Assembly (NCBI GenBank): GCA_000004985.1 | Contig: GG738908.1 | Direction: 5' to 3' (one strand) | Source: Naegleria gruberi | Lineage: Eukaryota | Length of the DNA stretch: 64,000 nucleotides | Part shown: positions 1-64,000 of the stretch, in pieces | How positions within the stretch are numbered: the first letter of the stretch is position 1 | Layout of the letters: each line of letters opens with the position of its first letter | Notes under the pieces: model-generated | The model's database searches: none | Seen by the model: the letters and a program-made list of their open reading frames with translations, nothing else | Told to the model about the DNA's origin: nothing | Translations under genes and position numbers: made by a program

Positions 1-46
1 ATTCATCAACGGTATTGTTTAATATTTTGTAAATGAATTCCATCAT

Positions 47-1094
47 TTAAAAGAGAAAATAAAACAATATGGCAAATATCCAATAAATATTGACAACTGA
101 CATTCCAGTTGTGGATGCATCATTTCGTGCAGTAATATTCATGGTGGTAAATGTTGAGAATGCATATGGTTGATTAATGAACACAACTGAACAATTCTTG
201 CAATTAGCTCTATTACTATCCAACCAAGAAAGGAAAGTGACAGCATTATAAACGACAGCATGTACTTTCTTATCAAGGATTAATTTCCATTGAGTTTCTG
301 GAGTTCCAAAGGAAATGTACTGAGCTGCTGGTAAATTAGTTTTGACATCGATTTCATAAGTAGTTCCTGCGTATGTGGCAACAATGACATTTGACTGATT
401 GAGACTCTTGTAGGTCGATAATTCAAGTTGTGGATCAAGTTCTGTTCTAAGGAATGCTTTACTAGTTGTTCCCCAAGGACATTGAAAATGAACTGCTTTT
501 CTTCTGGCATCATTTTGTTCAACATTGACACTAATCACGTCACCTGCCAAAATTCAAGTTCAACAAAGATCCAAATTACTTACAAATTCCAGAATTGACA
601 GCATTCTTCATTGTGTCAAAGAATCCAAGAGCTGTGGTATTCACATATTTGACATAGGTCTGTAATTTACTTCCGTAATGATTGTTAATTTTCTTGACAA
701 GTGTGTTGGCAACTAAAAGTCTGGCATCTTGGAATGGATAACCCAGACCACCTAGATCGATGCACATGACTAGTCCAGTACGGTCAGTGAATGGATTTTT
801 GGTTGGCCAAGAAACTGGAGTATAGGTACACTGTCAGGTGTCAAATCGAATATTTAGTTTCAATATTTTGACATTTGTACTTACTTGTGGCACTTGGAAA
901 TACATCAGTTTGAAGAAGGCATCCATGAAGGTTGTATCTGTTATCATTTCTTGAGTGGCAGCGTCAATAGCATCAGAATAATCTTGAGTGACAGGTACAG
1001 CGTGTGTTTCGTATTCCTGCCCAATAGTTACTTGGCAGTTTAGCAATAAAACACTGCATAGAATAAGTAAAGATAGCAATATTGAATATTTCAT
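47..1094 (-). CDS. Secreted hypothetical protein, 3 exons: join(1094..885, 830..584, 543..47). N-terminal signal peptide and C-terminal hydrophobic tail, possibly a GPI-anchor signal.
   Basis: ATG at 1094 gives 'MKYSILLSLLILCSVLLLNC' (signal peptide). Minus-strand GTAAGT donors are at 884-879 and 583-578. Acceptors ...gacag and ...ggcag join the three ORF-track pieces (834-1094, 576-767, 47-550) in frame. The C-terminus ...TTGMSVVNIYWIFAILFYFLF is hydrophobic. No family recognised. Confidence 0.45.
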
Positions 1095-2340
1095 TGTTAT
1101 AATGTTGTTGTTTTTTATGATTTTTATTTCAATTGACAGCTTTTGAATTTTGACAGGCCAAGCTCTTAGTAGTGAATATTCTTAATGTTTCTTAAAAGAA
1201 CTAAATACCGCTCTGCATTTCGTTATAAGAGTTCCTTAACTGTCGTTGCTAAAGTAATCAATTACCAAATTTGTATAATTATAAATGTCAGCAATCATTG
1301 ATAAGAAAGTGAGCGGATCATTAAATTGTCTTTCTCGTTGTGATACGACCAGCTTGGTATGGTGTTGATATCTTTAAAAACGCAAGTACATTGTTATTTC
1401 GTCCACTTTCCAATAACATTATGCAAGTCAATGAACCAAACGAGTTGTAATTAATGCATTAAAGTGTTGATACTATGGCTATAAGGCAACATTTATATCA
1501 TGATTGCAAATGATGTGAAAAAATAAACATTGACATTTGTGAAAATTTCGGACGAAAGTGGTTTACTAGCACAAAATGTTCAATGAAACATTTATAAACC
1601 TTCAGTTCCAAAAATATTGAATCATTTTCAAATTGTAAAGAAATTTGAAATTTATTCTTGTAAAATTTGTGTCTGCCTTCTCGATTAGTTGTTTGAATGG
1701 TTTCTTCCTCCTTCTTTGATGTTTCTCGACAAGTTAAAATACATGTATTCATTTAATCTTTTGCCTTTCATATAAACTCTATATCAATTTGATTCGCATA
1801 TTCAATGCATCTATTGCTTCAATCATGTGAATTGGCGCCAAAATTGATGATGATGAAAACCTTAATCAAAAAAAAATACTCAAACAAGATCACACCATGC
1901 GATTTATTCTCTCTAGTTGTCAACAGCCGACGGAGAAGATGAATTTGTATTATTTAAAAAATTAGCAATAGTAGTAGTAGTGGATCTTGGACTGATGGTT
2001 TTGTGAAGAAAATAGTATCATGATTTCAATCCTAAGGGAAAAGAAGAACAGGAGAGACAATGGTCCGAAGTGTGCACCGATCCAAACATAACTTTCTTGT
2101 TCTCTCCTAAATTTCAAAAAACATTCCTCCTCGCTTGACAAAAGTCTTGGTTCTGCTTTTTCATTATATTTTAATGATTGCAATAATATTATTATTATTT
2201 AAACACCTGATTGCTTGGTGACCTTACGGAAAGGAATTTGGTGGGAATTCTAATAATCATTACTTTGGTTAAATAATGGTCATCATTTTCAATGTTGGCA
2301 TTGATAGAGCTGTCAAATTATTAAAGTCAAATCAAAAAAA

Positions 2341-5070
2341 ATGGCAGGAGATTTTCGGAAGGCGTTTTATGCTGCGGAAAAAGGCAAAATTGATGAATTT
2401 AATAATTATTTTAATGAACAAGACGTTAATAAATCACAGAGAGGTGTTACCATGTTATATATTGCTTGCCAAAATGGACATTTAGAAATTGTTAAATTAT
2501 TATTATCATGTAAAACAATTGATGTTAATTTGAGTGTAAGTATTTTAATATTTAATTTAATTTTATATTTATAATATTAGACTGTAAGTATTTCAATGTT
2601 TAATATTTTTTATATTTAAAATATACATTAGACTGTAAGTATTTGATATTTAATATTATTTTATATTTTTAATATTAGTATGTAAGTATTTTAATATTTA
2701 ATATTTTTTATATTTTTAATATTAGTATGTAAGTATTTAATATTTAATATTATTTTATATTTATAATATTAGACCGTAAGTAATTAATATTTAATTTGAT
2801 ATTATTTATGTTTATAATATTAGTTTGTAAGTATTTAATTTTATTTATATTAATAATATTAGATGGTAAGTATTTTAATATTTAATATTATTTTATTTTT
2901 AATATTAGACACCATTATACATTGCGTGCCACTATGGACATTTAGAAATTGTTAAAGAATTACTTCAACATCCAAATATTGAAATAGATAGCGAATTGTC
3001 AGTGAATGGAATTAATATTCAAACAATTAAAAGTGACATGGAAAAGGAACAACAAATATTACAAGAACAAATAGAACAAAAAAAGTTGAAACAACTAGAA
3101 ATGGAAAGATTAGAAAGAAAAAGAATTACAAAATTAGAAATGGAAAGAATTGAAAAAGAACGTTTATTAAAAATAGAAAGAGAAAGAAAAGAATTTGAGA
3201 AAAAGCAACCATTCATAATCACATCTGAAACACTTTCAAAATTATGTTCACTCAACCAACAAGTAGATAATAATAGAAGAAAAGTTGAAAAACAATTTGA
3301 ATCAATTCAATCATTTTCTTCTTCTATTCAAATTGAGAAAGAATTTCAAGATGAATATTTAAGAATTTGTGATAATTTAAATAATTGTTGTAATTTAATT
3401 GAAAAATTAACAAGTAATAATTATAATATTGAAAATAATGAACATTTGTCAACTATTAATAATTTAATGAATAATATTAGAACTATATTGGAATTTATTA
3501 ATAATCAAAAATATTTATTTAAATTACAATCTTATTCAGAAGTATTAAATGAAAAATTAGAATTATTTAATGAATTTAATTCTCAATTTATTAAACAAGA
3601 ATTATTTGACAATATTGAAATGAGTGAACAATCTATTAAGAATATAAAAAGTATTAATATTGTTCCAACTCATAATAAATTTGGAAATGAAACTAAAACA
3701 ATATTACAACAAGTTACAAAACAATTATCAAATATTGTAAACTCTATCAATAATTGTAATGAAATTGATTTGACACAATTTTCAAATAATTTACAAAAAG
3801 CAATGGAATTATCAGAACAAGAAGAATTATATTTAAATAATATATTGTCAAATTGTAAAATATTAATTTCAGACAATGATCAAATGAATATTTTACAATT
3901 ATATAATTATTATCAAAAACAAGAATTAAATTGTAAATTATTAATTCAAGAAACAATTCCATATATAATTGAAAAATATGAAATGTTACAAAATATTATA
4001 AATATTATGAATAATTATTCAAATTTATCTGAACAATTTAAAACTATTCAAAGACAAAAAACAAGAATTNAAGAAATTTAATTGTGANNNNNNNNNNNNN
4101 NNNNNNNNNNNNNNNNNNNNNNNNNNNNNNNNNNNNNCATGAAAATTTGAAAATTGAAATTTTAAATCTAGAAAAGGAAAAGAAACAATTTTCAAATTCA
4201 AAGTCAAAGAAAAGTGAAGAAATTTCAAAGAAATTACAAAATTTGAAACAAAAAGAAATTGAAATTGAGAAGATGGAAAAGGAAATTAAAGAATCAAAAT
4301 CCAAACAATTAACAATTTCACTTCCAAGTTATTGGAAAAGAAACACATTCCAAACTTATTCGAAAAGATATTACATTATTGATGTTACACAATATTTAAA
4401 AGATACAATGCAAGAAATTATGAATGTATCGTGTAATTCTGCAACACTTGGATCTGGAAGAGATCAATTATTAAGAATTAATTATTCTAAATTAATTGTT
4501 TCAAGTGTTTCAAGAATTGAAAATTCAACACTTTTCACTTCATTCAAATCAAGAATGAATCATTTAATTTCATATCAAGATTCAATTAATTCACTTCAAG
4601 TTCAAACTGAAAATATTTCAAAAACATCAAAAACATTTGAATGGATGAAAACAATTGGATTAAATTCTAATATGAATGAAAAATATTTATGGCATGGAAC
4701 AAAACCTGAATTTGTGAATACAATTGCAGAACATGGATTTGATGAAAGAGTTGCAAATTTAAATGGATTATTTGGAGCAGGTATTTATTTTGCAGAATAT
4801 TGTTCAAAGAGTGATCAATATTGTACACCTGATCATTCAAATGAATATACTCTTTTATTATGTAGAGTTGTAATGGGAAGACAAATTCATTTCACAAAAC
4901 AAGTGATGAATAATCAGAGAAGACCACCTGAAATTTCAGGAAGTAATAATAGAGTTTATGATAGTGTTATTGGTCAATCAAATACTTCAACTAATTCATA
5001 TAGAGAATTCATTGTCTATGATAAATGTCAATGTTATCCTGAATTTATTATTAAATACAAGAGACAATAA
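2341..5070 (+). CDS. Ankyrin-repeat / coiled-coil / PARP catalytic domain protein (tankyrase-like architecture). Exon 1 is 2341..2535, the intron is 2536..2908, and exon 2 is 2909..5070. Exon 2 is interrupted by the assembly gap 4088-4137 with an apparent frame change across the gap.
   Basis: aaaaaaaATG at 2341. Exon 1 encodes the ANK repeat 'TMLYIACQNGHLEIVKLLL'. Exon 2 opens with a second ANK repeat 'TPLYIACHYGHLEIVKELL' in the same frame as ORF 2996..4081, which is K/E-rich coiled coil ('LEMERLERKRITKLEMERIEKERLLKIERERKEFEKK'). After the gap, ORF 4084..5070 carries a PARP catalytic signature: 'YLWHGT' (His), 'GIYFAEY' (Tyr), 'YREFIVYD' (Glu), i.e. an H-Y-E triad. Confidence 0.6.
2536..2908 (+). 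repeat. Intronic tandem array of about 8 mini-intron-like units (~45-50 nt each, GTAAGT...TTAG) separated by 3-nt spacers.
   Basis: Direct reading shows units beginning gtaagtat at 2536, 2584, 2635, 2682, 2729, 2776, 2827 and 2866, each ending 'aatattag' or 'acattag'. The spacers are ACT, ACT, TAT, TAT, ACC, TTT, ATG. The last acceptor ...ttag|ACACCATTATAC gives in-frame 'TPLYIAC'. Confidence 0.8.
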
Positions 5071-5705
5071 GGAATCAATCAAAGAATTATTAATTTCACT
5101 TCACTCCCTGATGTGAGAGAATTACATCTCAACACAAAATAAATATCAACAAATTTATAAAGTTATGGATCGTGAATTTGGTGAAAAGAATTAAGGAAGG
5201 CTGCAATTAGTTCTCTGATGGAGTAAAACTCTCCGTATGGAAGTACAACGCTTTGTTGTAATTTGACTTTAAATTTCTACTAATTAATTGCATTGTAAAA
5301 CTAATCGATCTCAAATAAATCCTACAAATAGGATGAATCAGATTCGAATTGAGGGTGTTGAAGACGTTCCTGATTACAGTTTCAGTGAAATTTCAATCAA
5401 AACATTTCGTTGCTGATTAGGAAATGCTTTTCTTAGTCATTTCGAATATTTCTTTACTAATGGCCAATGAAAGAAACACAACAGAAGTAGGAGAAACAAA
5501 GTACTACCCAAGAGGTGGTATCTTTAAGCCATCAACGTAATATCCGACTTTACCCGCTCTTGATGGGATGAAAGTAAGAAAAAATGTCGAAACGAAATGA
5601 GACGAAACTCTCGCTCATTCAACACAACAAATCATCAGACGAAACTTATCAAGTTCATATAAAATCATCATCAACGGAGAAAGGAAACATTTCAAGATTT
5701 TTCTT

Positions 5706-7703
5706 TTGGATTCGGAAGAAATTAATTCGAATAAGAAAATTTGGATTTCGTTTATAATAGTTTCGATTATGTTCGGAGGATTAGTTTTATTATTAATGAA
5801 TGATTCATTCATTACGAACGGATCAGATTTTATTCGAAAGGATTCGTTTGAAATTTCTACATCCAATCACGAACTGAAATTAATAGAAATTTATTCCAAT
5901 ACCACTTCTTCTACTGAAATACGAAACGATTCATCAATTTGTCATCCAATTTTATTAGAAATGGGAGCCGAAAGTTCTTTAGGTCTTTGTGATGATCAAG
6001 TTTCGTCCAAAACCATCGCAGCAATCTTTCTCTTTGCCCACACCATCCTCGTTATTGTCACTCTCTCTGGCCTTCTCTACAAATTATGGAAATTACGAAA
6101 CGACATTTCGAATAGAGAAGCCAACTTTCTAACCATTACCAGAAATCCACTTTTAATGACATTAGGCTCCTTAATTGGATGGAGCTATAGTCTTGTAATG
6201 ATGGGAAGAGTACTCATTGGACGAAAGGTTTATCCATGTTTCTTATTCATGTTTGTTTTCTATATGGCAGTTCCTGGATTGGCAAGTACGATCATTATCA
6301 GATGTTTGAGATTGATAATTTTATCGAGGATGAATGAATTGAAAGTCAAGATTGGGAATAGAGAGATGAAGAGTGTGCCGAATCAAGTGAATGATAAATT
6401 GGAAAGGAAATATTCGAATGTTGTTGTGGATGGTGGAGTGGTGGTTGAAAGTGAATTGAAAGTTGTGAGCTCTGTAACGAGTACGAGTACTCAGCAAGAT
6501 GCAATTAATTCTTCTCTTGACAATGTGTCAGAAAGTGAGAGTGCTTGCACAATTTCAGCAATTCCACCAAGTATAGAGCCACAATCAATGAATATTACAT
6601 TGGAAGATTCTGTGAGTGTAAATCAACCTGGATATTCGAAATGGGAATCATTTGAAAGAAGATGGCTCATGAAAATGTACAAATTTCTAATTAGTTCCAA
6701 ATTCATAGCCATCTGGTATGCATCCATTGCAATTATACATATTGGAATTTACATTATCATTGGAGCATTTGATTATTTCAATTTCGAGAATGGTGTTAAC
6801 AATTTTTCCATTGAAGAACGACGATCCATGTCATTTGTGTACGATACTCGAATTTTCTCAGTTGGAGGATGTGGAATTAGTTTCAATTCAGTTTTAATTT
6901 TTGTCATTTATTTGGCAGTTTATGGAATTGTGGCCATTGTCATGTCCATTTATAGTTTTCTGGTCAAGAAGGATATTTGGAAAGTTAAAACAGAGCTCAT
7001 CCTCATTACACTCAATTGGTTAATCTTTTCAATTCTGTACGGAGTTTTTTCAATCATTGAAGTGTTGAGCATTCTCGTTGATTATTTCTTTCCAACAGTT
7101 GCTTTTATTTTACTGGCATGTGTCATTGACACGTTTGTTTCATGCACCATTCCAGTATTTTTCTATCAACGTTCCAAGAACTCTAAAGTAGCCAACACTC
7201 GACAAGTTTCCACCTCCAACATGCTTTCTAAAATACTATTTGATAAGAAATGGAATGAGGAATTCTTAATCTTTTCAGAGAAGAGTTATTGTCCAGAAAA
7301 TTTAATGTGTTGGAATTCTATTGAGATTTTTAGAGAATCTTCTGAGAAATTGAGAAGGAAACATATAATTAGTATTCTGGAAACTTATTTATTGGAAGGA
7401 TCTCCTTTGGAACTCAATGTTCAACGTCAAATATTTAATAATTTTGAAAATATCACGTCAATTGTCAGATCAATCAAAGCTCAAGAAGCAGAATTGAAAC
7501 GCTTAGCAGAGGAGAATAATAAGGTTGTGGGAACAGCTGTGGTAGCTCTGCAACGTAGAAAGTCAATGAAAATCATTCAAATTCCAACAAATTTATTCGA
7601 TTCCATTCAGAAACATTGTGAAATTAATATGGCTGATTGTTTTGATAGATTTTATGTGCAACATTGGCAGAAATTATGCATGGAATTGGATGTAGAGGAG
7701 TGA
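5706..7703 (+). CDS. 7TM-RGS protein: N-terminal Cys-containing ectodomain, 7 predicted TM helices, C-terminal RGS domain. Single exon. The first in-frame ATG is at 5769; the true start is uncertain.
   Basis: Seven hydrophobic helices (e.g. 'IAAIFLFAHTILVIVTLSGLL', 'CFLFMFVFYMAVPGLASTIIIRCL', 'FFPTVAFILLACVIDTFVSCTIPVFFY'). The RGS box is 'FSEKSYCPENLMCWNSIEIFRESSEKLRRKHIISILETYLLEGSPLELNV' (the S-x-EN-x-x-FW-core pattern of RGS domains). The architecture is like plant AtRGS1. Confidence 0.6.
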   Translation: MDSEEINSNKKIWISFIIVSIMFGGLVLLLMNDSFITNGSDFIRKDSFEISTSNHELKLIEIYSNTTSSTEIRNDSSICHPILLEMGAESSLGLCDDQVSSKTIAAIFLFAHTILVIVTLSGLLYKLWKLRNDISNREANFLTITRNPLLMTLGSLIGWSYSLVMMGRVLIGRKVYPCFLFMFVFYMAVPGLASTIIIRCLRLIILSRMNELKVKIGNREMKSVPNQVNDKLERKYSNVVVDGGVVVESELKVVSSVTSTSTQQDAINSSLDNVSESESACTISAIPPSIEPQSMNITLEDSVSVNQPGYSKWESFERRWLMKMYKFLISSKFIAIWYASIAIIHIGIYIIIGAFDYFNFENGVNNFSIEERRSMSFVYDTRIFSVGGCGISFNSVLIFVIYLAVYGIVAIVMSIYSFLVKKDIWKVKTELILITLNWLIFSILYGVFSIIEVLSILVDYFFPTVAFILLACVIDTFVSCTIPVFFYQRSKNSKVANTRQVSTSNMLSKILFDKKWNEEFLIFSEKSYCPENLMCWNSIEIFRESSEKLRRKHIISILETYLLEGSPLELNVQRQIFNNFENITSIVRSIKAQEAELKRLAEENNKVVGTAVVALQRRKSMKIIQIPTNLFDSIQKHCEINMADCFDRFYVQHWQKLCMELDVEE

Positions 7704-7870
7704 GGAGGAGAGGACTAGAGTTTGTTTTTATGAATTACCCCATTAAGATGACTTGTGGCCATAGCTGTCACTTGTCCATATTTGTAATTTATTAATATGC
7801 ACTTTGCGAAGACGAACGAAGAATAAGGTGGAAGATCTGATGCGCCAAGTCCGTCAAAATATTGAAAAAA

Positions 7871-9792
7871 ATGCCCAACTGCCATTCACTTGGCAGCTGC
7901 CACACGTCACTTGACATTCAAAAACCAAAAACAAGATTTTTCATCTCTCTATCTCTTCTCATCATGATGACGATGAATTTTCCAACAAACGCATCAATTT
8001 TGAATACAACCATCATCAACACTGAATTACGAAATGATTCGTCAGTTTGTCATCCAATTTTATTAGAAATGGGAGCCGAAAGTCAGTACGGATTATGTGA
8101 TGACCAAACACCTTCAAAAGCACTTGCTGGAATCTTTCTCGGATTGCACACAATTTTGGAAATAGTTTCGTTTATTGGACTTTCGTATAAATTATGGAAA
8201 GTAAAAAGGTCAACCAGCAATGAAGCCAATTTTCTGACCATTACCAGAAATCCACTTCTCATGATTTTGGGCTCATTGGTCGGATATATCTATAGCATTA
8301 TCATGATGGTTAGAATTTTAATTGGACGAAAGATTTTTCCATGTTTCTTATTCATGTTTTGTTTTTATATGGCAGTTCCAGGATTGGCAAGTACGATCAT
8401 TGTCAGATGTTTGAGAACTATTACATTATCGAGGATGAATGAATTGAAAATCAAGATTGGTAATCGAGAAATGAAAGATTTGAAAAATGTCGAGTTGAGT
8501 GTGATGAGTTCTGTACAGATTGATGCAGTTTCGTCTAGTACGGAAACTTCTGAGAGTAATGTTTCACAAACTAATGTTTCATTTTCGGTTGAAAGTAATG
8601 CTACTGGATCACATTCTGGAACTTTGGAAAGTGGAAATCAAATGGTCAACCAGCAAGTTACTTTGGAAGATTCTGTCAGTGTGAATCAACCAGGAATTAC
8701 CAAATGGGAGAATTTTGAAAAGAAGGTCTTGATGAAGGTTTACAAATTCCTGATCAGTACCAAATTTGTAGTATTGTGGTATTCAATGATTGCCATCGTT
8801 CACATTGGAATTTATATCATTATTGGCGCAGTTGACTATGTGAATTATGATAAGAATATTGCACTTTCGTATGCTGAAAAAAAGTCCTCGTCCTTTGTTT
8901 ACGATACCAGAATATTCACAACCAATGGATGTGGTATCAGTTTCAATAGTGTTCTCATTATTATTGCCTATTTGGTGTTTTATGGAAGTTTTGCAATTGT
9001 GATTATTGGATATAGTTTTTTAATTAAGAGAGATATTTGGAGAGTCAAGATTGAGTTGTATATTATTGTGATTTGTTGGATTTTATTGATTATTCTGTAT
9101 GCTGTCTTTTCAGTTATTGACATTTTGAGTACCTTGTAAGTAATATAGTAGTAGTAGTAGAATGATTAACATTTGACAGGGTTGATTATTATTTTCCAAC
9201 CTTTTTGTTTATTTTGATTGGCTGTATGATTGATACATTCATGAGCGTGACAGTTCCTGTCTTTTTCTATCAAAAGGCAACAATAGATAATAGATATTCT
9301 CAATCTTCTAGAACTAACATACTTGTCAAGTGTCTATTCAATAAGAAGTGGAATGATGAATTTTTACTCTTCTCTGAAAAGAGCTATTGTCCAGAAAATT
9401 TGATGTGTTGGAATGCCGTTGAGCAATTTAAGAGAGCTCCTGAAAAACTGAGAAGAAAACTCATTAAGGTCATTATGGAGACCTATCTTATCGAAGGTTC
9501 TCCACTCGAACTCAATATTCAACGAAATATGTTCAATAATTTTGAAGATATTTCAGCCATCACTGATTCTATTAAGAGACAAGAGAATGAAATGAAAAGA
9601 CTTGTCGCAGAGAATAATATCGTGGTTGGAACGATCAAAAAGAGAAGATCTATGAAAATGATTTCAATTCAACCAAATATTTTGGATAGAGTTCAGAAAC
9701 AATGTGAAGTGAACATGGTTGACTGTTTTGATAGATTTTATATTCAGTATTGGCAAGATATGTGTAAAGATTTGGAATCTGATGAGAATTAA
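7871..9792 (+). CDS. 7TM-RGS protein, tandem paralog of the upstream gene: join(7871..9135, 9180..9792), with one 44-nt phase-2 intron.
   Basis: Colinear similarity to 5706..7703 ('NDSSVCHPILLEMGAES..GLCDDQ', 'NFLTITRNPLLM', 'CFLFMF.FYMAVPGLASTII.RCL', RGS box 'FSEKSYCPENLMCWNAVEQF'). Donor tt|GTAAGT is at 9136 and acceptor ...tttgacag| at 9179. The join gives '...IDILSTL'+'VDYYFPTFLF', matching paralog 1 'LSILVDYFFPTVAF'. Confidence 0.65.
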
Positions 9793-10097
9793 TGTTGTGA
9801 TGAAATATGAAGAGGAAAATAGGATTTAAAATTTGGTGAAAATACGTTCGAAGTGATTGACAAGCTAACGAGCTCCAAATATTTATTTGAAATATAAGGT
9901 AATTGAATTACATCATTGGCTTGTGGTCTTTCTGTGGAATTCTTATTCAAAATGAGAGAACAATTTAATTAATTCTTTCGAATAGAGGTTAGGTTCTTCC
10001 ATTCTTTCAGTAAGCCATTGTTGAACGTGTTCTGGATCTTTGGTAAGATATTGTTCACTAGTAGAGACAAAAATAAATAAAAATATTTTTATACCTT

Positions 10098-13000
10098 TTA
10101 CATATTTGTTTCATGATCATCTAGCCATTGATAATTGAGTTCCTTTTCCTGTTCCATAATTTGAATCATTTCGGTACTGCTGATTCTTCCATTCTCTCCA
10201 GCAGAAGATCTTCCACTTCTTCTGTACATTTCCAAATCAATTAAATAGCATTGCAATACTGTATCAATAACAGTTTGGAAAATTGTAATAAACAATGAGC
10301 TGACAAGTACACTCATAGCAAAAACAATAACCAGCAACATAAAGCTATGATTCACATCAAGCCATTCCTTTCCTGAAAAGACAATTTCAAACAAGCCATA
10401 ATTACCTTGTTCATTGTAGGCATTGGTTATCTTTCCAACAACACTTGTGAATTCCTCAAGTGATTTATCTTGGGCATGAATGATAATATAAGCCACAGCA
10501 ACACTAATAATGGCGACTAACATTTTCATACAAAACATGATCCAATCGGTAATCCATTCCAGAACTGCAATAAATGTAATATTCTTACGCATCAGCTTGG
10601 TAGAACTGAGTGAGGAGTGGAAGAATGTTGTACCAAAAATGGCACAGTGAATCAAACTGTTTCTAGCAAAGAATTCCATGAATTTTTCAATGTACTTGAG
10701 AATAACAAATAGAATTCTATGGATAAATCTTGTTAAGAAATTATTTCTAAAATTGTTAATAAATCTAACAATAAAGAATTGACTCTCAACTGCTTGTTCA
10801 ACAGTGCTCTTTTCACTTTGATATCCCATCAAGGAAAGGGATGTCTTGATAACCAGTATCAAATATTTCACAAGTCCAACAAATAAACTAGCAAGTGCAA
10901 TACTTCCTGCATTGTAGTACATGACAAATAATGAAGCTTGAAGAACTGGAAGCTTTAGACACATGAGCGTCTTTTCATAGCTGTCAAATATTGCAGAGCT
11001 TGATTCACCTCTTCTTGCTGCTGTTATAGTTCCAGAAACGTTTCCAAACTTGAAATAGAAGGTAGAGGTAACACGAGCAACAACAATAGTAACAAAACTC
11101 AACAAGAATTGAGTAATCCAGAAGAAACCAAGCAAGTAGTATGCAAACCATCCTTTCAAGAGATGGGACTGCAAAGTTAAAATAAAGCTTGTTGGATTGG
11201 AGAGTGATTGCATCTTTTCAGTAAGGGTATTACCTGTGGCAATATTACTTGTAACTTTTCCAGCCAAAGATGAAGCATCTGTAATTCCAGCGGCTGTCAG
11301 TTCATTGGTGAGCAAGAGGGCAACAACACAGAACCACCAAACACAGAAAATAATGCCTCCAATAAAGATTGCAATAGGCAGTACTGTAAACATTTGAGGC
11401 ACTGTCGTAATAATCATGGCACTCTCCTTAATGATAGAAACTGATCTGGATAATGTCTTTTTCCAATAATTCCAGAAAATAAATGTGAACAACAAATTTG
11501 TAAAGAGTAAGAATAAACCACTGCCCAAGTAGAGAGAATTTTCCCAAGTTAAATCAGCAATAGTGGAAGAGAATTTCTGGGACCATCTTGATGAGCCAGA
11601 TACATTGAAATGTAGATCAGATCCTCCTTCAACAAGTAACATGATGGACAAGGAGAACCATGCAAGAATGAGTAGGGCAACGGTACCATAAATCAAAGGC
11701 TTGGCCAATACCCTCAACAAGACAACTGTAATAAATGATACAGCAGCAGTAATTGTAACTGAGATGAGAATAATTTTCCAACTATTATACAACATGGTAA
11801 CACTCTTAATGATAAACTTTTCCAAGAAGGAAGGCATCAAACCAGATAATTCTTGAATATTAATTTCCTTTCCAATATTTGAAATGGTTGGTAAATTATC
11901 AATATAAGGACCAATAGTTGCACTGAAATATGAAGCAGGTGATATAGTAGTAATATGTCGTATCAAATTGGAGAGGGCTGACTTTTGTTGTTCAAACATT
12001 TCTTCAGTCATTTCGAAACCTGAAATTGTTTGAAGACTGGACTTGGTATTCAAATTGTTTTGCAATTTAGCCAAATTAGCTGCTTGTTCAAAGAATGCAA
12101 ATGAAGACGGTGTAGGAATGCAACGTCCCATCACTGAAAAGTAGGTTTGATCTTGAGGAACTTCGAAATAGACAGGTTCTGCTTTCTTTTCCTTGGAGAG
12201 GAAGAAACGTTTAGCAGCACACAAGTTCTTCTTTTTGATAATGACTTTGGTGACATTTTCTGTAATGGTTTCATTTCCTACAATCTTTTTAACTTGTTCG
12301 GTAATTTCAGTCTTATCGAACCAGGTTTTTCTCAAGGAGAGAGGGCATTCATCCGATACAAATGACAAACTTTCTGTTGATTGAGATGAGAATTCATCAC
12401 GAACATCAAGGTCCTTATTGTTCAAATTCTTTGAATTATCAATAGTCTTGACAGCACTTGGGCAACTCTCCACACAAATACCTCCATGTTTAATCCAAGT
12501 TTCAAATGGTACTGTTGATTTGGCAAGGTCATACTTTTCCTTTCCAAAGAATGCATCCTTTTCATTCATAATCCACAAATATTTACGTGATGAAAGATCT
12601 TCCTTCCAATAGTTTTTATCAACCATAGAATCAGCAAATTGAAGTGCTCTATTTTGAATAGATAAACTATCGAGAGATCCATCATCTTTAGAATAATCAA
12701 CACCACAAGCTCTTCCCAAATAATCAATCGGATAGAAGAAACGTGTCATTTCCCTCTTTGATGGAATAAAGTAATTAAAGAATGAAATATTGTCGTCTAA
12801 TGATGATGGATTGTTGTTGTTACTATTTACAGAGGAAGTAAGAAGGTCGGCAACACTGGCTTTTAAAAGATTCATCTCTGCCCCTTGATTATGTTCCTTC
12901 AATTGTGCTGAAATGTACTCTCTTCTCTTTACTATAGCCTCCAAAGCAATAGCAATCATACCAATACAGAAGAGGATAAACACAATAAGGAAGAGAATAT

Positions 13001-13370
13001 CTCTACATGGACGATTTTGATGGAATTCATAAGTGTACTTTTTAACGAGGAGACTATTACTCTTTCTATTGTTATTACCAAGAAGTGATTCTTCATCAGA
13101 GTCTGAATCAAAGTCTAGTGATGGTTTAGGAATGGTAGCAGAAGGTCTTCCGCCATTGTTATTATTATGAGATGATGTGTTATTGTTATTATTTGCAGAG
13201 TTTGTAGTTTTGTTAGTTGTATGATTGTTATTAGTTGAAGTTTGTTGTTGTTGGTTTGTTTGATTAATCTTTGTATTGACCAATTCAACTTCCCTCGATA
13301 GATATTCTAACAACTCTTCTGGAGAAGGAGTTGGATATAAATTGTTATTATTATTGCCTTGTTGACTCAT
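10098..13370 (-). CDS. Large polytopic membrane protein, probably of the choline-transporter-like (CTL/SLC44) family. It has an N-terminal Asn-rich cytosolic tail, TM1, a Cys- and N-glycosylation-rich ectodomain, then about 9 TM helices. Single exon.
   Basis: 1090-aa ORF without stops. The topology (TM 'ILFLIVFILFCIGMIAIALEAIV', a ~400-aa loop with many Cys and NxS/T sites, then repeated helices such as 'LKGWFAYYLLGFFWITQFLLSFVTIVVARV') is typical of CTL proteins. The family call rests on topology plus weak motif resemblance and is unverified. Confidence 0.45.
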   Translation of the reverse strand: MSQQGNNNNNLYPTPSPEELLEYLSREVELVNTKINQTNQQQQTSTNNNHTTNKTTNSANNNNNTSSHNNNNGGRPSATIPKPSLDFDSDSDEESLLGNNNRKSNSLLVKKYTYEFHQNRPCRDILFLIVFILFCIGMIAIALEAIVKRREYISAQLKEHNQGAEMNLLKASVADLLTSSVNSNNNNPSSLDDNISFFNYFIPSKREMTRFFYPIDYLGRACGVDYSKDDGSLDSLSIQNRALQFADSMVDKNYWKEDLSSRKYLWIMNEKDAFFGKEKYDLAKSTVPFETWIKHGGICVESCPSAVKTIDNSKNLNNKDLDVRDEFSSQSTESLSFVSDECPLSLRKTWFDKTEITEQVKKIVGNETITENVTKVIIKKKNLCAAKRFFLSKEKKAEPVYFEVPQDQTYFSVMGRCIPTPSSFAFFEQAANLAKLQNNLNTKSSLQTISGFEMTEEMFEQQKSALSNLIRHITTISPASYFSATIGPYIDNLPTISNIGKEINIQELSGLMPSFLEKFIIKSVTMLYNSWKIILISVTITAAVSFITVVLLRVLAKPLIYGTVALLILAWFSLSIMLLVEGGSDLHFNVSGSSRWSQKFSSTIADLTWENSLYLGSGLFLLFTNLLFTFIFWNYWKKTLSRSVSIIKESAMIITTVPQMFTVLPIAIFIGGIIFCVWWFCVVALLLTNELTAAGITDASSLAGKVTSNIATGNTLTEKMQSLSNPTSFILTLQSHLLKGWFAYYLLGFFWITQFLLSFVTIVVARVTSTFYFKFGNVSGTITAARRGESSSAIFDSYEKTLMCLKLPVLQASLFVMYYNAGSIALASLFVGLVKYLILVIKTSLSLMGYQSEKSTVEQAVESQFFIVRFINNFRNNFLTRFIHRILFVILKYIEKFMEFFARNSLIHCAIFGTTFFHSSLSSTKLMRKNITFIAVLEWITDWIMFCMKMLVAIISVAVAYIIIHAQDKSLEEFTSVVGKITNAYNEQGNYGLFEIVFSGKEWLDVNHSFMLLVIVFAMSVLVSSLFITIFQTVIDTVLQCYLIDLEMYRRSGRSSAGENGRISSTEMIQIMEQEKELNYQWLDDHETNM

Positions 13371-14013
13371 ATTATATAATTATTATTATTTACAAAGTAA
13401 TATGTACAGATTCATAAATTTACAAATTGTAGCTTCTTGTTGAAATCTTCTCAGAGTACAAGTCTTTGCTTATTATTATTTAGCTTGTTGAAGAAGAGGT
13501 CAAACCAGCTTGGTCCACGTTTGTTGTACAATTTTGATGAAGATAATCGGAACGCTGGAGAGATGATGAACAATGAAGAAGGCAAATTTTATTAAAAATA
13601 AAAAAAATAACGTGATGATGTTGTTCTATTAATAAAACATTCTATTTTTTGCTTTGGTATGAAGTTTGATGATGAAAATTTAAAAAGATTACATTAGTGT
13701 TTTTGTTTCCGGAATAATAATATTTATTTGAATCTTATTGTGAGTCTATTTAATGATTAATATTGAATTTTTGTAGACAAAAGATTAAGAATGGCATATT
13801 TGTGATATTCTTAGTTAAATATTGCTTTGTTAGGTATCTGGTCGAGTATTCTCTTTTCTTTGGAATATTGGGACCAGTTGGAGGTATCATATTTTCCTGA
13901 TGGATTAACTTTTTTCAATCCAAAATGAAATTTTGATTTGTACAATTTACTTTTTTATAATTATTCTAGCTCAAATTAGTAATTTGGTTGATGACACATT
14001 AATGGTAAATAGA

Positions 14014-15294
14014 TTAATTAATCACTGTTAGTTTCAAGTCAGCAAAGTAATGACATGTTGTGGCACAAATTATTTTCAAATTTTCATTGAAATATACTAG
14101 ACACTTGCTTGCAATTTTCCTATTGTAAATCACATAATACGAACTGCCACAATCCACACTCATTTCATAACTTTGTGGACTAGCTCTTCCAAATGAGTAG
14201 TACCAACACTCTTGTGGTTCACTGTTAAACTTGTACTTTCTTCCAAAATTGGAACCTCCAATACCAAGAAATCCAAATTCATTGACAAAAGTTGTTGAAC
14301 TTCCACCACACAAAATACTTTTCGGTTTAAATACATGATTACTTGATAGGTTTCCTTCATATACAATTGGAGAAACTGAATCATTCAATGGTTGTAAGGG
14401 AAATGATGGAAAATTCAATTTGGTCAAAAATTTCTCTATAAAATTATAATCGAATCCACATTGAGAATATAAATTAAAACCACACGTATAGACTTGACCA
14501 TTCTCTAATAGGATACACGTATGAAAAATTCCACATTTCATTTGCTTAATTCGTTCGCCCTTAAATGGCGTATCCATTTCAGAGAAACGGTCCTTTGATA
14601 TTTGACCATTTTGAACACTGAATGTATCATCACCATGAGTGAGAATATGATGAGAGCCATCCTCTTTCTCATACACAACAAATGTGGAATATCCACTCAG
14701 TGCAGATGTTACATATTTCTTATCTGTGAAATCCAATCTCAAGTCAACTTGCTCAATTATACCATTCGAGGTTGTTCTGAAATAATAAATCATGGAATCA
14801 TTTCCGTACACAATCATGTGAGAAGATGAAGGTCCACATACAATTTCCCTAATTTCAATTCCATCATCCATAAATTTCTTACAACTATTCGAATATCCAA
14901 TTGAAGTTTCGAATGTCAAAATTAAATTATTCTTCATTTGTAAAACAATAAATTCGAGATTGGAATAAACATTTTCCACTTGATAGCAATTTCCTAACTC
15001 CATCATTTCCATAGCAAGTTTATAATTCAATAAATAGAAATCTTGATTATTGACACATTGATTGAAATATTCGGAACAACAGATTGAGCTTGAAAACTTG
15101 ACAAAAAGATCTTCTTCCATCAAGGTAGTATGATGTTTCGGCCACAATCTCACAACAAAGCAAGTTCCTCCACAAATAACACTCCGAATATCTTTCGAAT
15201 AATTATTAGAAACCGGTCCGAGATGACAAGGTTCAAAATCATGAGCATCAGGATTTCTAATTCCCAATGTCAGTAGTGGTATTGTATTTTGCAT
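14014..15294 (-). CDS. RCC1-like repeat (beta-propeller) protein.
   Basis: 426-aa ORF with repeated 'hhCG..H.hhl..nG.VYtcG.N..gQcG' blocks ('CGIFHTCILLENGQVYTCGFNLYSQCG', 'ILCGGSSTTFVNEFGFLGIGGSNFGRK', 'VCGPSSSHMIVYGNDSMIYYF'). Confidence 0.45.
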   Translation of the reverse strand: MQNTIPLLTLGIRNPDAHDFEPCHLGPVSNNYSKDIRSVICGGTCFVVRLWPKHHTTLMEEDLFVKFSSSICCSEYFNQCVNNQDFYLLNYKLAMEMMELGNCYQVENVYSNLEFIVLQMKNNLILTFETSIGYSNSCKKFMDDGIEIREIVCGPSSSHMIVYGNDSMIYYFRTTSNGIIEQVDLRLDFTDKKYVTSALSGYSTFVVYEKEDGSHHILTHGDDTFSVQNGQISKDRFSEMDTPFKGERIKQMKCGIFHTCILLENGQVYTCGFNLYSQCGFDYNFIEKFLTKLNFPSFPLQPLNDSVSPIVYEGNLSSNHVFKPKSILCGGSSTTFVNEFGFLGIGGSNFGRKYKFNSEPQECWYYSFGRASPQSYEMSVDCGSSYYVIYNRKIASKCLVYFNENLKIICATTCHYFADLKLTVIN

Positions 15295-15502
15295 GATCGC
15301 AGAAGTGATATTTTTTATATTTAAATATTTTGAAAATGGCCAAAATTATTCTTGTGAAATTGAGAGAAGGAAATGTTGTGCTAATACCAAATCAATTTTG
15401 CTTTCATTGCTAGATGTATCAAGGTTATGTTTTTCTTCATCTGAAGATTGGTCAGACGAATTATTGATATATTGGAATATTCCTGTAGAACTATCAGACT
15501 GT

Positions 15503-18500
15503 TTATTGAATGAAAATGAAAGCAAGAATCAATGAAAACAATACAATGAAATAGAATTTGGAGGAAGATGCTTGGTTGACTGATTGTTGAGCTAAAGTTG
15601 GTGAAATGGCAAAATCAGTCAAGTGAACAGTTCTACATTTGACTCTGGTATTACTAATCTTGATAGATTCCAATCCAATTGATGAGAATTGTGATGATTG
15701 AGTATTGTAGAATTGACACAAACCCATCATTGTAGAATTCATTAAAGAAATGTCAACTTCAAACTCAATTGGGGAAGTGAGGTCTGAAATTTCGAGTTCA
15801 GTACCATTAGAAAGAATGTTAATTGAAATAATGGAAGAAACCAAATCAGTCTTGATGTGAGAGTAAATATTTTGTGAAATGATTGATAAGGAAATTGAAA
15901 CAGAAGCACTGGAATCTAATTGATATTTGGAAGAAAGCAACTTTTTCAAAGAATCCTTTGGTAAGCTCAAGGAAGAAAGTCCAATTTGAGAAGGTGAGAA
16001 ATTAAAGTTGTCAATTGTGCTCTTTACAACAGCTGTCTTGACAAGATTTGAAACTGAGACGCTCGATTGTCCATCAACCAATGACATGGCTGCTCCAACT
16101 TGACTAGCATCAATGACCTTCTTTAATTGAGAAGCAAAATTAGAATTTGATGTGGAAACAGTTGAAACCAATTGAGAAACTGTCTTGACAATGGAAGTTC
16201 TATCAGTAGATTGTAAGTTTTGCTTCAAAGATGTAGAAATACTCGACAATAAATTCAAAGTCTTTTGAGCTGTGTCTGATGTAATTTCTGATGGTTGATT
16301 GGTTAATCTTTCCAAAAGTCCAATCTTTGCGGTGTCAGAATCAGTTGAAGCAATAATTTGAGTCAAAATGTTACTTCTGATTGATGTCTTTTCAGTAGTT
16401 GTAAGCTTGGAATTGAGTAATGAATTGGCAATTTCCAAAGAACTCAATGAAGTGCTGCTAATCAAAGAGTTGACAAGTGAGCTAACTTCTTGAGCTGACA
16501 TGGTAGTAGTTGGATCTTGAATGGTCAAAACTTTAGTTTTTTCAACTGTTGTAAAAGCAGCATCTCTGACTGCAAAGAAAATTGTCACTTGTCCAGAGCT
16601 GAAAGTAGGAAGAGTAAATGTTGGGGATGTTGAGCTAGCACTCAATTCAGCAACATAAACTTTGCTATTTTCTTGAGTATAATAACCAAATGAATAGAGC
16701 ATGGTAAATGATTCTGGATCCGTGGCAACCAAACTAGCTCTTAAACTTGTCTTGACAGCAAGTGCAGAACTAATTTCCAATCCACTAGTAGCATTGACAA
16801 CCTTGAATGATGAAATAGTTGGTGATCTGTTAATGGTAATCTTTAAATCTTTTGAAACGGATACAGATCCAGTAGCAGAAACACGAGTAGCATTCAATCT
16901 GAAAGTATAAGTTGCTCCTTCTGTTAAACTATTTGCCTTAATGGCTAAATCTTTCTTGTCAGTTCCAGCAACTGAAATAGTTTCCAAATTGACTGCAGTT
17001 CCAGAAACTTGAGTCCACTTGTAGCTCAATGAAGAATACGCACTCAATGATGAAATTGTAGATTTGAAAACAATGTCCATCGATCCAGGAGTATAAACAG
17101 TTTGTCCAGAGGTGAAAGTTGGTGAACTGATAACAGCATCGAATGACAAATCACAACTTCCATAAACATAATTGGCTGGACAGGTACAAATATTTGGACC
17201 AGTACATTGTCCAAATCCACAACCACCCTTAGAGGAACAATCAAATACGTTACAATCACTTCCAGTATATCCTGACTTGCAAGTACAAACATTAGGTGAA
17301 GTACATGTACCATTTCCATTACAATTATTGAGAGTGGTACAAGTTGGAGTGTTACAACTAGCTCCTGTATATCCAGATTGACAAGTACAGACATTAGGAC
17401 CAGTACATTGACCACGATTCATGCAATTCGAAACCAAATTACAACTATATTGATTACAGGTACTTCCCTTATAACCAGCTTTACATAAACAAGTATTAAT
17501 GGCAAGACAATCACCATTTCCATTACAATTATTCACTCCAGCACATGATGGAGTTTCTCCAGGACGAACAGCTCTCAAGTAATTGCTAGTACATGCAGAG
17601 TTTTCACCCTGAGTGAGAAGATAGCCAACCGATGGATAATAATACTTGTATCCATTTGAATCTACTGCCTTAATATAATATTTTCTACAAGCAGTTCCAG
17701 AAGAAAGTCTAGTAGTATTATATTCGAAAGTTCCTGCATTCAAAGACGAATCAGTATACATACTCGATGTTGGAATACTCATTGGATATTCCACATCATT
17801 AATAAAAATGGAAACATTCAATGGAGCTACTCCCTTTCCCAAATCTGCCTTATGATAATAATTAGCAAGGAATGTAACTGTATCTGTGGCAAACGTAATA
17901 TGTGTAGCAGCAACGATTGGATTTGAAATACCATGTGAACCTGAGGCAAAATTCTGTGTCCAATAATCACTGAAACCTGTGGCTGCAACCTTTGGATAAT
18001 GTCCAACTCCAAGAAGGGTATATGAGCTTCCAAGAATGTTGGCTCTGTGTCCATCAGAATTAATCCAAGCCATGGTTACAGAAAGAGGACTTGTCTGTCC
18101 AGCTGCAATATTTTCAGCCATTGCTGCTGGTTTAGTGTAAAAAGTAGCAACTCTGGTGAAGGTTAGAGTTCCATCACATGAATTATGTTGAAAACAAGGT
18201 ACAGTTGCCATGTCTTTCGAATGGAATCGTCCAGATTCTACCAAATTGAAATGTTCGAAAAGTGGAGGCAAACCAGTGGTTTCCAATGACTTTTCTGCTT
18301 GGAATAAATTCAAGAATCTGGTCTTGAATCCTGAAGGAGACATTCTAGCCCAATTTGTTAAAACATGGACCGTCTTTTCGACATATCTCGAATAAGTGTA
18401 AACTAAATCAGAAAGTGCATTCACACCAACTTGATCACCAATTCCATAAAATTCCCAATTACCATTATCTGTGCTGCCATTGTTGGTTGAAGCACCACCA

Positions 18501-18685
18501 TCATTAGCAAAAGTGGCCATGACAGCACGTTTGTTTTTGGCAAATTTCAAATTGCTGTCAAATGCCATCGAAGGAGGATTTTGTGAAATGACAGATAGAG
18601 GTTCATGTTCTGCCAACACCAGAAAGAGGGAGGATAATACCAACACTACCAAGAGTGCATAATGCAACCTGTTACTCAACAACAT
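15503..18685 (-). CDS. Giant secreted protein: signal peptide, CAP/SCP (PR-1-like) domain, about 5 tenascin-type EGF repeats, and a long Ser/Thr-rich (mucin-like) tail. Single exon.
   Basis: Signal peptide 'MLLSNRLHYALLVVLVLSSLFLVLA'. CAP motif 'SDGHRANILGSSYTLLGVGHY' (compare 'GH[RY]xNIL...GVG' of SCP-like proteins). EGF repeats 'CNGNGDCLAINTCLCKAGYKGSTCN', 'CMNRGQCTGPNVCTCQSGYTGASCN', 'CNGNGTCTSPNVCTCKSGYTGSDCN'. The C-terminal ~500 aa are S/T-rich. Confidence 0.6.
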   Translation of the reverse strand: MLLSNRLHYALLVVLVLSSLFLVLAEHEPLSVISQNPPSMAFDSNLKFAKNKRAVMATFANDGGASTNNGSTDNGNWEFYGIGDQVGVNALSDLVYTYSRYVEKTVHVLTNWARMSPSGFKTRFLNLFQAEKSLETTGLPPLFEHFNLVESGRFHSKDMATVPCFQHNSCDGTLTFTRVATFYTKPAAMAENIAAGQTSPLSVTMAWINSDGHRANILGSSYTLLGVGHYPKVAATGFSDYWTQNFASGSHGISNPIVAATHITFATDTVTFLANYYHKADLGKGVAPLNVSIFINDVEYPMSIPTSSMYTDSSLNAGTFEYNTTRLSSGTACRKYYIKAVDSNGYKYYYPSVGYLLTQGENSACTSNYLRAVRPGETPSCAGVNNCNGNGDCLAINTCLCKAGYKGSTCNQYSCNLVSNCMNRGQCTGPNVCTCQSGYTGASCNTPTCTTLNNCNGNGTCTSPNVCTCKSGYTGSDCNVFDCSSKGGCGFGQCTGPNICTCPANYVYGSCDLSFDAVISSPTFTSGQTVYTPGSMDIVFKSTISSLSAYSSLSYKWTQVSGTAVNLETISVAGTDKKDLAIKANSLTEGATYTFRLNATRVSATGSVSVSKDLKITINRSPTISSFKVVNATSGLEISSALAVKTSLRASLVATDPESFTMLYSFGYYTQENSKVYVAELSASSTSPTFTLPTFSSGQVTIFFAVRDAAFTTVEKTKVLTIQDPTTTMSAQEVSSLVNSLISSTSLSSLEIANSLLNSKLTTTEKTSIRSNILTQIIASTDSDTAKIGLLERLTNQPSEITSDTAQKTLNLLSSISTSLKQNLQSTDRTSIVKTVSQLVSTVSTSNSNFASQLKKVIDASQVGAAMSLVDGQSSVSVSNLVKTAVVKSTIDNFNFSPSQIGLSSLSLPKDSLKKLLSSKYQLDSSASVSISLSIISQNIYSHIKTDLVSSIISINILSNGTELEISDLTSPIEFEVDISLMNSTMMGLCQFYNTQSSQFSSIGLESIKISNTRVKCRTVHLTDFAISPTLAQQSVNQASSSKFYFIVLFSLILAFIFIQ

Positions 18686-19084
18686 GTTTGCCCTTCAGAT
18701 GTCGTTATTTTTTTTGAATGATTTTAAAGCTGTCACCAATATCGCAGGGTTGTTGGCCAAAAACAAGTGAAAAGGATGATTTTGCGGGGTCAACACTCAC
18801 CTTTCATAGAGTTTACAATTGTTGATCCATGACAAATCATTAAACTCTATAAATGGAAAGTGAAAAAATTACAAAACGATTTCAAAACGTTAAATATTCA
18901 ATTCTTAAGTAAGTGGCAATTTAATTTGCATTTTATTTAATAACCTTATTAAACTTTCTCTAATATTTACTCTCCCTACAATAAAATCCCAATTTTTGAC
19001 AGAACGATCAATCACATCAAATAATTCTTCTAATTCATCTTTTCTAATTAAACTCTCCAATTTGTAGGCATAAATTGGTCGAAA

Positions 19085-19273
19085 TCAATGAGAACATTGT
19101 TGAGTGAAACCTTCCCAGGAATTCCCACTTTCCCAATGTCTGTTACAATCGGTGCAGTGATAATAGCCGTATTTTCTTGTTGGATTTGAGTTATTGTAAG
19201 TTTTCTTGAATTTGTGAGTCATTGTGCTTTTTAATTTGTTTTTGAAAATTGTTTTTTTTATAGAAAATTTCAC
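19085..19273 (-). CDS. Small ORF fragment with a 3CxxC-type zinc-finger-like motif. Probably an exon of a larger, unresolved gene.
   Basis: 'YGYYHCTDCNRHWESGNSWEGFTQQC' resembles the zf-3CxxC pattern (C-x2-C...W.S...). The ORF-track start is a non-ATG codon, so the gene model is unresolved. Confidence 0.2.
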   Translation of the reverse strand: MKFSIKKTIFKNKLKSTMTHKFKKTYNNSNPTRKYGYYHCTDCNRHWESGNSWEGFTQQCSH

Positions 19274-19497
19274 AATTCCTAACCTTAATTAGGTTCATGC
19301 TTTTTTATGAAAACTGATCAATTCAAGTCCATTGTAAACAGCAATACAATTTTTTTGTAATCTTGAACAACCCCTCTCAAATCCTCAACAAGCATTCACA
19401 ACTCCTCTTCACCGCACTCCTCAGAATTGGCGGCAATTAACAAGCAATAAAAAGCAAATTCCTTCGAAAAATTAACCGCCCAACACTTTGAAAAAAA

Positions 19498-21143
19498 ATG
19501 CAAACCATCTTGATGGTGTTATTGGCTGTGGTGGTATTGATTGCTACCTTTGTGGTGAGGCGATTGTTTTCCCTCCATAAAATCCACTCGAAAATTAAGC
19601 ACATTCCGGGGGTGATGCAAGTATTCGAACTTTCTCCGATAAGAATTCCCTTCTTGTCCACTCATCTCTATCTAACAAGTGATGAGGATTTGGATAAGGC
19701 TTGTTTGTTGTATGGAGATGCAGAAACTCAAACTTTGAGTATTGCTACTTCTACTACACCACTCGTTTTTATTAGTGATCCGAAAATGTTGAAGGAATAT
19801 TTCATTACTAAGGGTCATTTGTTTGAGAAACCAGGATATGAGGTGGTGAATTTCTTTGGAGAGGATAATATTTTGACAGCTACTAATACTGAAAAATGGA
19901 AGAAACATTACAAGATTTGTTCGGCAGCTTTCACACCAAAGAATTTAATGTATGTGTGTAAGGTTGCTGACAAGTCTTGTGATTTATTGTTTGAAATTTG
20001 GAATGAGAGATTGAAAGAGAATGGATCTATGATTTTGGATGTAAATGAATATTCGAATCTTACATTGGGTAAGTAATTTCGTAGCTCAATGAGTTACTGA
20101 TCTGAGTCGATCTGTTATATCATAACACAACCTTGGTTGAATAGACGTTTTGGGAAAAGCTGCTTTTAACATTGATTTTGGTTTTTATTCCAATAATGAA
20201 GAGGGTAGATACTTTAGACAAAGTATGGAGAAACTAATTTCACCGCAAGCTGTTCTTTCTTTTGCTTTCTTTGGGAATATTCCTTTCTTATTCAAGTTAG
20301 CAAACAGAGTGATGGGTGTTCAAGCAGCCACTGATCATTGCAGCGATTATTTAGACAAGATAATTGAGCAGAGAAAGAAGCTATTGTCTACTGGTGAAAT
20401 TTTGGATACTGATGAAGGAAGTGATTTACTGACACTACTTGTTGGAGCTAATGTAAAGGAAGAAACCATTACAAATAATCAATTGAAGAGTAATACACTG
20501 TTGCTATCAACGGCTGGACACGAAACAACTGCTAAAACATTGTCTTGGTAAGTTTTAAAGATGCTATTGAAATTTCATTAACCAAATTAGGGTTTCTTAT
20601 CGTTTATCTAAACATCCAGAAATTCAAAGTAAATTATGGAAAGAAGTTGATGAAGTATTGCAAGGTAGAAATCCAACCTATGCCGATCTTCCATCTTTGC
20701 CATATGTCAATGCGATTATCACTGAATCTTTAAGATTGAATCCACCTGTATATCACTTGGGAAGAATTGCCACTAAAAATCTCACCCTTGGAAAGTATGA
20801 TATTCCAAAAGGAACTATGGTTCAAGCTTTCATGTCACGAGTTCAACAGAGAGAAGATATTTGGGAAAATGCCAAAGAATTCATACCAGAAAGATTCCTC
20901 GATCCAAAAGTGAAAGACAGTTATCAGCACAACTTTACGTATGCTGCATTTAGTTTGGGAAATAGACAATGTTTAGGAAAGCATTTTGCCATTTTGGAGG
21001 CTGCCACTATTTTGTGTAAATTAGCTCAAAAGTATGAATTCAAATTGTTGAATGATGAGAGTGTTGATCCAGTGGGTGTTTTCAAATTGCCAGTTGCCAA
21101 ACCAACATCAAACATGAAGGTTCAAGTCTCTTTGAGAAAGTAA
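19498..21143 (+). CDS. Cytochrome P450 monooxygenase, 3 exons: join(19498..20068, 20145..20547, 20591..21143).
   Basis: aaaaaaaATG at 19498. There is an N-terminal membrane anchor. I-helix 'STAGHETTAKTLSW', K-helix 'ESLRLNPP', and heme-binding 'FSLGNRQCLGKHFA' (FxxGxRxCxG). Donors g|GTAAGT at 20069 and tg|GTAAGT at 20548. Acceptors ...gaatag| at 20144 and ...aaattag| at 20590 restore colinearity with the neighbouring paralog ('NLTLDVLGKAAFNIDFG', 'TLSWVSYRLSKHPEIQSKLWKEV'). Confidence 0.8.
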
Positions 21144-21290
21144 ATAATTAAATATTATTAAACATTATTCATTGAAAGTTTTTGGACAATTTCATCTACA
21201 GATATTCTCTCTTTAAAACTTGAAAAAGAGTTATATTCCCTCATCATAATATTTCGTCTTACAATTTTATTATAATATATGTACACATAC

Positions 21291-22841
21291 TCAAGCAGCA
21301 CTGACTATTTCAGGAGTAACTCTTCTTGTGATTCTAACCTTTAAATTAGGGGAAGGTTTATGGACAGGACTTTGGATTGCAACAATTGGATCCTTCTCCA
21401 AATCATTCAACAATTCAAATTCGAATCTCTGAATCATTTTGGTCAATATCATGCAAGATTCCAATAGAGAAAACTTCTTTCCCAAACAAGCACGATTTCC
21501 CATACTGAATGGAACAAATGTAAAGTTGTGGAATGACGATTCTCTGAATTGTGGATCCACAAATCGATCAGCAATGAATTCGGTTGGTTTCTCCCAAACA
21601 TCAGGTCGTTTCATCAAGTATCCAAATAGGGTAGCTACATGAGTTCCCTTAGGAATTGAAAAATTACCCAATGTCGTATTCTTGACTGCAACACGAGATA
21701 GAATTTGAACTGCTGGATGAAGTCTGAAAGATTCCATAAGGACAGAGTTGACCAAATGAAGATTTGGAAAATCATCAATTGTTGGATCTCTTCTTCCAAT
21801 CGTTTTGGAAATTTCATTATAGAGCTCTTGTTGAATTGTTGGATTTTTGGAAATTTCAAAGGTTGTCCATTGTAAAAGTGTGGAAGTCGTATCATGACCT
21901 GCAAAACTCATTATTACACTGTTACTCTTCAGCTCATCATCAGTAATTAGCTTTTCTGTCATGTTTGCCTTCACCAATAATGTCAAAATGTCATTCATGT
22001 CATTAATCAATGGTTTGTCTTCCAACAATTTTTTTCTACTTTGAATCATTTCATCCAAAGATTTGCTACAGGTTTCCAAATGTCCATGAATGCCAACTAT
22101 CTTTGACATGATTGTTTGTAATTTTCCATTTCCAAATAGACGACGAATTGCCAAAGCTTTCATTGAGAATGTTTGTTGTAAACTTGTCTTGAAAGCTTTT
22201 CCTTCTTGATTGGAGGAGAATATTCCAAAATCGAGATTGAAACCTGCCTTACCAAGTACATCCAAAGTAATATCTGAAAAGTCATCATTCGAAAGCATGA
22301 CACCACTTTCGTCCTTGCTCCATCTTTCGAATAATAATTCTGCAGATTGACAAGCAACTTGACAAACATAGATTAAATTCTGAGGTGAGAATGCTGGACT
22401 GCAAACTTTAAAGTGTCTTTTCCATCTTTCGTTATTCACAGCACTCACAATATTTTCACCAAACATGGTAATAAATTTAAAATCAGGTTTTTCATAGCAA
22501 TTTGCTTTTAGAATGAAGAATTCCTTGAATAGTTTCGGATCACTGATTAAAACTATTGGAGCATCCTTTGTAACGATTCGAGCAGTTTTAGTTTCATCAT
22601 TCGAATAAGAATCGACTACATTTTCAATTTCCTTGACTGAACCAAAGTAATAGTAGGGAGAAAGAAGAGGAATTCTGAATGGAGAAAGTTCCAATAATTG
22701 GAAAACTCCTGGAATGTTCGATACCTTGCTGTATTGCTTGTACAATCTGAAAGCAAAATACGAAACCAAACTAATGACTGTTAGCAACAAGATTAAACCA
22801 AATGATTGCCAACTGTTTAAACTATAAAGGTATGTTAGCAT
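21291..22841 (-). CDS. Cytochrome P450 monooxygenase. Intronless paralog of 19498..21143, in convergent orientation.
   Basis: 516-aa uninterrupted ORF with 'MSFAGHDTTSTLLQW', 'ESFRLHPA', 'FSMGNRACLGKKFS' (heme Cys). About 40-45% colinear identity to the plus-strand P450 by eye ('SDITLDVLGKAGFNLDFG'). Confidence 0.8.
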   Translation of the reverse strand: MLTYLYSLNSWQSFGLILLLTVISLVSYFAFRLYKQYSKVSNIPGVFQLLELSPFRIPLLSPYYYFGSVKEIENVVDSYSNDETKTARIVTKDAPIVLISDPKLFKEFFILKANCYEKPDFKFITMFGENIVSAVNNERWKRHFKVCSPAFSPQNLIYVCQVACQSAELLFERWSKDESGVMLSNDDFSDITLDVLGKAGFNLDFGIFSSNQEGKAFKTSLQQTFSMKALAIRRLFGNGKLQTIMSKIVGIHGHLETCSKSLDEMIQSRKKLLEDKPLINDMNDILTLLVKANMTEKLITDDELKSNSVIMSFAGHDTTSTLLQWTTFEISKNPTIQQELYNEISKTIGRRDPTIDDFPNLHLVNSVLMESFRLHPAVQILSRVAVKNTTLGNFSIPKGTHVATLFGYLMKRPDVWEKPTEFIADRFVDPQFRESSFHNFTFVPFSMGNRACLGKKFSLLESCMILTKMIQRFEFELLNDLEKDPIVAIQSPVHKPSPNLKVRITRRVTPEIVSAA

Positions 22842-24074
22842 TTTTTATATTAATTCTATTCTAATCTTTCATGCTAATCAAAATCTTTTAAGAAAAATGT
22901 CGGCGGACAATTTTCAAAGTCCTCTTTGATTGAATTTCAGTTGAGGACTAAGAATCGTAATGTAGATAGTAAATTTCTAAATAAAGTACATATTATTGTT
23001 GGAAATGAGATAACCAGTGTATATTCAATCTAAATCCTAGGTCTTTTGTTGAAGTTTCGAATAGAAATCAATTACAGATCTGGACGAATCAAGTTGATTC
23101 AAATGAGAAAAGTACCAAGTTTACAATTCTCATAATTGAACGTTTAATATTCCAAAAGACCTTTTCCATTCCCAAATGAGTAAACTTCCCCTTTCGTCTA
23201 TTTTACAATATTTATGAAAATTAAATAGTGGTCGATTGAAGAAAAAACTCTCATAAAAAAACAAAACAACTCATCTCTTACAATTACCATGATTACTGTT
23301 GGTCAACCTTGCTTTTTCACCAAGTGTGTAAGTTTCGTATATCACTTTCCAGTAAAGAAATATTTTCACACAGGTCAATTAGGAGAATTACAACAAATCA
23401 TCATCTACAGTTTCAAGATTACCTACCAATATGTGTGTTTCGTCTACAGTAAGAAGATTTAACCTTCAATCTTTCTAATTTTCCTGTAAATCATCACCTC
23501 AGGAAACACTCAAGTGCCAGATGTTTTAAACGAGAAATATTTCGAATAGGAAACAATCTCCATGCGCTATCTTTCAATTATCTGGCTAGACTATTGCATG
23601 CCTGTACCTACACGTTGAATTTGCATACTTTCCTTTACAATCGAATAGTTTTTTACTTTCCTCTAGTTTCGAACATGATAAAACTTCCTTAATCATTCTC
23701 TTTCCAATAACTATGTCTATCCAATATCAGTAATATGCATTAATAGAAAGCATGTTAATGTAGAAACCATTCGAATATGTGAAAATTGTCTCCTCGCTCA
23801 CTACCTTACTAAGAAAGATGAACAATTTCGAATAGAATCAATTTATCGAACAGGCAAAATAAACGAAAATCATGAAGCGCATTGTGAAGAGACAATAAAG
23901 TTTCGTTCAAATTAATTTTTTCAACTTACTTTTATAGTATTAAACAACGTCCAAAAATAGTTACCCCACAAATTTGGGAGGAACCAAAATTTGGAAAAAA
24001 AATTTGGTGAGCTTTAAAAAGTGGTGGACAATCCCAGCAAAAACTATTCGATTGTACTTTAAAAAAACAAACAA
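22842..24074. promoter_or_regulatory. Divergent intergenic region (the P450 gene on the minus strand and the EEP gene on the plus strand both start here) carrying a cluster of TTCGAATAG-core motifs.
   Basis: Motif copies by direct reading: 23055 'gtttcgaatagaaatcaatt', 23540 'atttcgaataggaaacaatc', 23639 'acaatcgaatagtttttt', 23770 'cattcgaatatgtg', 23826 'caatttcgaatagaatcaattt', and a reverse-strand copy at about 24044 ('aaactattcgattgt' is the reverse complement of 'acaatcgaatagttt'). The core 9-mer is over-represented window-wide (at least 10 copies against about 1 expected). Confidence 0.3.
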
Positions 24075-25151
24075 ATGCCTTCTAACAACAATTTCTCTCT
24101 AATTTCACTTCTTTCCTTTACAATTTTACTTTCTCTCGCCAATTTCACCCTTTCGAATAACAATAACTTAAAGATTGCTTCCTTTAATACTGCTCTAGTA
24201 CCTGGCACACCAGTCAATGTCAAGAAAATCATAGAAACCATACCAAAAGACCTCGATGTAGTCTTTCTCCAAGAAGTTTGGCTCCAATCTCATTCCCACC
24301 TAATTGCTGAAGAGCTGAAATCCTCATATCCATACTCCTTCCATGGACACAAGGAAGTTTTGAATGAAGCATCTTGTACGGATGATTCATTCCATAGATT
24401 CGCTCTTCCTTTCCTTCATTGTGTCCGTGAAAATAATTTGACACTTTCGTGGACAACTTTGGGACCATGTGCTGAATTTTTGAGTCGAGCTGCCTATGGA
24501 AATTTTAAATGTATATCCTGTGTCCTGACATCTATCGTTGAGAATAAGAATATGGCCAATTGTTACACTCCTGGACACACAGGTCAGGAATTTCTCTATG
24601 ACGGCTCCAATGGATTGATGGTTCTGAGTAAGACACCAATCTCACGTGCCAATTACACTTCCTATCCTTCATTTTTATTGAGTAGAGGATTATTAGAGAT
24701 GTGTATCAATGGTTTATATATTATGGAATCACACTTTCCTTTTAATTTTGGGATTGACTTGCCAGTAATGTATCAACCAGAGTTTTCTAGGATGGTTATC
24801 ATGAAGAGACCTAATATCTTGGTTGGCGATTTGAATAGTGGACCAATGACGCAACCAGAAGGTTATGAGACACTTGCTGGATATGGATATCAGTCAATTG
24901 ATCCAAATAAGGCAACTTTTTGTGTGAATGGATTAAATTGGGAAAGTGGCGATTGTTCTGATGATCCAGAAAGAAATACTGGAATGGATCATATCATGGT
25001 TGATAAATTTAGTAGAATTTTGGAATGGAATTTCAATAATTCCTTCAAACTCCAATTATTTGGAGACTCAACTCCAACTCCGAGTGATCATTTGGGTATC
25101 ACAACTGAGCTGAATTATAATATGGCTAGAAAACATCCATATTGTGTCTAA
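24075..25151 (+). CDS. Secreted endonuclease/exonuclease/phosphatase (EEP) family protein (sphingomyelin-phosphodiesterase/DNase I-like fold).
   Basis: Signal peptide 'FSLISLLSFTILLSLANF'. EEP motifs 'LKIASFNT', 'DVVFLQEVW', 'LVGDLNSG', and C-terminal 'SDHLGITTEL' (the SDH motif of the EEP fold). Single exon. Confidence 0.6.
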   Translation: MPSNNNFSLISLLSFTILLSLANFTLSNNNNLKIASFNTALVPGTPVNVKKIIETIPKDLDVVFLQEVWLQSHSHLIAEELKSSYPYSFHGHKEVLNEASCTDDSFHRFALPFLHCVRENNLTLSWTTLGPCAEFLSRAAYGNFKCISCVLTSIVENKNMANCYTPGHTGQEFLYDGSNGLMVLSKTPISRANYTSYPSFLLSRGLLEMCINGLYIMESHFPFNFGIDLPVMYQPEFSRMVIMKRPNILVGDLNSGPMTQPEGYETLAGYGYQSIDPNKATFCVNGLNWESGDCSDDPERNTGMDHIMVDKFSRILEWNFNNSFKLQLFGDSTPTPSDHLGITTELNYNMARKHPYCV

Positions 25152-25201
25152 ATAAACTAAAATAACACCTAGGTTTCTTTGAAATTCATTTACTTCTGAA
25201 A

Positions 25202-25268
25202 GTTTGTTGTAATTCGAAACTGAAAACAGTTTCTTCCTAAATTTTGTTGTAATTCGAAACTGAAAAGA
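25202..25268 (+). repeat. Two tandem copies of the 22-bp motif TTGTTGTAATTCGAAACTGAAAA in the EEP / F-box intergenic region. A third copy lies at 25911-25938.
   Basis: 'gtttgttgtaattcgaaactgaaaacag' (25202) and 'ttttgttgtaattcgaaactgaaaagatt' (25242). The third copy 'tttgttgtaatacgaaactgaaac' at 25911 sits between the F-box gene and the convergent LRR gene. Confidence 0.6.
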
Positions 25269-25322
25269 TTAAATTCAAACACTGATGAACTTTGCATGAT
25301 CTAAATTAAATCAAAAAAAAAA

Positions 25323-25781
25323 ATGTCATCATTTAGTGATTTGCCTCCAGAGGTGCTCATTGAGATTTTCAACTTTCTCTCCATAAAACACCTCGGAACG
25401 ATATTACAAATCGATCGGTCAACTCATAATATTGTAATGAATTCCAGAATTTTTTGGAGAAATTTATGGAATGAATATTACAATCGTCTTTTAATTCCAA
25501 ATATGATGCTGGAGATTTTGGAGAAGAAATTTGATGAAAATACAAATTCACCACAACAATTTATTGACTTGATAGAAATGAAGAAGGAAATGAAAGATGG
25601 AATTCTCAAGATTTTATCAGATTTGGAATTGGATCGAAAAGAGTGTGAAAAATCGAGGGAAGAACATGAGCAAGAGTATGGATATGATGAAACCTCATTG
25701 TGGTGGATGGAAATTATTAATGGAATTGAAAGGGATATGGAGCACTATGAGAATTTATTGAAATTGTTACAAGTTGACTAA
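25323..25781 (+). CDS. F-box domain protein (small).
   Basis: aaaaaaaaaATG at 25323. N-terminal F-box 'FSDLPPEVLIEIFNFLSIKHLGTILQIDRSTHNIVMNSRIFWRNLW'. Confidence 0.55.
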   Translation: MSSFSDLPPEVLIEIFNFLSIKHLGTILQIDRSTHNIVMNSRIFWRNLWNEYYNRLLIPNMMLEILEKKFDENTNSPQQFIDLIEMKKEMKDGILKILSDLELDRKECEKSREEHEQEYGYDETSLWWMEIINGIERDMEHYENLLKLLQVD

Positions 25782-25895
25782 ATATATATTTAATATTTTA
25801 CAATGCAATTAATTTTTCCCCTGTACTCAAATATATATCATCATACTGATATTTAATTGTAACAGAGTAAGAAATTGAAATTGTTGTTTATTCAA

Positions 25896-26825
25896 TTAAA
25901 TGTAATTATTTTTGTTGTAATACGAAACTGAAACATTCATTCCAAATCTAACATTTGCATACAATATATGAATATGATCGAGTTTTACACTTCTCAACTC
26001 TTTCATTTCACTAATTGCCTTGGAACCTTCCCTTTCAATATTTTCATTTCCATGAATGTATAAAGTTTTCAAGTTGACCAAGTTACTGAGATACTTTGCA
26101 CCCTGAGTTTGAATTTGATTGTGATCAATGGTGAGGAGAGTTAGATTTTGCATTTTTCCAATAAATTTGGCGCCTTCATCTCCAATTTCGTTTAGTCTAA
26201 TGTTTAGGTTTGTTAATTGGTTCAATTGACTAAGTGATTTGGCTCCTTCATCATTAATTCGATTGCAACTAATATTAAGAATAGTTAATTTTTGCAGTTG
26301 ACTAATTGATTTTTCGCCTTCAAAATCACCAAGTAAATTATTGGAAATGTCTAGCTCTGTTAAATTTTTCAGTTGACCAATAAATTCTGCTCCTTGATAA
26401 ATGCCATTTATAGAAATATTTAACGATGTTAAATGTTCCAATTGACTAATTGATTTGGCTCCTTGAATTCCAATATTGTTATGATTTAGAGTAAGTTTTG
26501 TTACATTTTTCATCTTTCGTAAACTTTCGACTAGTTTCTTCCTTTCGAATAAAACTTGTTCAGCAAACTTGACCATTTCAAAACAATTTAAAAATTCGCT
26601 GTTATCAATCAACGTTTCCATCTCATCACTGATCACATTAAATTCAATGGAAAATTTCGAATAGTTTCGGATAACATTCATCCATTGTTTGGAGACGAGT
26701 ATACAATTCAACAAGACAAATTTATAATCATCAGATAAATAGGAAAATATTTCTGTGCAAATTTCATCAGGAAATAATTTGTGGCTGTCTTGTTTTTCCA
26801 TTTTTTTTAAAGTTTCTAATAACAT
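25896..26825 (-). CDS. F-box / leucine-rich-repeat (RNI-like LRR) protein.
   Basis: N-terminal 'LFPDEICTEIFSYLSDDYKFVLLNCILVSKQWMNVI' (F-box) followed by about 8 LRRs of the type 'LTxLNIxxNxIGDEGAKxISQLxxL'. Confidence 0.6.
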   Translation of the reverse strand: MLLETLKKMEKQDSHKLFPDEICTEIFSYLSDDYKFVLLNCILVSKQWMNVIRNYSKFSIEFNVISDEMETLIDNSEFLNCFEMVKFAEQVLFERKKLVESLRKMKNVTKLTLNHNNIGIQGAKSISQLEHLTSLNISINGIYQGAEFIGQLKNLTELDISNNLLGDFEGEKSISQLQKLTILNISCNRINDEGAKSLSQLNQLTNLNIRLNEIGDEGAKFIGKMQNLTLLTIDHNQIQTQGAKYLSNLVNLKTLYIHGNENIEREGSKAISEMKELRSVKLDHIHILYANVRFGMNVSVSYYNKNNYI

Positions 26826-27233
26826 TTTTAAACTAATTTCCTGTGACCTAGTTCATAAAAATAATATCTGATGAGAAATGAGAAAATCAAGGCACCAAAT
26901 GCGAGAAAAGTAATTTGGTTGAATTTCGAAGAAATTAAGGAAAAGGGCCGACTTTTGGCGGGAGAATCATGTGCTTCGTACACCATTATCAATGTCCTTA
27001 GTTGACCATTTTTGAATAATTTCGAAGGATTAAAAGTAATATCGATTAGCGAACTATCAATAATTTAAACAATTTCTGTGCTAAATGCAAGTTTTCACAC
27101 TCGGTATGCGAAACTGTGTGAAAATGCAATAATTGAGCAAAAATTGAATTAATTGGTTGAGAATTAATAGAAAAAAATAAGAACACTTGAAAGATAGAAA
27201 AAGTGATATTGAAAGTTTTTAAAAAGTGTGAAA

Positions 27234-28239
27234 ATGAATGAGATTTTGCAGTTGACTCACGAATCGATCAAACATTTGGATGTTTTCATGTCGAATTATG
27301 TTCCTTACATGAAATCTAATATATCAACAGATTATCCAGATGATAAATTATCAGAATTGAATTTCTTTGATGGTGGAATGGTGAAATTGTGGATTTTCAT
27401 GTTGGAGAATTATTCACTCACGATGGTGACAATTGTCTTGCCATTTGTCATTTTGTTTTTGAATTATTTCATTCCTAGTGGATTGATGTGGTTGGTAGAG
27501 TGGTGCGACTTTGATTTTCTGAGGAAATATAAGATTCAACCTGTAAGTAGTTAAATTTTTATTGGAAACCTTGACGAAACTATTTCAGAAAAGGAAAAAT
27601 AGTGGAATGAAGATTGTTAAGGCAACATTCTATTTGTTATTCATTTACTTTTTGGTGATTCTTCCAATGTATGCAGTTGCTTTTCACTTTCTTACTCAAA
27701 TTGACTACTTTAGTCTCGAAGTTTCGAATATCCCAAATTGGAAAGTTCTTCTCCTTCAATTAGCTTTCTGTTTCTTCATGGAAGACACAGCTCACTACTG
27801 GTTCCATAGGTGGCTTCACACACCATGGGCCTATCACGTCATCCACAAAATCCATCACGAATTCGAATCTCCAACCATACTTTCCACTAGTTTCGCTCAT
27901 CCCTTAGAAATCTTAATACTTGGATTCGCCACCTTTCTAGGACCTCTTCTTCTCCGTCCACATTTCCTTACCCTTTTAATCTTTGTCAACCTTAGACAAT
28001 TGGCAGCTTGTGAAACTCATTCGGGCTTTGATTTCCCATTTTCTCCGAATAATTTGGCGCCAAACTTAATTGGAGGTGCAGATTTTCATGATTTTCATCA
28101 TCGTAGATGTAGTGGAGTATTTTCATCGAATTTCATGTGGTGGGATATTTGGTGTGGAACTTGTGGTGGATTCTTTGAGTGGAAACTCAAACAACAAAAG
28201 AAGAAACTAGCCGAATCGAATAAAATTCATCAAGAATAA
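27234..28239 (+). CDS. ERG25: C-4 methylsterol monooxygenase (ERG25/SMO, fatty-acid-hydroxylase superfamily), 2 exons: join(27234..27542, 27589..28239).
   Basis: Three His boxes, 'HRWLHTPWAYHVIHKIHHEFESP' and 'FHDFHHRRC'. Colinear with human/yeast SMO motifs ('YKIQ', 'AHPLEILILG', 'NFMWWDIWCGT'). Donor cct|GTAAGT at 27543 and acceptor ...tatttcag| at 27588, both phase 0. Confidence 0.85.
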
Positions 28240-28352
28240 CCTTGTAAGCATCAGTGTTCAATACTAAACACTTGACAAATATGGAACTTTATAGTTCAAT
28301 CCGGAGTTGTACTATTTCGGAGTTCACTTCCGTTAGCCACAAATTAAAAAAA

Positions 28353-31300
28353 ATGTCATCACCACAACATGCAACCCTGCTTCTCGCCTTTTTNNNNNNN
28401 NNNNNNNNNNNNNNNNNNNNNNNNNNNNNNNNNNNNNNNNNNNNNNNNNNNNNNNNNNNNNNNNNNNNNNNNNNNNNNNNNNNNNNNNNNNNNNNNNNNN
28501 NNNNNNNNNNNNNNNNNNNNNNNNNNNNNNNNNNNNNNNNNNNNNNNNNNNNNNNNNNNNNNNNNNNNNNNNNNNNNNNNNNNNNNNNNNNNNNNNNNNN
28601 NNNNNNNNNNNNNNNNNNNNNNNNNNNNNNNNNNNNNNNNNNNNNNNNNNNNNNNNNNNNNNNNNNNNNNNNNNNNNNNNNNNNNNNNNNNNNNNNNNNN
28701 NNNNNNNNNNNNNNNNNNNNNNNNNNNNNNNNNNNNNNNNNNNNNNNNNNNNNNNNNNNNNNNNNNNNNNNNNNNNNNNNNNNNNNNNNNNNNNNNNNNN
28801 NNNNNNNNNNNNNNNNNNNNNNNNNNNNNNNNNNNNNNNNNNNNNNNNNNNNNNNNNNNNNNNNNNNNNNNNNNNNNNNNNNNNNNNNNNNNNNNNNNNN
28901 NNNNNNNNNNNNNNNNNNNNNNNNNNNNNNNNNNNNNNNNNNNNNNNNNNNNNNNNNNNNNNNNNNNNNNNNNNNNNNNNNNNNNNNNNNNNNNNNNNNN
29001 NNNNNNNNNNNNNNNNNNNNNNNNNNNNNNNNNNNNNNNNNNNNNNNNNNNNNNNNNNNNNNNNNNNNNNNNNNNNNNNNNNNNNNNNNNNNNNNNNNNN
29101 NNNNNNNNNNNNNNNNNNNNNNNNNNNNNNNNNNTATTGATGGTATCAATTCTTTCACAATTACTGGCTCTACATTTGCAAACAATTCCAAATTACACAT
29201 GACAACTGTTTTCAGCTCTACCTTGAGAGGTTTGACTTTTGAGGGAAATGAAAATGTTCTTTCTGCGAAAGGAATTGGTTCTTTTACATTGGAGCATTCA
29301 AATTTTACTCGCAATGGTAATCCAATTTATATTTCAGGAAATCAATTGACAAATCAATTTAGAAAAATTAGTTTTTGTTTATTTGAGGACAATTGGTCAA
29401 CCAGCAATGGTCTTATAACATTGGAACAGTTTCCCACACATGTGGAATTTAACAATTTCAGAAATAATTGGGCAGTGAATGGAGGAATAATTTATGCAAC
29501 TAGTTCCATAATTACTTTGGATAAAAATCAGTTTGTGGATACTTATGCAAGATTCATTGAAGGTTGTTTAGTTGATAATTGTGGAAATGGAGGAATTGCC
29601 TATATTTCTAATACTATTTTGTACATGTCCAATCTCATTATTCAAAATACTCAAGCAATTAGAGGAGGAATTGTTTATTCTGAGGGAAATTCTCGAATTC
29701 AAACCCAAAATTGTGATATTTCAGATAATATTGCTTCTTTGGCTGGTAATTTATTTTACTTTGGAGATGTTATTGATTTTAATGCCCAAAATTATTCGAA
29801 ATCTGACCTGAGTTCGAGGAAAACAACTCGAGCACTTTGGAGAACGGAATCTAGTCAACCTTACGATAATCAACGAATTGCCATCCAACCCGGGCAAACA
29901 ATACAATTGGATTTTGAGTATTTTGACATGTTTGACAACAGATTCAATAGAACAAATTCTGCTCCAATTATTAAGGCAAGTGATTCATCCAACATTCTTG
30001 TATCCCTCGTTTCAATTGATCCACTTTCCAATACTGACTTTAAATTCTTCTTGCAAGTGTCAGAAACTTCAAAAAGCTCAAATATTTCAGTATATCTCCC
30101 ATTCCATGACTTTACATTTGAGATTGATATTGATATTATTGGATGCCCTTTTGATTATGGTTTATCACCACTTTTAAATTCACACTACAACGTGTGTGTC
30201 TATAGAGGTTATATTATAATTGTATTCTCCTCTATTGGCATTGCAATCATTCTACTGGTTGCAATTTATTTATTGATCTATGTTGTTAAGAGATTACTCA
30301 AATTGAGAAAGAAGGAAATGACTGAAAAGGAAATTGCACAAAAGATTATTGATAAGAATTTTGTTTTTTCTATCAATACTGATAATGAGCACACTCCATT
30401 ATTATCAAAACTGGAAGTTGCCAAGATTAGTAATATCTTAATTCCAATTGAGGATATTGAAATCATCAAAAGAATTGGAGAAGGAGCTAATGGTACTGTA
30501 TACTTAGCTAAATGGCAAGGAAATCGTGTAGCTCTAAAAAGTTTAAAATTCGAAAGGGATAGCACTGACTTTGAAAATGAAGCATCTCTCCTTAATAATT
30601 TGAGACATCCTTCTATTGTGAGATTTTATGGAATTGTAGTGTCTTCTTCAGTTAAATACATGGTTACAGAGTTTGTGGAAAATGGAAGTTTGGATGCAGC
30701 CATTCATAATTCCAAAATTGGAAAGAAGAAACTTGATTTACAAACAAAATTACAAATTTTGAGAGGAATTGCAAATGGAATGAACTATCTTCATAATTTG
30801 AAAACTCCATGTCTTCACAGAGATTTGAAATGTCAAAATATTCTTCTCAATTCCAACATGGAACCAAAGGTTACAGATTTTGGATTGTCAAAATTGACTT
30901 TAAATTCAATGACATTGACTTGCAATATTGGAACAGCTCTTTACATGGTAAGTTTTCAAATTTAAGAGAGTTAAACCGAGTCAATCATTGTAAAGTCTCC
31001 TGAATTATTTGGAAGTGGTTACAAAATTTCATACAAATTGGACGTTTACAGTTTCTCCATCATCATGTACGAATTATTCTTTGAGGAAACTCCATTCTTT
31101 AGCTCATCAGCCAAGATGAGAAAATTTATCATTTCATCCACTGAACAATCACCAGAAGATGATCATGATACAATGAATTTTGGTTTTGCAATTCCAGTAA
31201 AAGTTTCGAAAGGAGAACGGCCAATGCTTCCCTGGACTAATGATGAGGAATGTGAAATGTGGATTAAGGAATTTATAGAACCCTATGAAGGAGGAGGAGG

Positions 31301-31475
31301 AGGAAATAATAGTAGTAGCAAAAGATCTTCATCCCTATTGAAAGTATTGCAAGTTAGCTTACAATATATTAACTTGATGAAGGAATGTTGGAGTCAGGAT
31401 CCAAATCAAAGACCGAACTTTTCCCAAATTGAGACGGAATTATTCAACATGATCAATGAAATTTCCAACCAATAA
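28353..31475 (+). CDS. Receptor protein kinase (TKL/tyrosine-kinase-like) with a parallel beta-helix (Pmp-like 'GGxIY') ectodomain: join(28353..30947, 30996..31475). The N-terminal part is interrupted by the 741-nt assembly gap 28394-29134.
   Basis: aaaaaaaATG at 28353. Repeated beta-helix motifs 'NGGIIYATSS', 'NGGIAYISNT', 'RGGIVYSEGN', 'AGNLFYFGD'. TM 'IIIVFSSIGIAIILLVAIYLLIYVV'. Kinase subdomains 'IGEGANGTVYLAKWQGNRVALK', 'HRDLKCQNILL', 'DFGLSK', then after the intron 'SPELFGSGYKISYKLDVYSFSIIMYELF' and 'CWSQDPNQRPNF'. Donor atg|GTAAGT at 30948 and acceptor ...gtaaag| at 30995. Confidence 0.7.
28394..29134. other. Assembly gap (741 N) inside the beta-helix receptor-kinase gene. Other gaps: 4088-4137 (50 N, plus a single N at 4068) and 61996-64000 (2005 N, to the end of the window).
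   Basis: Runs of N read directly from the sequence. The ORF-track 'XXXX' proteins across them are artefacts. Confidence 0.99.
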
Positions 31476-31549
31476 ATTATTCTCCTTCAACTATTTAATA
31501 TATTTAATATATTTAAAATTTAATACTTAATATTTAATTATTAAAAAAA

Positions 31550-33214
31550 ATGTTTAAACAACAAATAGTGAAAAGAACATTATCAAGCAGACTGCTTTGT
31601 ACCCTCATTAAACAATCCAAATCATCATCATCTCTAGTTATTAATCCTTCCCTTTCATTCCGTAATTTTTCTCTCATCAACAATAAGAATACAACACAAA
31701 CAACAACATCAACATCAAACTCTAAAAACGAACCTCCACAAACAACATCAAACAACACTAACACTACTACTGGTGAGGATAAACAAGTCTTTCTATCACT
31801 TGATCCGGAAACTAGAACTCTCACACTTGCCAATGAAAGAAATTTAAAAGTAGCCTTGAAGGAAACTCAAGAAAAGGTTTCAAAGGTTACGCAAACTTTT
31901 AGAACATTATTGCAGAATGCTTGGATTTTCAAGGCTTTTTCTATAATTTGTGTGTTGGGATTGTTGGTTTTGGAGGAGTACTTTAAATTGTCTCGTGTTG
32001 AACAGGAGTTTACTACAACAATTTCTGCTGAGGAGAGGGACCATTTTGAGAGATCTATTGAGAGAAAGAAGGAAGAGGAAGAGTTGGAGCAATTTGCATT
32101 GCATAGTGTCAATCAATATAGTATGATTTATGGACAAAGGTTTGTTGTTAATTGTAATGATATTGATTGATTGATTTACTGTTTAATTTTGATATTATGT
32201 GATTTTGATTTTGGATTTTGATAATACTGATTGATCTATCAATTAATAATAATCAAATTTGATTTGGATTGAATTTCATGAAATTAAAGTGGAAGTGGAA
32301 AGACTGAACTTTGTAGAAGATTAATTTATAGAGCCAAAAGGCAAGGAATTCCTGTCTTTTATTCATCAGCATCAGAAAGACAATACGAAGCTAGATTGAA
32401 GACCGAATTGGGTTATTTCACATTTGTTACTCAATTCTTCCACTATGTTAAAAAAGCTTTGAGTGTCGATTCATCCAGTGATATTTTGAAAGATTTGGAA
32501 AGAGTTGGCAACGAAGTTAAGAAAAAGACAGGAAAGAGACCAATTATGATTATTGATAATGCTCATCAACTTGTTGCCAATCCAGACAGTGAACAATTTT
32601 TGAGGAATTTGCAAGAATTAGCTAAGAGAATGGCTGATCAAGAAGCTCTCAATGTTATCTTTGTGGTGACACTTGATGGTGCTAAAACTGTTCAAAGAGA
32701 ACTTTTAAAGAGAGAATTTTCTAGTAGAATGAGAGTTTATGGAGTTGGAGAAATGACTAAAGATGAAGCAATTAAATATTTGGATACAAAGTTTGGAGTT
32801 ACTGATCCAAAGCAAATTTCCGACATTTTCCAAGTTGCTGGTTGCGTTCCAAAGTACTTGAACTGTTACAATCAACTCTCACAAATCACATCATCAATTA
32901 CTGAGGCCTTTATCTCAGCAAAGGTCGATCCATTGTTCAATGGACCTTTTAGGGAAATTGCCAAAGCAATTCTAGAAAATGGTTCTGTTGATATTCATGA
33001 TTTTGAAGCCAAAACACCTGCCACAGAAGTTATTGATTATCAACATGTTGTCCTTCAATCAACACCACACCCAGTTCGTACCTTGTTAGAAGATAACATT
33101 ATCTTCACACGTAACGAACGAAAGGTTGTTTTCAAAAATTCAGGAATTGAAAACTATGTCAAAAACATTGTAAATGGGAACAGGAAAGAACTGTCCAATA
33201 CCAGCAACAAATAA
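31550..33214 (+). CDS. P-loop NTPase with a predicted N-terminal mitochondrial presequence and a single TM anchor: join(31550..32139, 32290..33214).
   Basis: aaaaaaaATG at 31550. 'MFKQQIVKRTLSSRLLCTLIKQSK' is basic and hydroxylated with no acidic residues. TM 'AWIFKAFSIICVLGLLVLEEYF'. Donor ag|GTTTGT at 32140 (phase 2) and acceptor ...attaaag| at 32289 create Walker A 'GQSGSGKT'. Walker B-like 'IMIIDNAH'. The family is not identified. The donor is non-consensus (GTTTGT), so the join is inferred. Confidence 0.45.
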
Positions 33215-33340
33215 CATTTTGCCTTAATGAACGAGCGAAGAACTTTCTAATTATTTTCCTATTCTCACACAAATCAGACAGATCAGTTGTGTAACATCAA
33301 TCACAAAAAACCAAAAAATCAAATAGAAAAAATATCAACA

Positions 33341-33913
33341 ATGACAGAATCTGAATTTTACAGCTTTGTTGTGCCAGATGCTCAAGGCAATGACGTTAAA
33401 CTCTCCGACTACAAGGGAAAGGTAGTGATGGTTGTGAATGTTGCCAGCAGTTGTGGTAAAACACCTCAATATGCAGGATTGCAAAAGTTATATGAAAAGT
33501 ACAAGGATCAAGGATTGGAAATTTTGGCATTCCCTTGCAATCAATTTGCTTTCCAAGTAAGTTGTCATCCCGATCATCAATTTAATTACTTTAATGATAA
33601 TTATTATTCCGATCAATTTAATATAATAATTAATTAATAGGAAAGAGGATCTAATGAAGAAATTTGTACATTCACAAGAGACAAGTACAAGGTGACTTTC
33701 AAAATGTTTGCCAAAACAACTGTCAATGGAGGTGATACTATTCCTCTCTACCAGTACTTGAAGAAGGAAGGAGAAGGTTCTCTCTTCAATGCCATCAAGT
33801 GGAATTTTACTAAATTCTTGGTTTCTAAAAGTGGAAAGGTCTTACAAAGATATTCTCCAAATACTGAACCTGAAGATATGGAAGAAGATATCAAGAAATT
33901 ACTTGCTGAATAA
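33341..33913 (+). CDS. GPX: Glutathione peroxidase (Cys-type, not a selenoprotein): join(33341..33557, 33641..33913).
   Basis: '[14 protein letters not shown]' (peroxidatic Cys encoded by TGT, not TGA), '[10 protein letters not shown]' spanning the intron, '[14 protein letters not shown]'. Donor ccaag|GTAAGT at 33558 and acceptor ...aattaatag| at 33640. Confidence 0.85.
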
Positions 33914-33921
33914 TTTATAAA

Positions 33922-35262
33922 TTATTTCTTTTTCAATCTTTCAATTTCACGTTTCAACTCTTCATTCTCTTTTAAGAGTTGCTGTGTTTGCATGCTAATT
34001 CTAATTTCTTCATCGATTAATTGTCTCAACTTTTGAGGATGAAGCATTTTAGGATTTTGTTCTGTATTATTTCCTCTATTTTCCAATAATTGAGATTTGA
34101 TAATGCCAAAAAGCTGATTTCTCAATCGCCCTACATCACTATTAGTGTGGCCAAGGTGTCTTCTCAGTTTAGCTTCTATTATTTCACTCAACTTTTCAGG
34201 TGTGATCATTTCAATAAACTCAACCTTGGATAATTTCTCCACTGCCTTGCTCCAATCATTTCTACAATAATTTACAAAGATTGCCCAATCTTCTGATTCA
34301 CGTTTGTATCTAATTTTGGTAGAGTTAGTGGTTCTCTTCTTGTCATGTTGTTCAATCATATCTTTGAGCATTTTAGTTGCAGCTTCTCCCTTCCTTTTCC
34401 ATACTTGCAAATTCTCAATGGTTGTGCTTGTTGTGAATCGGTATGTTATTGTATTGTTCTTGCCAGATCGTGCTTCAGTTGTGAAATAGTTGAGGAAAAT
34501 ATCACAAATGCAATCTGAATTGAAAGCGATCATTTCCTTATACAGTTTAGCTTGATCAAAAACGAGTTTCTCTTTCTTTTTGGTGGAATATGATTGTCCC
34601 TCTTCAGATTTAACATCACTCTTATAATCTTCAATTTCATTGACATATCTTATTGGAAGAACAGCAACATCTTCACCAAATTCAATCATTACACAAAGAC
34701 TAGGATCATCCAAAGTGTCAATCCAATAACTCAAAGCCAAATCAACCTGATAGAGGTAACCATTCAAACTGGCAGTAGCATCTCTCTTATCAAAGAAGAA
34801 TTCCTTTCCAATTTCATAGAGAATTGGCTTATCTTCCACCTTTGAAAAGGAACCAACAATTTCATTGAACTTTTTCGAATAGGTTTGCCAATCACCAGTT
34901 ACCTGTGCCTTGAACTCGAATTCTACTTGTTTAGCAACCTTCTTTCCAAATGTAAAGACATTCGAAATCCTTCCAATAGTATTCTCTTTCTTTTGGTTTG
35001 CCGATTTGGTCGTCATCAACTGATCATAGACAAAACTTGGAAAACTCTTTTGATCAACTGTTTCCTGTCCAGCATCATCATTAATCTTGGCCACCAAAAC
35101 CATTTGCAACTCATTCTTTGTCTTGTCATAATTGTACTTGGTCAAACATTCCAATTCTACTTTAACAGTTCCGACTCGTGCAAAATTAAATTCCAAAAAT
35201 CTATTTCGTGATGTCGTTTCTGTGCTGAATATTAATTTTACATCGGATGATTTGCCAGCCAC
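33922..35262 (-). CDS. Hypothetical protein (446 aa) with a C-terminal coiled coil.
   Basis: Long uninterrupted ORF. The C-terminus 'QLLKENEELKREIERLKKK' is a coiled coil. No family recognised. Confidence 0.4.
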   Translation of the reverse strand: MAGKSSDVKLIFSTETTSRNRFLEFNFARVGTVKVELECLTKYNYDKTKNELQMVLVAKINDDAGQETVDQKSFPSFVYDQLMTTKSANQKKENTIGRISNVFTFGKKVAKQVEFEFKAQVTGDWQTYSKKFNEIVGSFSKVEDKPILYEIGKEFFFDKRDATASLNGYLYQVDLALSYWIDTLDDPSLCVMIEFGEDVAVLPIRYVNEIEDYKSDVKSEEGQSYSTKKKEKLVFDQAKLYKEMIAFNSDCICDIFLNYFTTEARSGKNNTITYRFTTSTTIENLQVWKRKGEAATKMLKDMIEQHDKKRTTNSTKIRYKRESEDWAIFVNYCRNDWSKAVEKLSKVEFIEMITPEKLSEIIEAKLRRHLGHTNSDVGRLRNQLFGIIKSQLLENRGNNTEQNPKMLHPQKLRQLIDEEIRISMQTQQLLKENEELKREIERLKKK

Positions 35263-35600
35263 ATAGTAGGTGCAGGTGAAGTGAGCAGAGACATTTTTTT
35301 GTGTTTTGTTGCTGTGAATTCACGTTCTGCAAGTTGTTACTTTTTTACCTTTTTAAATCTTTGTGTGAACAAGAATTCTTGTCTGATACAAATCCAGTTT
35401 CACTTGGGTTTGTTGTGCAGTAAAATTTTACATGAGGGAACATTTCTTCTTGTTTGGATCTTTGGAATTGAGGAGGACTGGAAGGAATTTTTGTAAATTA
35501 ATGAGTTTGATCTTGTTAAGGGTTTGTATGGTGAGTTCTCTGACTTGTTCTCTTTCGTATAGGTTACATTCCATTATGGTGGGATCTGTAATGCTAAATT

Positions 35601-36542
35601 TCAAAAGATATTCACGTAAACGTTTTGTAAAATATGTCTTGAACTTTTCGAATAGTTCTGGTCCTTTCCTCCATAGTGAATTCCAAACGAAATAATATAT
35701 CTATCCATTGTAATTCTAGAAAGTTTGAACAATTTTTCAAATCCTCCAAAACCATTATTTACCAGTGAATCAAAATCTTGCTCGGCACTATAAACTACCA
35801 CTGTGAAAATCATTGCATGATTAGTCTTGAGATACTGCTCAATCATTGCTGTGAAATCCTCAGAAAAAACAGCCGAAAATATACTGAAATATTGTCCATT
35901 CAATCTAGTTCTATACACATCAGGACACGAAGGATCATATCCCTCAACAAAGTATCCTCCACACAATTGAGAACAAAATCCCTCTGCGTAGACATATCCC
36001 TCATTACTTGCACTAATCAATCGTGGAATGAATCCTTCCTTCTTATCATCATCACTTGGCAAATACAATTCATCATTCAAATATTCCCTCGGAAGCAAGT
36101 TTGTATGTTTTTCATAGAATTTGATATGAAAATAGGCTCGCATCAGTTTTCTCTTTCCTACAAATTCTTTTTGAAAACTTTCCATTCTAAATAGACTAAC
36201 ATGACATGAATCGGCATCATCTCTTGTTGTATAACTATTATTATTATTGCTATTGTTATTTAAATTATTATTTAATTGATGATCCTGATGACGAATTAAT
36301 TGTGTTTTGTATTCTCGTTCAAAGAGTTTGATCCAAAATTCATCACAATTTTCGAAAATTCCATAGATGTATTTGCAGGATAATAAAAGGCTAGCTAGAT
36401 CGCCTCCATTTCCATTCTGTTTGTTGTGGTTGTGGCTATCGGAATGTTGTTGTATAGTAAAATATGTTGTTAGGAAGGATCCGATAACATCAGTAAATAA
36501 TTCGCTTCCGACTTTTTCGTACCATTTTGATGAAGATGACAT
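35601..36542 (-). CDS. Hypothetical protein. The probable start is the ATG for 'MSSSSKWYEK' near 36542; the upstream ORF-track extension is spurious.
   Basis: ORF 35601..36713 contains the internal Met 'MSSSSKWYEKVG' preceded by an A-rich context on the minus strand. It is divergent from the plus-strand gene starting about 36658 and shares a promoter region of under 150 bp with it. Confidence 0.35.
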   Translation of the reverse strand: MSSSSKWYEKVGSELFTDVIGSFLTTYFTIQQHSDSHNHNKQNGNGGDLASLLLSCKYIYGIFENCDEFWIKLFEREYKTQLIRHQDHQLNNNLNNNSNNNNSYTTRDDADSCHVSLFRMESFQKEFVGKRKLMRAYFHIKFYEKHTNLLPREYLNDELYLPSDDDKKEGFIPRLISASNEGYVYAEGFCSQLCGGYFVEGYDPSCPDVYRTRLNGQYFSIFSAVFSEDFTAMIEQYLKTNHAMIFTVVVYSAEQDFDSLVNNGFGGFEKLFKLSRITMDRYIISFGIHYGGKDQNYSKSSRHILQNVYVNIF

Positions 36543-36657
36543 TTTTTCAAATGAATTTTTTTTATTAATTTTTGAAAATATTGATAACGGTAACTTTCCA
36601 AAAATGAAACTCAATATTCGCGCCACTTTGCACCAGTTTAAAAATTTCAAAAAAAAA

Positions 36658-39600
36658 ATGACAAAACGAAAGGCCAAATCTACTCGGTCACCTTCACCTA
36701 TCTTTGATATCAACGTTCTTCAAAATATGCTCAAAGCTCGGAATGACATATTCACTCTAGATGATTATGGTGATGATTTTTCCAATAGTGATGACTACAA
36801 TTCCGATAGTGATGATTGGATGGATGAAGGTTTATCATATGATGGACCAACGGATCCAGTGCTCAGGCCTTGCGATTTAGTTGCTGAGAAATTATTACCT
36901 GCCGAGAAGAATATTAAGAAACGAATGAGTGATGTGTTAGAATTGTCTGGATTTGATGGAGAGTTTTGGAGTGGAGGAAAATTGCATTCAGATTATATGA
37001 TGCCTTCTATTGAGATGTTGGATGAGGAGAGTGGTACATATAGGCTATTACCACTTCCGATTGTGTATGAGGAACAAGTGAATGATTTGATTAGGAGTTC
37101 AATGAATGCAGGAGAGAAGAATTTGTGGAAGTTGATTGAACCAAAAAAGTTTAGAATAACAAATCCTAAATGGGATGTGTTGATGCAAGAGTTGTTGAAT
37201 AGAATTAAACCAGAATTAGGTATTCTAAAAGAGAAAAAGATTGATATATCACTATATAGAATGGTGTTATACGAGAAGGAAAGCCATTTTGATTTCCAGG
37301 CAGATATTGAGCCTAATGCGATTGGATCAATAGTAATTCAACTGCCTAGCTTGTATGCTGGAGGTGATTTTGTAATGGTTAATGGTAACACAGAGAAGAA
37401 ATTTGAATTCCAAAAGGAAGCCACCTATTCACCCTATTATATGACTTGTTATTCTAATAATTTCACACAAAAATCAGATATAATTACCTCAGGACACGTT
37501 TTGTCTTTGGTTTACAGTTTGAAATATTCTGGAACTGAAAAAATTGCGCCATATACTAGTACTCAACAATTAAAGGATATGCAACAAGTGATTGAAACAT
37601 GGATTAAGGCTCCTATGTACTCAAAGCTTTGTTACATCCTTGAGAATGAATACGACAATAACTCATTTACTTCTTCCTCATTGAAAGGGAATGATGCGAT
37701 TGCTTTTAAACAATTTTCCAAACTTGACCATACTGTGGTACATTTGGGATTCTTGGAAAAACGTGAATTTTCTGAATTCAATAGTGATATAAGCGCAATA
37801 ACTGAAATGACATACAGCTTTCAAAATAATGTAGGCGAAACTCTGGTTTCAATAGTTGAAGAAGAAGTGTTCCCAGAAAATAGAAGAAAACAAATGCCAG
37901 TAGCCACTCAGAAGGTAAGTATCTGACATGAATTTAAAATTTATATCTAAAATACAAAAAGAAAAGAGAAGATTTTGATGTGGGTGGACTTGAAATTGAA
38001 AGACGATACAAGAGTGCATGCATTCTTGTTTATCCAAAGAAATTAAAGTCGCTTTGCAAACCCAAGAAGGATTTTTTGAATAAGTTGTTAGAGGATTATA
38101 AGGATAAGAAAACAGATAAGAGGAAACATTTATTGATGGCCTATACTTCGTCCCTTGTTGGTTGTGCTGAGGATAAACGTGGAAAGACAACAAACGGATT
38201 GGATATTCCAAAGGTTTTGGAGGCTTGCCTTTTAGTGAACTATCTTCCATTGAGTTTGAAATTTGTGGAAAAAATGTGGCTTGCAGATGGTTTTACTGAA
38301 GAATCTACTACATCGGCCACCAAATTAATTAAGCAACACGGAGCTGGAAATTTCAAGCCATTATTCATCCATTACTTGGATCAAATGTCATGTAAGTCAT
38401 GTTTTCATACATTTATAGTTTATTGAACTATTATCATTTGAATAGTTGAAAGTTATACTTTTTCGAATCGAGTATTCTCAATAGGAACTATGATTTTAGA
38501 GTTGAACGAAGAATCTTGGTTAGATCTTTTTATACCAAAAGTGCTATCTATTTCCCTTCGATTAGAACTTTTGGAACCAAAATCGGTTTTGCTCATTCTT
38601 AGTTTTAAAGAGAAATATCCAGCATGTTCTGCAAAAATTGATCAATTCATCGATCTGTACACAAAATCAGAAATGCGAAACACAGCATTTTCATCGGACG
38701 AATCAAAAATCAATGCACAAGTTATTATCAAATTGAATTTACCAAGTTTATGTGGAGTACTTTGTGCAAGACTGGTTCATTCGAAACAAGAAATTAACTT
38801 GAATGTATTACAAGAAATTGTGGCAGTGACGAAACATTTTGGAATTCAAGTATTGGAAGAATGCTTAAATGCCATTGTAGAAGATATGTTGGTATACCCT
38901 TTACGACAAAGGATTGAAGCATATACTCGACTGGCTGGTGGTGAAAGTGATGAGGCTAAACATTTTGCAAGCAAAATACTCTCAAGTATTATTCGAAAAT
39001 TTGACAACACATCAGAAGATCCATCTGAAGAATGTGCCCAATTACTAACATTTTGTAGAAAGAATGACAAGATTACAGAGGAAATGAGTATTGCAAAAGT
39101 GCTAGTTGAAAAGATTACCAAAGCAAAACATGGTCATTCTCTAGTACAAAAATTAATCAAGGAAAATGGAACTGAATGTTTTTGGACTGGATCAGGATTG
39201 AGATTAGTTTTGGAACATTGCTACAAACTTTTATACACTGCAGCTTCAAATGTAAATATACCAATTGACTTTGACCTTGGAGTTGACTCTACGAGTGAAT
39301 GGGTTTTCAAACATGTTAAAATCAAGTGCAAATGTAATCATTGTAAAAGTGTAAAGAAATTCCTTAAATCCAATGAAATGGAATTTTCTTTCAAGGAGAA
39401 GAAGGATGCCAGAACACATGTGGAAACCATTCTAAATGGCATTGAGGACATTAAGAGAGAAACAATCAAACATGGCTCACCTCAAACTCTCAAACTAACC
39501 AAGATTCGTACAACTCTCGAAGCCAAGAAGGCAATTGTGACCTCAGCCGAAACTGTTCTCAAACAATACATTGAGTATGCCACCAAATCAGATCAGAAAC

Positions 39601-39674
39601 CACATGCAAGACCAGCCTCTGAATCTGTATCATCCTCAACTACTGATCCACCAACCAAGAAAGTCAAACAATAA
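36658..39674 (+). CDS. Large hypothetical protein (about 975 aa), 3 exons: join(36658..37914, 37962..38391, 38446..39674).
   Basis: aaaaaaaaATG ('MTKRKAKSTRSP'). Donor aag|GTAAGT at 37915 and acceptor ...caaaaag| at 37961 (phase 0). Donor t|GTAAGT at 38392 and acceptor ...ttgaatag| at 38445 (phase 1). These joins link ORFs 36367.., 37980.. and 38490.. in frame. No domain recognised. A Cys/His-containing stretch is 'KCKCNHCKSVKKF'. Confidence 0.45.
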
Positions 39675-39821
39675 CACACTCATAAGTATTTATCCAACTA
39701 TCTAAATCTTTCATACGTGATTTTAGAGGGTTACCCTTCGGAGTCTCACACAAGCAATGATAACACTTCCAATTAAGTGTGCCACTATTGGTTAAACAAA
39801 ACTCTTTAAAAGTGAAAAAAA

Positions 39822-42800
39822 ATGGAGAAAGTACCACTCCAGCAAATATCAAAAAGAAAAGGTACGACCTTCAGATTCTTCCATGAAGCTAGTTGCAACG
39901 AGATAAATCAGCACAGAGCAGTGCTGTCATCATCATTGACAACAAGGAGTGGTTTGATCACACTGATGATTGTTGTTATAATAATGATGCTGGTTGTTGT
40001 GGAACATTCGGAAGCATCTCCCACAACAATAGCAGTTGCTGGTAGTGTGGGTAATACAGACGAGGCTTGGAATTTTCCACTGTATGGTACGGGTATATTT
40101 GTGGTGCCAAACAGTGATCCTTCATTGTTGCCAACTTTTTATGTTTCTGATGGAAATTTGTGTGTTGTGAGACAGATCATTGGAAATCAAAGTCGAGTGG
40201 TGGCAGGAACAGGTGAATGTTTACCAAACGGTGCTGATTCAGTTCCTGGAACAGAATCTACCTTGTATGGACCTACGAATATGTATTATGATGCTACTAC
40301 AGATTTTCTCTACATTTTGGATTCGTCATCTATTAGATTATTGGACATGAAGAGTGGAATAATTTCTAAAATGCTCATTACATTCAGTGGAACTAATTTA
40401 AACTCATTTTCTCAACCAAGTGGTATTACCATGTTCAATAAGGATATTTATGTGGCAGATACAGGAAAAGCTGTTGTGTGGAAAGTGCAAATTACCTATA
40501 GAAATGTTGGTACAGCAACAATTAGTGTTGGAAGTTTGAATAATATGAATAACAATAATTATTGTGATAATGTTTATGCCACCACGTGTAAACTTATCAA
40601 ACCTACAAGTATCTCTTTCTTCCCAGATGGAACCAAGGCAATTGCAGATGGAAGAAGAGTTATTATTGTTACTCCAACCAATTCGGCATATGAAGCTCCT
40701 GTATCCATGTCTATGAACAATCCAGTACATGTTGTCGCCTATGATGCATCCAACTTGTTGATTTCAGATCTAGGACTAGCACGTTTTATACAATTTAACA
40801 AGGATCAAGCACAACCAAATACTAATGTGGTATTGTCATCTTCTTGGGCAAGAAATACTTATTTTGGACTTGTGAAACAAGCAGACAATTCTAAAAATGT
40901 ATACTTCCTCACAGGTCAAGATTACACAACAAAGAGAAGTCAAATTGTTTCGTTTAACTTTATTGATAGCGATTTACCAAGTACTTCTACAACACCATTA
41001 TATGGCATGTATGACTCTGGATTCCAGTTTGATAATCCACATAATGCATTGAGTGTTTACATGCCTAGTCCACAACAAATGAGACTAACTTCAAGTAATC
41101 AATTGTATTTCCCAATTTTTAATTCTGCTGTTGTAAAGGTAGATTTGAATTCTGGATTAGTGACAAGAATTGCTGGAAGTATTACACAATTTGGATATAA
41201 TCAAGACAGTATCCCTGCAACCATAGCTCTGATGACTAGACCAAATACTGTTTTACAATTGGATTCCGGAGATTTAATCATTTCAGATACAGGTAATAAC
41301 AGAATTAGAAAAATTGATTCAAATGGAATTATAACTACAATAGTTGGTACAGGAACGCAAGGAAATAGTGGAGATTATGGGCCTGCAAGTCAATGCCAAT
41401 TAAATGGTCCACAAGGACTGGCAACACCTCCAACAAGCATGAAAGGTCAATTTTTGTTTGATTTTGCTGACACTAATAATAACAGAATTAGAAGAATACA
41501 AAATGACTTGACAGTTATACCCCTATTAAGCAATAATCCTAATAATGATGGAATTAACGGACCAAATGGAATAATGTACACGCCAAATGGTGATCTTTAT
41601 ATCGCCAGTCAAGGAAATCACAAAATAATGAAATACAGTAATTCACAATTGAGTACTGTTGCTGGAAATGGTTATGCAGGTTATTCAGGAGATGGAGGAC
41701 CAGCCAGAAATGCCAAGTTGAACTATCCTGCAGATGTTACAGTTTCCTCCACAGGTGAAGTTTATATTGCAGGTATGTTTTGAAGAAATTTAATGTAATT
41801 TTTAAACGATTCATCTACTAGATTGGGGAAATAGAGCTGTAAGAAAAGTTTTCAGAAATGGAACAATTATTACTCTTATTGTTAGTGGCGGACTTTCGGA
41901 CTTGAATGGTGTTACATTGACACCGAATGGAGATTTGTTGTATTCAACACAATTATGGGTCAAGCTGTATATGGAGGGAGATTCAGGAAGTTGTATTGAT
42001 AAGAATACATGCAATAATCATGGCAGTTGTGTGAATGGAAAGTGTGTTTGTGATAGTGGATGGAGAGGAAATTTGAATTGTGGAACATTTTCATGTGACA
42101 TTACACCACCACCTCATTCTTCACAATGTATTGGTCCAAATCAATTTTCTTGTCAAGATGGGTGGACAGGATTAAATTGCCAGGAACCAGTTTGCTTTGG
42201 AACTCCAGCAAACACCACAACAGTATGCAGTTCACACGGTAAATGTATTTCCAATAATACATGTAATTGTGTGAGTGGATGGAGAGGCAATTCAGATTGC
42301 AGTGCATTTTCATGTGATGTAAAATCTGAACATGGAGAGTATTGTATTGGACCTAATACCTACAAATGTCAAGATGGCTGGATTGGTGATTTATGTGACA
42401 TTCCACTTTGTAATGGAATTCCAGCAAATAATCCAGCAGTTTGCAATTCACACGGACAGTGCATTTCCAATAATACATGTAATTGCTTTAGTGGATGGAG
42501 AGGAAATAGTATTTGCACTCAATTTACATGTGATGGTGTCAATAATTGTCAACCTCATGGTCAATGCATTTCTAATAATACTTGTAAATGTAGTACTGGT
42601 TATGGTGGAAATGGATGTAACGATAGAATGTGCTTTGGTAAATGGGGTCAAGCAGGTTGCAGCAATAATGGATATTGTTCAAATACTGACAAGTGCAGTT
42701 GTTTCCCTCTCTATTTTGGACAACAATGTCAGTGGCTTGATTGTAATCCCTCTTCAAATGATCAATCCATTAATTCTACTAAGGGCTGTTCTTCAAATGG

Positions 42801-44082
42801 AAACTGTACTGTTATTGACAATGATCAAACCAGACAAAACTCAACAATTTGTAAATGTAACGAAGGATTTGATGGGCTGTATTGTCAAGAAAAGAAGTCA
42901 TCAGGAAATGGTGGAACTGTTGCAGCTGTTGTCATTGTTGTGTTGCTTTTCATTTGTTGTTTGATTGCTTTCATAGCAGTTGGTGGTTTTGTTTATTACA
43001 AGAAACGAGCAAGTTCCAAATCAGAGGAATTTGAGAATTTGATTCCAAAATCTGTTAACGACGATTGGACTTTGAGAACTGTTATTCCTCCAGAGGAGGC
43101 AACTGTGAAAAGTACAGCCTCTTCTGTTAAATCTGAAAATAGCTTTATACGGTCAATTAGAAAGCAACTGGGTAGTTCAAGTACAACATCTTCTGTATCA
43201 ACCATTAACACAAGAGATCATTTCCATATTAGAGATAAAGAATATGTGAAATCAAAGAAATTGGGATCAGGTGCAAGTGGAACAGTTTTCATGTTTGATG
43301 AGTTGACCAATAAGGAACAAGTTGCTGTGAAAATTATTGAAGTTTTAAATCCAAATGGAAGCGAATTTAAGGAAGTTGTGAACATGTTTGAATTGAGTGA
43401 AGAAGCAAATCCTCACATTGTTCCAATTCTAGGATGTACAATGGTTGAAAATGGAGGATATATTTGTATCTTGATGCCATTATACAAATGTGATTTGAGA
43501 AATTGGATGTATTCCAATAAGGAGACGGTTCCAATCGAAATAATTGTCGAAATTGTGAAACAAATTGCATCAGCACTTCAATATCTCCATTCTAAGAACA
43601 TGGTACACAGAGATTTGAAACAAAGTAATATATTTGTTTCAAAATCACCTGATCTTTCAAAGAATAATGTGAATGTTTCATCTTTCCAACTTTGTGTTGG
43701 AGATTGGGGATCTTCAAGATATCAAACAAGATCTTCTTTAACTGCTTATGAAGGAACAATTCAATACAGTTCACCAGAGTCAATTGTAAAAGCAGAATTT
43801 TCACCAAAAAGTGATGTTTGGAGTCTTGGATGTATTTTATATCAATTATTATCAGCAGATTACAATACTTGTTTGATGAGAGTGAAACAAACCTCAATGA
43901 ATGACCAATCAGATGTTCAAATCATAGGAAATGTTGAAAAATTCTTTTCAAAACGTTCAGATCATTCACACAAACTTTACAAAATCATTTGTGATTTAAT
44001 GTTGGAAATGTTGAGATTTAATCCAGAGGAGAGAATTTCCACAGATGAAATTGTCCAAAAACTCTCAATGAACAATGTTTAA
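39822..44082 (+). CDS. Receptor-type protein kinase with NHL-repeat beta-propeller ectodomain, about 8 tenascin-type EGF repeats, a TM helix and a cytoplasmic kinase: join(39822..41772, 41822..44082).
   Basis: aaaaaaaATG at 39822 with N-terminal signal anchor 'GLITLMIVVIIMMLVVV'. NHL repeats 'LIISDTGNNRIRKID', 'FDFADTNNNRIRRIQ', 'LYIASQGNHKIMKY'. Donor g|GTATGT at 41773 and acceptor ...ctactag| at 41821 give '...VYIAG'+'DWGNRAVRKVF'. EGF repeats 'CNNHGSCVNGKCVCDSGWRGNLNCGTFSC'. TM 'TVAAVVIVVLLFICCLIAFIAVGGFVYY'. Kinase 'GSGASGTVFM', 'VAVKII', 'HRDLKQSNIFV', 'GDWGSS'. Confidence 0.7.
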
Positions 44083-44144
44083 TAATATTATTTAATAATA
44101 AATTAAATATTTACGAATATTTATAAAATTTTGATAAGAAAAAA

Positions 44145-45221
44145 ATGCAACAAGTTGTTTTATTATTGGATGATGATTTGTCTCAATCGTTTGGTGATAT
44201 CGGAAGTGATTGGTTGTTTATAAAATTATCAACACAAATGCGAACTAAATTATTGCAAAATTCACACGAATTTCACACCACAAACTTTAAACTCGTGCAC
44301 ACGATTGGTGAGTGCAAACGAAAAGGCTCTTCCGAATATTTGTTGAATGATCCTATGGGTTTAAAAATTAGCAAATTGATGAATTGGTTGTTAATATGTG
44401 ATTCGGGAAATAAGAGAGTACAAATATATGACAGATTTAATTTTGAATACTTGTATTCGATTCGGATGAAAACTCAACCTCAATATGTGGAAATTGAAGA
44501 GTGGCATGATCAGTGTGGATATTATGCAGATGAGAATTCATTATTACTATACATTACTTGTTCGAATCAGGTTTTAATCAAGATGAAAGTTACTGTAGTG
44601 ATGGAAGAAAATGAAAAGAAACTTCATGTTGAGGAATTGTGGAATACTCGAGAATTATTGGAAAGAAATGAACTAAGTGCAGAGTATGGGCTATTCTTTG
44701 AGAGATTCAACCAAGAATATTTGAATTCTGTCTTGTATGTTTGTGATTCAACCAAGAGAAGAATTGTCATGTTGAATGCCCTTGATGGAAGCATTCTCAA
44801 TCAATTATTTCTGAAAAGAAAGGAGAAATTCAGTTCAGCAGTCTCTATTCTAATCGATTCTAAAAAGAAATGGATTTTAGTGAGCGAAATGGCTGGTCAA
44901 CGTGTGAAAATTTTAGATTACAAAACTAGACAATTATTACACTCACTTGGAAAGTATGGAAAAGAGTTGGATGAATTTTCATATCCTAGAGGAATATTCT
45001 TGGAAGAGAAGATGAATAGATTATATGTGTGTGATGCTTCAAATAATAGAATTTCGCTGATTGACTTGGACAAGTTGGAATTTGTGGAATATTTTGGAGG
45101 AAAGAATTCGAATATGGAACAAGTTCAATTGAAAACACCAACTTCAGTGGTGATTGATGATTCGACTGGAACTCTTCTAGTTTCTGATAACAAATTAGAT
45201 CAAGTTTTCATCTTTAGATGA
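44145..45221 (+). CDS. NHL-repeat (six-bladed beta-propeller) protein, probably soluble.
   Basis: aaaaaaaATG at 44145. NHL blades 'LLICDSGNKRVQIYD', 'LYVCDSTKRRIVMLN', 'ILVSEMAGQRVKILD', 'LYVCDASNNRISLID', 'LLVSDNKLDQVFIF'. Confidence 0.6.
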   Translation: MQQVVLLLDDDLSQSFGDIGSDWLFIKLSTQMRTKLLQNSHEFHTTNFKLVHTIGECKRKGSSEYLLNDPMGLKISKLMNWLLICDSGNKRVQIYDRFNFEYLYSIRMKTQPQYVEIEEWHDQCGYYADENSLLLYITCSNQVLIKMKVTVVMEENEKKLHVEELWNTRELLERNELSAEYGLFFERFNQEYLNSVLYVCDSTKRRIVMLNALDGSILNQLFLKRKEKFSSAVSILIDSKKKWILVSEMAGQRVKILDYKTRQLLHSLGKYGKELDEFSYPRGIFLEEKMNRLYVCDASNNRISLIDLDKLEFVEYFGGKNSNMEQVQLKTPTSVVIDDSTGTLLVSDNKLDQVFIFR

Positions 45222-45373
45222 ATTTGAAAAAGTTTCAGATTTACTTTTTCCTAGTTTGAATTGAACCACGAAGCCTATTGAAAGGAACAATGGCATGATA
45301 AAAGTCCACCACAAAATCCATATTATGTGCCATGCTCATATTCACAAGAGTTGTAATCTTCTTGTTATCAATG

Positions 45374-46291
45374 TCAATGGTCATCCCTCACTGGTGTGTA
45401 AACATTGGAATCAAAATTTTTCTCAAACCAAATTCTAAAATGTGAACTACTCGAAGCCAAAACAGTTTTGTGGCAATTTAAGGAAAGTTTTGAACCCAAA
45501 ATGATTTTCACATCACTGGTCGACTCTTGATTGTACAATTTCTTCAATGCTTGCAATATTGATGATGGTAATTTGTCGTTGCAAGTTAATTTGATTTGGG
45601 TTGGCTTGGTAAGGTTGACTTTGGCCATAATCTTTGCATAGTTCCGTATAATTATTGGACTATCCAACAATTTCTTGGAACAACCAACTTTAGGATGCTC
45701 AAAAGCCACCACTGTAAACTCAATACAATAATTATGTAATAGATCTAACAAATAATTCACCTTATTGAAATTCTCAATGAAATTCTGTTGTAAACCATCA
45801 ATTTTCTCGAACATGACAACTAAATTTTTCACAGTTATACTCTTCGTCACACTATTTATCAAATCCTGTTTCAAATTCGTCAAATACCTCCCATCATTCA
45901 CAGCAGACAATCCCAAAACATACAATATTTGCAATGCAGAATAATAATTCCTCCAATATTTATCTGCATGTTCCTTATAAATCAATTGATCGACCAAATG
46001 TTGCACAATTTCCAAGTATTCCTCCTCCATAATTGATAAATTGTGTTCCGAAAGCACATTCTCACCAAATTCGGGTGCCATTTCATTGATTAAAGGTCGA
46101 AAGGCCGTAACATTGGAATGAGCAATTAAATCTCTTTCGTGTTTTTGAAGAGAAAATTTACGTTCAGAATTTGATGATGGTGATGTTGAGGGAGACGATG
46201 ATGAATAAGCAGAATCAAGGGATCGGGGAGATGAAGAAGGTGAATAAGTTGAAGTATTATTAATACTGCTTATTGATAAATTATTCCTCAT
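45374..46291 (-). CDS. Hypothetical protein with a BTB/POZ-like segment at the C-terminal end of the ORF. The gene model may be incomplete at the 3' end.
   Basis: 'DVKIILGSKLSLNCHKTVLASSSSHFRIWFEKNF' resembles the BTB core. The ORF stops about 10 aa later, while a +1 frame continues ('DIDNKKITTLVNMSMAHNMDFVVDFY'), suggesting an unrecognised intron or a frameshift. Confidence 0.35.
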   Translation of the reverse strand: MRNNLSISSINNTSTYSPSSSPRSLDSAYSSSSPSTSPSSNSERKFSLQKHERDLIAHSNVTAFRPLINEMAPEFGENVLSEHNLSIMEEEYLEIVQHLVDQLIYKEHADKYWRNYYSALQILYVLGLSAVNDGRYLTNLKQDLINSVTKSITVKNLVVMFEKIDGLQQNFIENFNKVNYLLDLLHNYCIEFTVVAFEHPKVGCSKKLLDSPIIIRNYAKIMAKVNLTKPTQIKLTCNDKLPSSILQALKKLYNQESTSDVKIILGSKLSLNCHKTVLASSSSHFRIWFEKNFDSNVYTPVRDDH

Positions 46292-46588
46292 TGTCTTTTT
46301 CTATTATAAATCACTCGATGGCGATAAGTGAAGAGATGATGAGGGCAAGATGGTGTTCCTCTTTTTTGAAGTTCTTCTTTGTTGTTTAATGTTATTATTA
46401 AACACAAAATTACACACATTGATGGATCCTTAATTGGAGTTTGTTGAACCAATTTAATACCAATGGTCTACTGTAAATTTTGAAAAAATAAAAAAATAAA
46501 AGTAAATTACAAATTAGATTATTAAGAATGAAATATTTGATAATACATATTGTTGATAATAAGTATTGAAAATTATAAAACTTTTCGG

Positions 46589-46662
46589 TGGAGTATAGAG
46601 TGATTTGAACACCTGACCTCCCGCTTGCAGAGCGGGCGCTCTCCCATCTGAGCTAACACCCC
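46589..46662 (-). tRNA. tRNA-Ala (anticodon UGC)-like gene on the minus strand, with non-canonical features.
   Basis: The reverse complement reads GGGGTGTTAGCTCAGATGGGAGAGCGCCCGCTCTGCAAGCGGGAGGTCAGGTGTTCAAATCACTCTATACTCCA. The acceptor GGGGTGT/ATACTCC pairs with two G-U pairs. The D-arm GCTC-AGATGGGA-GAGC and the T-loop TTCAAAT are canonical. The anticodon loop is TCTGCAA, giving UGC. However position 33 is C, the T-stem has an A:C mismatch, and there is one extra nucleotide, so the gene may be a pseudogene or my fold may be off. Confidence 0.55.
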
Positions 46663-46754
46663 TTAGAAGAAAAATTTTAAAATAAGGAAAATGTTGTACT
46701 CATGGCAATTATCTATCCACAATGTGAAATTTGACACTAATTTACCATAATAAA

Positions 46755-47531
46755 ATGTCATCACCAGTGAAATCCAGAGCAAAGAAAGCCAGAGAACGTT
46801 TTCTATTGATTACTCTGTTGACCATCACGACAACCGTGACCATACTTTCAATTGGATTATTCTTCCTTTCAGTTCCATTGAGTGGAGCTCATCACAATGA
46901 TTGTTCTGCTTCTAATTGTCGAGTTACCTCTTCATCAAAACAACTCTATCTACAATACGATTTGACCACTTCTAGACGAAACCTGACCATAACCATGCAA
47001 GTTATCTTTGATGAATCATTACTCTCGGATCAATCGAATACCATTCCGTGCATTATCACACCTCTATCATCATCTAATCAATCAATTAATAATAATAATA
47101 ATAATATTACGGAAAATAATTTAGTGTCATTGTTAGGAAAAACAACAACAACAAAATCATCATCATTAGACAATCAACAAAATTTAGAATCATCCACTCG
47201 TATTCTTCTGATGACGGAAAGTTCTTCTATCATCATTACTTACAATAATATTAATTACTCCATCACTACCAATTCTTCATCATCAGACGCAATTCCATGC
47301 TACTACAATGATGCCAATTCCTTCTTCTTTGGCATGACATTCTCCCTCCCGAAAGAACATGCTCAGCTCGAACTCATCCTCGGAGGAGTAATGATTCCCT
47401 TCATCATTCTCGTTGTTGGTTGTTTGTGTTGTTTACCTCTGTCCATGTCATGGATTTGTATGAAGGAGGATATTATGGAGAGGAAGCAGAAGGTAGATTT
47501 TCATAAATTGGACTCAACTTGGGATGAATAA
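46755..47531 (+). CDS. Hypothetical membrane protein, Asn/Ser-rich, with two hydrophobic segments.
   Basis: ATG at 46755 'MSSPVKSRAKKARERF', TM 'LLITLLTITTTVTILSIGLFFL', an N/S-rich middle, and a second TM 'LILGGVMIPFIILVVGCLCCL'. No family recognised. Confidence 0.35.
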   Translation: MSSPVKSRAKKARERFLLITLLTITTTVTILSIGLFFLSVPLSGAHHNDCSASNCRVTSSSKQLYLQYDLTTSRRNLTITMQVIFDESLLSDQSNTIPCIITPLSSSNQSINNNNNNITENNLVSLLGKTTTTKSSSLDNQQNLESSTRILLMTESSSIIITYNNINYSITTNSSSSDAIPCYYNDANSFFFGMTFSLPKEHAQLELILGGVMIPFIILVVGCLCCLPLSMSWICMKEDIMERKQKVDFHKLDSTWDE

Positions 47532-48096
47532 AGATGATGAAGTAACCCACAATATTTTGCCTGATGCATATTTTTTTTAACAACAATTTGTAACGGTAAC
47601 TTTTACTGGAAAGAAAATTGCTTTGTTAGAAAAGTCATTTTGTGTTGGTTTCTCTCAGATCACTTTTCTGATTCAAAATTGTACTTTGTATTATTGCAAA
47701 TTGTAAAGGGACTGAACTATCATTACAACATGATCACTTCAATTTTTGAAACCTTCATTTCAAATTACTATAAATACTTGTCTCGAGAGTAAGATCTTTC
47801 AAACAAGCGTCTCTTGTGCAAAAAAAACGAAAGAAACGAACAGCAATACATGTCTTCGAGAAAGAATAAAGGCATTGTATTGGGCCCCTTGATAGGATCA
47901 TTAATAAGTTGTTCTCTCCAAATTGTTTTACAACTCTGTCAACATTAGTTGCGTACCAAGATCTGTCAAGGGGCATTCGAAACTGGAAAAATAAAGCGTT
48001 TTTTAAGCTCATCATTTTCCTCATCATTTTCTATCATTTTCAGTTTCCAAAGCAACCTTTAGTTTACAAAAACTCTTGTGAACTCATCAAAAAAAA

Positions 48097-48987
48097 TGGC
48101 TAAATTCACAATCTTCCCTCTCGCCCTTTTATTCATCCTCCTTCAGCTCACCCACAATCTCCTCGCCAAACGTCAAGTCCTCTACTGGATGGGCCTCGAA
48201 CGCACTCACGAAAATATCACTCACGATTTGAATGATATTTTGGAGAGAGCAAGGGAAGGCGAATTTACACAAATTTCCTATGAAGTAAGTTGTGTGGAAA
48301 ATTGATGGAGAATTGATGGAATTGATAATGTGGAATGGTGGATAGGCTTATAATTTGGGAGAATATTCATCGTTTGTGGATAATCACTTTAGTAATGTGT
48401 TGCCATTACTAAAAAAGGCTAATTTGCAAACTTTTCCAATGATAACTACTGTTAATATTCCGTATTTGCAAGAATTGTTGAATAATGAGACGACTATGGA
48501 TAGATTTATTATTCAAGCTGTCGAAAATCAAAAGAATATAGACACAACTGGATATAATATTGATTTTGAACCTATTCGAAATGATATTACAACTCAACTA
48601 GCTCCAAATTTTGTAAAATTCTTGAATAGATTTGCGGATTCTCTTCATCTTGTTGGAAAGAAACTTACTGTTTGCATTGCTTCTTGGAGTTTCTTCTGGG
48701 ATTGGAATTTATTATCAGAAAGTCGAGTTGACAAGATTATTACCATGGACACCTATGCTGCTCGTGCAGAACAATTCGATTCTGCATTTAAAAAGGCAGT
48801 TACAACAATTCCTATTAGAAAGTTAGGTTTAGGGTTAATGATTGATTCGAGAGTAAACCAAACTGAACTAGGAAGAAGAATTTCAATGATTGAAAATTCT
48901 GGAATTGATGAAATTGATGTTTGGCAATATCAAGACGTGCCTGAGTTTTGGTTTAATGAATTGGAAAAATTCGTCAAGAATAATTGA
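48097..48987 (+). CDS. Secreted glycoside-hydrolase family 18-like (chitinase/chitobiase-like) protein: join(48097..48284, 48349..48987).
   Basis: aaaaaaaATG at 48097 with signal peptide 'MAKFTIFPLALLFILLQLTHNLLA'. Donor gaa|GTAAGT at 48285 and acceptor ...ggatag| at 48348. 'TTGYNIDFEP' resembles the GH18 'DGxDxDWE' catalytic motif, with the first Asp replaced by Asn. The family call is tentative. Confidence 0.4.
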
Positions 48988-49191
48988 GTTTCTAATTTGG
49001 ATTTTTGAATGAAATTGAAAATAAATCAAACCTCAACTTTTACGGAGATGCAATAAAACAATTATAAAAAATGGATCCAACACGTTTCTCTTTGAGTTTG
49101 ATTGTTGTGTTGATTCTTTTCAACACCTTTCATTTATCAAACTGTCAAACATCAACACTTTCGAATAATTTCTAAACAAGAGTCTTGCTGC

Positions 49192-49737
49192 TTGCCTCCA
49201 AATTTCAATTACAAATACAGCTACATGCAAACAGTTGTTGGAAACTCTAGCCAACACATCAGTGGAACTTTCGAATATGATTTTGATGCAATTGGAGGAA
49301 AGTCAAGATTGGATTCGTATACAACCGGACCTTTAGGTCAAGTGAATGTGGCCACAAATTGGATCTTTCTCAATAACTCTAATGGCCTACAACTTTCCTA
49401 CACCAACACTCAAGGTTCCTGCACCTGTGTCCAAATCAAGAAAACTCATTTCGACCAAATATGTTATCCTATTGGAAACCCAATTGAAAATGAAAAGATT
49501 GTGATTGGTGGATTAGTTGCCAATCGTTTGGTTTACCTCGAAGAAAATGGACAAACAAGAATTGAAAGTACCATTTTCAATCAAGATGGAAATTGTTGGA
49601 TTTTGAATAGAAATGTTTTTTCCAAAATGATTGTTCAATCATTCAATTATTATAACATGGTTGGAAAGTTGTATGTTGAGAGATTTAGATTACCTGCTAA
49701 TTGTCCAAAAGCAGATCATTGCACTCCACTTCCATGA
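49192..49737 (+). CDS. Hypothetical protein. It may be preceded by a signal-peptide exon at about 49076, but the join is unresolved.
   Basis: ORF 49192..49737. Upstream aaaaaATG at 49072 encodes 'MDPTRFSLSLIVVLILFNTFHLSNCQ' (signal peptide) followed by a stop. No clean GT..AG join was found. Confidence 0.3.
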   Translation: MPPNFNYKYSYMQTVVGNSSQHISGTFEYDFDAIGGKSRLDSYTTGPLGQVNVATNWIFLNNSNGLQLSYTNTQGSCTCVQIKKTHFDQICYPIGNPIENEKIVIGGLVANRLVYLEENGQTRIESTIFNQDGNCWILNRNVFSKMIVQSFNYYNMVGKLYVERFRLPANCPKADHCTPLP

Positions 49738-49942
49738 ATTTGAGAGATTGGTAAAATACCTTTCAAGAAAACATAAGAATCAATAAAGAAAACATTTAAA
49801 TTTATTCAGTTATCATGAATGATTACATGCAATAAGAACTTTTTTTCTTCTATAAATTGATCTATTAAGCAAATATGTGTTCAGTAATTTCAGTCATTGT
49901 AATTTAGTATTTCGGAGCTTGGGATTCTTAAGGAAGAAAAAA

Positions 49943-51423
49943 ATGTCCTACTCCCTCTTTGTGCCTCTTTCTCTGAGTCTTTCTGACGATGCACCAGGTT
50001 TTAATACCAGCAATACTGCAGCAATAGATTCATCATCATCTCATCAGCAACACCTTCGGAGGAGGAAAATCTTGGACCATTGTGCTGGAAATGTGATGGC
50101 ACTGGCTTGCAAAAAAGAAAAGGACCAAAACCTCCCAAATCATCAAATAATAATCATATAATTAATAATAATAGTAATAATAATAATTTAATAGATGATG
50201 AAATTCCACCATGTAAAGTTTGTAAAGGCATGAAAAGGTTGAAAATTAAAAAACAATTATTGGAAGCCAAAAGTCGGATGGGAGAAATTACTCAAGTTTC
50301 CATTCCAAGTGATTGGAACAAAATAGTAGGACTAGGAGACGAGCAAGAAGGTTCTAGCTATGATAATGTAGAACATTTAAATCAAGTACTTCTCACACAA
50401 GAAGAACTCCAACCAAAAGAAGGAGAACAATTGTGTGGTCTTGTTGGAGGATGGAGAATATTCCAAAAGAAAGGAGGACATCGTTGGACTACTGATGATA
50501 TTGTTACAGCTTGGGCAGCATGTACTGCAGTGAAAACTATTTTACCTCTCATTAGGAAATTTAACAGAGAAAATCAACCATCATCATCATCTTCATCGTC
50601 TACTGATATTTCAATCGAGGAAGAAGATGCTGATATCAAATGGGAAGATTTGATTTCAAATTATTTAGATATCGGATGTGGAAATGGTTCTGTTCTAATG
50701 ATGGTAGCTCGGAATATGCCACTCACAACCAAATGCATTGGAGTTGAGGCAAGAAGTGAAGCTGTCTCTCTCGCCCGTAGGAGCATTGCTTTCAATTGTG
50801 GATTGGATTCAACTCGTATTCAGGTGAGAAATAGAGATTTTCGAGAAATTAATTCCAATACCATGATGAATGTATTACCTGAAGGAAGTGGTTTTTTCGA
50901 TCTAGTAACAGGCACCCCTCCTTACTTTAGAGTAAATTTCAAACATAATAGCAACAAGGTGGAAGAAGCATTAATAAGACAAGGTGGTATGCCTTCTAAT
51001 AAGGACTCTTGTCCTGCAAGATGTGAATTCAGAGGAGGAATAGAGGCCTACTGCCAAGCTGCGTCTGTTGCCATGAAACCAATGAGTGGTGTGTTTGTGG
51101 TGTGTGAAAATTGGTTGAATCATGATCGTGTGGTAATGGCCGCAAAAGAAGCAAGGCTGCACATTTACTCTATGAATAAGATAAGCGGAAAAGAGGGTAA
51201 AGATGTACTATTTTGTGTCTATTCAATGATCAGCCAACAATTGGTTGACTCTATATCGGAAAGCACATATGTACAAATAAGCAACTATTCAAAATTAATA
51301 GAAACCACTATCAACTCGCAAGCAGTTCGAGATATGGATGGAGCGTGGACAAATGATTATGGACAATTATTGAGGGATGTTCTCTACCCAGTTGCAAGCC
51401 TTCATCCCAGTGGTAAATATTAA
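49943..51423 (+). CDS. Class I SAM-dependent methyltransferase with a (D/N)PPY-type motif ('GTPPYF', HemK/N6-MTase-like) and an N-terminal CxxC...CxxC zinc-ribbon-like region. There is a frame discontinuity between the ATG at 49943 and frame 1 at about 50005-50080.
   Basis: aaaaaaaATG at 49943 is in the frame of ORF 49877.., whereas the body (ORF 50080..51423, 'CWKCDGTG', 'CKVCKGMKRL', motif I 'LDIGCGNGSVLMMVA', motif IV 'LVTGTPPYF') is in another frame with no in-frame ATG before 'MKRL'. No GT..AG intron fits, so this is either an assembly indel or non-canonical. Confidence 0.5.
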
Positions 51424-51758
51424 CAACAATATTTTGACCTACCAAATACTTCATTTTCAATTTCCATTTATTTAAAAGAGATGATTGACTTTGAAATGTG
51501 TCAACATTTGAGAAGAAAAATCATGTTTGCCCGCTGTAACAATTATTGTAGATCAATTGTAGTTTCTCGTAGAAATTCAGGTATGTGCATGAAAATTTAC
51601 TTTAGCTGTTTAGCCAGCTACAATGGGTCTTTGCTTGCCTCTTATTTGTACAGAAGCCTAATGATGGCGATGTGATGGAGGTTGATGGGCGAATGTAATA
51701 TTCTTCACCTACCATTAAGGAAGAAGCCTTTTAAAAGCAAGAAAAAAAGAACACCGTT

Positions 51759-54700
51759 ATGAGCGAATCACATGATATCGGCAACAGTGGTGCTCTCAAA
51801 CATCATCATCATCAATTAGATAATAGTAGTAAGGAAAATGGTGGCTCAATTGTTAGCTCTTCATCAAATACCCAATCAAATATCAGCAAGGGCGCATTTT
51901 CCTTCATGAAGAGCATAATATATGATAAGCTTTTTAATTTTCTAGCAATGGCCAAATCTTCCGAGAGCAGAAATGGAAGAAAATGGCAATCAATCTATTA
52001 TTTGTTTCATATCTATTTCTTTTTCGTCATCTTAATAATACCTACTCTATCAACATATTATCCAAACCTCTATACATCAGATACAACACAATATGCATCA
52101 AGAATTCAGAGTTTCCCTCTCCCTTTGGATACTATGGTGGTTTTGTATTTAGAGTTTTGAACTACTTCATAACGTTTGGCGTTGATACTCTTAGTGCTCC
52201 CTATTATTTTACTATTGCACTGTCATCAGTCATCATATTACTTTACTCATGCTTCCCACTCTTGGTTGTTTACACTCACAAAAAACTCTATGGAAGCGCC
52301 AAGAAACGACTCAATTCTTTTGTGGGCATATTTTCCTTCCTTGTTCTTGTTTTTGCTCCTTTCAGTATCTTTGTAATGACTAGTTTTATTGATTGTGATT
52401 TGAAAACAACAATAAGTGTGGATGGTTTTGATGTATATCCACTGATCAGGTTTCCAACCTATGCATGCTACGATTCAAGCAATGTCATTCTCATTGTAAT
52501 TAACTATATAGGAATGGCCATCTTGTTGGGAAGTTCTTTGATGGCTGTACATATTCTTCCAATGGGTAATCCAGAATCTTCCATACCCTTTCTTTCTGAA
52601 AACCAATTCACATTGATGGGAATTATTGGAAACACCATTTTTAGAATTGGTATTGTTTTTGCAATTCCATATTATCTACTTTATTTGAGAGCTATTGTAC
52701 ACGCAGTATTTTCAATTGTTTCAATAGTCTATCTTTTTTTTGGAGTGCCATTCTTTAAAAGATATGAAAACTCTGTTTATTCTGCAGTATTATTTGGTTC
52801 ATTTGGATCAAGTATTGGAGTTTTGATTAGCTGCCTTGTAAATACTTCAAACGATAATAATTTGGGAGCTGGAATGCTTGGTCTGGTATTTGGATTAACA
52901 ATAATTTTCATGTCAATTGGATATATTGTTATGGAAATTTACACAAGATTAATGGTACATAAAATTAGAAAGATTTTCCACCAATTCTTGAACCAAACAA
53001 CAGACTCCATGTCAGAGGATGATGGCTTGACAAGCATAATGGAAAGATACTGTGCTGAGATATTTTCGACCATTTCAAACACATCACTAACAGCATTCAG
53101 AATGTATATGCAATTCAATATCAAGAAAAAGGTTGGCTATGCTGTTAACGAAAGAACGGATAGCAATATCATTTTGGTATTCATCAAGACATATGCTCCC
53201 AAGAAGAATTTCGATTCACCAATCCTATTATTGTACTCTTCCTTATTTATTTCTCATCAATGGACTGATCCTAATAGGTATTCCTTTGCACTTTATCTAT
53301 TGAAGAGAACTGAGAAGAATCATAACAATAATTATTTTGTAAAACTTTCAGTCTTGTGCAGATGTAGAGATATGGAAATGCATATTGACAAGTCACATAA
53401 TGGAAGAGGAAATTTGGAAGTGAAAGCACTTTTGGATAAACTGGAACAAAAGCAAGAGGAATTGAAGAATGTACATAGAGCATTTTGGAAAGAAATGACA
53501 GCAGAACGTCCTAAAGAGGAGAAAATCTACACTATCAATGCTATTTCAGCAGAAATTATGACATACTGTGATGAATCCTATGAGCACTTACTAGCAAACT
53601 TTCCTCATGATAAAACAGTGATAAGATACTATGCTAATTATGTTGAAAATATCAAGTTGGATAAGGAACTATCTACTGGACTCTTTGAAGAAGCACAAGT
53701 TTTAGAAGAGGAAGAATCTAAAAACTCGAGAACTTCAACCTATCTCTTCAACACCTCAAGAAAGGGATCCAAATTCAAAACCAACCGAGTAGCTCCAGCA
53801 AATTCTCACAGTTTTTCAGACAATTTGAGAACCAGTGAAAATAGTCTTACATCTTTTACCCAAAGAAGACCATCATCTCCTACAAATCACACCATTACTC
53901 CGGAATTGAGTGTTATCGACAAACAAATACTCGAAGATTCAGATGATTTTCGTGGGGTAGAAGAAGAATTAACTCCACAACAACTTCACTACCGTCGGGC
54001 TGCTGTCTTTAGAAATGCTTTAAACACTCCATATGAATCCTCTATTAGAAAATCTATTTTCATAGGACTTGCTGTACTCTCAGTTCTTTTATTGGCTGCT
54101 ATTTTTTCTGTCTCTGTTTATTATGATATTGAAGTTACGAAAACATATTTGGTAAAATCCAGCTGTCTTACTATGAGTTCACCTGGTGCAATGCTTCGAG
54201 ATATTAGATTGATGCAAATTCTAACTGAAACATATGGAAATTTGAAATGGAAAATACCTGAAAATGGAACCGTAGAGTACCAAGAATTACAGACCTATAT
54301 GAGCTATTATACCAAAGCTTTTACTTTCCAACAACAAAATTTATTGAACCTTCAAGCTGTTTCACAATCAGGATCTTTTTCTGAAAGAATGTATCAGGAC
54401 TATACAGTTGAGGACAAGACCATAATGGTACCAATTTCTAACGATACATCTTCAAACACACTTCTAGAATATACAAACACATTCAAAAAAACAACATCAG
54501 TCAGAGAAATTACTCAAGAATTATTAACCCATGCCAATTCTGTTCTAGAATTACAAATAGACTATAACAAATCTCTAAATAGTTATCCATTCATGTACAT
54601 TTTTCAAAATAGAAAGTATGCAGCTGATGCTTTTTACACCTTTTGCAAAGCGTAAGTTTTTAAATTTTGAATGCTATCTTAATATCATCTTACAGATTTC

Positions 54701-57332
54701 AAGAAAGTGAAAAAATTCACATTCAAGAATCTAGAGATATCCTAGGCCAAATTCTGCTTGGATGCTCTGTTGGATTTTCTACTATAATTCTAATTAGTAT
54801 CTCAATTTCAAGATTAGAAATGGAAAAATCTTCAATTATATTTAAACTATATAAAACCATTTCGAAGGATATTATTGGAGTTATTTTTCAAGAGTTGGAT
54901 AAGAAACATAAGAATGATGAGCTTAAAGGACTTAAAAAGAAACGACTTCCAAAACCAAAACATACAACAGTAATTGTTTCATTTATTATTATTGCAATAT
55001 TTTTGGTTTGTTCTGGAATTTTCTATCAGGAAATGTTGACAAATGTTGAAAGAGCAAATATTGCCATGCAAAATGTTGATATTGCATCTCTAATGATCAG
55101 AACAACCAATAGAATTACTCTGAGATTGAATGAAATGTTTTCCTATCTCAGTATTCCACTAGGAAAATCGGTAAATAATCCTGCTATTGTTACCGCTTCT
55201 GTTATTGCACAATACAGAGCAGATGTGAGAACATTTACAACAACTGTACAATCTCTATTCTCTCAATTAGTTTACGGAACTAACAGTACAAACTCAATTA
55301 TTGGCATTTACCCTAAAATTGATGAAATGTTAAAGGGAGATCCTACTTGTGATAATGTTACCTTATTGTATTGTGGAAGTTTGGAACAAATGGTATCAAT
55401 TTATACTATTTTGGGTGGAGGAATGTCTGAAAACTTTTTCAATCCAATCTATGCCAAAAACTCTAAAGAAGTGTTGAATTATCTTGTAAAAATGTATAAT
55501 ATGAACGATATGGTTTTCGAAAAGCTTGTTGATTTCATGGATTTGTTGGTTACCTATACTGGTCAAGCTAGTTTATCATCAACTATTGGACTTTTTATTG
55601 CTGGATTGATAGTCTTGTTAATTTCCAATTACACCATGTATTTATCTATTATTACCTATGACAGACAAGTTTCCAGTTTGAGAGGAATGTTGAACTATTT
55701 ACCTTACGAGTGGATTGAATCGAATGAAACTGTAAAGAATTTTGTTTTCTATAATTCCTTGCCACTCGTTAATCAAAGGAATAATTTAAAGAAGGGAAGT
55801 GATACACTCAACAATTTACTTCATTCCATGGTTGATGGTGCAGTGCTTTCTAACGAGAAGGGAGAAATTCTTCTATTCAACACTGCATGTCAAAGACTAT
55901 TCTCTAAAATTCCTTCAGAAGTAATGGGACTCAAATTCTACTCATTATTTGATAAGGCCAACGAATCTAAATTAATAGACATTGCCAGAAATTGTAGAGA
56001 TTACCTTGTTGAAGGAGAGAACAATAAGAATGGTGAAGTTATGGAGTTGAATTGTATCAGAAAGAATCTATCCACATTCCCTGCACAAGTTAATATTTTC
56101 GTCACAAGAGATGGTGATAATAAGGTTGTCATTGTATGCTTTATCAAGGATATTACTACAGAAAAGAAGGCAAATACATTACTAAGTGAAGAAAAGAAGA
56201 ATTCTGAAAAGTTGTTGAGAAATATTCTACCAGAATCTGTTGCATTGAAATTGAAGAGTGGTAACAGCTTTGTTGCTGAAAGATTTAATGATGTTAGTGT
56301 ATTCTTTTCAGATATGTAAGTATTCCACAATTATTATTATTCATAATATTCATATATATTCCATAATTATTATTCAATATATTAATATTACTCAAATTAA
56401 ATAGGGTTGGATTTACAGCATTATCATCGGATATGAATCCATCTGATTTGATATTACTATTGAATAATGTAGTGAATGGATTTGATGATTTGACTGACAA
56501 GTATGAATTGGAAAAGATTAAAACTATTGGAGATGCATACTTTTGTGTTGGAGGTTTACCAATCAATCCACAATCTGATCACCCTGAAAGAACGCTCCGA
56601 TTTGCTATGGATTGTTTTAGTGTAATTAGAGGATTCAACCAAGCTACAAATGGAGAGAAGGTTATCAATATTAGGTTAGTATTATTATTATTTGTAATAT
56701 TTAGGTAGATGTTAATATTGTTGTTGTGCTCATCCATCTATATAGAATTGGTATTAATACTGGATCAGTTGTAGCTGGTGTTATAGGAAAGAAGGTAAGT
56801 TTTTATAATTGTTATTAATAATATTCATGATGATAATTGTTGAATAGAAATTTGCATATGTGAGTGTTGTTATTATTAAAACATTATTAATTGTTTAATA
56901 TTTTCATACTGATGCTGAATGATGAATAATTATTATTAGGATCTGTGGGGAGTAAGTAAATTATAATTAAAATTCAAATACTAACCAAACATCAAGGATA
57001 CAATCAACACTGCCTCCAGAATGGAATCTAACAGCAAGCCAGGGCGTATTCAAATTTCACGATCAACCTATGAAAGGTATGTGTTAAAATCTTCTATTTG
57101 TTGATATATTATTCTACTTTATAGAGTGTACGATTTAGGATTTGAATTTGAAGAAAGAAGTATTGATGTGAAAGGAAAGGGTGTATGTACTTGTTACTTG
57201 ATGAATGAAAGGTATCACGATAATCCACTGGATATTCAAGTTGTTGGTAATAATACTGTTGTTCCACCTGTGGCTTCCGAGAATCCAATCATGACAGCCT
57301 TGTCTGATGACCAGACTTCATTGACACAATAA
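51759..57332 (+). CDS. Polytopic membrane class III nucleotidyl (adenylyl/guanylyl) cyclase with PAS domain, 8 or more exons: 51759..~52100 (frame change near 52000-52140), ..54651, 54696..56315, 56405..56674, 56745..56793, 56848..56859, 56940..56951, 56997..57076, 57134..57332.
   Basis: N-terminus 'MSESHDIGNSGALKHHHHQ', then about 10 TM helices, further TMs at about residues 700 and 900, and PAS 'MVDGAVLSNEKGEILLFNTACQRLF'. The cyclase core spans the introns: 'RFNDVSVFFSDM|VGFTALSS...KIKTIGDAYFCVGGLP...INIR|[59 protein letters not shown]...'. Donors are GTAAGT, GTTAGT, GTGAGT or GTATGT and all acceptors end in AG, as listed. Confidence 0.7.
56848..56951 (+). other. Two consecutive 12-nt microexons (56848..56859 'KFAY' and 56940..56951 'DLWG') within the cyclase catalytic domain.
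   Basis: ...gttgaatag|AAATTTGCATAT|gtgagt and ...attattag|GATCTGTGGGGA|gtaagt. Their inclusion restores the conserved cyclase segment GxxxP(R/K)YxLWGDTVN ('[22 protein letters not shown]'). Confidence 0.65.
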
Positions 57333-58963
57333 AAATTGTCATATATTGTGATGATATGAAGTTGTTTCTTGTTTTTTGTTATTGGTTTAAAAAGAATCTT
57401 GTAATATTTGAATTTGTTCTAATTGTCGGTAAAAATGGCCGCTTTACCAACATTAAAAAACAACAAAAAGAATTTATTTCTTACATCACCAGCAACAAGC
57501 CTAAAATCATCACCATGACAATAGCGGGGATCCTTGGGCATTCAATCTTTCACCCTAAGCAATTTCTTTGCACTAACCTTTGGCGTTACAGCAGTACCAG
57601 TGGAAGGAGAAGCTGAAGGAGTAGAGATTGGTATCCAAGATATCAATCATGAAAATGACTGAAGTCAAATTGGCAGCAAGTTCAGTAACAATACCCTTGG
57701 TAGCAGATGACAAGATATTTTTGATTGATTCAGAAGCTGCTGAGGTTGAGGTAGATGGATTGGAATGATATTATCGGTAACATCAAGAACTTGGATTCAT
57801 GGCACCTGTTAAAGTGGAGGATGTAAGATTACTCAAGATATTCAAAACTGTGTTAGATGATGTTGTAGTAATTTCCTTCGAGTTGACCGTAACCTTGGAG
57901 AGAACATCTAAAACTATTGCCATCAAAGGAATACTGTAAAGTTCCTGACTAGTGTTACCACCAATATTACAACATCTGATACAATGGAAAGTATGGCTGA
58001 ATCATTGAAATATGAAGCATCCAGTTATTCCTTTTTATTCCTTTTCATTCTCTGTAAATGTTGGACAAGTAGGCATTACTGCAGGTTAAAACACTACATT
58101 TGGACACATTCATCAAACATTCCAAATAATGCTGAATCTTATTATGCCAACAGTACTTTTATTGCGTTGACCAAGCAAGAATATGATTATCAATACAGAG
58201 AACACACCTCTCACTCTGGCATGTTCTGTTTGAGCCACCACTCTAGATGTCTTTATTTACAATTATAGATATGAATCTGAAGATCAATATCAATTGAATA
58301 CTTTTCGAAGAATTTCGGTATGATTTGAGTTTTCCAAGAGATTGATTGATTCACTCCCCTGCTGGTGCAAATCAAGATGTTAGAAATAAGTACAAGAAGT
58401 TCCTTGATTACTATTATGGTACCGCTGTTGTTACCAAGACCACAATGGGAGATGGTATCTTCTTTAAGCTTAACTTTAAGAAAGACCTTACCTACTCGTG
58501 ATTATTACCTGAAGAAGCTGTCTCAAGCATTCATTCAACACTCCTCTGTTGAATTCAACATACAAGGTGGTGCTTGAACTCCAGAAATTAATGACGTGAG
58601 ACCAACTGGTCCAAATGCTCTTAATATTATTGATTCTCCATAAGCTTACATGAGTTGGGAAGATTATGCTAGTTCTATCAAATATGATCCTTATCCAGTC
58701 AACTATGAATTGACCAATCACACCATCTTTGTTGAAAGGCCAAGCAGGCTACATTACACAGCCTATTATGAAGTCTGTTCTTGATGAATCAAGAAAAGTC
58801 AATCAAAAACCAGCATAGAAGAGGAAAGGAATATTAATAAATCAAGTTAATATTTAGAATTTCACTGAAACTTGTAAAACTATCCGTAATAATTTGTATT
58901 CGATTACAATCTCACTTTTGTTACGGATCAATCATTTTTCACTATTTTCAAACTCTTAAAAAA

Positions 58964-60526
58964 ATGACTGCACTCTTCATCTCTTTCCTTCTTCTCCTTT
59001 GCACATCACTGAAACTATCACATGCTACTACCTATCCAGTTTATAACATTTCCAATTTTTTGGGAGGTGGTAGTGTTTTAGGAGATGGTGGATTGGCTGT
59101 GAATGCCAAAGTAGAATATACTGAAGGAGTTGCAGTCAATTCTAAAGGAGAAGTATTAGTAGTACAGAATTTTTATGGTCGTGTTAGAAAGGTTGATAAA
59201 AATGGATATGTTACAACGATAGCAGGATTTGGAACTTCTGGTGATAGTAGTGGAAATGGAGGTTTGGCAACTAATGCAATGCTTGGCTACCCTGCAGGAA
59301 TTACAGTTAACGATAAAGATGAAATTTATCTTGTGGAATATGGAACTCACATGGTTCGAAAGATTTTGGTGAATGGAACAATTCAAGAATTTGCTGGAAT
59401 TTTAAATGGTGGAGGATTTGGAGGAGATAATGGATTGGCAACGAATGCTATTTTTAACCATCCGTATGGAGTTTCAGTTAATCCATTAACAGGTGATGTT
59501 TACATTTCAGATTTTTCGAATAATCGAATTCGTAAGGTAGATTCGAGTGGAATCATTTCAACATATGTTGGAACTGGAAATACAGAGTATGGAGCTGATG
59601 ACATTTTGGCTGTTAATGCTAATATTAACAGTCCTTATTATATTGCAACAGGTCCAAATGGTGATTTATACATCCCATTAGTAGGATCATCTAGAATTTG
59701 TAAAGTTTCGTATAGTACTGGAAAAATTACAACCATAGCAGGTACTGGAGCTTATGGGTATAGTGGAGATGGTGGATTGGCAATTAATGCTGTGATTAGA
59801 TATCCAAAAAGTATAGCCATAGGTAAACATGGTGAAATTTTTTTTACTGATTCGGATAATCAAGTCATTCGTCGAATTACTCCAGATGGAATCATTACAA
59901 CCATAGCGGGCACTGGTAATTTTGGTTATTCTGGTGATGGCGGTTTAGCAACAAGTGCTGATATCAGTAAGCCAACTGGAATAGCTGTAGATTCGAATGG
60001 AACCATTTACTTTTGCGATAATAACAATAATAGAGTTAGAAAGTTAGTTCCTTACTGTTTGGATGGAAAGCTAGTGAATGGAACTTGTGAATTTTCTTGT
60101 TTTGGAATCAAGAACAATCTTGCAACTGTTTGTAATGGTCATGGAAATTGTTTGGCCACAAATAGTTGTTTATGTGATTCTGGATGGAAAGGAAATGTAC
60201 AATGTTCTCAATTCAGTTGTGATGGTTTGAATAATTGCAATGGGCATGGCAGTTGTGTTTTGAATAATACTTGTCAATGTCAAGATGGTTGGAAAGGAAA
60301 TTTAGAGTGTTCTCAATATAGTTGTGAAAGAGTTAATAATTGTAATGGAAGAGGAGCTTGTGTAGGTGTCAATACTTGTTTGTGTGTTAGTGGATATTTT
60401 GGAAAAGAATGTCAATACAAAACCTGTTTTGCAAATAGTAACAATGAAATGCTAAATTATGGAAATAGACCATTTACCATGTCTGAAAGATTTTGTCAAA
60501 AGATAAATAAACAGTTATTGGTTTAA
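58964..60526 (+). CDS. Secreted NHL-repeat beta-propeller plus tenascin-type EGF-repeat protein (no TM or kinase within the ORF). Related in ectodomain architecture to the receptor kinase at 39822..44082.
   Basis: aaaaaaaATG at 58964, signal peptide 'MTALFISFLLLLCTSLKLSHA'. NHL blades 'VYISDFSNNRIRKVD', 'IFFTDSDNQVIRRIT', 'IYFCDNNNNRVRKLV'. EGF repeats 'CNGHGNCLATNSCLCDSGWKGNVQCSQFSC', 'CNGHGSCVLNNTCQCQDGWKGNLECSQYSC'. Confidence 0.65.
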   Translation: MTALFISFLLLLCTSLKLSHATTYPVYNISNFLGGGSVLGDGGLAVNAKVEYTEGVAVNSKGEVLVVQNFYGRVRKVDKNGYVTTIAGFGTSGDSSGNGGLATNAMLGYPAGITVNDKDEIYLVEYGTHMVRKILVNGTIQEFAGILNGGGFGGDNGLATNAIFNHPYGVSVNPLTGDVYISDFSNNRIRKVDSSGIISTYVGTGNTEYGADDILAVNANINSPYYIATGPNGDLYIPLVGSSRICKVSYSTGKITTIAGTGAYGYSGDGGLAINAVIRYPKSIAIGKHGEIFFTDSDNQVIRRITPDGIITTIAGTGNFGYSGDGGLATSADISKPTGIAVDSNGTIYFCDNNNNRVRKLVPYCLDGKLVNGTCEFSCFGIKNNLATVCNGHGNCLATNSCLCDSGWKGNVQCSQFSCDGLNNCNGHGSCVLNNTCQCQDGWKGNLECSQYSCERVNNCNGRGACVGVNTCLCVSGYFGKECQYKTCFANSNNEMLNYGNRPFTMSERFCQKINKQLLV

Positions 60527-60630
60527 GATTTCATGGTAACTTCGATTAGGTAAAGTGTTTTGGTCAGCATTATTAATTGCCATTTTGTTGTTGGTACCTG
60601 TCATTATCTCTGGTTTGGGATCCGCATGTA

Positions 60631-61177
60631 TTTAAGAGATTACTTAGTGAAGATTTATATCATTGATTATATTTCTTATCATCTATTAATGAACCTGTTG
60701 TGACTTCTAAGGCCAAATTCATTGGTAATGAGCTAGTAGAAACCATTATACTTTACAAATCATGTAACAGTGATACTACACAAAAAAACAAATTCCTAAC
60801 TGTTGGTGGATTTATTATTCAGAAAGATGATGTTGACAGATGCAGAATCATTGATTTGAAAATGTTTAACATGGGTGGATTTTTACAAAGCGATTTCATC
60901 TTTATTGAAAGTGTGACATGAAAATTAAAAAATGACTTAAAACTAGTTTTTATCCTTAATTGGTTGAATAACATTTTCATATAGTAAATTGAATGTTTAC
61001 TTTGGTAAAAACAAACCCTTGCAAACTGGTAATAAAACCAAAACCAAGAACCATTACTTTGGTACATAAATTCAAATGGGTTTGGTTAGGATTCAGAGTT
61101 GATTTATTTGGGTTATTTAAGAGATTACTTAGTGAAGATTCATATCATTGATTATATTTCTTATAATCTATTAATGA
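60631..61177 (+). repeat. Pair of 62-bp direct repeats (60631..60692 and 61116..61177, 60/62 identical) flanking about 420 bp.
   Basis: 'tttaagagattacttagtgaagatttatatcattgattatatttcttatcatctattaatga' against 'tttaagagattacttagtgaagattcatatcattgattatatttcttataatctattaatga'. The pair lies in a gene-poor stretch just before the terminal assembly gap. Confidence 0.7.
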
Positions 61178-64000
61178 TGTAAATTTGATGGTTTCATTTC
61201 GTATATTGATAGATATATAAAGGTCAGGTCAGTATCAACTTTTGAATTATGGACTTTGAGAAGTCAAATGTTTGGGACGTGAATCTACTCATTAGATTTC
61301 ATAGGTATTGCTAATAAAGGAACATTTCATTGATTTATTGATCATAACGGTCAAATTGAGTTGAATGGAAGTGAATCACATGTTGATTCATCGTGGTTGG
61401 GTAGTTTCGCCACGTAGTGGTGCAACTACCAACCTTTGTAGATTGAATCAGGTTGATTTGCATGCAATATGAATAAGTAACATTATCAAGAGTGATTATT
61501 CACCAATTCAATGACCAATATTCAATAATCGGTTTGATTCAATCAATAGCTTAATCATCAAGCTTTGAATATTAATATTCCAGTAATCAACGGCAGTCTA
61601 TTTTTAAATTTAATCAAAGACCATATATAGTATCTTGACTTTTATGATATGTAAACTATCTAGATGTGTTCTATATTGAATAATCTATATGAAAATGAGA
61701 AGAAATAAAATTAACTCTTAAATTGAGTTTATTTATATTACTATATATGGTATTATTTCTTACAGAGTCTTCCACAGAACCCACTCTTGAACTAATAATT
61801 GTACTAGAGCGTGTGAGAAACATAATGGTGGTGAAAGTGATCAGTAACTTGTTGAAATGACTGAGATGGAATGTAAACTATGGTCTAAATGTCATGTATT
61901 TGTAACTAGACAGTGTCAACTCCGCCAAAGTGCCTTAAAATAGATTGATATCATCAGATACACTTCTACGCACCACATATACCTCATAGAACGAGTTATG
62001 ACATTATATATTAGANNNNNNNNNNNNNNNNNNNNNNNNNNNNNNNNNNNNNNNNNNNNNNNNNNNNNNNNNNNNNNNNNNNNNNNNNNNNNNNNNNNNN
62101 NNNNNNNNNNNNNNNNNNNNNNNNNNNNNNNNNNNNNNNNNNNNNNNNNNNNNNNNNNNNNNNNNNNNNNNNNNNNNNNNNNNNNNNNNNNNNNNNNNNN
62201 NNNNNNNNNNNNNNNNNNNNNNNNNNNNNNNNNNNNNNNNNNNNNNNNNNNNNNNNNNNNNNNNNNNNNNNNNNNNNNNNNNNNNNNNNNNNNNNNNNNN
62301 NNNNNNNNNNNNNNNNNNNNNNNNNNNNNNNNNNNNNNNNNNNNNNNNNNNNNNNNNNNNNNNNNNNNNNNNNNNNNNNNNNNNNNNNNNNNNNNNNNNN
62401 NNNNNNNNNNNNNNNNNNNNNNNNNNNNNNNNNNNNNNNNNNNNNNNNNNNNNNNNNNNNNNNNNNNNNNNNNNNNNNNNNNNNNNNNNNNNNNNNNNNN
62501 NNNNNNNNNNNNNNNNNNNNNNNNNNNNNNNNNNNNNNNNNNNNNNNNNNNNNNNNNNNNNNNNNNNNNNNNNNNNNNNNNNNNNNNNNNNNNNNNNNNN
62601 NNNNNNNNNNNNNNNNNNNNNNNNNNNNNNNNNNNNNNNNNNNNNNNNNNNNNNNNNNNNNNNNNNNNNNNNNNNNNNNNNNNNNNNNNNNNNNNNNNNN
62701 NNNNNNNNNNNNNNNNNNNNNNNNNNNNNNNNNNNNNNNNNNNNNNNNNNNNNNNNNNNNNNNNNNNNNNNNNNNNNNNNNNNNNNNNNNNNNNNNNNNN
62801 NNNNNNNNNNNNNNNNNNNNNNNNNNNNNNNNNNNNNNNNNNNNNNNNNNNNNNNNNNNNNNNNNNNNNNNNNNNNNNNNNNNNNNNNNNNNNNNNNNNN
62901 NNNNNNNNNNNNNNNNNNNNNNNNNNNNNNNNNNNNNNNNNNNNNNNNNNNNNNNNNNNNNNNNNNNNNNNNNNNNNNNNNNNNNNNNNNNNNNNNNNNN
63001 NNNNNNNNNNNNNNNNNNNNNNNNNNNNNNNNNNNNNNNNNNNNNNNNNNNNNNNNNNNNNNNNNNNNNNNNNNNNNNNNNNNNNNNNNNNNNNNNNNNN
63101 NNNNNNNNNNNNNNNNNNNNNNNNNNNNNNNNNNNNNNNNNNNNNNNNNNNNNNNNNNNNNNNNNNNNNNNNNNNNNNNNNNNNNNNNNNNNNNNNNNNN
63201 NNNNNNNNNNNNNNNNNNNNNNNNNNNNNNNNNNNNNNNNNNNNNNNNNNNNNNNNNNNNNNNNNNNNNNNNNNNNNNNNNNNNNNNNNNNNNNNNNNNN
63301 NNNNNNNNNNNNNNNNNNNNNNNNNNNNNNNNNNNNNNNNNNNNNNNNNNNNNNNNNNNNNNNNNNNNNNNNNNNNNNNNNNNNNNNNNNNNNNNNNNNN
63401 NNNNNNNNNNNNNNNNNNNNNNNNNNNNNNNNNNNNNNNNNNNNNNNNNNNNNNNNNNNNNNNNNNNNNNNNNNNNNNNNNNNNNNNNNNNNNNNNNNNN
63501 NNNNNNNNNNNNNNNNNNNNNNNNNNNNNNNNNNNNNNNNNNNNNNNNNNNNNNNNNNNNNNNNNNNNNNNNNNNNNNNNNNNNNNNNNNNNNNNNNNNN
63601 NNNNNNNNNNNNNNNNNNNNNNNNNNNNNNNNNNNNNNNNNNNNNNNNNNNNNNNNNNNNNNNNNNNNNNNNNNNNNNNNNNNNNNNNNNNNNNNNNNNN
63701 NNNNNNNNNNNNNNNNNNNNNNNNNNNNNNNNNNNNNNNNNNNNNNNNNNNNNNNNNNNNNNNNNNNNNNNNNNNNNNNNNNNNNNNNNNNNNNNNNNNN
63801 NNNNNNNNNNNNNNNNNNNNNNNNNNNNNNNNNNNNNNNNNNNNNNNNNNNNNNNNNNNNNNNNNNNNNNNNNNNNNNNNNNNNNNNNNNNNNNNNNNNN
63901 NNNNNNNNNNNNNNNNNNNNNNNNNNNNNNNNNNNNNNNNNNNNNNNNNNNNNNNNNNNNNNNNNNNNNNNNNNNNNNNNNNNNNNNNNNNNNNNNNNNN

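What the first reader, a model, noticed from the sequence alone, without database searches (positions are those of the whole stretch)
2536..2908. First intron of the ANK-PARP gene is a tandem array of about 8 complete mini-introns separated by in-phase 3-nt spacers
Exon 1 ends ...AAT TTG AGT|gtaagt. The next 373 nt consist of about eight units of 45-50 nt. Each starts GTAAGTAT and ends AATATTAG or ACATTAG, which is a complete donor, AT-rich body and acceptor. The 3-nt spacers between units are ACT, ACT, TAT, TAT, ACC, TTT, ATG. The reading frame is preserved whether the whole block is spliced as one 373-nt intron (giving ...VNLS|TPLYIACHYGH, a clean ankyrin-repeat junction) or as serial mini-introns with 3-nt microexons. 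The structure implies intron expansion by tandem duplication of an intron together with 3 nt of flanking exon. It also offers built-in recursive or alternative splice sites. I am not aware of this arrangement being described as a general phenomenon.
Basis: seen in the sequence. Interest (0 to 1): 0.72.

Follow-up and report, generated by a model that had tools for sequence, protein, structure and literature searches.

The report
Eight tandem mini-introns, seven 3-nt exons
In a Naegleria gruberi ankyrin/PARP gene, one short intron has been copied head-to-tail eight times together with 3 nt of exon; the public gene model already treats the copies as eight separate introns with seven one-codon exons, but I found no transcript evidence and no published description.

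Summary
Window 2536-2908 holds exactly eight units of 36-48 nt. Each starts GTAAGTA and ends ATTAG. They are separated by seven 3-nt spacers: ACT, ACT, TAT, TAT, ACC, TTT, ATG.

The window is the end of a 259-kb scaffold of Naegleria gruberi NEG-M. Other introns in the window are 40-89 nt, so each unit is a normal-sized intron for this organism.

The arrangement is already in the public annotation. EFC38355.1 / UniProt D2VXV5 reads ...VNLS-TTYYTFM-TPLY..., meaning eight introns and seven 3-nt microexons. Part of that model is clearly ab initio, because it jumps an assembly gap from a weak donor. I could reach no transcript data.

Spacer ACT equals AC (start of exon 2) plus T (end of exon 1). 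This points to tandem duplication of T + intron + AC.

All 16 splice signals are invariant. The spacers are far more diverged than the intron bodies (p about 1e-5). This suggests the internal sites are under selection, and plain duplication with neutral decay does not explain it.

Verdict: a real and unusual locus, and a new variant of known kinds (tandem-duplication intron gain, microexons). Splicing is untested.

The parts
2341..2535 (+). Exon 1 (65 codons, MAGDF...IDVNLS; ankyrin repeats 1-2).
   Evidence: The ORF starts at the ATG at 2341. It aligns to the N-terminus of paralogue P0001. It matches residues 1-65 of EFC38355.1 exactly.
2536..2580 (+). Mini-intron unit 1 (45 nt, GTAAGTAT...AATATTAG). 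One of the five 'core' units.
   Evidence: It is 89-93% identical to units 3, 4, 5 and 8. If retained it gives an in-frame stop.
2581..2583 (+). Spacer / microexon 1: ACT (Thr).
   Evidence: It is translated as T66 in EFC38355.1.
2584..2631 (+). Mini-intron unit 2 (48 nt, ends ACATTAG). A diverged unit.
   Evidence: It is 72-84% identical to the other units, which is close to the shuffled-interior background of 74%.
2632..2634 (+). Spacer / microexon 2: ACT (Thr).
2635..2678 (+). Mini-intron unit 3 (44 nt). Core unit.
   Evidence: It differs from unit 5 at 2 of 44 positions.
2679..2681 (+). Spacer / microexon 3: TAT (Tyr).
2682..2725 (+). Mini-intron unit 4 (44 nt). Core unit.
   Evidence: It differs from unit 8 at 2 of 44 positions.
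2726..2728 (+). Spacer / microexon 4: TAT (Tyr).
2729..2772 (+). Mini-intron unit 5 (44 nt). Core unit.
2773..2775 (+). Spacer / microexon 5: ACC (Thr; synonymous with ACT).
2776..2823 (+). Mini-intron unit 6 (48 nt, GTAAGTAA...). A diverged unit.
2824..2826 (+). Spacer / microexon 6: TTT (Phe).
2827..2862 (+). Mini-intron unit 7 (36 nt). The shortest unit, and shorter than any other intron seen in this window (minimum 40 nt).
2863..2865 (+). Spacer / microexon 7: ATG (Met).
2866..2908 (+). Mini-intron unit 8 (43 nt). Core unit.
2909..4081 (+). Next large exon (TPLYIACHYGH..., ankyrin repeat 3 plus coiled coil). It is open for 387 codons without a stop or N (to the single n at 4071) and ends at a TAA at 4079-4081, just before the assembly gap.
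   Evidence: It aligns to P0001. EFC38355.1 uses 2909-3650.
4090..4137 (.). Assembly gap (a run of N) inside the gene. There is also a single n at 4071.
4138..5070 (+). C-terminal coiled coil and PARP catalytic domain, with the stop codon at 5068-5070.
   Evidence: PF00644 hits; 97% identical to paralogue P0135.

Best explanation
Origin. A single phase-0 intron of about 44 nt sat in the loop between ankyrin repeats 2 and 3 of a Naegleria gruberi ANK / coiled-coil / PARP gene. It was duplicated in tandem at the DNA level together with 1 nt of upstream exon and 2 nt of downstream exon (T + intron + AC, which gives spacer ACT). The unit of about 47 nt was then amplified to eight copies by unequal exchange or slippage.

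Splicing. Every copy keeps a consensus 5' splice site (GTAAGTA), a conserved TTTrAT branch-like motif and an ATTAG 3' end. Every copy except unit 7 (36 nt) falls in the usual size range of N. gruberi introns. The spliceosome, pairing sites across short introns, should therefore remove most or all units separately. This leaves up to seven 3-nt microexons that add Thr-Thr-Tyr-Tyr-Thr-Phe-Met to the inter-repeat loop. Skipping any microexon stays in frame, so mis-pairing is harmless. Retaining any unit gives a stop codon or a frameshift.

What is shown: the anatomy, the ACT junction logic, the local intron sizes, and the conservation pattern. What is inferred: the duplication mechanism (confidence about 0.85) and unit-by-unit splicing in vivo (confidence about 0.55).
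For: - Array and frame.
- Organism: six long ORFs of the window are exact matches to N. gruberi NEG-M proteins on a 259,034-bp scaffold.
- Local introns: 13 candidates of 40-89 nt with GTAAGT/GTATGT...YAG. The 44-nt intron at 9136-9179 is confirmed by a gap-free alignment across the junction to the intronless tandem paralogue.
- Public model: EFC38355.1/D2VXV5 equals exon 1 + the seven spacers + exon at 2909.
- Conservation: GTAAGT and TAG show 0 changes in 72 positions. Intron bodies show 16 in 264. Spacers show 9 in 21. Fisher tests: signals vs spacers p = 3e-7; spacers vs bodies p = 1e-5.
- No spacer is a stop codon. Units retained on their own give stop codons or frameshifts.
- An AlphaFold2 model of the seven-microexon N-terminus keeps three ankyrin helix pairs (mean pLDDT 84.8, pTM 0.81). 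The inserted residues lie in a low-confidence loop: residues 61-70 average pLDDT 58, and residues 66-69 are below 50.
- With no microexons the ankyrin repeat would be 29 residues. The paralogues have 32-34.
Against: - There is no transcript evidence. No EST- or RNA-seq-derived protein for this gene turned up in 5.8 billion sequences.
- The public model is at least partly ab initio. It bridges the N gap from a weak GTATTA donor, so its microexons may be only a predictor's choice.
- Unit 7 (36 nt) is shorter than any intron seen here.
- The putative branch motif is inferred from a small sample.
- Spliceosomes on introns 3 nt apart may interfere with each other.
- Pfam scores do not discriminate among the isoforms (64.8-68.6 bits).
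- Plain duplication followed by neutral decay does not explain why near-identical units (2 differences in 44) carry unrelated spacers.
Confidence: 0.6

Rival explanations
1. The block is one 373-nt intron. Only the outermost donor (2536) and acceptor (2908) are used, the internal sites are inert, and the array is simply a minisatellite inside an intron. The protein then reads VNLS|TPLY.
For: The frame is kept and the ankyrin profile still matches (Ank_2 66.1 bits). The public microexon model may be purely ab initio. The array RNA folds somewhat better than shuffles (z = -2.67), which could bring the two ends together.
Against: Seven perfect internal donors and seven perfect internal acceptors would all have to be ignored, in an organism whose introns in this window are 40-89 nt. 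Unused signals should decay like the rest of the sequence, yet they show 0 changes in 72 positions against 9 in 21 for the spacers. The resulting ankyrin repeat would be 29 residues against 32-34 in the paralogues.
Confidence: 0.2
2. The intron body alone, exactly from 5' splice site to 3' splice site, was copied repeatedly. This could be a splicing-coupled process (reverse splicing plus reverse transcription) or short-tract gene conversion among bodies. The spacers would then be old, or even ancestral, exon codons (S-TTYYTFM-T).
For: Body similarity and spacer similarity are decoupled. Units 3/5 and 4/8 each differ at 2 of 44 positions in the body, but at 5 of 6 and 3 of 3 spacer positions (Fisher p about 9e-7). 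The five core units are about equally similar to one another (89-95%), which looks like a burst or homogenisation. Paralogue P0001 has a linker of similar length, TDYRDY, at this place, sharing T, Y and an aromatic residue in the same order.
Against: Exact 3-nt spacing seven times over has no mechanistic reason under independent insertion, but follows automatically from unit duplication. Four of the eight triplets that follow a unit's 3' end (seven spacers plus the first codon of exon 2) start with AC, and three spacers are T[A/T]T, so the spacers are not random with respect to each other. There are no dispersed copies of the unit in the 62 kb.
Confidence: 0.12
3. The gene copy is decaying or not expressed, or the array is an assembly artefact, so the structure has no biological consequence.
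For: It is a draft assembly with an N gap inside the gene. The gene has one ankyrin repeat fewer than its paralogue. No transcript-derived protein was found.
Against: 387 open codons follow the array in sequence that is about 79% A+T. The PARP domain is 97% identical to the paralogue. All splice signals are intact. The eight units are all different and contain no N, so a collapse or expansion is not indicated.
Confidence: 0.08

Closest known systems
Intron gain by tandem genomic duplication (Rogers model; e.g. PMC3265369, PMC4974935, PMC2891723)
   Same: A local tandem DNA duplication creates additional functional splice-site pairs, and so additional introns, in one step. Duplications that preserve the frame tolerate alternative use of the sites.
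   Different: In the known cases an exonic segment carrying an AG|GT proto-splice site is duplicated, and the new intron is made of former exon. Here a complete existing intron plus 3 nt of exon is the unit. It was amplified to eight copies, and the by-product is a series of one-codon exons.
Microexons, including 1-3-nt exons (plants, PMC8831610; Drosophila hth 3-bp exon, PMC7392893) and schistosome micro-exon genes (bioRxiv 10.1101/2023.06.21.545858)
   Same: These are very short exons, down to 1-3 nt, that keep the reading frame (symmetric) and are flanked by introns on both sides. In micro-exon genes, series of such exons give in-frame protein variants by skipping.
   Different: Known microexons are separated by ordinary, unrelated and usually long introns, and are often ancient and conserved. 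Here seven 3-nt exons lie 36-48 nt apart, between copies of the same intron, and they look young.
Recursive splicing (ratchet points) and complex introns or stwintrons removable in one or several reactions (PMC7138796, PMC8469720)
   Same: An intervening sequence contains internal acceptor/donor pairs, so it can be removed stepwise or in one reaction.
   Different: Ratchet points have a zero-length exon (AG|GTAAGT) and leave nothing behind. Stwintrons are nested. Here the units lie side by side with 3 nt between them, so stepwise removal changes the protein.
Introners / introner-like elements (PMC3609843, PMC4457414)
   Same: There are many near-identical copies of one intron sequence.
   Different: Introners are dispersed across many genes, are longer, and are often structured or transposon-like. 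This unit occurs only in the local tandem array within the 62 kb examined.

Membership tests
U2-type GT-AG spliceosomal intron (each unit) | Consensus 5' splice site GTAAGT and 3' splice site YAG. | tested here: met
   All eight units start GTAAGTA and end ATTAG. The same signals are seen in the other introns of the window.
U2-type GT-AG spliceosomal intron (each unit) | Length within the range the organism can splice. | tested here: met
   Seven units are 43-48 nt. Local introns are 40-89 nt, and a 44-nt intron is confirmed by its paralogue. Unit 7 (36 nt) is below the shortest intron seen here.
U2-type GT-AG spliceosomal intron (each unit) | Branch-point motif at a workable distance from the 3' splice site. 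| tested here: inconclusive
   TTTAAT/TTTGAT is conserved in all eight units about 24 nt from the 3' end, and TTAAT/ATAAT lies about 7 nt from it. The local consensus (TTrAy-like) rests on only 13 introns.
U2-type GT-AG spliceosomal intron (each unit) | Removal observed in transcripts. | not testable with these tools
   No transcript data could be reached. RNA-seq exists under PRJEB23822 (PMC6142364).
Minisatellite / tandem repeat | Head-to-tail copies with a period of 10-100 nt. | tested here: met
   TRF: period 47, 8.1 copies, 78% matches.
Minisatellite / tandem repeat | Copy-number variation between individuals or strains. | not testable with these tools
   A contig from a strain 97.6% identical exists for another part of the window (L002), but none for this locus.
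Intron gain by tandem duplication of an exonic AG|GT proto-splice site | The duplicated segment is exonic and carries AG|GT, and the new intron consists of former exon. | tested here: not met
   The junctions are TAG|NNN|GTAAGT and the repeated unit is the intron itself.
Recursive splice site (ratchet point) | The acceptor is immediately followed by a donor (zero-nt exon), which regenerates the 5' splice site after ligation. | tested here: not met
   There are exactly 3 nt between every acceptor and the next donor.
Introner / introner-like element | Dispersed near-identical copies in unrelated genes. | tested here: not met
   A 34-nt unit probe with up to 3 mismatches matches only inside the array in 62 kb. 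A JGI metagenome scan for the junction motif gave 11 isolated chance hits. A genome-wide test in N. gruberi was not possible.
Microexon (3 nt, symmetric) | Flanked by an acceptor and a donor, length a multiple of 3, no stop codon, included in the mRNA. | tested here: inconclusive
   The first three features are met, and the microexons are included in the public model EFC38355.1. Inclusion in real mRNA is untested.
Tandem snoRNA-host introns | Each repeated intron encodes a small RNA. | tested here: not met
   No Rfam match at E <= 1 in 2200-3100. The units are 36-48 nt and 91% A+T.

The most novel reading that the evidence does not exclude
The array is a working combinatorial splice cassette. 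Any of the eight donors can pair with any later acceptor, giving up to 128 in-frame mRNAs. These mRNAs vary the length and sequence (0-7 residues) of an ankyrin inter-repeat loop, which is a typical binding surface. The one-codon exons would be under diversifying selection while the intron bodies are kept uniform. Alternatively, the copies were made by a process that copies an intron exactly from its 5' to its 3' splice site. Either reading would account for the otherwise unexplained contrast between near-identical intron bodies and unrelated spacers.
Probability: 0.15. Interest if true: 0.85.

Novelty: new variant of a known kind. Interest (0 to 1): 0.6.

Why it matters
If the units are spliced one by one, this would be the densest run of minimal exons that I know of: seven consecutive 3-nt exons within 373 nt. 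It would also be an unusually clear case in which new introns arise by tandem duplication of an existing intron rather than of exon sequence.

It is a natural test of three questions. How small can an exon be? How close can two introns lie? How does a short-intron spliceosome from a deep-branching eukaryote choose among equivalent sites?

Every possible outcome is in frame, so the locus also shows how such a duplication can be tolerated immediately. The mismatch between conserved intron bodies and hypervariable one-codon exons raises a concrete question about selection or about the copying mechanism.

Public RNA-seq of this strain exists, so the central question can be answered quickly.

Tried and rejected
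1. Paralogue DNA. The look-up of encoding contigs had no record for P0001, P0004, P0135, or the 1090-aa ORF at window 10098-13370 (later identified as EFC38407.1). The N. gruberi genome is not in that index.
2. Independent assembly of the array. An exact look-up of the exon-1 read-through ORF (2341-2574) gave nothing.
3. Cross-species comparison. The N. fowleri homologue (L001) has coiled coil, kinase and PARP but no ankyrin N-terminus, so there is no orthologous intron.
4. Search for similar arrays elsewhere. A JGI metagenome scan for TAATATTAGNNNGTAAGTATTT gave 11 isolated chance matches and no arrays.
5. Dispersed 'introner' copies in the window: none.
6. Small RNAs in the units: no Rfam hit.
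7. Pfam scoring of the isoforms. The differences were 4 bits or less, which is not decisive.
8. Structure of the zero-microexon isoform.
9. Literature searches for tandem or duplicated introns, consecutive microexons, and Naegleria microexons. I found no description of this arrangement. The N. gruberi genome paper is not held in the library.
10. Higher-order repeat structure (TRF periods 98 and 145). These are not clearly better than period 47.
Full report
**What is there**

Window 2536-2908 (373 nt, 91% A+T) consists of exactly eight head-to-tail units of 45, 48, 44, 44, 44, 48, 36 and 43 nt. Each unit begins GTAAGTA and ends ATTAG. The units are separated by seven spacers of exactly 3 nt: ACT, ACT, TAT, TAT, ACC, TTT, ATG. 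Tandem Repeats Finder reports period 47, 8.1 copies and 78% matches.

The junction motif ATATTAGNNNGTAAGTA (up to 2 mismatches) occurs seven times in the array and once elsewhere. Shuffles give 0.45 matches on average for the whole window. The only AG dinucleotides in the block are the eight unit-final TAGs and the AAG inside each donor.

Upstream, the ORF 2341-2535 (65 codons) ends ...IDVNLS. Downstream, the frame starting at 2909 reads TPLYIACHYGH... and stays open for 387 codons. Reading through from exon 1 meets a stop after 12 codons.

**Where it comes from**

Six long ORFs of the window are exact matches to proteins of Naegleria gruberi NEG-M on a scaffold of 259,034 bp (EFC38407-38413 and others). 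The scaffold ends at 62017 and the rest of the window is N padding. A run of N at 4090-4137 lies inside the gene.

The gene encodes three ankyrin repeats, a long coiled coil and a PARP catalytic domain. It has close paralogues:

| Paralogue | Accession | Features | Location |
|---|---|---|---|
| P0001 | EFC41844.1 | ANK, coiled coil, kinase | 371-kb scaffold |
| P0135 | EFC41845.1 | PARP, 97% identical to this gene | next to P0001 |
| P0004 | EFC35747.1 | ANK, coiled coil | separate scaffold |

**Are the units credible introns here?**

A crude ORF-continuity scan of the window finds 13 candidate introns of 40-89 nt with GTAAGT (or GTATGT) donors and YAG acceptors. These include introns of 40, 43, 44, 44, 46 and 49 nt.

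One of them, the 44-nt intron at 9136-9179, is confirmed independently. Removing it gives a gap-free alignment across the junction to the intronless tandem paralogue at 5769-7703. So 43-48 nt is a normal intron size in this organism, whereas 373 nt would be unusual in this sample. Unit 7 (36 nt) is shorter than anything else seen.

A TTTAAT/TTTGAT motif is conserved in all eight units and resembles the TTrAy-like motifs upstream of other local acceptors. That branch-site consensus rests on few introns.

**The public annotation already contains the structure**

The gene model was hidden inside a 90%-identity cluster and surfaced only through a cluster look-up. It is EFC38355.1 / XP_002671099.1 / UniProt D2VXV5, 618 aa. 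Its sequence reads ...TIDVNLS-TTYYTFM-TPLYIACHYGH.... This is exactly exon 1 + the seven spacers + the exon starting at 2909.

The annotators' pipeline therefore spliced the block as eight introns with seven 3-nt exons.

The model is not proof. Further downstream it jumps the N gap from a weak GTATTA donor at 3651 to an acceptor near 4170. That is typical of an ab initio prediction. I could not find any transcript-derived protein for this gene, and the genome paper is not in the library.

**Origin**

Exon 1 ends ...AGT and exon 2 begins ACA.... The commonest spacer, ACT, equals AC + T. This is what a tandem duplication of [T + intron + AC] produces.

A fixed 3-nt spacing follows automatically from duplicating one unit, so the 'in-phase' property is not independent evidence of selection. 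I take DNA-level tandem duplication followed by amplification of the unit of about 47 nt as the origin, with confidence about 0.85.

The same spot is unstable in the family. Paralogue P0001 has one extra 33-residue ankyrin repeat exactly here, with an 18-residue stretch repeated identically.

**Evidence on use of the internal sites (indirect)**

- *Signal conservation.* GTAAGT and TAG show 0 changes in 72 positions. Intron bodies show 16 changes in 264 aligned positions. Spacers show 9 in 21. Fisher tests give p = 3e-7 for signals vs spacers, p = 0.03 for signals vs bodies, and p = 1e-5 for spacers vs bodies. Unused internal signals would have no reason to be better kept than their neighbours.
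- *Frame and stops.* No spacer is a stop codon, but the chance of that is about 0.5, so it says little. Each unit, if retained, gives stops or a frameshift.
- *Repeat length.* Without microexons, ankyrin repeat 2 would be 29 residues. The paralogues have 32-34 and the gene's own first repeat has 33. With all seven microexons it is 36.
- *Profile scores.* Pfam Ank_2 scores are 66.1, 68.6, 68.1, 67.8, 67.6 and 64.8 bits for 0, 2, 3, 4, 5 and 7 microexons. The profile does not decide.
- *Structure.* An AlphaFold2 model of the seven-microexon N-terminus keeps three helix pairs (mean pLDDT 84.8, pTM 0.81). The inserted residues lie in a low-confidence loop: residues 61-70 average pLDDT 58 and residues 66-69 are below 50. 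The insertion is structurally tolerable.

Together with the short-intron habit of the organism, I put unit-by-unit splicing at about 0.55. A single 373-nt intron gets about 0.2.

**An unexplained feature**

Because the bodies are almost pure A/T with fixed ends, even units with shuffled interiors align at 74 ± 5% identity, with a maximum of 89%. Units 2, 6 and 7 (71-84%) are therefore at background. Only units 1, 3, 4, 5 and 8 (89-95%, or 2-5 differences) are clearly related.

Yet these near-identical units carry unrelated spacers:

| Unit pair | Body differences | Spacer differences |
|---|---|---|
| 3 / 5 | 2 of 44 | 5 of 6 |
| 4 / 8 | 2 of 44 | 3 of 3 (upstream spacers) |

Fisher p is about 9e-7. 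Plain duplication plus neutral decay does not predict this. Three explanations are possible:

- Selection on translated one-codon exons. The changes are Thr to Tyr, Tyr, Phe and Met, plus one synonymous change (ACT to ACC).
- Homogenisation of the intron bodies by short conversion tracts.
- A copying process limited to the intron proper.

Against the third, four of the eight triplets that follow a unit's 3' end (seven spacers plus the first codon of exon 2) start with AC and three spacers are T[A/T]T. The exact 3-nt spacing seven times over also has no reason under independent insertions. P0001 has TDYRDY at this position, sharing T, Y and an aromatic residue in order with TTYYTF. That is suggestive only. 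Its DNA would settle the matter but could not be retrieved.

**Rivals excluded or weakened**

- There are no dispersed copies of the unit in 62 kb.
- No similar arrays turned up in JGI metagenomes.
- There are no Rfam matches.
- The N. fowleri homologue lacks the ankyrin part, so no orthologous intron exists.
- An artefact or a dead gene is unlikely. All units are different and free of N, 387 open codons follow the array, and the PARP domain is 97% identical to the paralogue.
- The array RNA folds slightly better than shuffles (z = -2.67). I give this little weight.

**Comparison with what is known**

| Known system | How this locus differs |
|---|---|
| Tandem-duplication intron gain (PMC3265369, PMC4974935, PMC2891723) | There, exon sequence with an AG|GT site is duplicated. 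Here the whole intron plus 3 nt of exon is the unit. |
| Microexons of 1-3 nt (PMC8831610, PMC7392893) | The spliceosome can handle such exons, but known ones sit between unrelated introns. |
| Schistosome micro-exon genes (bioRxiv 10.1101/2023.06.21.545858) | They use series of exons that keep the reading frame, for in-frame variation, but with long and unrelated introns. |
| Recursive splice sites | They have zero-length exons. Here 3 nt separate every acceptor from the next donor. |
| Stwintrons (PMC7138796, PMC8469720) | They are nested. These units lie side by side. |
| Introners (PMC3609843, PMC4457414) | They are dispersed across genes. This unit is local. |

None of the literature searches turned up a tandem array of complete introns separated by one-codon exons.

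**Verdict**

This is a real and well-defined locus. It is best described as a new variant of known kinds. The structure is already implicit in a public gene model, but I found no description of it and the splicing is untested. Public RNA-seq of this strain (PRJEB23822; PMC6142364) could settle the splicing question directly. Interest 0.6.

Noticed in passing
window 13152-20733 vs L002 1-7635: A metagenome contig (ENA ERZ929261, run ERR1078381, PRJEB11402) is 97.6% identical to this part of the window. ORFs differ by about 0.7-1% and non-ORF sequence by about 5%. A second N. gruberi-like strain is therefore present in public data and could be mined for the array locus.
   Followed up: partly
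window 5769-7703 and 7871-9792: These are two tandem paralogous 7TM-RGS genes. The second has a 44-nt GTAAGT...CAG intron at 9136-9179. The first is uninterrupted at the homologous codon (ATTCTC|GTTGAT at about 7074). This is a recent intron gain or loss between neighbouring paralogues.
   Followed up: partly
window 3651-4170, 4071 and 4090-4137: The public model EFC38355.1 bridges the assembly gap with a weak GTATTA donor. The sequence it removes (3651-4081) is open reading frame. Paralogue P0001 and the N. fowleri homologue carry a protein-kinase domain between the coiled coil and PARP, so a kinase domain may be hidden in the gap and the model is probably wrong here.
   Followed up: partly
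paralogue P0001 residues 33-105 (aligned to window 2440-2990): P0001 has one more 33-residue ankyrin repeat exactly where the intron array sits. HLEIVKLLLSCKTIDVNL is repeated identically, which indicates a recent tandem duplication at the same spot in the paralogue.
   Followed up: no
L001 2431-4378: In N. fowleri the kinase-PARP homologue lies directly downstream of an ADP-ribosylglycohydrolase gene (PF03747). This would pair an ADP-ribose writer with an eraser. The neighbourhood is not present in this window.
   Followed up: no
window 62018-64000: The scaffold ends at 62017 and the remainder is N padding. This explains the GC value of 0.001 in the last composition bin.
   Followed up: yes

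What the first reader, a model, noticed from the sequence alone, without database searches (positions are those of the whole stretch)
5706..9792. Tandem pair of 7TM-RGS genes with a conserved Cys-containing ectodomain. One is intronless and one has an intron.
Two head-to-tail paralogs (5706-7703 and 7871-9792) share colinear similarity over an N-terminal extracellular segment ('RNDSS[IV]CHPILLEMGAES..GLCDDQ'), seven TM helices and a C-terminal RGS box. A 7TM receptor fused to an RGS (GTPase-accelerating) domain is the AtRGS1-type architecture, a self-contained receptor-GAP that is patchily distributed in eukaryotes. The downstream copy has a 44-nt phase-2 intron placed exactly between TM6 and TM7 ('LSTL|VDYYFP'), where the upstream copy is continuous. 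This marks an intron gain or loss after duplication. A lineage-specific expansion of receptor-GAPs with a conserved ligand-binding-like ectodomain is worth functional attention.
Basis: partly seen in the sequence, partly recalled or inferred. Interest (0 to 1): 0.55.

Follow-up and report, generated by a model that had tools for sequence, protein, structure and literature searches.

The report
Tandem Naegleria 7TM-RGS receptor-GAP genes
Two neighbouring genes of the amoeba Naegleria gruberi each encode a seven-helix membrane receptor fused to a domain that switches G proteins off; this protein type is already known and greatly expanded in Naegleria, so the pair is real but ordinary.

Summary
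The window is Naegleria gruberi. Gene 1 (ATG 5769, stop 7703) is identical to the annotated but uncharacterised NAEGRDRAFT_53117. Gene 2 (7871-9135 plus 9180-9792, with a 44-nt phase-2 GTAAGT..CAG intron at 9136-9179) is 59% identical to gene 1 and colinear with it.

The TM6/TM7 intron sits at the same site and phase in six related genes, four of them in N. lovaniensis. It is therefore ancestral, and gene 1 lost it rather than gene 2 gaining it.

- The "ectodomain" is only a ~25-residue two-cysteine cap before TM1.
- Gene 1 may have an unrecognised 5' exon, so "intronless" is doubtful.
- The 7TM shows no detectable sequence homology to the AtRGS1 7TM.

Gene 2 is absent from the protein collections searched. 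7TM-RGS proteins are already described in Naegleria (28 in N. fowleri, with GAP activity shown for some). This is a new member of a known kind, of low interest.

The parts
5769..7703 (+). Gene 1, 644-aa 7TM-RGS protein; identical to NAEGRDRAFT_53117 / XP_002671100.1 (single-exon model as annotated)
   Evidence: P0001 is identical to the window translation. RGS Pfam 27.8 bits. AF2 gives 7 TM helices plus an RGS bundle.
5601..5768 (+). In-frame, stop-free stretch upstream of the gene 1 ATG. It encodes ...NKKIWISFIIVSI, which completes an N-terminal hydrophobic signal or anchor. Probable coding sequence fed by an unrecognised 5' exon.
   Evidence: Stop-free in 0.7% of shuffles. Candidate exons and introns: ATG 5424/5460 + GTAATA 5537..AG 5638/5653/5683, or ATG 5568 + GTAAGA 5574..AG 5696. 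Unconfirmed.
5925..5999 (+). Gene 1 conserved extracellular cap NDSSICHPILLEMGAESSLGLCDDQ (aa 53-77), with Cys58 and Cys74 and an N-glycosylation sequon
   Evidence: C58, H59, P60, C74 and D76 are invariant in the 7-sequence alignment. omega 0.22. pLDDT 69-93.
6000..7160 (+). Gene 1 7TM core (TM1 aa 78 to TM7 aa 464). It includes a ~100-aa disordered Ser/Thr-rich second intracellular loop (aa ~203-290) and a Cys157 (top of TM3) / Cys368 (ECL2) pair.
7188..7685 (+). Gene 1 RGS domain (aa ~474-639), interrupted by a ~45-aa helical insertion (aa ~563-608) that contains RRKSMK
   Evidence: Pfam matches profile positions 2-79 of 117 only. The C-terminal helices align to RGS alpha7-9 by motif. Foldseek hits RGS16/RGS9/RGS1 with probability 0.99. 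E510, N550 and R627 are near-invariant.
7704..7870 (.). Intergenic spacer between the two genes
   Evidence: Stops in all three frames. Gene 2 has its own ATG and signal-like segment.
7871..9135 (+). Gene 2 exon 1: signal-like N-terminus, Cys cap (8033-8107), TM1-TM6
9136..9179 (+). Gene 2 intron, 44 nt, GTAAGT..GACAG, phase 2, in ECL3 between TM6 and TM7. It carries an in-frame TAA if retained.
   Evidence: Sequence. Same site and phase in L001, L002, L004A, L004B, L005 and L006.
9180..9792 (+). Gene 2 exon 2: TM7 plus RGS domain (with insertion containing KRRSMK) and the stop codon

Best explanation
Both genes encode functional plasma-membrane receptor-GAPs of the heterolobosean 7TM-RGS family.

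Proposed mechanism:
- A signal or anchor sequence places a short, glycosylated, disulfide-stapled N-terminal cap outside the cell.
- A GPCR-fold seven-helix bundle, closest in shape to class C receptors, spans the membrane.
- A cytoplasmic C-terminal RGS domain binds GTP-loaded G-alpha subunits and accelerates their GTP hydrolysis. N. gruberi has more than 30 G-alpha subunits.
- By analogy with AtRGS1 and the tested N. fowleri 7TM RGS proteins, an extracellular cue sensed by the 7TM and cap would alter GAP access, for example through conformation or phosphorylation and internalisation. That would release or restrain G-protein signalling.

Evolution: the pair arose by a recent, N. gruberi-lineage tandem duplication. 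Gene 2 kept the ancestral intron between TM6 and TM7, and gene 1 lost it.

What is shown: architecture, fold, conservation of GAP contact residues, purifying selection, and intron polarity.
What is inferred: membrane location, GAP activity of these two proteins, and ligand regulation.

For: The residues aligned to RGS4 E87, N128 and R167 (E510, N550, R627) are near-invariant across 40 family members, and the TM3-ECL2 Cys pair is invariant. Positive-inside charge bias and N-terminal sequons fit an N-out topology. dN/dS is 0.24 overall, 0.13-0.23 in the TM core and 0.18 in the RGS N-terminal half.

A 7TM-only profile retrieves 167 proteins from 1.84 billion, and 37 of 40 sampled carry RGS. N. 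fowleri 7TM RGS domains are experimentally GAPs for Nf G-alpha subunits (PMC9283941).

For intron polarity. In the NJ trees, (gene1, gene2) has 100% bootstrap support overall and 91-100% in each partition.
Against: No expression or biochemical data exist for these two genes. The RGS domain carries a ~45-aa insertion and matches only two-thirds of the Pfam profile contiguously. No ligand is known for any protist 7TM-RGS. The 7TM has no sequence-level match to any solved GPCR or to Pfam 7TM families. The AF2 class C resemblance beats class A by only ~2 Z units. Intron loss in gene 1 also requires an independent loss in the L003 lineage.
Confidence: 0.75

Rival explanations
1. The 7TM part is only a constitutive membrane anchor. 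The proteins are unregulated, membrane-tethered GAPs rather than ligand-sensing receptors.
For: The conserved extracellular surface is small: a 25-aa cap and short loops. No ligand is known for protist 7TM-RGS proteins (PMC9283941 discussion).
Against: The extracellular cap, the ECL2 Cys and the ECL3 LVDYYFP motif are among the most conserved positions in the family, and omega for the cap is 0.22. That is unexpected for a simple anchor. A full GPCR fold is retained.
Confidence: 0.15
2. The RGS-like domain is a G-alpha-binding effector or scaffold module without GAP activity, like the RH/rgRGS domains of RhoGEFs, GRKs or sorting nexins. In that case the proteins would be G-alpha effectors or receptors that pre-couple G-alpha.
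For: The domain has a moderate Pfam score and an insertion. 5 of 40 family members also touch the RGS-like (RhoGEF-type) model weakly. SNX25 RGS is among the Foldseek hits.
Against: The Glu, Asn and Arg aligned to RGS4 E87, N128 and R167 are near-invariant. The best sequence and fold matches are canonical R7/R4 RGS domains. Related N. fowleri 7TM RGS domains are true GAPs and sensitive to the switch-I G-to-S mutation (PMC9283941).
Confidence: 0.08
3. One copy, most plausibly the unannotated gene 2, is a decaying duplicate or pseudogene.
For: Gene 2 is absent from every protein collection searched. It is slightly more diverged from the L003 outgroup than gene 1 is: 45% against 50% identity.
Against: The ORF is intact across 625 codons, with canonical splice sites and an exact colinear junction. 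omega is 0.24 with dS ~1.3, so there has been long-term purifying selection on both copies. All family-invariant residues are retained.
Confidence: 0.02

Closest known systems
Naegleria fowleri 7TM RGS family (28 members; Bosch, Jeck & Siderovski 2022, PMC9283941)
   Same: Same genus. Same architecture: N-terminal 7TM and C-terminal RGS. N. fowleri homologues of this very subfamily were retrieved (FDP41_012977 and FDP41_012045). RGS domains of four other members were tested and act as selective GAPs on Nf G-alpha subunits.
   Different: The four characterised Nf proteins have large EGF, lectin or GPS ectodomains. This subfamily has only a short two-Cys cap. Neither window gene nor its direct orthologues has been tested. 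Whether FDP41_012977 is counted among the 28 was not checked.
Arabidopsis AtRGS1 and plant RGS1 proteins
   Same: 7TM plus C-terminal RGS. A short N-terminus with two conserved Cys just before TM1. A conserved Cys in ECL2 and a [KR]D[IL]W motif before TM6. The RGS domains are homologous (hhalign 98% on full length).
   Different: 7TM-only profile comparison is not significant (probability 0.3%, E 0.18-0.21). The Naegleria proteins have a ~100-aa ICL2 loop and an insertion inside the RGS domain. Some plant RGS1 proteins touch Pfam 7tm_3, but the window genes do not.
Fungal class VI GPCRs (GprK/AoGprK-type 7TM-RGS; PMC10794492) and Trichomonas 7TM-RGS (cited in PMC3971589, PMC9283941)
   Same: The receptor-GAP fusion architecture.
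   Different: None of the 20 named proteins I looked up among the hits to the 7TM-only profile was fungal or from a parabasalid. Homology of the 7TM parts was not tested directly.
Class C GPCR 7TM domains (mGlu, GABA-B, GPR158/156, GPRC5D)
   Different: No Pfam 7tm_3 hit and no sequence match to solved structures. There is no Venus-flytrap or cysteine-rich ectodomain. The margin over class A is small.

Membership tests
RGS domain (Pfam PF00615) | HMM score above the curated gathering threshold | tested here: met
   27.8 and 32.5 bits against a cut-off of 23.9. 37 of 40 family members are also positive.
RGS domain (Pfam PF00615) | All-helical RGS-box fold | tested here: met
   AF2 helices 474-639. 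Foldseek hits RGS16, RGS9 and RGS1 with probability 0.96-0.99 and target TM-score ~0.6. The domain is interrupted by a ~45-aa insertion.
RGS domain (Pfam PF00615) | Conserved G-alpha switch-contact residues (RGS4 E87, N128, R167 equivalents) | tested here: met
   E510, N550 and R627 are invariant in 7 sequences and at least 90% conserved in 40. Alignment to RGS7. Correspondence to RGS4 numbering is from my own knowledge of the RGS4 sequence.
RGS domain (Pfam PF00615) | GTPase-accelerating activity on a G-alpha subunit | not testable with these tools
   Shown only for other N. fowleri 7TM RGS proteins (PMC9283941).
7TM-RGS receptor-GAP architecture (AtRGS1 type) | Seven TM helices N-terminal to a cytoplasmic RGS domain in one polypeptide | tested here: met
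   AF2, hydropathy, charge bias, Pfam.
7TM-RGS receptor-GAP architecture (AtRGS1 type) | 7TM domain homologous in sequence to the AtRGS1 7TM | tested here: not met
   hhalign 7TM-only against 12 plant RGS1 proteins gives probability 0.07-0.33% and E 0.18-0.58. The weak alignment is colinear, so distant homology is not excluded.
7TM-RGS receptor-GAP architecture (AtRGS1 type) | Partner G-alpha that self-activates, with GAP as the regulated step | not testable with these tools
   N. fowleri has both fast- and slow-exchanging G-alpha subunits that engage 7TM RGS proteins (PMC9283941).
Heterolobosean 7TM-RGS family (Naegleria/Willaertia) | Significant full-length similarity to annotated Naegleria RGS-domain 7TM proteins, including family motifs (ARNP, RxLIGRKxFPC, GCG, KRDxWxxKxE, LVDYxxP) | tested here: met
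   E 1e-42 to 1e-223 to N. lovaniensis and N. fowleri proteins. Invariant columns. Profile hits named as Naegleria, Willaertia and Pharyngomonas.
Class C GPCR (Pfam 7tm_3) | 7tm_3 HMM match | tested here: not met
   No hit at E <= 1 for either gene. 1 of 40 relatives (Cavostelium) has a sub-threshold hit, E 3.7e-4.
Class C GPCR (Pfam 7tm_3) | 7TM bundle geometry closest to class C structures | tested here: met
   [not shown]
Class C GPCR (Pfam 7tm_3) | Large Venus-flytrap or Cys-rich extracellular ligand-binding domain | tested here: not met
   The N-terminus before TM1 is 77-79 aa, and only 25 aa of it are conserved. Some class C members (GPRC5, GPR156) also lack this domain.

The most novel reading that the evidence does not exclude
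This clade (Heterolobosea, at least one amoebozoan transcriptome, and unnamed environmental eukaryotes) may be an ancient, class-C-like 7TM lineage that has been fused to RGS since before these supergroups split. On that reading, its tiny disulfide-stapled N-terminal cap (CHPxLL...GLC[DP]D) together with ECL2 and ECL3 would be the actual sensor. Plant RGS1 shows faint colinear features: two N-terminal Cys, an ECL2 Cys, [KR]D[IL]W before TM6, and occasional 7tm_3 hits. It would then be a far-diverged member of the same lineage, making receptor-GAPs with a class-C-type bundle an ancestral eukaryotic signalling module.
Probability: 0.2. Interest if true: 0.45.

Novelty: new member of a known kind. 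Interest (0 to 1): 0.2.

Why it matters
The finding adds little conceptually. Receptor-GAP fusions are established in plants, fungi, Trichomonas and Naegleria, and N. gruberi is reported to carry ~229 RGS genes and more than 30 G-alpha subunits.

The practical gains are modest:
- An apparently unannotated N. gruberi gene (gene 2) and a probably truncated model for NAEGRDRAFT_53117.
- A clean, polarised example of intron loss in one copy after tandem duplication.
- A definable minimal-ectodomain subfamily whose 7TM module is almost always fused to RGS and looks class-C-like. This subfamily could be a simple subject for asking how a 7TM domain controls a fused GAP.

Tried and rejected
- The look-up of encoding contigs for P0001 returned nothing on record, so the reference gene calls around gene 1 could not be inspected.
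- Foldseek against afdb50 was unavailable, so AtRGS1 and fungal GprK models could not be compared structurally.
- Bradford et al. 2013 is not held.
- The 7TM profile against PDB sequences gave no meaningful hit.
- 'Two ORFs are one gene' is rejected. There is a stop codon plus a spacer with stops in all frames, and each unit is complete.
- 'Intron gain in gene 2' is rejected, because the same site and phase occur in six outgroup genes.
- I tested whether gene 1 and L003 are orthologues sharing a single intron loss, with gene conversion masking this. All three partitions still group gene 1 with gene 2, so this is not supported.
- No tandem repeats, Rfam families or tRNAs lie in 5000-10500.
- A recalled AtRGS1 sequence was used only as bait. 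The plant sequences actually compared are database proteins.
Full report
**What is there**

The window is AT-rich eukaryotic DNA (GC ~0.33). The ORF at 5706-7703 and the split ORF at 7862-9139 / 9205-9792 lie head to tail on the + strand.

From its first ATG (5769), gene 1 translates to a 644-aa protein. It is identical to 'predicted protein [Naegleria gruberi]', NAEGRDRAFT_53117 / XP_002671100.1 / UniProt D2VXV6. The window is therefore N. gruberi.

Gene 2 starts at ATG 7871. Its reading frame ends in TTG|TAA at 9136-9139, where a GTAAGT donor begins. Removing 9136-9179 (44 nt, ending GACAG) joins TT|G in phase 2 and continues ...LSTL-VDYYFP... to the stop at 9790-9792.

The spliced 625-aa product is colinear with gene 1, at 59% identity over 617 residues and E = 0. 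There is no gap at the junction. No further copy is in the window.

**Domain content**

Both proteins match Pfam RGS above the gathering score: 27.8 and 32.5 bits against 23.9. The match covers profile positions 2-79 of 117. The remainder of the RGS box (...FDxxQxxCExNMxDxFxRF...) follows a ~45-residue insertion.

Two AlphaFold2 models of gene 1 were made, from an 11-row MSA (pLDDT 62) and a 40-row MSA (pLDDT 79, pTM 0.76). Both give seven long TM helices: 78-111, 127-150, 157-~190, 310-342, 372-398, 406-429 and 445-464. Both also show a disordered Ser/Thr-rich loop of ~100 residues between TM3 and TM4, and a C-terminal helical bundle.

Foldseek matches that bundle to RGS16, RGS9 and RGS1 (probability 0.96-0.99).

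Lys/Arg are enriched on the predicted cytoplasmic segments (17 against 5 outside). The N-terminal segment carries 3-4 N-glycosylation sequons. Both features fit an N-out/C-in topology with the RGS domain in the cytosol.

**Conservation**

In a 40-sequence family alignment the invariant residues are R125 (ICL1), C157 (top of TM3) and C368 (ECL2). The two cysteines form the canonical GPCR disulfide pair. Near-invariant residues include E510, N550 and R627 of the RGS domain. By alignment to RGS7 and my knowledge of RGS4, these three correspond to RGS4 E87, N128 and R167, the G-alpha switch-contact and GAP residues.

The 'ectodomain' motif is real. C58-H-P...C74-x-D is invariant in the close family. 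However, it is only ~25 residues directly abutting TM1. The preceding ~50 residues are not conserved even between the two paralogues (omega 0.64) and are modelled with pLDDT < 50. It is better described as a two-cysteine cap than as a ligand-binding domain.

**Selection**

Nei-Gojobori estimates between the paralogues give dN 0.32, dS 1.31 and omega 0.24:

| Region | omega |
|---|---|
| Cys cap | 0.22 |
| TM1-3 | 0.23 |
| TM4-7 | 0.13 |
| RGS N-terminal half | 0.18 |
| ICL2 loop | 0.53 |

. Both copies have been under purifying selection for a long time, so neither looks like a pseudogene.

dS is lower in the 5' third (0.5-0.85, with exact nucleotide runs of 21-38 nt) than in the 3' two-thirds (>= 1.7). 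This may reflect partial gene conversion or nucleotide-level constraint. I did not resolve which.

**Intron history**

I fetched the loci of relatives.

The intron is at exactly the ...TL|VDY... site and in phase 2 in:
- all four N. lovaniensis paralogues examined: L004A, L004B = P0003, L005 = P0004 and L006 = P0005;
- two unnamed environmental relatives, L001 and L002.

It is absent from gene 1, from the unnamed L003 gene (P0002) and from the distant N. fowleri P0009.

NJ trees place gene 1 and gene 2 as sisters, with 100% bootstrap overall and 91-100% in each of three partitions. L003 is the next branch (98%), and the intron-bearing genes lie outside.

The intron is therefore ancestral and was lost in gene 1 after the duplication, and independently in the L003 lineage.

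Three of the four N. lovaniensis genes (L004A, L004B and L005) also have a second intron after GCGTG in ECL2. L006 lacks it, as do both N. gruberi genes.

N. lovaniensis has its own, independent tandem pair. L004A and L004B are sisters at 92% bootstrap.

**Is gene 1 intronless?**

Within the region homologous to gene 2, yes.

However, the 168 nt upstream of ATG 5769 are stop-free in frame, which occurs in 0.7% of shuffles. They encode ...NKKIWISFIIVSI, which together with MFGGLVLLLM forms a full hydrophobic signal or anchor like that of gene 2 and other relatives. There is no ATG in that stretch.

Candidate 5' exons exist: ATG 5424/5460 with a GTAATA donor at 5537, or ATG 5568 with a GTAAGA donor at 5574. 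The annotated model may therefore be 5'-truncated and gene 1 may have a 5' intron. Only transcript data can decide.

**Family limits**

A profile of the 7TM part alone (no RGS) was searched against 1.84 billion representative proteins. It found only 167 hits at E <= 1e-3.

The named hits are N. gruberi paralogues on other scaffolds, N. lovaniensis, Willaertia magna, Pharyngomonas kirbyi (all Heterolobosea), and one Cavostelium apophysatum (Amoebozoa) transcript. The rest are unnamed metagenome or Logan proteins.

37 of 40 sampled hits carry an RGS domain although RGS was not in the query. This 7TM module is thus almost always fused to RGS.

Against 12 plant RGS1 proteins (retrieved), the 7TM-only comparison is not significant: probability <= 0.33%. 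The full-length comparison reaches 98%, but through the RGS domain.

'AtRGS1-type' therefore describes the architecture and probable mode of action. It does not demonstrate family membership of the 7TM.

**What is known**

- de Mendoza et al. 2014 (PMC3971589) report 7TM-RGS architectures in many bikonts and some opisthokonts.
- Bosch, Jeck & Siderovski 2022 (PMC9283941) describe 28 7TM RGS proteins in N. fowleri. They show that isolated RGS domains of several are selective GAPs for Nf G-alpha subunits through a canonical interface.
- N. gruberi is reported to have ~229 RGS genes and more than 30 G-alpha subunits (PMC5784254, citing de Mendoza).

A tandem pair of such genes is therefore expected in this genome.

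**Small novelties**

- Gene 2 has no counterpart above 58% identity in a 5.8-billion-cluster protein collection, and no exact match. It is apparently unannotated.
- The intron polarity is resolved as a loss in gene 1.
- The subfamily is delimited, with a class-C-like predicted bundle.

**Verdict**

The feature is real and correctly interpreted, and it is a new member of a known kind. Interest is low (0.2).

Noticed in passing
window 5424-5768: The annotated start of NAEGRDRAFT_53117 (ATG 5769) is probably too far downstream. The 168 nt before it are stop-free in frame (0.7% of shuffles) and complete a signal or anchor helix. Candidate 5' exons and donors lie at 5424/5460-5536 (GTAATA) or 5568-5573 (GTAAGA).
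   Followed up: partly
window 7871-9792: Gene 2 has no match above 58% identity, and no exact match, in the 5.8-billion-cluster / 15-billion-sequence protein collections, which include the N. gruberi reference proteome. It appears to be unannotated.
   Followed up: yes
window 5925-6370 vs 8033-8470: Synonymous divergence between the paralogues is much lower in the 5' third (dS 0.5-0.85, with exact runs of 21-38 nt such as TTTGTCATCCAATTTTATTAGAAATGGGAGCCGAAAGT) than in the 3' part (dS >= 1.7). This could be a gene-conversion tract or nucleotide-level constraint.
   Followed up: partly
L004 2814-4825 and 5001-7277 (N. lovaniensis PYSW02000015.1): N. lovaniensis carries its own head-to-tail pair of the same subfamily. 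The two copies are each other's closest relatives (92% bootstrap), so this is an independent tandem duplication. Both have two introns (ECL2 and TM6/TM7).
   Followed up: yes
window 7455-7592 and 9520-9670 (RGS insertion): The insertion inside the RGS box contains a basic RRKSMK / KRRSMK motif (PKA-like RRxS). It is conserved between the two paralogues and partly in L003 (RRRRPT), but not in N. lovaniensis. It is a possible phosphoregulatory site.
   Followed up: no
protein P0148 (EukProt Cavostelium apophysatum transcript): An amoebozoan transcript has a 7TM homologous to this family plus a strong RGS domain (75 bits) and a sub-threshold 7tm_3 hit. De Mendoza et al. 2014 reported no TM-RGS in amoebozoans. 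Contamination is not excluded.
   Followed up: partly
[not shown]
   Followed up: no
window 2996-5070: The upstream neighbour is a PARP-catalytic-domain gene (Pfam PARP 86.6 bits, 4138-5067). Its reading frame is interrupted by a 50-N assembly gap at 4088-4137. Other gaps lie at 28394-29134 and 62016-64000.
   Followed up: partly
window 15506-18685, 39822-45218, 58964-60523: The window holds several secreted or receptor-like signalling genes: CAP+EGF (15506-18685, - strand), NHL-repeat proteins (39822-41780, 44145-45218), an EGF-repeat receptor kinase (41902-44079), and NHL+EGF (58964-60523). It also holds a P450, a PAS protein, a choline-transporter-like gene (10101-13370, - strand) and one tRNA-Ala(TGC) at 46587-46662 (-). 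No G-alpha gene was recognised among the ORFs of at least 250 aa that I scanned against Pfam.
   Followed up: partly

What the first reader, a model, noticed from the sequence alone, without database searches (positions are those of the whole stretch)
28353..31475. Receptor kinase with Pmp-like parallel beta-helix ectodomain. The ectodomain is partly lost in a 741-N gap.
Upstream of the TM helix the protein has repeated 'N/R-G-G-I-[IAV]-Y' and 'FxxN' motifs, characteristic of right-handed parallel beta-helix (pectin-lyase-like or Chlamydia polymorphic-membrane-protein-type) repeats. These are fused to a TKL-like kinase (HRDLKCQNILL, DFGLSK). Beta-helix ectodomains on eukaryotic receptor kinases are uncommon and suggest carbohydrate or bacterial-surface sensing. 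About 740 nt of the ectodomain are missing from the assembly, so the repeat number and any N-terminal signal peptide are unknown. The intron at 30948-30995 splits the conserved 'YM|SPE' (APE) motif of the activation segment.
Basis: partly seen in the sequence, partly recalled or inferred. Interest (0 to 1): 0.55.

Follow-up and report, generated by a model that had tools for sequence, protein, structure and literature searches.

The report
Naegleria beta-helix receptor kinase gene
This is a real but apparently unannotated gene of the amoeba Naegleria gruberi, interrupted by an assembly gap, that encodes a single-pass membrane kinase whose outer part is a bacterial-adhesin-like (Pmp-type) beta-helix; it belongs to a small, undescribed Naegleria family and is an unusual but not revolutionary kind of receptor kinase.

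Summary
The window is Naegleria gruberi NEG-M.

**Gene layout, + strand**
- ATG at 28353, with signal-peptide-like residues.
- 741-N gap at 28394-29134.
- Open frame from 29136.
- TM helix at 30210-30287.
- Kinase at 30456-31433, with all catalytic motifs present.
- 48-nt GTAAGT..AG intron at 30948-30995, which splits YM|SPE.
- Stop at 31473-31475.

**Ectodomain evidence**
- Pfam finds nothing in the 358-aa post-gap ectodomain.
- An exhaustive HMMER scan finds Chlam_PMP-repeat proteins, down to E = 7.5e-10.
- It also finds three co-linear PMP+TM+kinase homologues: N. gruberi EFC38231, N. gruberi EFC46676, and an ENA protein whose 90% cluster contains N. fowleri CAG4708412.
- Profile-profile comparison with PMP repeats gives 99.1% probability.

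**Kinase.** It is closest to the TKL/TK kinases CTR1, CERK1 and Eph.

**Limits.** It is not a chlamydial Pmp: there is no autotransporter barrel and no strict Pmp core pattern. Ligand, localisation and the gap content remain unknown. I found no paper describing the family. I rate it a new variant of receptor kinase, of moderate interest.

The parts
28353..28393 (+). Probable start of the gene: ATG plus 13 codons (MSSPQHATLLLAF), a signal-peptide-like N-terminus that is cut off by the gap. An alternative in-frame ATG lies at 28281.
   Evidence: The ATG has an A-rich upstream context. It is in frame with 29136 if the gap is exactly 741 nt. The upstream FA_hydroxylase gene ends at 28239. Paralogues have 350 or more residues N-terminal to the aligned region, so the gene must extend into the gap.
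28394..29134 (.). Assembly gap of 741 N. It hides the rest of the signal peptide and the N-terminal part of the ectodomain, about 247 codons if the gap size is exact.
   Evidence: The content could not be recovered.
29136..29780 (+). Pmp-type right-handed parallel beta-helix (post-gap aa 1-215). It contains NGGIIY, NGGIAY and RGGIVY, five FxxN motifs, and five hxxN-x(3-5)-GG-like coil signatures.
29808..30143 (+). Ig-like beta-sandwich 'stalk' domain (aa about 225-336). It carries the family-conserved PGQ...D.F.N motif.
   Evidence: strand pattern, pLDDT about 65-82; Foldseek hits to SbsC S-layer Ig-like domains at E = 1.9e-4, also invasin and Ig domains; P252, G253, D264, F266 and P277 are invariant among the four family members.
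30144..30209 (+). Membrane-proximal Cys-bracketed stub (CPFDY...NVCVYRG).
   Evidence: C337, P338 and C354 are invariant in all four family members.
30210..30287 (+). Single transmembrane helix (26 hydrophobic residues), followed by the basic stop-transfer stretch KRLLKLRKKE (30288-30317).
   Evidence: Read directly from the sequence. Six N-x-S/T sequons lie on the N-terminal side and basic residues on the C-terminal side, which indicates type I topology.
30288..30455 (+). Cytoplasmic juxtamembrane segment, ending in the family-specific motif IPIEDIEI.
   Evidence: conserved in EFC38231 and EFC46676; the tool chose IPIE[DN]I[ED]I as the most conserved pattern.
30456..30947 (+). Kinase domain, exon part 1: G-loop GEGANG (30477-30494), VALK (30528-30539), HRDLKCQN (30816-30839), DFG (30876-30884). 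It ends at ...ALYM.
   Evidence: (Pkinase 178.5 bits).
30948..30995 (+). Intron of 48 nt, GTAAGT...AAAG, phase 0. It splits YM|SPE (the APE motif).
   Evidence: in-frame TAA if retained, and the same GTAAGT 5' splice site as the neighbouring gene's intron at 27543. The annotated paralogue EFC46676 ends at ...LFYMR, the homologous position.
30996..31475 (+). Kinase domain, exon part 2 (SPE, DVYSF, CWSQDPNQRP; domain end about 31433), with two inserts that include a GGGGGNNSSS low-complexity stretch. A short C-terminal tail and the TAA stop (31473-31475) follow.

Best explanation
The locus encodes a type I, single-pass receptor-type serine/threonine (TKL-like) protein kinase of Naegleria gruberi.

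Architecture
- From the N-terminus: signal peptide; an N-terminal region hidden in the gap; a Pmp/Chlam_PMP-type right-handed parallel beta-helix; an Ig-like beta-sandwich stalk; a disulfide-bracketed stub; one TM helix; a conserved juxtamembrane segment; and a catalytically competent kinase domain.
- It belongs to a small Naegleria family with the same co-linear architecture: N. gruberi EFC38231/D2VXZ4, N. gruberi EFC46676/D2V8F7, and N. fowleri CAG4708412.

Likely mechanism (inferred, not shown)
- The elongated beta-helix presents a lateral binding surface, as in bacterial Pmp-type adhesins and beta-helical glycan-binding proteins.
- That surface would bind an extracellular polymer or surface, most plausibly glycans or envelope components of bacterial prey, or of other cells or substrate.
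- Multivalent ligand would cluster or dimerise the receptor. The cytoplasmic kinases would then trans-autophosphorylate and signal to the feeding, adhesion or motility machinery.

What is shown and what is inferred
- Shown here: gene structure, domain order, topology signals, kinase motif integrity, homology to PMP-repeat proteins, the predicted fold, and the existence of paralogues and an orthologue-like gene.
- Inferred: plasma-membrane location, ligand class and activation by clustering.
For: Gene and organism
- The window is N. gruberi.
- The ORF, intron and stop are as described.

Kinase
- Pkinase 2.2e-52.
- GxGxxG, VALK, HRDLKxxN, DFG, SPE, DVYSF and the subdomain XI Arg are all present.
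- The nearest solved kinases are CTR1, CERK1, LysM-RLKs, Eph, RIPK2 and TAK1.

Topology
- A 26-residue TM helix is followed by KRLLKLRKKE.
- Six N-glycosylation sequons lie on the N-terminal side.

Beta-helix
- There are 49 significant HMMER hits in 1.84 billion representatives.
- The non-kinase hits are GGA/FxxN-rich, and those scanned carry Chlam_PMP at 4e-11 to 4.5e-45.
- The query matches them in several repeat registers.
- hhalign gives 99.1% probability, E = 1.7e-18.
- PDB and NCBIfam sequence hits go only to Rhombotarget A.
- The AF2 model has pLDDT 77.9 and pTM 0.68.

Stalk: Foldseek hits to Ig-like domains.

Family
- EFC38231 matches at E = 7.5e-25 across aa 3-357 of the ectodomain and is 52% identical over 207 cytoplasmic residues.
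- EFC46676 and the N. fowleri cluster are co-linear through ectodomain, TM helix, juxtamembrane segment and kinase.
- Both pass the Pfam Chlam_PMP gathering score: 22.7 and 28.6 bits against a cut-off of 20.6.
Against: - Pfam finds no domain in this protein's own ectodomain, even at E <= 10.
- The published strict chlamydial core pattern GGA[ILV]-x(14,18)-FxxN occurs zero times (pattern from PMC11166332).
- FxxN counts alone are not above chance.
- The structure is a prediction from a 4-sequence alignment.
- The gap hides about 40% of the ectodomain and could conceal a frameshift, further introns or another domain. The attempt to model the homologous N-terminal region of EFC46676 failed (pLDDT < 50 for residues 27-294).
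- No expression, localisation, ligand or activity data exist.
- No annotated protein for this gene was found in the public sets.
- The Dictyostelium analogue VSK3 sits on endolysosomes rather than the cell surface, so a plasma-membrane sensor role is not guaranteed.
Confidence: 0.72

Rival explanations
1. Endolysosomal or phagosomal receptor-like kinase. The architecture is the same, but the beta-helix faces the lumen of phagosomes or late endosomes. There it reports on ingested material and regulates phagosome maturation, as Dictyostelium VSK3 does.
For: VSK3 is a signal peptide + Ig-like (TIG) + single TM + TKL kinase protein of another phagotrophic amoeba. It localises to late endosomes/lysosomes and is needed for phagosome maturation (PMC2064856). 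Our protein also has an Ig-like module next to the membrane and a TKL-like kinase.
Against: No homology to VSK3 was tested or shown. No sorting motifs were examined. Six N-glycosylation sequons and a long adhesin-like helix fit a surface location equally well.
Confidence: 0.2
2. Adhesion receptor rather than a soluble-ligand or prey sensor. The Pmp-like helix mediates homotypic or substrate adhesion, since Pmps oligomerise and adhere, and the kinase reports attachment to the cytoskeleton.
Confidence: 0.2
3. The ectodomain is an enzyme, a polysaccharide lyase or hydrolase tethered to the membrane, and the kinase is regulatory or vestigial.
Against: Sequence homology is to non-enzymatic PMP-repeat proteins and to RbtA, not to any CAZy family. 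There are no Pfam or NCBIfam enzyme hits. Identities to the enzymes are 7-15%. The kinase has every catalytic residue.
Confidence: 0.06
4. A pseudogene or assembly artefact. The gap joins unrelated pieces or hides disabling mutations, which would explain why no gene model exists.
For: No annotated product for this gene was found. A 741-N gap lies inside the coding region.
Against: - The 763 post-gap codons are open, with only a canonical in-frame intron.
- All kinase motifs and all family-invariant ectodomain residues are intact.
- The upstream ATG is in frame and signal-peptide-like.
- Annotated paralogue models are themselves truncated, which points to annotation difficulty rather than gene decay.
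Confidence: 0.07

Closest known systems
Uncharacterised Naegleria paralogues and homologue: N. gruberi EFC38231 (D2VXZ4, NAEGRDRAFT_73913), N. gruberi EFC46676 (D2V8F7, NAEGRDRAFT_65139), N. fowleri CAG4708412
   Same: They are co-linear throughout: PMP-type beta-helix with conserved GG motifs, the PGQ...D.F.N sandwich, the CP..Y...C stub, one TM helix, the IPIEDIEI juxtamembrane motif and a TKL-like kinase. The intron or truncation falls at the same ...YM| position in EFC46676.
   Different: Ectodomain identity is only 25-29%, against 44-52% in the cytoplasmic part (35-36% for the N. fowleri homologue). Our gene has no detectable annotated product and is broken by a gap. Its own PMP repeats fall below Pfam's threshold, whereas EFC46676 and the N. 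fowleri protein pass it.
Chlamydial polymorphic membrane proteins (Pmps) and other PF02415 (Chlam_PMP) repeat proteins
   Same: GG[AI][ILV] and FxxN signatures recur once per coil of a right-handed beta-helix. The order FxxN-x(4)-GG matches PF02415. Homology to Chlam_PMP-bearing proteins is significant (PMC11166332).
   Different: - There is no autotransporter beta-barrel, no Pmp_M middle domain and no outer-membrane context.
- Anchoring is by a eukaryotic TM helix, and the domain is fused to a kinase.
- There is no instance of the strict chlamydial core pattern.
- Only three canonical GG motifs are visible. Pmps average 6.5 GGA(I,L,V) and 13.6 FxxN motifs per protein.
Rhombotarget A (TIGR04212; PDB 9cdu) of Acinetobacter
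   Different: The score is far below the family cut-off (20.4 against 295 bits). RbtA is a bacterial secreted or rhombosortase-processed protein with no kinase.
Dictyostelium VSK3 / DRK receptor-like TKL kinases
   Same: A phagotrophic amoeba protein with signal peptide, Ig-like extracytoplasmic module, single TM helix and C-terminal TKL-type kinase (PMC2064856).
   Different: The VSK3 ectodomain is a single TIG domain with no beta-helix. It is endolysosomal and phosphorylates tyrosine. It comes from a different supergroup (Amoebozoa versus Discoba). Sequence relationship was not tested.
Plant RLK/Pelle receptor kinases (e.g. CERK1, LysM-RLKs) and Raf-like CTR1
   Same: The kinase domain is most similar to these among solved structures (CTR1 2.3e-37, CERK1 about 4e-32). 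The overall logic is the same: a glycan- or surface-binding ectodomain, one TM helix and a Ser/Thr kinase.
   Different: - Plant ectodomains are, from my own knowledge, LRR, LysM, lectin, malectin, WAK-EGF and similar types, not PMP beta-helices.
- The literature search found no receptor-like kinase described with a pectin-lyase-fold ectodomain.
- Monophyly with RLK/Pelle was not tested. Similar scores to Eph, EGFR, RIPK2 and TAK1 argue for an unaffiliated TKL-like kinase.
Entamoeba transmembrane kinases (TMKs), from my own knowledge
   Same: A lineage-specific expansion of single-pass receptor Ser/Thr/TKL-like kinases in a phagotrophic protist. Some are implicated in phagocytosis.
   Different: TMK ectodomains are Cys-rich CXXC/CXC repeats related to the Gal/GalNAc lectin intermediate subunit, not beta-helices. 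Not compared here.

Membership tests
Eukaryotic protein kinase superfamily (Pfam PF00069/PF07714) | Score above the curated gathering threshold over the full catalytic domain | tested here: met
   Pkinase 178.5 bits (cut-off 31.7), profile positions 2-258 of 263. PK_Tyr_Ser-Thr 174.5 bits (cut-off 23.1).
Eukaryotic protein kinase superfamily (active enzyme rather than pseudokinase) | Catalytic residues: GxGxxG, VAxK Lys, alpha-C Glu, HRD Asp plus catalytic-loop Asn, DFG Asp, APE, subdomain IX Asp, subdomain XI Arg | tested here: met
   GEGANG, VALK, FENEASLL, HRDLKCQN, DFG, SPE, DVYSF and DPNQRP are all present. Enzymatic activity itself cannot be tested with these tools.
TKL group of kinases | Closest affinity to TKL families (MLK/Raf/IRAK-RLK/RIPK/LISK) with an HRDLKxxN catalytic loop | tested here: inconclusive
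   The best PDB hits are CTR1, then EGFR, CERK1, LysM-RLKs, Eph, TNNI3K, RIPK2, ZAK and TAK1, at 132 to 103 bits. This is a TKL/TK neighbourhood, but no kinome HMM set or phylogeny was available to assign a family.
Chlam_PMP repeat (Pfam PF02415) | Pfam gathering score (20.6 bits) reached by this protein | tested here: not met
   No Pfam family at all is reported for the 358-aa ectodomain at E <= 10. Paralogue EFC46676 (22.7 bits) and the N. fowleri-cluster protein (28.6 bits) do reach it.
Chlam_PMP repeat (Pfam PF02415) | Homology to bona fide PMP-repeat arrays by sensitive search | tested here: met
   - phmmer E-values are 7.5e-10 to 1e-3 (whole-library) against proteins carrying Chlam_PMP at 4e-11 to 4.5e-45.
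- The matches occur in several repeat registers.
- hhalign gives 99.1% probability, E = 1.7e-18.
- The template alignment was built from hits to this query, so that test is partly circular.
Chlamydial Pmp autotransporter family | Core repeat G-G-A-[ILV]-x(14,18)-F-x-x-N (PMC11166332) | tested here: not met
   Zero strict instances. Only degenerate versions occur (GG[AIV][ILVA]-x(11-23)-[FILV]xx[NDT]).
Chlamydial Pmp autotransporter family | C-terminal outer-membrane beta-barrel translocator (type V secretion) and Pmp_M middle domain | tested here: not met
   After the helix come an Ig-like sandwich, one alpha-helical TM segment and a kinase. There are no autotransporter or Pmp_M Pfam hits.
Right-handed parallel beta-helix (pectin-lyase-like) fold | Three-stranded coils stacked into a right-handed solenoid, recognised by structure comparison | tested here: met
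Rhombotarget A (NCBIfam TIGR04212) | Equivalog cut-off of 295 bits | tested here: not met
   20.4 bits, E = 1.3e-4, local match to aa 113-212 only.
Naegleria PMP-ectodomain receptor kinases (undescribed family defined here) | Co-linear homology through beta-helix, sandwich, Cys stub, TM helix, IPIEDIEI juxtamembrane motif and kinase | tested here: met
   Alignments A1-A3 have 33 invariant ectodomain columns and many invariant cytoplasmic columns. BLASTP gives 29% ectodomain and 52% cytoplasmic identity to EFC38231.
Plant/animal RLK-Pelle-IRAK family | Kinase domain nested within the RLK/Pelle clade in a phylogeny | not tested
   Only pairwise scores are available. CERK1 and LysM-RLK score below CTR1 and about the same as Eph and EGFR.
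Type I receptor topology | Cleavable signal peptide, extracytoplasmic N-terminus, cytoplasmic kinase | tested here: inconclusive
   The TM helix, positive-inside rule and N-glycosylation sequons fit this topology. Only 13 residues of the putative signal peptide are visible before the gap. Paralogue EFC46676 has a hydrophobic N-terminus.

The most novel reading that the evidence does not exclude
Naegleria, and perhaps Heterolobosea more widely, independently invented a class of pattern- or prey-recognition receptor kinases. It would have done so by capturing a bacterial Pmp-type adhesin beta-helix, possibly by lateral transfer from bacteria such as the chlamydial symbionts of amoebae, and fusing it through an Ig-like stalk and TM helix to a eukaryotic TKL kinase. 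The fast-evolving ectodomains (25-29% identity between paralogues, against 44-52% in the kinase half) would then be diversified sensors of bacterial or host surfaces, including in the pathogen N. fowleri.
Probability: 0.15. Interest if true: 0.7.

Novelty: new variant of a known kind. Interest (0 to 1): 0.42.

Why it matters
- Receptor kinases are best understood in animals and plants. How free-living phagotrophic protists outside those lineages sense prey, surfaces and hosts is largely unknown.
- A Discoba-lineage family that couples a bacterial-adhesin-type beta-helix to a TKL-like kinase would be another independent solution to 'surface polymer in, phosphorylation out'.
- It offers concrete candidates for prey or host recognition in Naegleria, including a homologue in the brain-eating N. 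fowleri.
- It gives a test case for domain capture from bacteria.
- Practically, the finding flags a real gene that current annotation appears to miss because of an assembly gap. It also shows that the annotated paralogues are truncated models.

Tried and rejected
1. Pfam on the ectodomain gave no hit at E <= 10. NCBIfam gave only a sub-threshold RbtA hit.

2. The word-indexed homology search failed three times.
 - The ectodomain alone gave nothing.
 - The full-length protein gave only generic kinases at 35% identity or less.
 - The family profile A2 gave one ENA PMP protein.
 - This tool did not return the N. gruberi paralogues even when they were in the query alignment. Its negatives are therefore uninformative, and I rely on the exhaustive HMMER scan.

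3. Gap closure was not achieved.
 - Exact-product look-ups of the flanking ORFs 31550-32167 and 25899-26825, and of the unspliced post-gap ORF 29199-30962, were not on record.
 - EFC46676 was not on record.
 - No version of this gene's ectodomain at 50% identity or more exists in the 15-billion-protein collection.

4. Family spread and origin could not be resolved.
 - The metagenome scan with the family alignment found only unrelated kinases at 23-27% identity.
 - Source names for the PMP hits were mostly absent: one EukProt transcript and one IMG 'outer membrane repeat protein'. A lateral-transfer origin could therefore not be tested.

5. The attempt to infer what the gap hides failed. The AF2 model of the EFC46676 ectodomain was unusable for residues 27-294 (pLDDT < 50).

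6. The afdb50 fold library was unavailable.

7. Literature searches for Naegleria with Pmp, PF02415, receptor kinase or kinome found no description of this family. The trypanosomatid DGF-1 beta-helix 'rib' family reports no match in N. gruberi, so I rejected a DGF-1 relationship.

8. There is no overlapping minus-strand ORF of note and no Rfam family in 27000-33000.


Full report
**Source and setting**

Ten long ORFs of the window were looked up by exact sequence. Five are annotated proteins of Naegleria gruberi (EFC38407, EFC38408, EFC38409, EFC38359, EFC38369) on a 259,034-bp scaffold. The window is AT-rich, at about 33% GC, gene-dense, and has short GTAAGT...AG introns.

The finding's gene lies between two others:
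- Upstream is a fatty-acid-hydroxylase gene ending at 28239.
- Downstream is a gene starting at 31550 that carries an ATPase/AAA domain.

**Checking the observation**

The N run is 28394-29134, 741 N.

From 29136 a single frame stays open to 30947. A 48-nt intron follows (30948-30995, GTAAGT...AAAG), which carries an in-frame TAA if retained. The frame then continues from 30996 to the TAA at 31473-31475. This gives 763 residues after the gap.

Splicing joins ...ALYM to SPE..., and Pfam's Pkinase model then aligns across profile positions 2-258 of 263. The intron call is therefore sound.

ATG 28353 (MSSPQHATLLLAF) has an A-rich upstream context and looks like the start of a signal peptide. It is in frame with 29136 if the gap size is exact (783 nt). 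An alternative in-frame ATG lies at 28281.

- NGGIIY, NGGIAY and RGGIVY at aa 115, 151 and 176.
- Five FxxN motifs at aa 14-108.
- A 26-residue TM helix at 30210-30287, followed by KRLLKLRKKE.
- HRDLKCQN and DFG.

In 20,000 composition-preserving shuffles the GG-type motif never reached three copies (0.008 expected). FxxN alone is not beyond chance (5 against 2.95, p = 0.16). The motifs do sit in register as hxxN-x(3-5)-[GN]G[AIL][IVF] five times between aa 83 and 207.

No competing ORF or Rfam family overlaps the region.

**What the ectodomain is**

No family is reported for the 358-residue ectodomain, even at E <= 10.

NCBIfam and the PDB sequence search each give one weak local hit, to Rhombotarget A. 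The scores are 20.4 bits against a 295-bit cut-off, and E = 4.4e-4 to 9cdu, over aa 110-216.

The exhaustive HMMER scan of 1.84 billion cluster representatives is decisive. It gives 49 proteins at E <= 1e-3. Almost all of them are rich in GGA[ILV] and FxxN motifs.

Eight of the ten I scanned carry Pfam Chlam_PMP. The non-kinase hits score 4e-11 to 4.5e-45, and one also carries Beta_helix. The query aligns to them in several shifted registers, as repeat arrays do.

A profile of the Naegleria family against a profile of PMP-repeat segments gives 99.1% probability, E = 1.7e-18. The template was assembled from hits to this query, so that test is not fully independent.

An AlphaFold2 model from a four-sequence alignment has mean pLDDT 77.9 and pTM 0.68. 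It shows short-strand triplets through about aa 210.

Foldseek instead picks up the segment at aa about 225-336 as an Ig-like beta-sandwich (SbsC S-layer domains at E = 1.9e-4, also invasin and Ig domains). A short stub bracketed by two invariant cysteines (CPFDY...C) precedes the membrane.

**The kinase**

All catalytic signatures are intact. HRDLKCQN is the Ser/Thr-type catalytic loop.

Among solved structures the best match is Arabidopsis CTR1 (2.3e-37). EGFR, CERK1, LysM receptor kinases, Eph receptors, TNNI3K, RIPK2, ZAK and TAK1 follow.

This places it in the TKL/TK neighbourhood without a clear family. Two inserts, one with a GGGGGNNSSS run, lie in the C-lobe (read directly).

**A family, not a singleton**

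Three of the 49 HMMER hits are fused to kinases and are co-linear with our protein from the beta-helix to the kinase:

| Protein | Source | Ectodomain match to ours |
|---|---|---|
| P0040 = EFC38231/D2VXZ4 | N. gruberi | E = 7.5e-25 over aa 3-357 |
| P0048 = EFC46676/D2V8F7 | N. gruberi | aa 8-344 |
| P0051 | ENA protein; its 90% cluster contains N. fowleri CAG4708412 | aa 48-348 |

Ectodomain identities are 29, 26 and 25%. The cytoplasmic parts of the two N. gruberi paralogues are 52% and 44% identical, so the outside diverges faster than the inside. The N. fowleri homologue is 35-36% identical in the cytoplasmic part.

EFC46676 and the N. fowleri protein pass Pfam's Chlam_PMP gathering score.

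The annotated paralogues are visibly incomplete models. EFC38231 lacks both ends, and EFC46676 stops at ...LFYMR, the position homologous to our intron.

Our own gene has no detectable product in the protein collections. The best ectodomain hit is only 33% identical, and the unspliced ORF is not on record. It is probably unannotated because of the gap.

**How it most likely works**

The shown anatomy is that of a type I receptor kinase:
- a glycosylatable extracytoplasmic region made of beta-helix, Ig-like stalk and Cys stub;
- one TM helix with basic residues on the cytoplasmic side;
- a conserved juxtamembrane motif;
- an apparently active Ser/Thr (TKL-like) kinase.

By analogy with Pmp-type adhesins and glycan-binding beta-helices, the helix most likely binds a polymeric or surface ligand along its side. 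Clustering by a multivalent ligand would then activate the kinases in trans. In PMC11166332 the conserved motif residues face the helix core and play a structural role.

For a bacterivorous amoeba, prey or substrate surfaces are the obvious ligand candidates. All of this is inference.

Rival readings:
- A phagosomal or endolysosomal location like Dictyostelium VSK3, which is signal peptide + TIG + TM + TKL kinase (PMC2064856).
- An adhesion-reporting role.
- An enzymatic ectodomain. This is unlikely, because there is no sequence link to any enzyme family.
- A pseudogene or artefact. This is unlikely given the intact ORF and motifs.

**Comparison with what is known**

It is not a chlamydial Pmp. 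There is no autotransporter barrel or middle domain, and no instance of the strict GGA[ILV]-x(14,18)-FxxN core. It is anchored by an alpha-helical TM segment.

It does contain PMP-type repeats in the broader PF02415 sense. That domain is already known to occur in almost 200 non-bacterial proteins (PMC11166332).

It is not related to the trypanosomatid DGF-1 beta-helix ribs, according to that study's own search of N. gruberi.

I found no paper describing Naegleria receptor kinases with this ectodomain, and none describing a receptor-like kinase with a pectin-lyase-fold ectodomain. That library is incomplete, so this is absence of evidence only.

**What could not be settled**

- The gap content.
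- The origin of the helix, lateral transfer or not.
- The size of the family in Naegleria. The word-indexed search failed even to return known members.
- Localisation, ligand and activity.

**Verdict**

This is a new, unannotated member of an undescribed Naegleria family. As an architecture it is a new variant of the receptor-kinase theme.

Interest is moderate. A second, unrelated receptor kinase lies 10 kb away in the same window, with an NHL + EGF ectodomain. Diverse receptor kinases are therefore not rare in this genome, which tempers the surprise. The Pmp-type helix as a kinase ectodomain remains unusual.

Noticed in passing
window 39822-44082 (+): A second, unrelated receptor-type kinase lies about 10 kb downstream. 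ORF 39822-41783 holds a signal anchor at aa 43-60 and NHL/teneurin-like NHL repeats. It appears to be joined by a GTATGT...CTAG intron (about 41777-41824) to ORF 41902-44082, which holds teneurin-like EGF repeats, a TM helix at aa 337-366 of that ORF and Pkinase at 9.3e-44. The kinase is only 27% identical to the kinase of the finding.
   Followed up: partly
proteins P0040 (EFC38231) and P0048 (EFC46676), N. gruberi, other scaffolds: The annotated paralogue models look truncated. EFC38231 lacks an N-terminal signal region and ends inside the kinase at ...SLIHR. EFC46676 ends at ...LFYMR, the position homologous to the YM|SPE intron here. The intron is therefore probably conserved and mis-modelled.
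   Followed up: partly
L001 4001-6917 (ENA ERZ2098899 NODE_113, N. fowleri-like): In the N. fowleri-cluster homologue, the ORF-called product carries an extra 25 residues inside the glycine-rich loop (EGANG-KCIESTGHRVDDFTQQIMFHIVYT-GIVYLGKW). The annotated N. fowleri protein CAG4708412 lacks them, so they probably represent an unspliced intron. The contig ends before the rest of the kinase.
   Followed up: no
tool behaviour: The word-indexed protein search did not return the N. gruberi paralogues, even when their own sequences were part of the query alignment. The exhaustive HMMER scan and the exact look-up both found them. Negative results from that tool are therefore not evidence of absence for this organism.
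   Followed up: partly
window 27235-28239 (+): The upstream neighbour is a fatty-acid hydroxylase/sterol-desaturase-like gene (FA_hydroxylase 8.3e-25). It has a short GTAAGT...TTTCAG intron starting at 27543, and its stop lies only 113 nt before the kinase gene's ATG.
   Followed up: partly
window 25896-26825 (-), 21291-22841 (-), 24075-25151 (+): Other neighbours are an F-box + LRR protein, a cytochrome P450 (EFC38409) and an endonuclease/exonuclease/phosphatase-family protein (EFC38359). The last has a close paralogue (EFC36140) on another scaffold.
   Followed up: no
window 4070, 4088-4137, 62016-64000: There are further N runs of 1, 50 and 1985 bases. The last fills the end of the window, probably as scaffold-end padding or a large gap. 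The region 2001-4000 is unusually AT-rich, at 21% GC.
   Followed up: no

Follow-up and report, generated by a model that had tools for sequence, protein, structure and literature searches.

Teneurins carry extracellular NHL and EGF modules. In PknD of Mycobacterium tuberculosis, a transmembrane (TM) helix connects a six-bladed beta-propeller sensor with a Ser/Thr kinase (PMC3322341), and this sensor is an NHL-repeat domain by the Pfam classification. The motif DWG is native to the constitutively active kinase CK2alpha, to which it has been called unique, and it is tied to a locked active conformation (PMC9608649). Here we analysed a 64,000-nt stretch (the window) of the genome of Naegleria gruberi NEG-M, in which one gene, judged from its sequence, probably encodes a receptor Ser/Thr kinase of type I with a single membrane pass; this, with the signalling proposed below, is the best overall explanation of the gene. 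The kind of protein is familiar, but its domain combination is new as far as the literature was searched, no description of it having been found there.

By analogy, the closest functional analogue of the receptor is bacterial PknD. PknD and actinobacterial PknD-like kinases share with it a single membrane pass, an extracellular NHL-type propeller and a cytoplasmic Hanks-type Ser/Thr kinase, and two bacterial kinase-TM-NHL proteins (P0068 and P0076) are among the homologues of the receptor. However, the kinase of PknD is N-terminal and its propeller C-terminal, the reverse of the receptor; PknD lacks an EGF stalk, and has a single propeller and a canonical DFG; the two kinase domains are not specifically related; and the receptor is eukaryotic, with a predicted signal peptide and an intron. 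The two are not orthologous, and their resemblance is one of convergent logic. The first-pass annotation had called an NHL domain on a receptor kinase unusual, which holds for eukaryotes, as far as searched, but not for bacteria, whose PknD-type kinases share the sensor. For the extracellular modules, the best Pfam models are EGF_TEN, EGF_Teneurin and TEN_NHL; the EGF repeats number eight, as in teneurins, and among solved structures the closest in sequence to the NHL propeller is the bacterial teneurin-like protein BiTLP of Bacillus inaquosorum (9IFO, 4e-58; PknD, 1RWI, 1e-6). Unlike teneurins and BiTLP, the receptor has no YD/RHS shell, FN-plug, TTR or toxin domain, and its cytoplasmic part is a kinase; it is of type I and its NHL part precedes the EGF repeats, whereas teneurins are of type II and have the opposite order. 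The same NHL-to-EGF module is found in C9374_000344 (P0012) of N. lovaniensis, which has no kinase and carries a GPS-like stalk and a TM helix at its C-terminus, and in a 520-aa protein encoded in the window, which has no kinase and is secreted. In CK2alpha, too, the activation segment begins with DWG instead of DFG (PMC9608649), but the enzyme is soluble and has no specific sequence relationship to the receptor kinase, among whose best 60 PDB matches and best 50 Foldseek matches CK2 does not occur. The features of the receptor gene and its NHL-encoding neighbours are as follows.

39822-44082, plus strand: receptor kinase gene, NAEGRDRAFT_81646 / XP_002671107.1, 1403 aa counted from the first ATG
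39822-41772, plus strand: exon 1
39951-40001, plus strand: N-terminal hydrophobic segment, aa 44-60, GLITLMIVVIIMMLVVV then EHSEA|SPTT (Kyte-Doolittle scan)
40014-41021, plus strand: N-terminal, membrane-distal propeller, degenerate NHL-like, about six blades, aa ~65-400 (BLASTP, AF2, Foldseek)
41022-41955 (intron included), plus strand: C-terminal canonical NHL propeller, about six blades, aa ~401-695 (Pfam, AF2)
41773-41821, plus strand: intron, 49 nt, GTATGT...CTAG, phase 1, interrupting one NHL blade
41822-44082, plus strand: exon 2
41992-42885, plus strand: eight teneurin/tenascin-type EGF repeats, aa 708-1005 (Pfam and repeat signatures)
42916-42999, plus strand: TM helix, aa 1016-1043, TVAAVVIVVLLFICCLIAFIAVGGFVYY, with KKR after the helix (hydropathy)
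43000-43242, plus strand: Ser/Thr-rich cytoplasmic juxtamembrane segment, aa 1044-1124 (sequence)
43243-44061, plus strand: protein kinase domain, aa 1125-1397 (Pfam Pkinase, E 1.4e-43)
43264-43281, plus strand: kinase G-loop
43321-43332, plus strand: kinase VAVK with K1154
43606-43629, plus strand: kinase HRDLKQSN, Ser/Thr-type catalytic loop
43702-43710, plus strand: kinase DWG, variant of DFG
43771-43779, plus strand: kinase SPE
44145-45221, plus strand: 358-aa NHL-only gene (Pfam NHL, 1.1e-10)
58964-60526, plus strand: secreted 520-aa protein XP_002671113.1, with a signal peptide, a single NHL propeller and some three to four EGF repeats (Pfam TEN_NHL, 8e-37)

All of the elements marked in the first-pass annotation are present where it had placed them, and the order it gave for the receptor, from NHL through about eight EGF repeats and one TM helix to the kinase, was confirmed, the Pfam scan supporting NHL, EGF and Pkinase alike. 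It had also taken the two exons as a single gene. When joined, they form one reading frame of 4212 nt (1403 aa), and splicing restores one NHL blade ('...EVYIA|DWGNRAVRKV...'). The GenBank model XP_002671107.1 (P0390), labelled only "predicted protein", is identical to the spliced model from Met55 on. A sister-species contig (L001) has an intron of 45 nt (bases 547-591) at the same position, with the frame kept in both species, and the two introns differ in length and sequence. A paralogue on another scaffold (P0241) reads continuously through the exon junction. The frame, the split blade, the shared intron, the paralogue and the GenBank model all support one gene, and we conclude that it is real and conserved.

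The ectodomain had been read as an NHL propeller; the NHL assignment stands, but BLASTP, AF2 and Foldseek show that there are two propellers in tandem, with about twelve blades, instead of one. BLASTP aligned aa 106-673 of the receptor with an N. lovaniensis NHL protein. The distal propeller, which had no Pfam match in the scan of the receptor, gave an all-beta AF2 model of moderate confidence (pLDDT about 80, range about 50-88), and the NHL propeller was modelled with pLDDT > 90. The AF2 propeller model contains the about 6 + 5 blades of exon 1, the remaining 1.5 blades, in exon 2, lying outside it. Foldseek matched the receptor propellers to NHL propellers and to tandem-propeller ectodomains, e.g. 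LRP6 and BT4663. Pfam detected NHL (3.6e-18) and TEN_NHL (2.7e-11) in the second propeller, and D..NNRIR motifs occur at aa 489 and aa 550. In the EGF stretch (EGF_TEN, 5.9e-22; EGF_Teneurin, 2e-18), every one of the eight repeats ends in C-x-C-xx-G-[WYF]-x-G-xx(x)-C or a shorter form, and aa 696-1020 contain 44 cysteines.

The hydropathy scan gave two hydrophobic segments, the N-terminal one (aa 44-60) and the single TM helix that had been predicted (aa 1016-1043, then KKR). The former is a putative signal peptide or signal anchor: 43 residues precede it if the start is at 39822, whereas the deposited start, Met55, sits inside it, and because of this uncertainty of the N-terminus both alternatives are kept. 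The paralogue has a canonical N-terminal signal peptide. The juxtamembrane segment is the least conserved region of the receptor, with 26% identity to the paralogue and 74% to the sister species.

The kinase domain retains its catalytic residues (G-loop, K1154, E1174, H1246/D1248/K1250/N1253, D1278/G1280, P1302/E1303, D1315 and R1388), and in an alignment of 36 kinases it keeps all near-invariant catalytic columns. The 'GDWGSS' that had been seen in the DFG position is indeed a DFG-to-DWG variant, and VGDWGSSR is unchanged in the four sequences of the family that extend over the motif. AF2 modelled a full bilobal fold (pLDDT 85, pTM 0.87), for which the best Foldseek matches were CDK2, ULK1, CDK5, ERK7 and TTK, at 20–25% identity, with active CDK2/cyclin A and ULK1 at the top. 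The domain is very divergent, and no close relatives were found outside the family, where identity does not exceed 34% and E-values in the PDB are about 1e-19 at best. We regard it as an apparently active Ser/Thr kinase, although DWG in so divergent a kinase could have other consequences.

Between the receptor and L001, dN/dS is 0.136 overall; the NHL region has 0.17, the EGF repeats have 0.116 and the kinase N-lobe, at 0.056, has the minimum of the gene. The paralogue, XP_002670873.1 (NAEGRDRAFT_74151), has 1395 aa, the identical architecture and the same DWGSSR start of the activation segment; K1154, E1174, D1248, N1253, D1278 and the Gly-rich loop are conserved in it too. It lies on a different scaffold, the largest contig of which has 261,328 nt, compared with 259,034 nt here. 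In the two proteins the kinase domains are 60% identical, the EGF repeats 59%, the NHL propellers 44% and the distal propellers 32%, the lowest value of the folded domains, with only the juxtamembrane linker lower still. The family, consisting of receptor, paralogue and fragments, appears to be confined to N. gruberi-like amoebae.

In the signalling that we propose, the signal segment would send about 950 residues outside the cell, comprising the distal propeller, the six-bladed NHL propeller and the EGF stalk, and the TM helix, with its positive-inside KKR, would lead through the juxtamembrane segment of ~80 residues to the kinase inside. The propellers may bind an extracellular ligand or surface; since the distal one is the fastest-evolving folded domain, it is likely to be the specificity determinant. 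The host is a bacterivorous amoeba, and surfaces of bacterial prey or of other amoebae are candidate ligands. Binding would gather receptors together, possibly by dimerisation, purely by analogy. Because the enzyme is an RD kinase whose activation loop, DWGSSRYQTRSSLTAYEGT, holds conserved Ser/Thr/Tyr residues, the clustered kinase is proposed to trans-autophosphorylate, and would go on to phosphorylate targets in the cytoplasm. By analogy with CK2alpha, the DWG Trp probably works against the DFG-out inactive state, and control would thus lie mainly in clustering and activation-loop phosphorylation.

A possible, if somewhat doubtful, alternative is that the ectodomain is mainly adhesive in the manner of teneurins, making cell-cell, cell-substrate or cell-prey contacts by homophilic or heterophilic binding, and that the kinase reports the contact. 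This overlaps with the receptor reading and differs from it solely in the role of the outside part. The Pfam matches are teneurin-specific, Naegleria has adhesin-like, kinase-less NHL-EGF-TM proteins such as P0012, and adhesion to host laminin has been reported for the sensor domain of PknD (PMC3322341); yet the receptor is without the YD shell, FN-plug and type II topology of teneurins, and N. gruberi is unicellular, with no known need for homophilic adhesion. The possibility of a pseudokinase, raised in the first-pass annotation, would have the receptor or scaffold signal by recruiting other kinases. We consider it unlikely, because the catalytic residues are complete, DWG does not vary within the family and occurs in CK2alpha as well, and dN/dS is low. 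It is true that the canonical Phe is replaced, that this is an orphan kinase lacking close active relatives, and that a functional pseudokinase would equally show purifying selection. Against this, not one pseudokinase-defining residue is lost, the set persists in the paralogue, the constitutively active CK2alpha natively has DWG (PMC9608649), and no part of the gene is under stronger constraint than the ATP-binding N-lobe.

That tandem duplication made the three NHL genes, which lie inside 21 kb, into a local set of receptor and ligand or of receptor and decoy is very improbable. The two neighbours exist as described, a soluble NHL gene directly downstream and a secreted NHL+EGF gene 15 kb on, but the 358-aa protein matches neither the receptor nor the 520-aa protein in BLASTP, and a hydropathy scan found no hydrophobic segment or signal peptide in it. 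Its best PDB match is the NHL domain of Thin/TRIM32 (2.9e-21), followed by TRIM2, TRIM3 and Brat, and we judge it from these matches to be an unrelated cytosolic TRIM-NHL-type propeller outside the receptor system. The 520-aa ORF (exactly XP_002671113.1) does match the receptor collinearly across the NHL-EGF boundary (BLASTP, 30–32% identity, E 2e-59), which points to a distant relative of the membrane-proximal ectodomain module; its EGF repeats are of teneurin type, and no TM helix, kinase or plausible downstream exons were found. The "same ectodomain architecture" once attributed to it thus extends to the NHL-EGF module but not to the whole, as it has one propeller and about three to four EGF repeats against two and eight, lacking the distal propeller and half of the repeats, although a decoy would be expected to retain the ligand-binding part. 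Since the 358-aa protein is dissimilar and the 520-aa protein only 31% identical, neither a ligand or decoy pairing nor a recent local duplication is supported, and the true paralogue, with 60% identity in the kinase, lies on another scaffold. Least credible of all, to the point of being negligible, is a wrong fusion of a secreted NHL gene with an EGF-TM-kinase gene: in ORF 1 a stop codon follows in frame 11 nt past the proposed donor, and an internal codon could serve as the start of ORF 2, but the junction falls inside a blade that is complete only after splicing, ORF 2 alone would have no signal peptide, the intron keeps its position and frame in L001 despite its diverged sequence, and P0241 has the same continuous architecture.

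The receptor plausibly originated by domain shuffling, as had been suggested. The teneurin-type EGF module is also found behind a CAP domain in a third gene of the window (15503-18685), which indicates general reuse of the module. The paralogue, P0012 and the 520-aa protein are annotated merely as predicted or hypothetical proteins.

The window is AT-rich (about 33% G+C) and is interrupted by two assembly gaps. Within it, the gene of the NHL-repeat receptor kinase (39822-44082, + strand) is made up of two open reading frames, 39822-41783 and 41902-44082, which lie in different frames. Removal of a 49-nt intron joins them into one 4212-nt coding sequence for a protein of 1403 amino acids, and one NHL blade is restored by this splicing (EVYIA/DWGNRAVRKV, the slash marking the junction).

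Assembly gaps and receptor intron in the window
28394-29134, assembly gap
62016-64000, assembly gap
41773-41821, + strand, receptor intron (GTATGT...CTAG, 49 nt, phase 1)

An intron at exactly the same position, 45 nt long instead of 49 nt, is present in L001, a 2.4-kb ENA metagenome contig with 81.6% identity to the receptor gene over 2.3 kb, and the N. gruberi paralogue P0241 (XP_002670873.1) is uninterrupted across the splice junction. The rebuilt blade, the intron shared with L001 and the continuity of the paralogue effectively exclude the alternative of two separate genes, and the single spliced gene proposed in the first-pass annotation stands. L001 comes from a Naegleria lineage other than N. 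gruberi. It contains an additional 43-nt intron (L001 33-75, corresponding to window position ~41295) within the NHL blade ISDTG/NNRIRKID, which is absent in N. gruberi NEG-M and represents a recent gain or loss between close Naegleria lineages. The final ~90 nt of the contig (past base 2341) have no match to the gene, and this end may be chimeric.

From Met55 onward, the receptor is an exact match to XP_002671107.1 (NAEGRDRAFT_81646) in the N. gruberi NEG-M GenBank data. Exact NEG-M matches were also found for a 520-aa NHL+EGF protein (XP_002671113.1), a CAP+EGF protein (XP_002671152.1) and a P450 (XP_002671153.1) of the window, and all four entries, on a 259,034-nt scaffold, carry the product name "predicted protein". 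At the 5' end of the gene (window 39822-39984), the start of the deposited receptor sequence falls midway along the hydrophobic signal segment; the open frame reaches farther 5', to an ATG with A-rich surroundings at 39822, with which the complete hydrophobic core is regained. The N-terminus given in GenBank has probably been cut short, the candidate starts being Met1, Met49 and Met55. The 43-residue N-terminal extension would be reduced by a 5' intron (GTACGA at 39862), but this intron was rejected, because both candidate acceptors result in frameshifts and stops. The annotation of the receptor can thus be improved, as its deposited start apparently lies within the signal sequence and its name is uninformative.

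The NHL, EGF and kinase domains recognized in the first-pass annotation were all supported by a Pfam scan of the receptor, with matches to Pkinase (1.4e-43), NHL (3.6e-18), TEN_NHL (2.7e-11), EGF_TEN (5.9e-22) and EGF_Teneurin (2e-18). Counting the terminal CxCxxG[WYF]xGxxC signatures gives eight EGF-type repeats. Two segments of the protein are hydrophobic, namely aa 44-60, a predicted signal peptide or anchor, and aa 1016-1043, a predicted transmembrane (TM) helix with KKR directly after it.

An NHL propeller is indeed present, but the ectodomain is larger than in the first-pass annotation, with a second, putative propeller in tandem. Amino acids 106-673 are collinear in BLASTP with a Naegleria lovaniensis NHL protein. 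The AlphaFold2 model of aa 65-650, a part encoded by exon 1 (exon 2 supplies the last 1.5 blades), is all-beta with a mean pLDDT of 76. In this model a distal propeller (aa ~92-379) of about six four-stranded blades, with pLDDT mostly 70-88, is separated by a disordered linker from the canonical NHL blades (aa ~421-650), for which pLDDT exceeds 90. The BLASTP collinearity and the model, here of moderate confidence, give limited support to the assignment of aa ~92-379 as a propeller. Foldseek searches with the exon-1 model matched both NHL propellers (bacterial teneurin-like protein 9IFO, SOQ1 and NHLRC2) and tandem-propeller ectodomains (LRP6 and BT4663). The C-terminal propeller has its best sequence match in a Bacillus inaquosorum teneurin-like protein (4e-58) and also matches the PknD sensor 1RWI (1e-6) and teneurin-4 (1.5e-5). 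As the best matches of the NHL module are bacterial, its horizontal transfer from bacteria was considered, but these scores are driven by repeats. Both the model match and the propeller fold of the NHL-repeat six-bladed beta-propeller (PF01436 / PF25021) are found in the receptor, and we read its ectodomain as two putative six-bladed propellers in tandem atop a stalk of eight EGF repeats. Nine NxS/T sequons lie in this ectodomain.

The replacement of DFG by DWG had raised the suspicion of a pseudokinase. This was not sustained by a kinase-subdomain alignment of 36 sequences, in which all of the near-invariant catalytic columns are canonical in the receptor (G1132/G1134, K1154, H1246/D1248/K1250/N1253, D1278/G1280, P1302/E1303, D1315/W1317/G1320 and R1388). 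The Gly-rich GxGxxG loop, which supplies the first two of these residues, is LGSGASGTV (aa 1131-1139). The beta3 Lys is K1154, in VAVK, and E1174 is aligned, with a one-residue gap, to the alphaC Glu column; both are kept in P0241 and in P0121, the product of L001. The catalytic loop, HRDLKQSN (aa 1246-1253, nt 43606-43629), is of the Ser/Thr type (DLK..N). The sole departure from canonical catalytic residues is Phe to Trp in the DFG motif (D1278, W1279, G1280), the Asp and Gly being retained, and VGDWGSSR is invariant in all four receptor-family sequences covering that region. Pseudokinases are classed by loss of at least one of the beta3 Lys, the HRD Asp and the DFG Asp, whereas all three (K1154, D1248 and D1278) are in place here and conserved. 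The AlphaFold2 model of the kinase has a complete bilobal fold (pLDDT 85, pTM 0.87), for which Foldseek ranks active CDK2/cyclin A, ULK1, CDK5, ERK7 and TTK highest, at 20-25% identity. Nei-Gojobori comparison of the receptor with L001 gave a dN/dS of 0.136 overall, with a minimum of 0.056, at 94% amino-acid identity, in the kinase N-lobe. Judging from its conserved residues, the receptor most probably has an active RD-type Ser/Thr kinase.

The receptor is not a tyrosine kinase; a receptor tyrosine kinase would have an HRDLAARN or HRDLRAAN loop in place of HRDLKQSN, and the P+1 region, GTIQYSSPE, is also Ser/Thr-like. DWG is found in CK2alpha, a constitutively active kinase in which the Trp makes an extra hydrogen bond and the DFG-out state is disfavoured (PMC9608649). 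Membership in CK2alpha or the CMGC group was rejected, since CK2 is absent from the best 60 PDB sequence matches and the best 50 structural matches. DWG has been described as unique to CK2alpha (PMC9608649). The receptor family is a second, independent kinase lineage with a fixed DWG, and thus provides a natural test of the effect of DWG on kinase regulation.

When the cytoplasmic part of the receptor was searched exhaustively with HMMER against 1.84 billion cluster representatives, only four close relatives were revealed, beyond which identity is at most about 34%.

Close relatives of the receptor cytoplasmic part
P0241, N. gruberi XP_002670873.1, 1395 aa, 53% identical, on another scaffold, same architecture by Pfam
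P0121, product of L001, with the receptor itself in its 90% cluster
P0243, 154-aa fragment from a Logan assembly, 77% identical
P0313, NAEGRDRAFT_62737, 103-aa N. gruberi fragment, 61% identical

Searching with a family profile added no members to these four, and a profile scan of metagenomes returned generic kinases only (<= 42% identity). The kinase has only weak, unspecific sequence matches in the PDB, with ULK1/2, ABL1 and CDK6 scoring about 1e-17 to 1e-19. The negatives of a word-indexed search are weak, because it omitted the 53%-identical P0241 despite many common exact words of 8-11 residues; with the full-length receptor it was dominated by repeat-rich bacterial NHL proteins and listed neither the receptor's own entry nor its cluster, and both P0241 and this cluster were retrieved by the exhaustive search alone. 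The receptor and P0241 are most alike in the kinase (60% identity) and the EGF repeats (59%), less so in the NHL propeller (44%) and the distal propeller (32%), and least in the juxtamembrane segment (26%), a pattern that would fit a diversifying ligand-binding tip and a conserved signalling core. No paper on these genes was found by literature searches with the receptor locus tags and accessions or for Naegleria NHL/EGF receptor kinases. The family thus exists in databases and is undescribed in the searchable literature, from which the domain combination is likewise absent. We file the receptor, on sequence grounds, as a putative receptor Ser/Thr kinase of the ePK superfamily with an NHL ectodomain, belonging to a Naegleria-specific family. 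It is a real, conserved feature and conceptually a variant of known receptor kinases.

In logic, its closest analogue is Mycobacterium tuberculosis PknD, in which an NHL-type sensor, a six-bladed beta-propeller, is linked through a TM helix to a Ser/Thr kinase (PMC3322341), and the PknD-like actinobacterial proteins P0068 and P0076 were among the homologue matches of the receptor. However, PknD-type proteins are arranged in the opposite order, with an N-terminal cytoplasmic kinase, a TM helix and a C-terminal NHL propeller, and have no EGF stalk, whereas the receptor has EGF repeats; furthermore, its kinase shows no specific similarity to bacterial Ser/Thr kinases. The receptor would function in the manner of PknD and yet falls outside the PknD type. 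Both extracellular modules match teneurin-specific Pfam models. Teneurins are defined by type II topology, an FN-plug / NHL / YD-shell superfold and a C-terminal toxin-like domain (PMC13018210). In contrast, the receptor has no Pfam match to YD/RHS, FN-plug or Tox-GHH, its topology is type I and its C-terminal domain is a kinase, and it was rejected as a teneurin.

The receptor protein kinases of animals and plants are well understood, those of most protist lineages poorly charted. The present family indicates that single-pass receptor Ser/Thr kinases of Naegleria (Discoba) use extracellular modules better known from bacteria and animal teneurins. In such a type I receptor, the propellers, chiefly the distal one, would bind an extracellular ligand or surface and be kept off the membrane by the EGF stalk; clustered receptors could then phosphorylate one another in trans, both in the conserved activation loop (DWGSSRYQTRSSLTAYEGT; candidate sites S1281/S1282, T1286, S1288/S1289, T1291, Y1293 and T1296) and in the Ser/Thr-rich juxtamembrane segment. 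The DWG may hold the catalytic core in an active-like state, in which case regulation would be mostly by proximity. A bolder reading, which we consider unlikely, is that a PknD-like sensor kinase arose in Heterolobosean amoebae separately from those of bacteria, animals and plants. Its ligand-binding head would be a tandem of rapidly diversifying NHL propellers, carried on a stalk of teneurin-type EGF repeats and coupled to a kinase specific to the lineage, with the invariant DWG locking an active-like state as in CK2alpha and clustering through the ectodomain as the only gate on output; this small family would then comprise prey (bacterial-surface) or kin-recognition receptors in Naegleria and be among the first receptor-kinase families defined in Discoba. 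Current understanding is left standing by our results, and the receptor is a tidy, testable example and no surprise.

The first-pass annotation had united the receptor with two nearby NHL genes in a ligand/receptor or decoy/receptor family formed by domain shuffling or local duplication. One of these, encoding a 358-aa protein (44145-45221, + strand), begins 62 nt past the receptor stop codon. NHL alone was detected in its product by Pfam, no hydrophobic segment was found in it, and BLASTP revealed no similarity to the receptor or the 520-aa protein. Its solved relatives are cytosolic TRIM-NHL propellers (Thin/TRIM32 best, at 2.9e-21, then TRIM2, TRIM3 and Brat); assignment as a TRIM-NHL protein was rejected, as RING, B-box and coiled-coil regions are absent upstream of NHL (Pfam). 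The 358-aa protein is predicted to be cytosolic and to consist of NHL repeats only, with a sequence of the TRIM-NHL type; it apparently differs from the receptor in both NHL subfamily and compartment, and the adjacency of the two genes looks coincidental. Its exact sequence is absent from the protein collection, whereas its neighbours are present; the public annotation models this ORF otherwise or leaves it out.

The other gene (58964-60526, + strand) encodes the 520-aa protein, which is predicted to be secreted and is collinear in BLASTP with the proximal propeller and EGF repeats of the receptor (30-32% identity, E 2e-59), although its propeller is single and its EGF repeats number about three to four. 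Addition of a TM helix or kinase by downstream exons was rejected, since no coding-like ORFs were found between 60526 and the contig end at 62015. The low identity and reduced architecture of the 520-aa protein and the unrelatedness of the 358-aa protein argue against a receptor/decoy pair. The teneurin-type EGF module also occurs behind the CAP domain of gene 15503-18685. Because this module is shared by the receptor, the 520-aa protein and the CAP protein, its reuse by shuffling is supported, but recent local duplication is not.

In the CAP protein, XP_002671152.1 (15503-18685, - strand), a signal peptide and a CAP/SCP domain are followed by teneurin-type EGF repeats and a long Ser/Thr-rich stalk. 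Ahead of its C-terminal TM helix is a GPS-like motif, KCRTVHLTDFAI, which by analogy could be an autoproteolysis site as in adhesion GPCRs. Its membrane-proximal motif is shared (KCKTYHLTSFGI) by P0012, a kinase-less NHL-EGF-TM protein of N. lovaniensis.

A second, unrelated receptor-like kinase gene (28254-31475, + strand) is broken by the N gap at 28394-29134. Its ectodomain contains GGI.Y repeats (GGIIYATSS, GGIAYISNT and GGIVYSEGNS) that have no Pfam match and look beta-helix or Pmp-like, and is followed by a TM helix (YIIIVFSSIGIAIILLVAIYLLIYVV) and a canonical DFG kinase (PK_Tyr_Ser-Thr 8.6e-36), which is split by an intron, with its C-lobe in the exon 31038-31475. This gene makes the same point about Naegleria receptor kinases, and two such architectures within 64 kb suggest that their repertoire is diverse. 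Finally, 51983-56319 (+ strand) encodes a large multi-pass membrane protein followed by a PAS domain (PAS_9 3.4e-12), with the ORF boundary at a cyclase-like motif (FNDVSVFFSDM). This protein probably belongs to the many membrane-bound PAS-nucleotidyl cyclases of Naegleria, with more exons downstream.

Follow-up and report, generated by a model that had tools for sequence, protein, structure and literature searches.

A Naegleria gruberi gene that probably encodes a receptor-type adenylate cyclase with a TmcB-like membrane module

The closest described catalytic relatives of the gene examined here are the class IIIa adenylate cyclases, which include mycobacterial Rv1625c/Cya, with six transmembrane (TM) helices and a single catalytic domain carrying all catalytic residues, and the mammalian membrane enzymes, with 2×6 TM helices and two catalytic domains. 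A separate point of reference is provided by TmcB and TmcC, the tiny macrocyst proteins of Dictyostelium, which carry a TPR_TmcB domain (PF25474). According to Muramoto et al. 2005, as cited in PMC8516963 and PMC12750705, tmcB regulates cAMP signalling during sexual development. Naegleria has about 80–100 cyclases (PMC9928731).

The window analysed is a 64,000-nt stretch of Naegleria gruberi DNA, in which positions 51759-57332 (+) constitute one gene with eight exons and seven introns (Table 1), from ATG 51759 to the stop TAA at 57330-57332. A single gene with this start and stop had been predicted originally, and both ends are borne out. Apart from its first ~45 residues, the spliced model is 100% identical to the public N. 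gruberi protein P0001, with the match running from 52109 onward, and all exon junctions 3′ of 52109 agree. The seven introns are all of the GT-AG type, 44–89 nt long and 15–24% GC. Once its frame is corrected, the gene specifies 1,714 aa rather than the roughly 1,500 initially estimated. The histidine run that had been noted at the N-terminus is present, but amounts to only four residues (KHHHHQ). Within the catalytic region, the first metal Asp motif (FFSDMVGFT) spans the junction of exons 2 and 3, with the Asp codon itself in exon 2, and exon 3 has the phosphate-binding Arg (in IRIG) as its last complete codon (56672-56674).

Table 1. Features of the cyclase gene and its upstream neighbor, numbered from the first nucleotide of the window.
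Feature	Position	Strand	Basis or remark
Upstream gene: zinc-knuckle and class I methyltransferase-like ORF, own stop 51421-51423	49943..51423	+	
First coding segment in frame 0 (117 codons), encoding the cytosolic Ser/His-rich N-terminus followed by TM1	51759..52109	+	collinear phmmer matches, tblastn in frame 0, codon log-likelihood
TM1, IYYLFHIYFFFVILIIPTL	51984-52058	+	within frame-0 first coding segment
Frame break, one-base deficit inside AGTTTCCCTCTCC (T3 and C3 runs)	52110..52120	+	bracketed by P0033
Exon 1 remainder, frame 2: TM2-TM8 through most of extracellular bundle 1	52112..54651	+	Pfam, hydropathy, AF2 model 1
TM2-TM8	52190-52957	+	exon 1, frame 2
TPR_TmcB, inside cytosolic helical/TPR region; disordered linker after region	53417-53722	+	exon 1
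TM9	54038-54139	+	exon 1; extracellular bundle 1 from 54140
Extracellular bundle 1	54140-54735	+	across exons 1 and 2
Intron 1, 44 nt, GTAAGT..ACAG, phase 2	54652..54695	+	junction same as in P0001
Exon 2: end of extracellular bundle 1 to start of cyclase domain	54696..56315	+	
TM10, then basic cytosolic loop	54736-54810	+	exon 2
TM11	54952-55041	+	exon 2
Extracellular bundle 2	55042-55560	+	exon 2
TM12	55561-55656	+	exon 2
PAS, then transducer helix	55810-56157	+	exon 2
Cyclase domain	56272-57206	+	exon 2 to exon 8
Exon 3: cyclase domain, specificity Lys and second metal Asp (EKIKTIGDAY)	56405..56674	+	
Exon 4: 16 residues of cyclase domain	56746..56794	+	
Exon 5: 12-nt micro-exon, KFAY	56848..56859	+	residues in P0001, conserved in family
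Exon 6: 12-nt micro-exon, DLWG with adenine-specifying Asp	56940..56951	+	
Exon 7: transition-state Asn and Arg	56997..57076	+	
Exon 8: cyclase domain end (to 57206), C-terminal tail, stop TAA	57125..57332	+	

The 5′ end of the gene is split between two reading frames, with one ORF (51759..52160) in frame 0 and another (51983..54655) in frame 2. Homologues track frame 0 as far as SRIQ, which ends at 52109, and continue in frame 2 from PFGYYGG at 52121; the sequence STYYSNDYTASTLSSRIVAPFGFYGGW of relative P0033 places the shift between these two motifs. Addition of one base at this point yields an open spliced frame of 1,714 codons. The frame-0 product is collinear with the N-termini of family members (phmmer E values of 3e-13, 6e-9 and 6e-8, with others weaker, in a database consisting of the family hits only), and the tblastn hits of those proteins at the locus begin in frame 0 and continue in frame 2. 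Codon log-likelihood over the first coding segment likewise favors frame 0. A chance overlap of unrelated ORFs is ruled out by the collinear N-terminal homology. The frame switch reported originally is therefore real, since homology crosses from one frame to the other, and no acceptable GT-AG intron was found that would repair it. Runs of N within the window mark the assembly as a draft, and the break most probably reflects a single-base indel, either in this assembly or in the sequenced clone, located within the T3 and C3 runs.

Alternatively, the frameshift could be genuine in the NEG-M genome, such that the gene is a recently inactivated paralogue or produces an N-terminally altered protein from ATG 51983, without TM1 or the authentic N-terminus. 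In favor of this, the one sequence available does contain the break, a family of this size and redundancy could tolerate the loss of a copy, and frame 2 is, as it happens, open starting at ATG 51983. However, the remaining 1,600 codons are intact, with all catalytic residues and the splice sites of all seven introns retained, and removal of TM1 would leave an odd number of helices and abolish a strong positive-inside pattern. The position of the break within short homopolymer runs of a gapped draft also argues against this explanation, which we consider unlikely.

With the frame corrected, hydropathy analysis identifies 12 hydrophobic segments, comprising an N-terminal block of eight TM helices and four more that surround two extracellular regions. 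The original prediction had placed about 10 helices in the N-terminal block, but both hydropathy and AF2 models give eight there and 12 in total; the sensor-like regions flanked by TM helices that it had proposed are recovered by the same approaches as two extracellular regions, each lying between TM helices. The predicted order is a cytosolic N-terminus, eight TM helices, a cytosolic TmcB-type TPR domain, TM9, an extracellular four-helix bundle, TM10, a basic cytosolic loop, TM11, a second extracellular four-helix bundle, TM12, PAS, a transducer helix and the cyclase domain. Within 15 residues of the membrane, 29 Lys or Arg residues fall on the predicted inside and eight on the outside, and the large outside loops have exactly two Cys apiece. 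AF2 model 1 has a pLDDT of 77 overall and ~90 within the TM block. The eight-helix block had been described as transporter- or channel-like, but its AF2 model finds no convincing match among solved structures, and any role assigned to the block would be a guess. Each extracellular region, enclosed by a pair of TM helices, is modeled as an antiparallel four-helix bundle, although neither matches a Pfam family at E ≤ 1, and thus they do not join a 4HB_MCP-like sequence family. Four-helix bundles are a generic fold, and in structure comparison designed bundles reach scores equal to those of sensor domains.

The four Pfam matches all exceed their gathering scores. TPR_TmcB is detected with an E value of 2e-12 (47.7 bits versus a cutoff of 27), and paralogue P0002 scores 67 bits. 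The proposed PAS domain is found by HMM search as PAS_9 (E 1e-11) and PAS (E 3e-9). By identity (22–24%), its nearest structures are EcDOS and FixL, but a heme-ligating His of the FixL/DOS type or a flavin-binding Cys motif was not seen: the family consensus has no conserved His in the PAS core, and on inspection the PAS core of this protein has a single His, in its N-terminal cap, and no LOV-type Cys or NCRFLQ-like motif. Guanylate_cyc (PF00211) is matched once, over profile positions 2–182 of 183, with an E value of 6e-55 (186 bits versus a cutoff of 21.9). The closest sequences of solved structure are AC9, AC8, AC5 and mycobacterial Cya/Rv1625c. Both metal-binding Asp residues, the phosphate-binding Arg, and the transition-state Asn and Arg are all present in this single domain, which therefore implies homodimerisation, in agreement with the original prediction. 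The motifs FFSDMVGFT, TIGDAY, NIRIG and TINTASRM align with the C1 and C2 domains of AC9 and are kept across the family. Moreover, the transducer helix SEKLLRNILPESVALKLK, which is helical in AF2 model 2, aligns to ADWLLRNIIPYHVAEQLK ahead of AC9 C2. From these residues, the product is predicted to be a homodimeric receptor-type adenylate cyclase.

The same Pfam family includes guanylate cyclases, and UniProt automatically names relatives of this protein as “guanylate cyclase domain-containing”, so guanylate cyclase activity or a catalytically dead scaffold might be proposed instead. Either seems improbable. The substrate-specifying pair is Lys and Asp (EKIKTIGD and FAYDLWG), as in adenylate cyclase C2 domains and Rv1625c, whereas guanylate cyclases have Glu and Cys, and this pair occurs in every family member in which the motif was located. 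Against a dead scaffold, the metal-binding and transition-state residues are complete.

The gene is already present in public annotation, in the form of a chimeric model. The 5′ exons of P0001 (1,950 aa) correspond to 49943-49996, 50194-51099 and 51481-51579, and the model omits the true first coding segment, which encodes the N-terminus and TM1. Since translation from ATG 51759 runs uninterrupted once one base is restored, this model is a mis-prediction that joins the upstream methyltransferase-like gene to the cyclase. A true methyltransferase-cyclase fusion of 1,950 aa, in which the ORF at 51759 is intronic, has in its favor that it is the deposited annotation and that its exons map to the window, but we regard it as very improbable. 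The ORF that it passes over shares homology with family N-termini, and a methyltransferase-like start is absent from all members whose N-terminus was read; a Pfam search limited to P0002, P0003 and six distant members revealed no methyltransferase domain. Furthermore, the model exits the methyltransferase ORF 108 codons ahead of its own stop, cuts the fold ~57 residues past the PPYF motif (~125 residues follow PPYF in 3lpm), and adds a 33-codon “exon” from intergenic sequence.

A minor alternative, that T_TTC_CCT (52112-52118) is a real recoding signal at which programmed -1 ribosomal frameshifting joins the two frames in translation, is similarly far-fetched. The heptamer has the X_XXY_YYZ form in frame 0, and a -1 slip enters exactly the frame in which the homology resumes. 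However, its Y position is occupied by CCC, a poor slippery triplet, the downstream 92 nt have a folding energy like that of shuffled sequences (z -0.53), paralogues and orthologues have unbroken ORFs here such that the feature is not conserved, and the T3 and C3 runs are equally expected as an indel site.

Homology searches place the indel-corrected protein in a family that has 115 representatives at 50% identity, 43 of them with E below 1e-30, and that extends across five or more heterolobosean genera and one amoebozoan. Its taxa include Naegleria (at least 10 genes in N. fowleri), Willaertia, Acrasis, Pharyngomonas and the amoebozoan Cavostelium, with transcriptome ORFs from the last two showing the same architecture by Pfam. 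Nearly all members of at least 1,200 aa carry PAS and cyclase domains, and almost every full-length one ends in this way. Family members are annotated solely as uncharacterised proteins or generic cyclases, among them N. gruberi NAEGRDRAFT_72081 and _73350, N. fowleri FDP41_011611, _001642 and _003313, N. lovaniensis C9374_003576, Willaertia magna ABK040_011351 and the Acrasis kona “adenylate cyclase” KAL0483827. Heterolobosean relatives with TPR_TmcB, PAS and Guanylate_cyc are collinear with the product over ~1,600 residues at 26–40% identity and share its outside-loop Cys positions, PAS and K/D cyclase motifs; the gene differs only by the frame break and by a ~20-residue insert after TM1 relative to P0002. 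The architecture first flagged as unusual is thus unusual relative to textbook cyclases, but is the standard layout of this family. No description of the arrangement of eight TM helices, TPR, two bundles, PAS and cyclase was found in the literature searched.

Overall, it is probable that the locus contains one receptor-type class IIIa adenylate cyclase gene of the TmcB-PAS-cyclase family, with the frame break an indel and the public model a join of two genes. Two chains would associate via the cyclase domains, probably with a contribution from PAS and the transducer helices, to create two symmetric active sites that, judging from the residues present, would convert ATP to cAMP. TM12 could be moved by a signal reaching either the four-helix bundles outside the cell or the 8-TM block in the membrane, and this movement might pass through PAS and the transducer helix to set the geometry of the cyclase dimer, in a manner that resembles bacterial TM-bundle-TM sensor kinases and chemoreceptors as well as the 6-TM cyclase Rv1625c. 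A partner protein probably docks at the cytosolic TPR domain.

The main value of these findings lies in the corrected gene model and in a domain fusion that joins TmcB modules directly with cAMP synthesis, offering a concrete hypothesis for the poorly understood tmcB phenotype of Dictyostelium. They also define a receptor-type cyclase layout whose family makes up a large share of Naegleria cyclases and occurs in the pathogen N. fowleri. The chimeric public protein, lacking the true N-terminus and TM1, would mislead surveys of domain architecture and orthology calls. More tentatively, and with the odds against it, the fusion might serve as a “Rosetta stone”, with the TmcB-type 8-TM and TPR module itself acting as an adenylate cyclase receptor or regulator-docking unit. 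If so, cyclase-less Dictyostelium TmcB would control cAMP signalling by direct action on a cyclase, and the family would represent a new type of eukaryotic receptor cyclase in which two four-helix bundles act as extracellular sensors.

TPR_TmcB is common to Dictyostelium TmcB/TmcC and, above threshold, the Naegleria product, in which (compared by Pfam domain) the module is covalently fused to PAS, adenylate cyclase and two extracellular bundles. Two cyclase-less proteins, Mesostigma P0107 (query residues 75–581, E 1e-7) and the Geranomyces “TmcB/TmcC TPR repeats” protein P0125 (71–339, E 2e-4), give weak but collinear alignments to the TM block and TPR region, which suggest that the N-terminal polytopic block is common to cyclase-less TmcB-like proteins. 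The catalytic domain and preceding transducer helix align with Rv1625c/Cya and the mammalian enzymes (E 1e-50 to 1e-63), and, as in Rv1625c, a single complete domain implies a homodimer; the membrane part differs from both in its 8+2+2 helices, extracellular bundles, TPR and PAS. As had been proposed, the protein is thus neither a single-TM receptor cyclase nor of the metazoan/Dictyostelium ACA type, in which two 6-TM cassettes accompany two catalytic domains, since Pfam finds one cyclase domain and the helices are arranged 8+2+2. By layout, the extracellular modules are counterparts of bacterial TM-four-helix-bundle-TM sensors (McpN, PilJ, PcaY, NarQ, HK9 and Adeh_2942), but they have no sequence-family match in Pfam, occur as two modules in tandem, and are eukaryotic, with paired Cys and N-glycosylation sequons.

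By splicing the ORFs of the cyclase locus at GT-AG sites, we obtained an open frame of 1,639 codons that starts with the ATG at 51983 and matches, with 100% identity, the public model P0001 ("predicted protein [Naegleria gruberi]"). When P0001 is mapped back to the window, all junctions are reproduced from 52109 on. The seven introns are 44-89 nt long with 15-24% GC, and their donors are GTAAGT, GTTAGT, GTGAGT or GTATGT. Two consecutive exons are micro-exons (see table), and the last 1 kb of the gene holds five of the seven introns. The window is eukaryotic DNA of AT-rich composition (about 33% GC), and its N-run gaps at 4088-4137, 28394-29134 and 62016-64000 mark it as draft assembly. The final 1,985 bases are all N, and the ORFs listed at 28254-30965 cross an assembly gap and are not real. 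A separate observation concerns 58964-60526 (+), which encodes a 520-residue, secreted-looking protein with TEN_NHL repeats (teneurin-type NHL, E 8e-37) and then teneurin-like EGF repeats, a domain pair notable in a heterolobosean.

The 5′ end of the cyclase gene is divided between ORF 51759..52160, in frame 0, and ORF 51983..54655, in frame 2. The frame-0 product, of 117 residues, aligns with N-terminal sequences of the family members P0096 (E 3e-13), P0020 (6e-9) and P0033 (6e-8), and nine further members below 1e-3, with E-values calculated over the small set of family hits. These matches take in TM1 and the segment preceding it, and always lie immediately upstream of the frame-2 homology. 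The matching family proteins change frame within the window when aligned by tblastn. Alignments from an exhaustive database search mostly begin at residue 46-48 of the frame-2 ORF, and the proteins matched from there retain 75-170 upstream residues. Codon-usage scores favor frame 0 to about 52100 and frame 2 thereafter. Thus, N-terminal matches, tblastn, alignment starts and codon usage show that the true gene start lies in frame 0. Across the break P0033 reads STYYSNDYTASTLSSRIVAPFGFYGGW. The corresponding translations of the window are STYYPNLYTSDTTQYASRIQ (frame 0) and PFGYYGGF (frame 2), so the break must lie within 52110-52120, in the sequence AGTTTCCCTCTCC. One base added within this sequence creates a continuous gene of 1,714 codons.

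The break is probably an indel of the assembly or of a clone. Exact-product look-ups of both ORFs found no other copy of the locus, a gapped DNA pattern across the break had no match in metagenome contigs, and no second N. gruberi protein cluster was seen for the locus. We regard a genuine mutation in the genome as an unlikely cause. Joining of the frames by −1 ribosomal recoding is very improbable: although T_TTC_CCT (52112-52118) fits the slippery form X_XXY_YYZ and a −1 slip there reaches the correct frame, the RNA downstream shows no unusual degree of folding (z −0.53), the ORFs of relatives are continuous at this point and the site is not conserved, so that its presence presumably reflects coincidence with homopolymer runs. 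Repair by an intron was rejected: among all GT..AG pairs, only three join frame 0 to frame 2 (52004-52080, 52026-52102 and 52026-52111), and these would all remove the conserved TM1 core, with donors (GTTTCA, GTCATC) unlike those of the seven real introns and a higher GC content. The frame switch described in the original prediction, with no GT-AG intron to explain it, is real.

P0001, a model of 1,950 residues, is a chimera that joins two genes (window 49943-52109). It exits an upstream methyltransferase-like ORF 108 codons short of that ORF's stop (51421-51423), cutting the methyltransferase fold (PPYF motif at ORF residue 283), and then jumps from a 33-codon "exon" to 52109, such that the homologous first coding segment is skipped. 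None of the family N-termini read starts with a methyltransferase-like region, and Pfam detects no methyltransferase domain in eight relatives. The chimera very probably arose from the gene predictor working round the frame break.

Features of the cyclase locus and of P0001 (nucleotide positions in the window; residues of the frame-corrected protein)
Feature	Position	Remark
P0001 exons	49943-49996, 50194-51099	from upstream methyltransferase-like ORF
P0001 33-codon "exon"	51481-51579	from intergenic sequence
First TM-bundle-TM module	54038-54810	
Second TM-bundle-TM module	54952-55656	
PAS domain	55810-56157	
Micro-exon KFAY	56848-56859	12 nt; catalytic core of cyclase domain
Micro-exon DLWG	56940-56951	12 nt; catalytic core; carries adenine-specifying Asp
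TM1	residues 76-100	hydropathy
TM2-TM8 (7 helices)	between residues 145 and 400	hydropathy
TM9	residues 761-794	hydropathy
TM10	residues 979-1003	hydropathy
TM11	residues 1051-1080	hydropathy
TM12	residues 1254-1285	hydropathy

Pfam matches in the protein comprise Guanylate_cyc (E 6e-55), TPR_TmcB (E 2e-12), PAS_9 and PAS. The proposal of a single gene with a polytopic module, a PAS domain and one cyclase domain was right in substance. The N-terminal block is indeed polytopic, but the sizes first suggested (about 1,500 residues, about 10 TM helices) give way to 1,714 residues and 8 TM helices. Hydropathy analysis of the frame-corrected 1,714-residue protein reveals 12 hydrophobic segments. With the N-terminus set inside, Lys and Arg within 15 residues of the membrane number 29 inside versus 8 outside. 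Exactly two Cys lie in each of the three large loops on the outside, and the Cys and N-x-S/T positions of these loops are conserved in the family consensus. The extracellular regions have no Pfam match even at E <= 1.

Two portions of the protein were modeled with AF2. The first model, running from TM2 through extracellular region 1 and built from 26 aligned sequences, has an overall pLDDT of 77, with values of about 90 for the membrane block. It shows seven TM helices, and the loop that contains Cys forms a beta-hairpin. The TPR region is entirely helical, and after a disordered linker come TM9 and a helical bundle. A Foldseek comparison of this model with solved structures returned nothing below E 0.1. 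In the second (TM10 to the start of the cyclase domain, pLDDT 81.5), TM11 leads into a helical bundle that returns via TM12, after which the chain forms a five-stranded PAS domain and then a long helix. By hhalign, the two TM-bundle-TM modules align weakly (probability 45%, E 2e-4, 197 collinear columns), which hints at an old internal duplication.

By sequence, the nearest solved cyclases come from mammals (AC9, AC8 and AC5) and mycobacteria (Cya/Rv1625c), with E 1e-50 to 1e-63. Alignment places the two metal Asp residues in FFSDMVGFT and TIGDAY, an Arg in NIRIG, and an Asn and an Arg in TINTASRM; the adenine-specifying pair corresponds to the Lys of EKIKTIGD and the Asp of YDLWG, and is the same in all family members whose motifs were located. 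The helix ahead of the cyclase domain aligns with that preceding AC9 C2. As is established for class III cyclases, a lone domain with the full residue set acts as a homodimer, forms two active sites and uses ATP preferentially. Among solved structures, the PAS domain comes nearest in identity to two heme sensors, EcDOS and FixL (22-24%). Neither the sequence nor the family consensus of the PAS core has the heme-sensor His or any conserved His, and the core is also without the LOV-domain Cys motif.

An exhaustive HMMER search with the 890-residue ORF against 1.84 billion representatives yielded 115 proteins at E <= 1e-3, and for 43 of these E was below 1e-30; among the short hits, many are fragments of the same genes, read as unspliced ORFs. 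Hits of at least 1,200 residues nearly all have PAS plus cyclase at the C-terminal end, and each of the two TM-bundle-TM modules is kept at a fixed position across the family. Source names, confirmed by Pfam, place members in N. gruberi (several loci), N. fowleri (at least ten loci), N. lovaniensis, Willaertia magna, Acrasis kona (annotated "adenylate cyclase"), Pharyngomonas kirbyi and the amoebozoan Cavostelium apophysatum. The architecture originally called unusual is genuine, yet it is the norm in a large heterolobosean family databased as uncharacterised proteins. Our literature search found no description of a TmcB-PAS-cyclase fusion. Separately, Logan ERR13935973 (L001 2492-7210) holds an intronless gene for a 1,572-residue protein with a polytopic N-terminus, PAS and cyclase domain, in which TPR_TmcB is not detectable; it may represent a more divergent branch of this architecture.

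With domain order, topology signals, catalytic residues and conservation established, the locus is predicted to encode a receptor-type adenylate cyclase (class IIIa) whose membrane module is undescribed. The enzyme would act as a homodimer in the plasma membrane, where the extracellular four-helix bundles, and possibly also the 8-TM block, would receive the signal. From TM12 the signal would travel to the PAS domain and transducer helix, and this helix would determine how the cyclase dimer is arranged and hence how fast cAMP is made. A partner is probably bound by the TPR domain.

The practical yield is a corrected gene model and the localization of a one-base frame break; of the leads, the one of most interest is that a TmcB-type module is fused directly to a cyclase. 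More distant relatives from Mesostigma and Geranomyces lack the cyclase and retain the TM block with TPR_TmcB, the Mesostigma protein carrying three PAS domains. Dictyostelium tmcB is described, in passages of PMC8516963 and PMC12750705 that cite Muramoto et al. (2005), as acting in the cAMP signaling pathway of sexual development.
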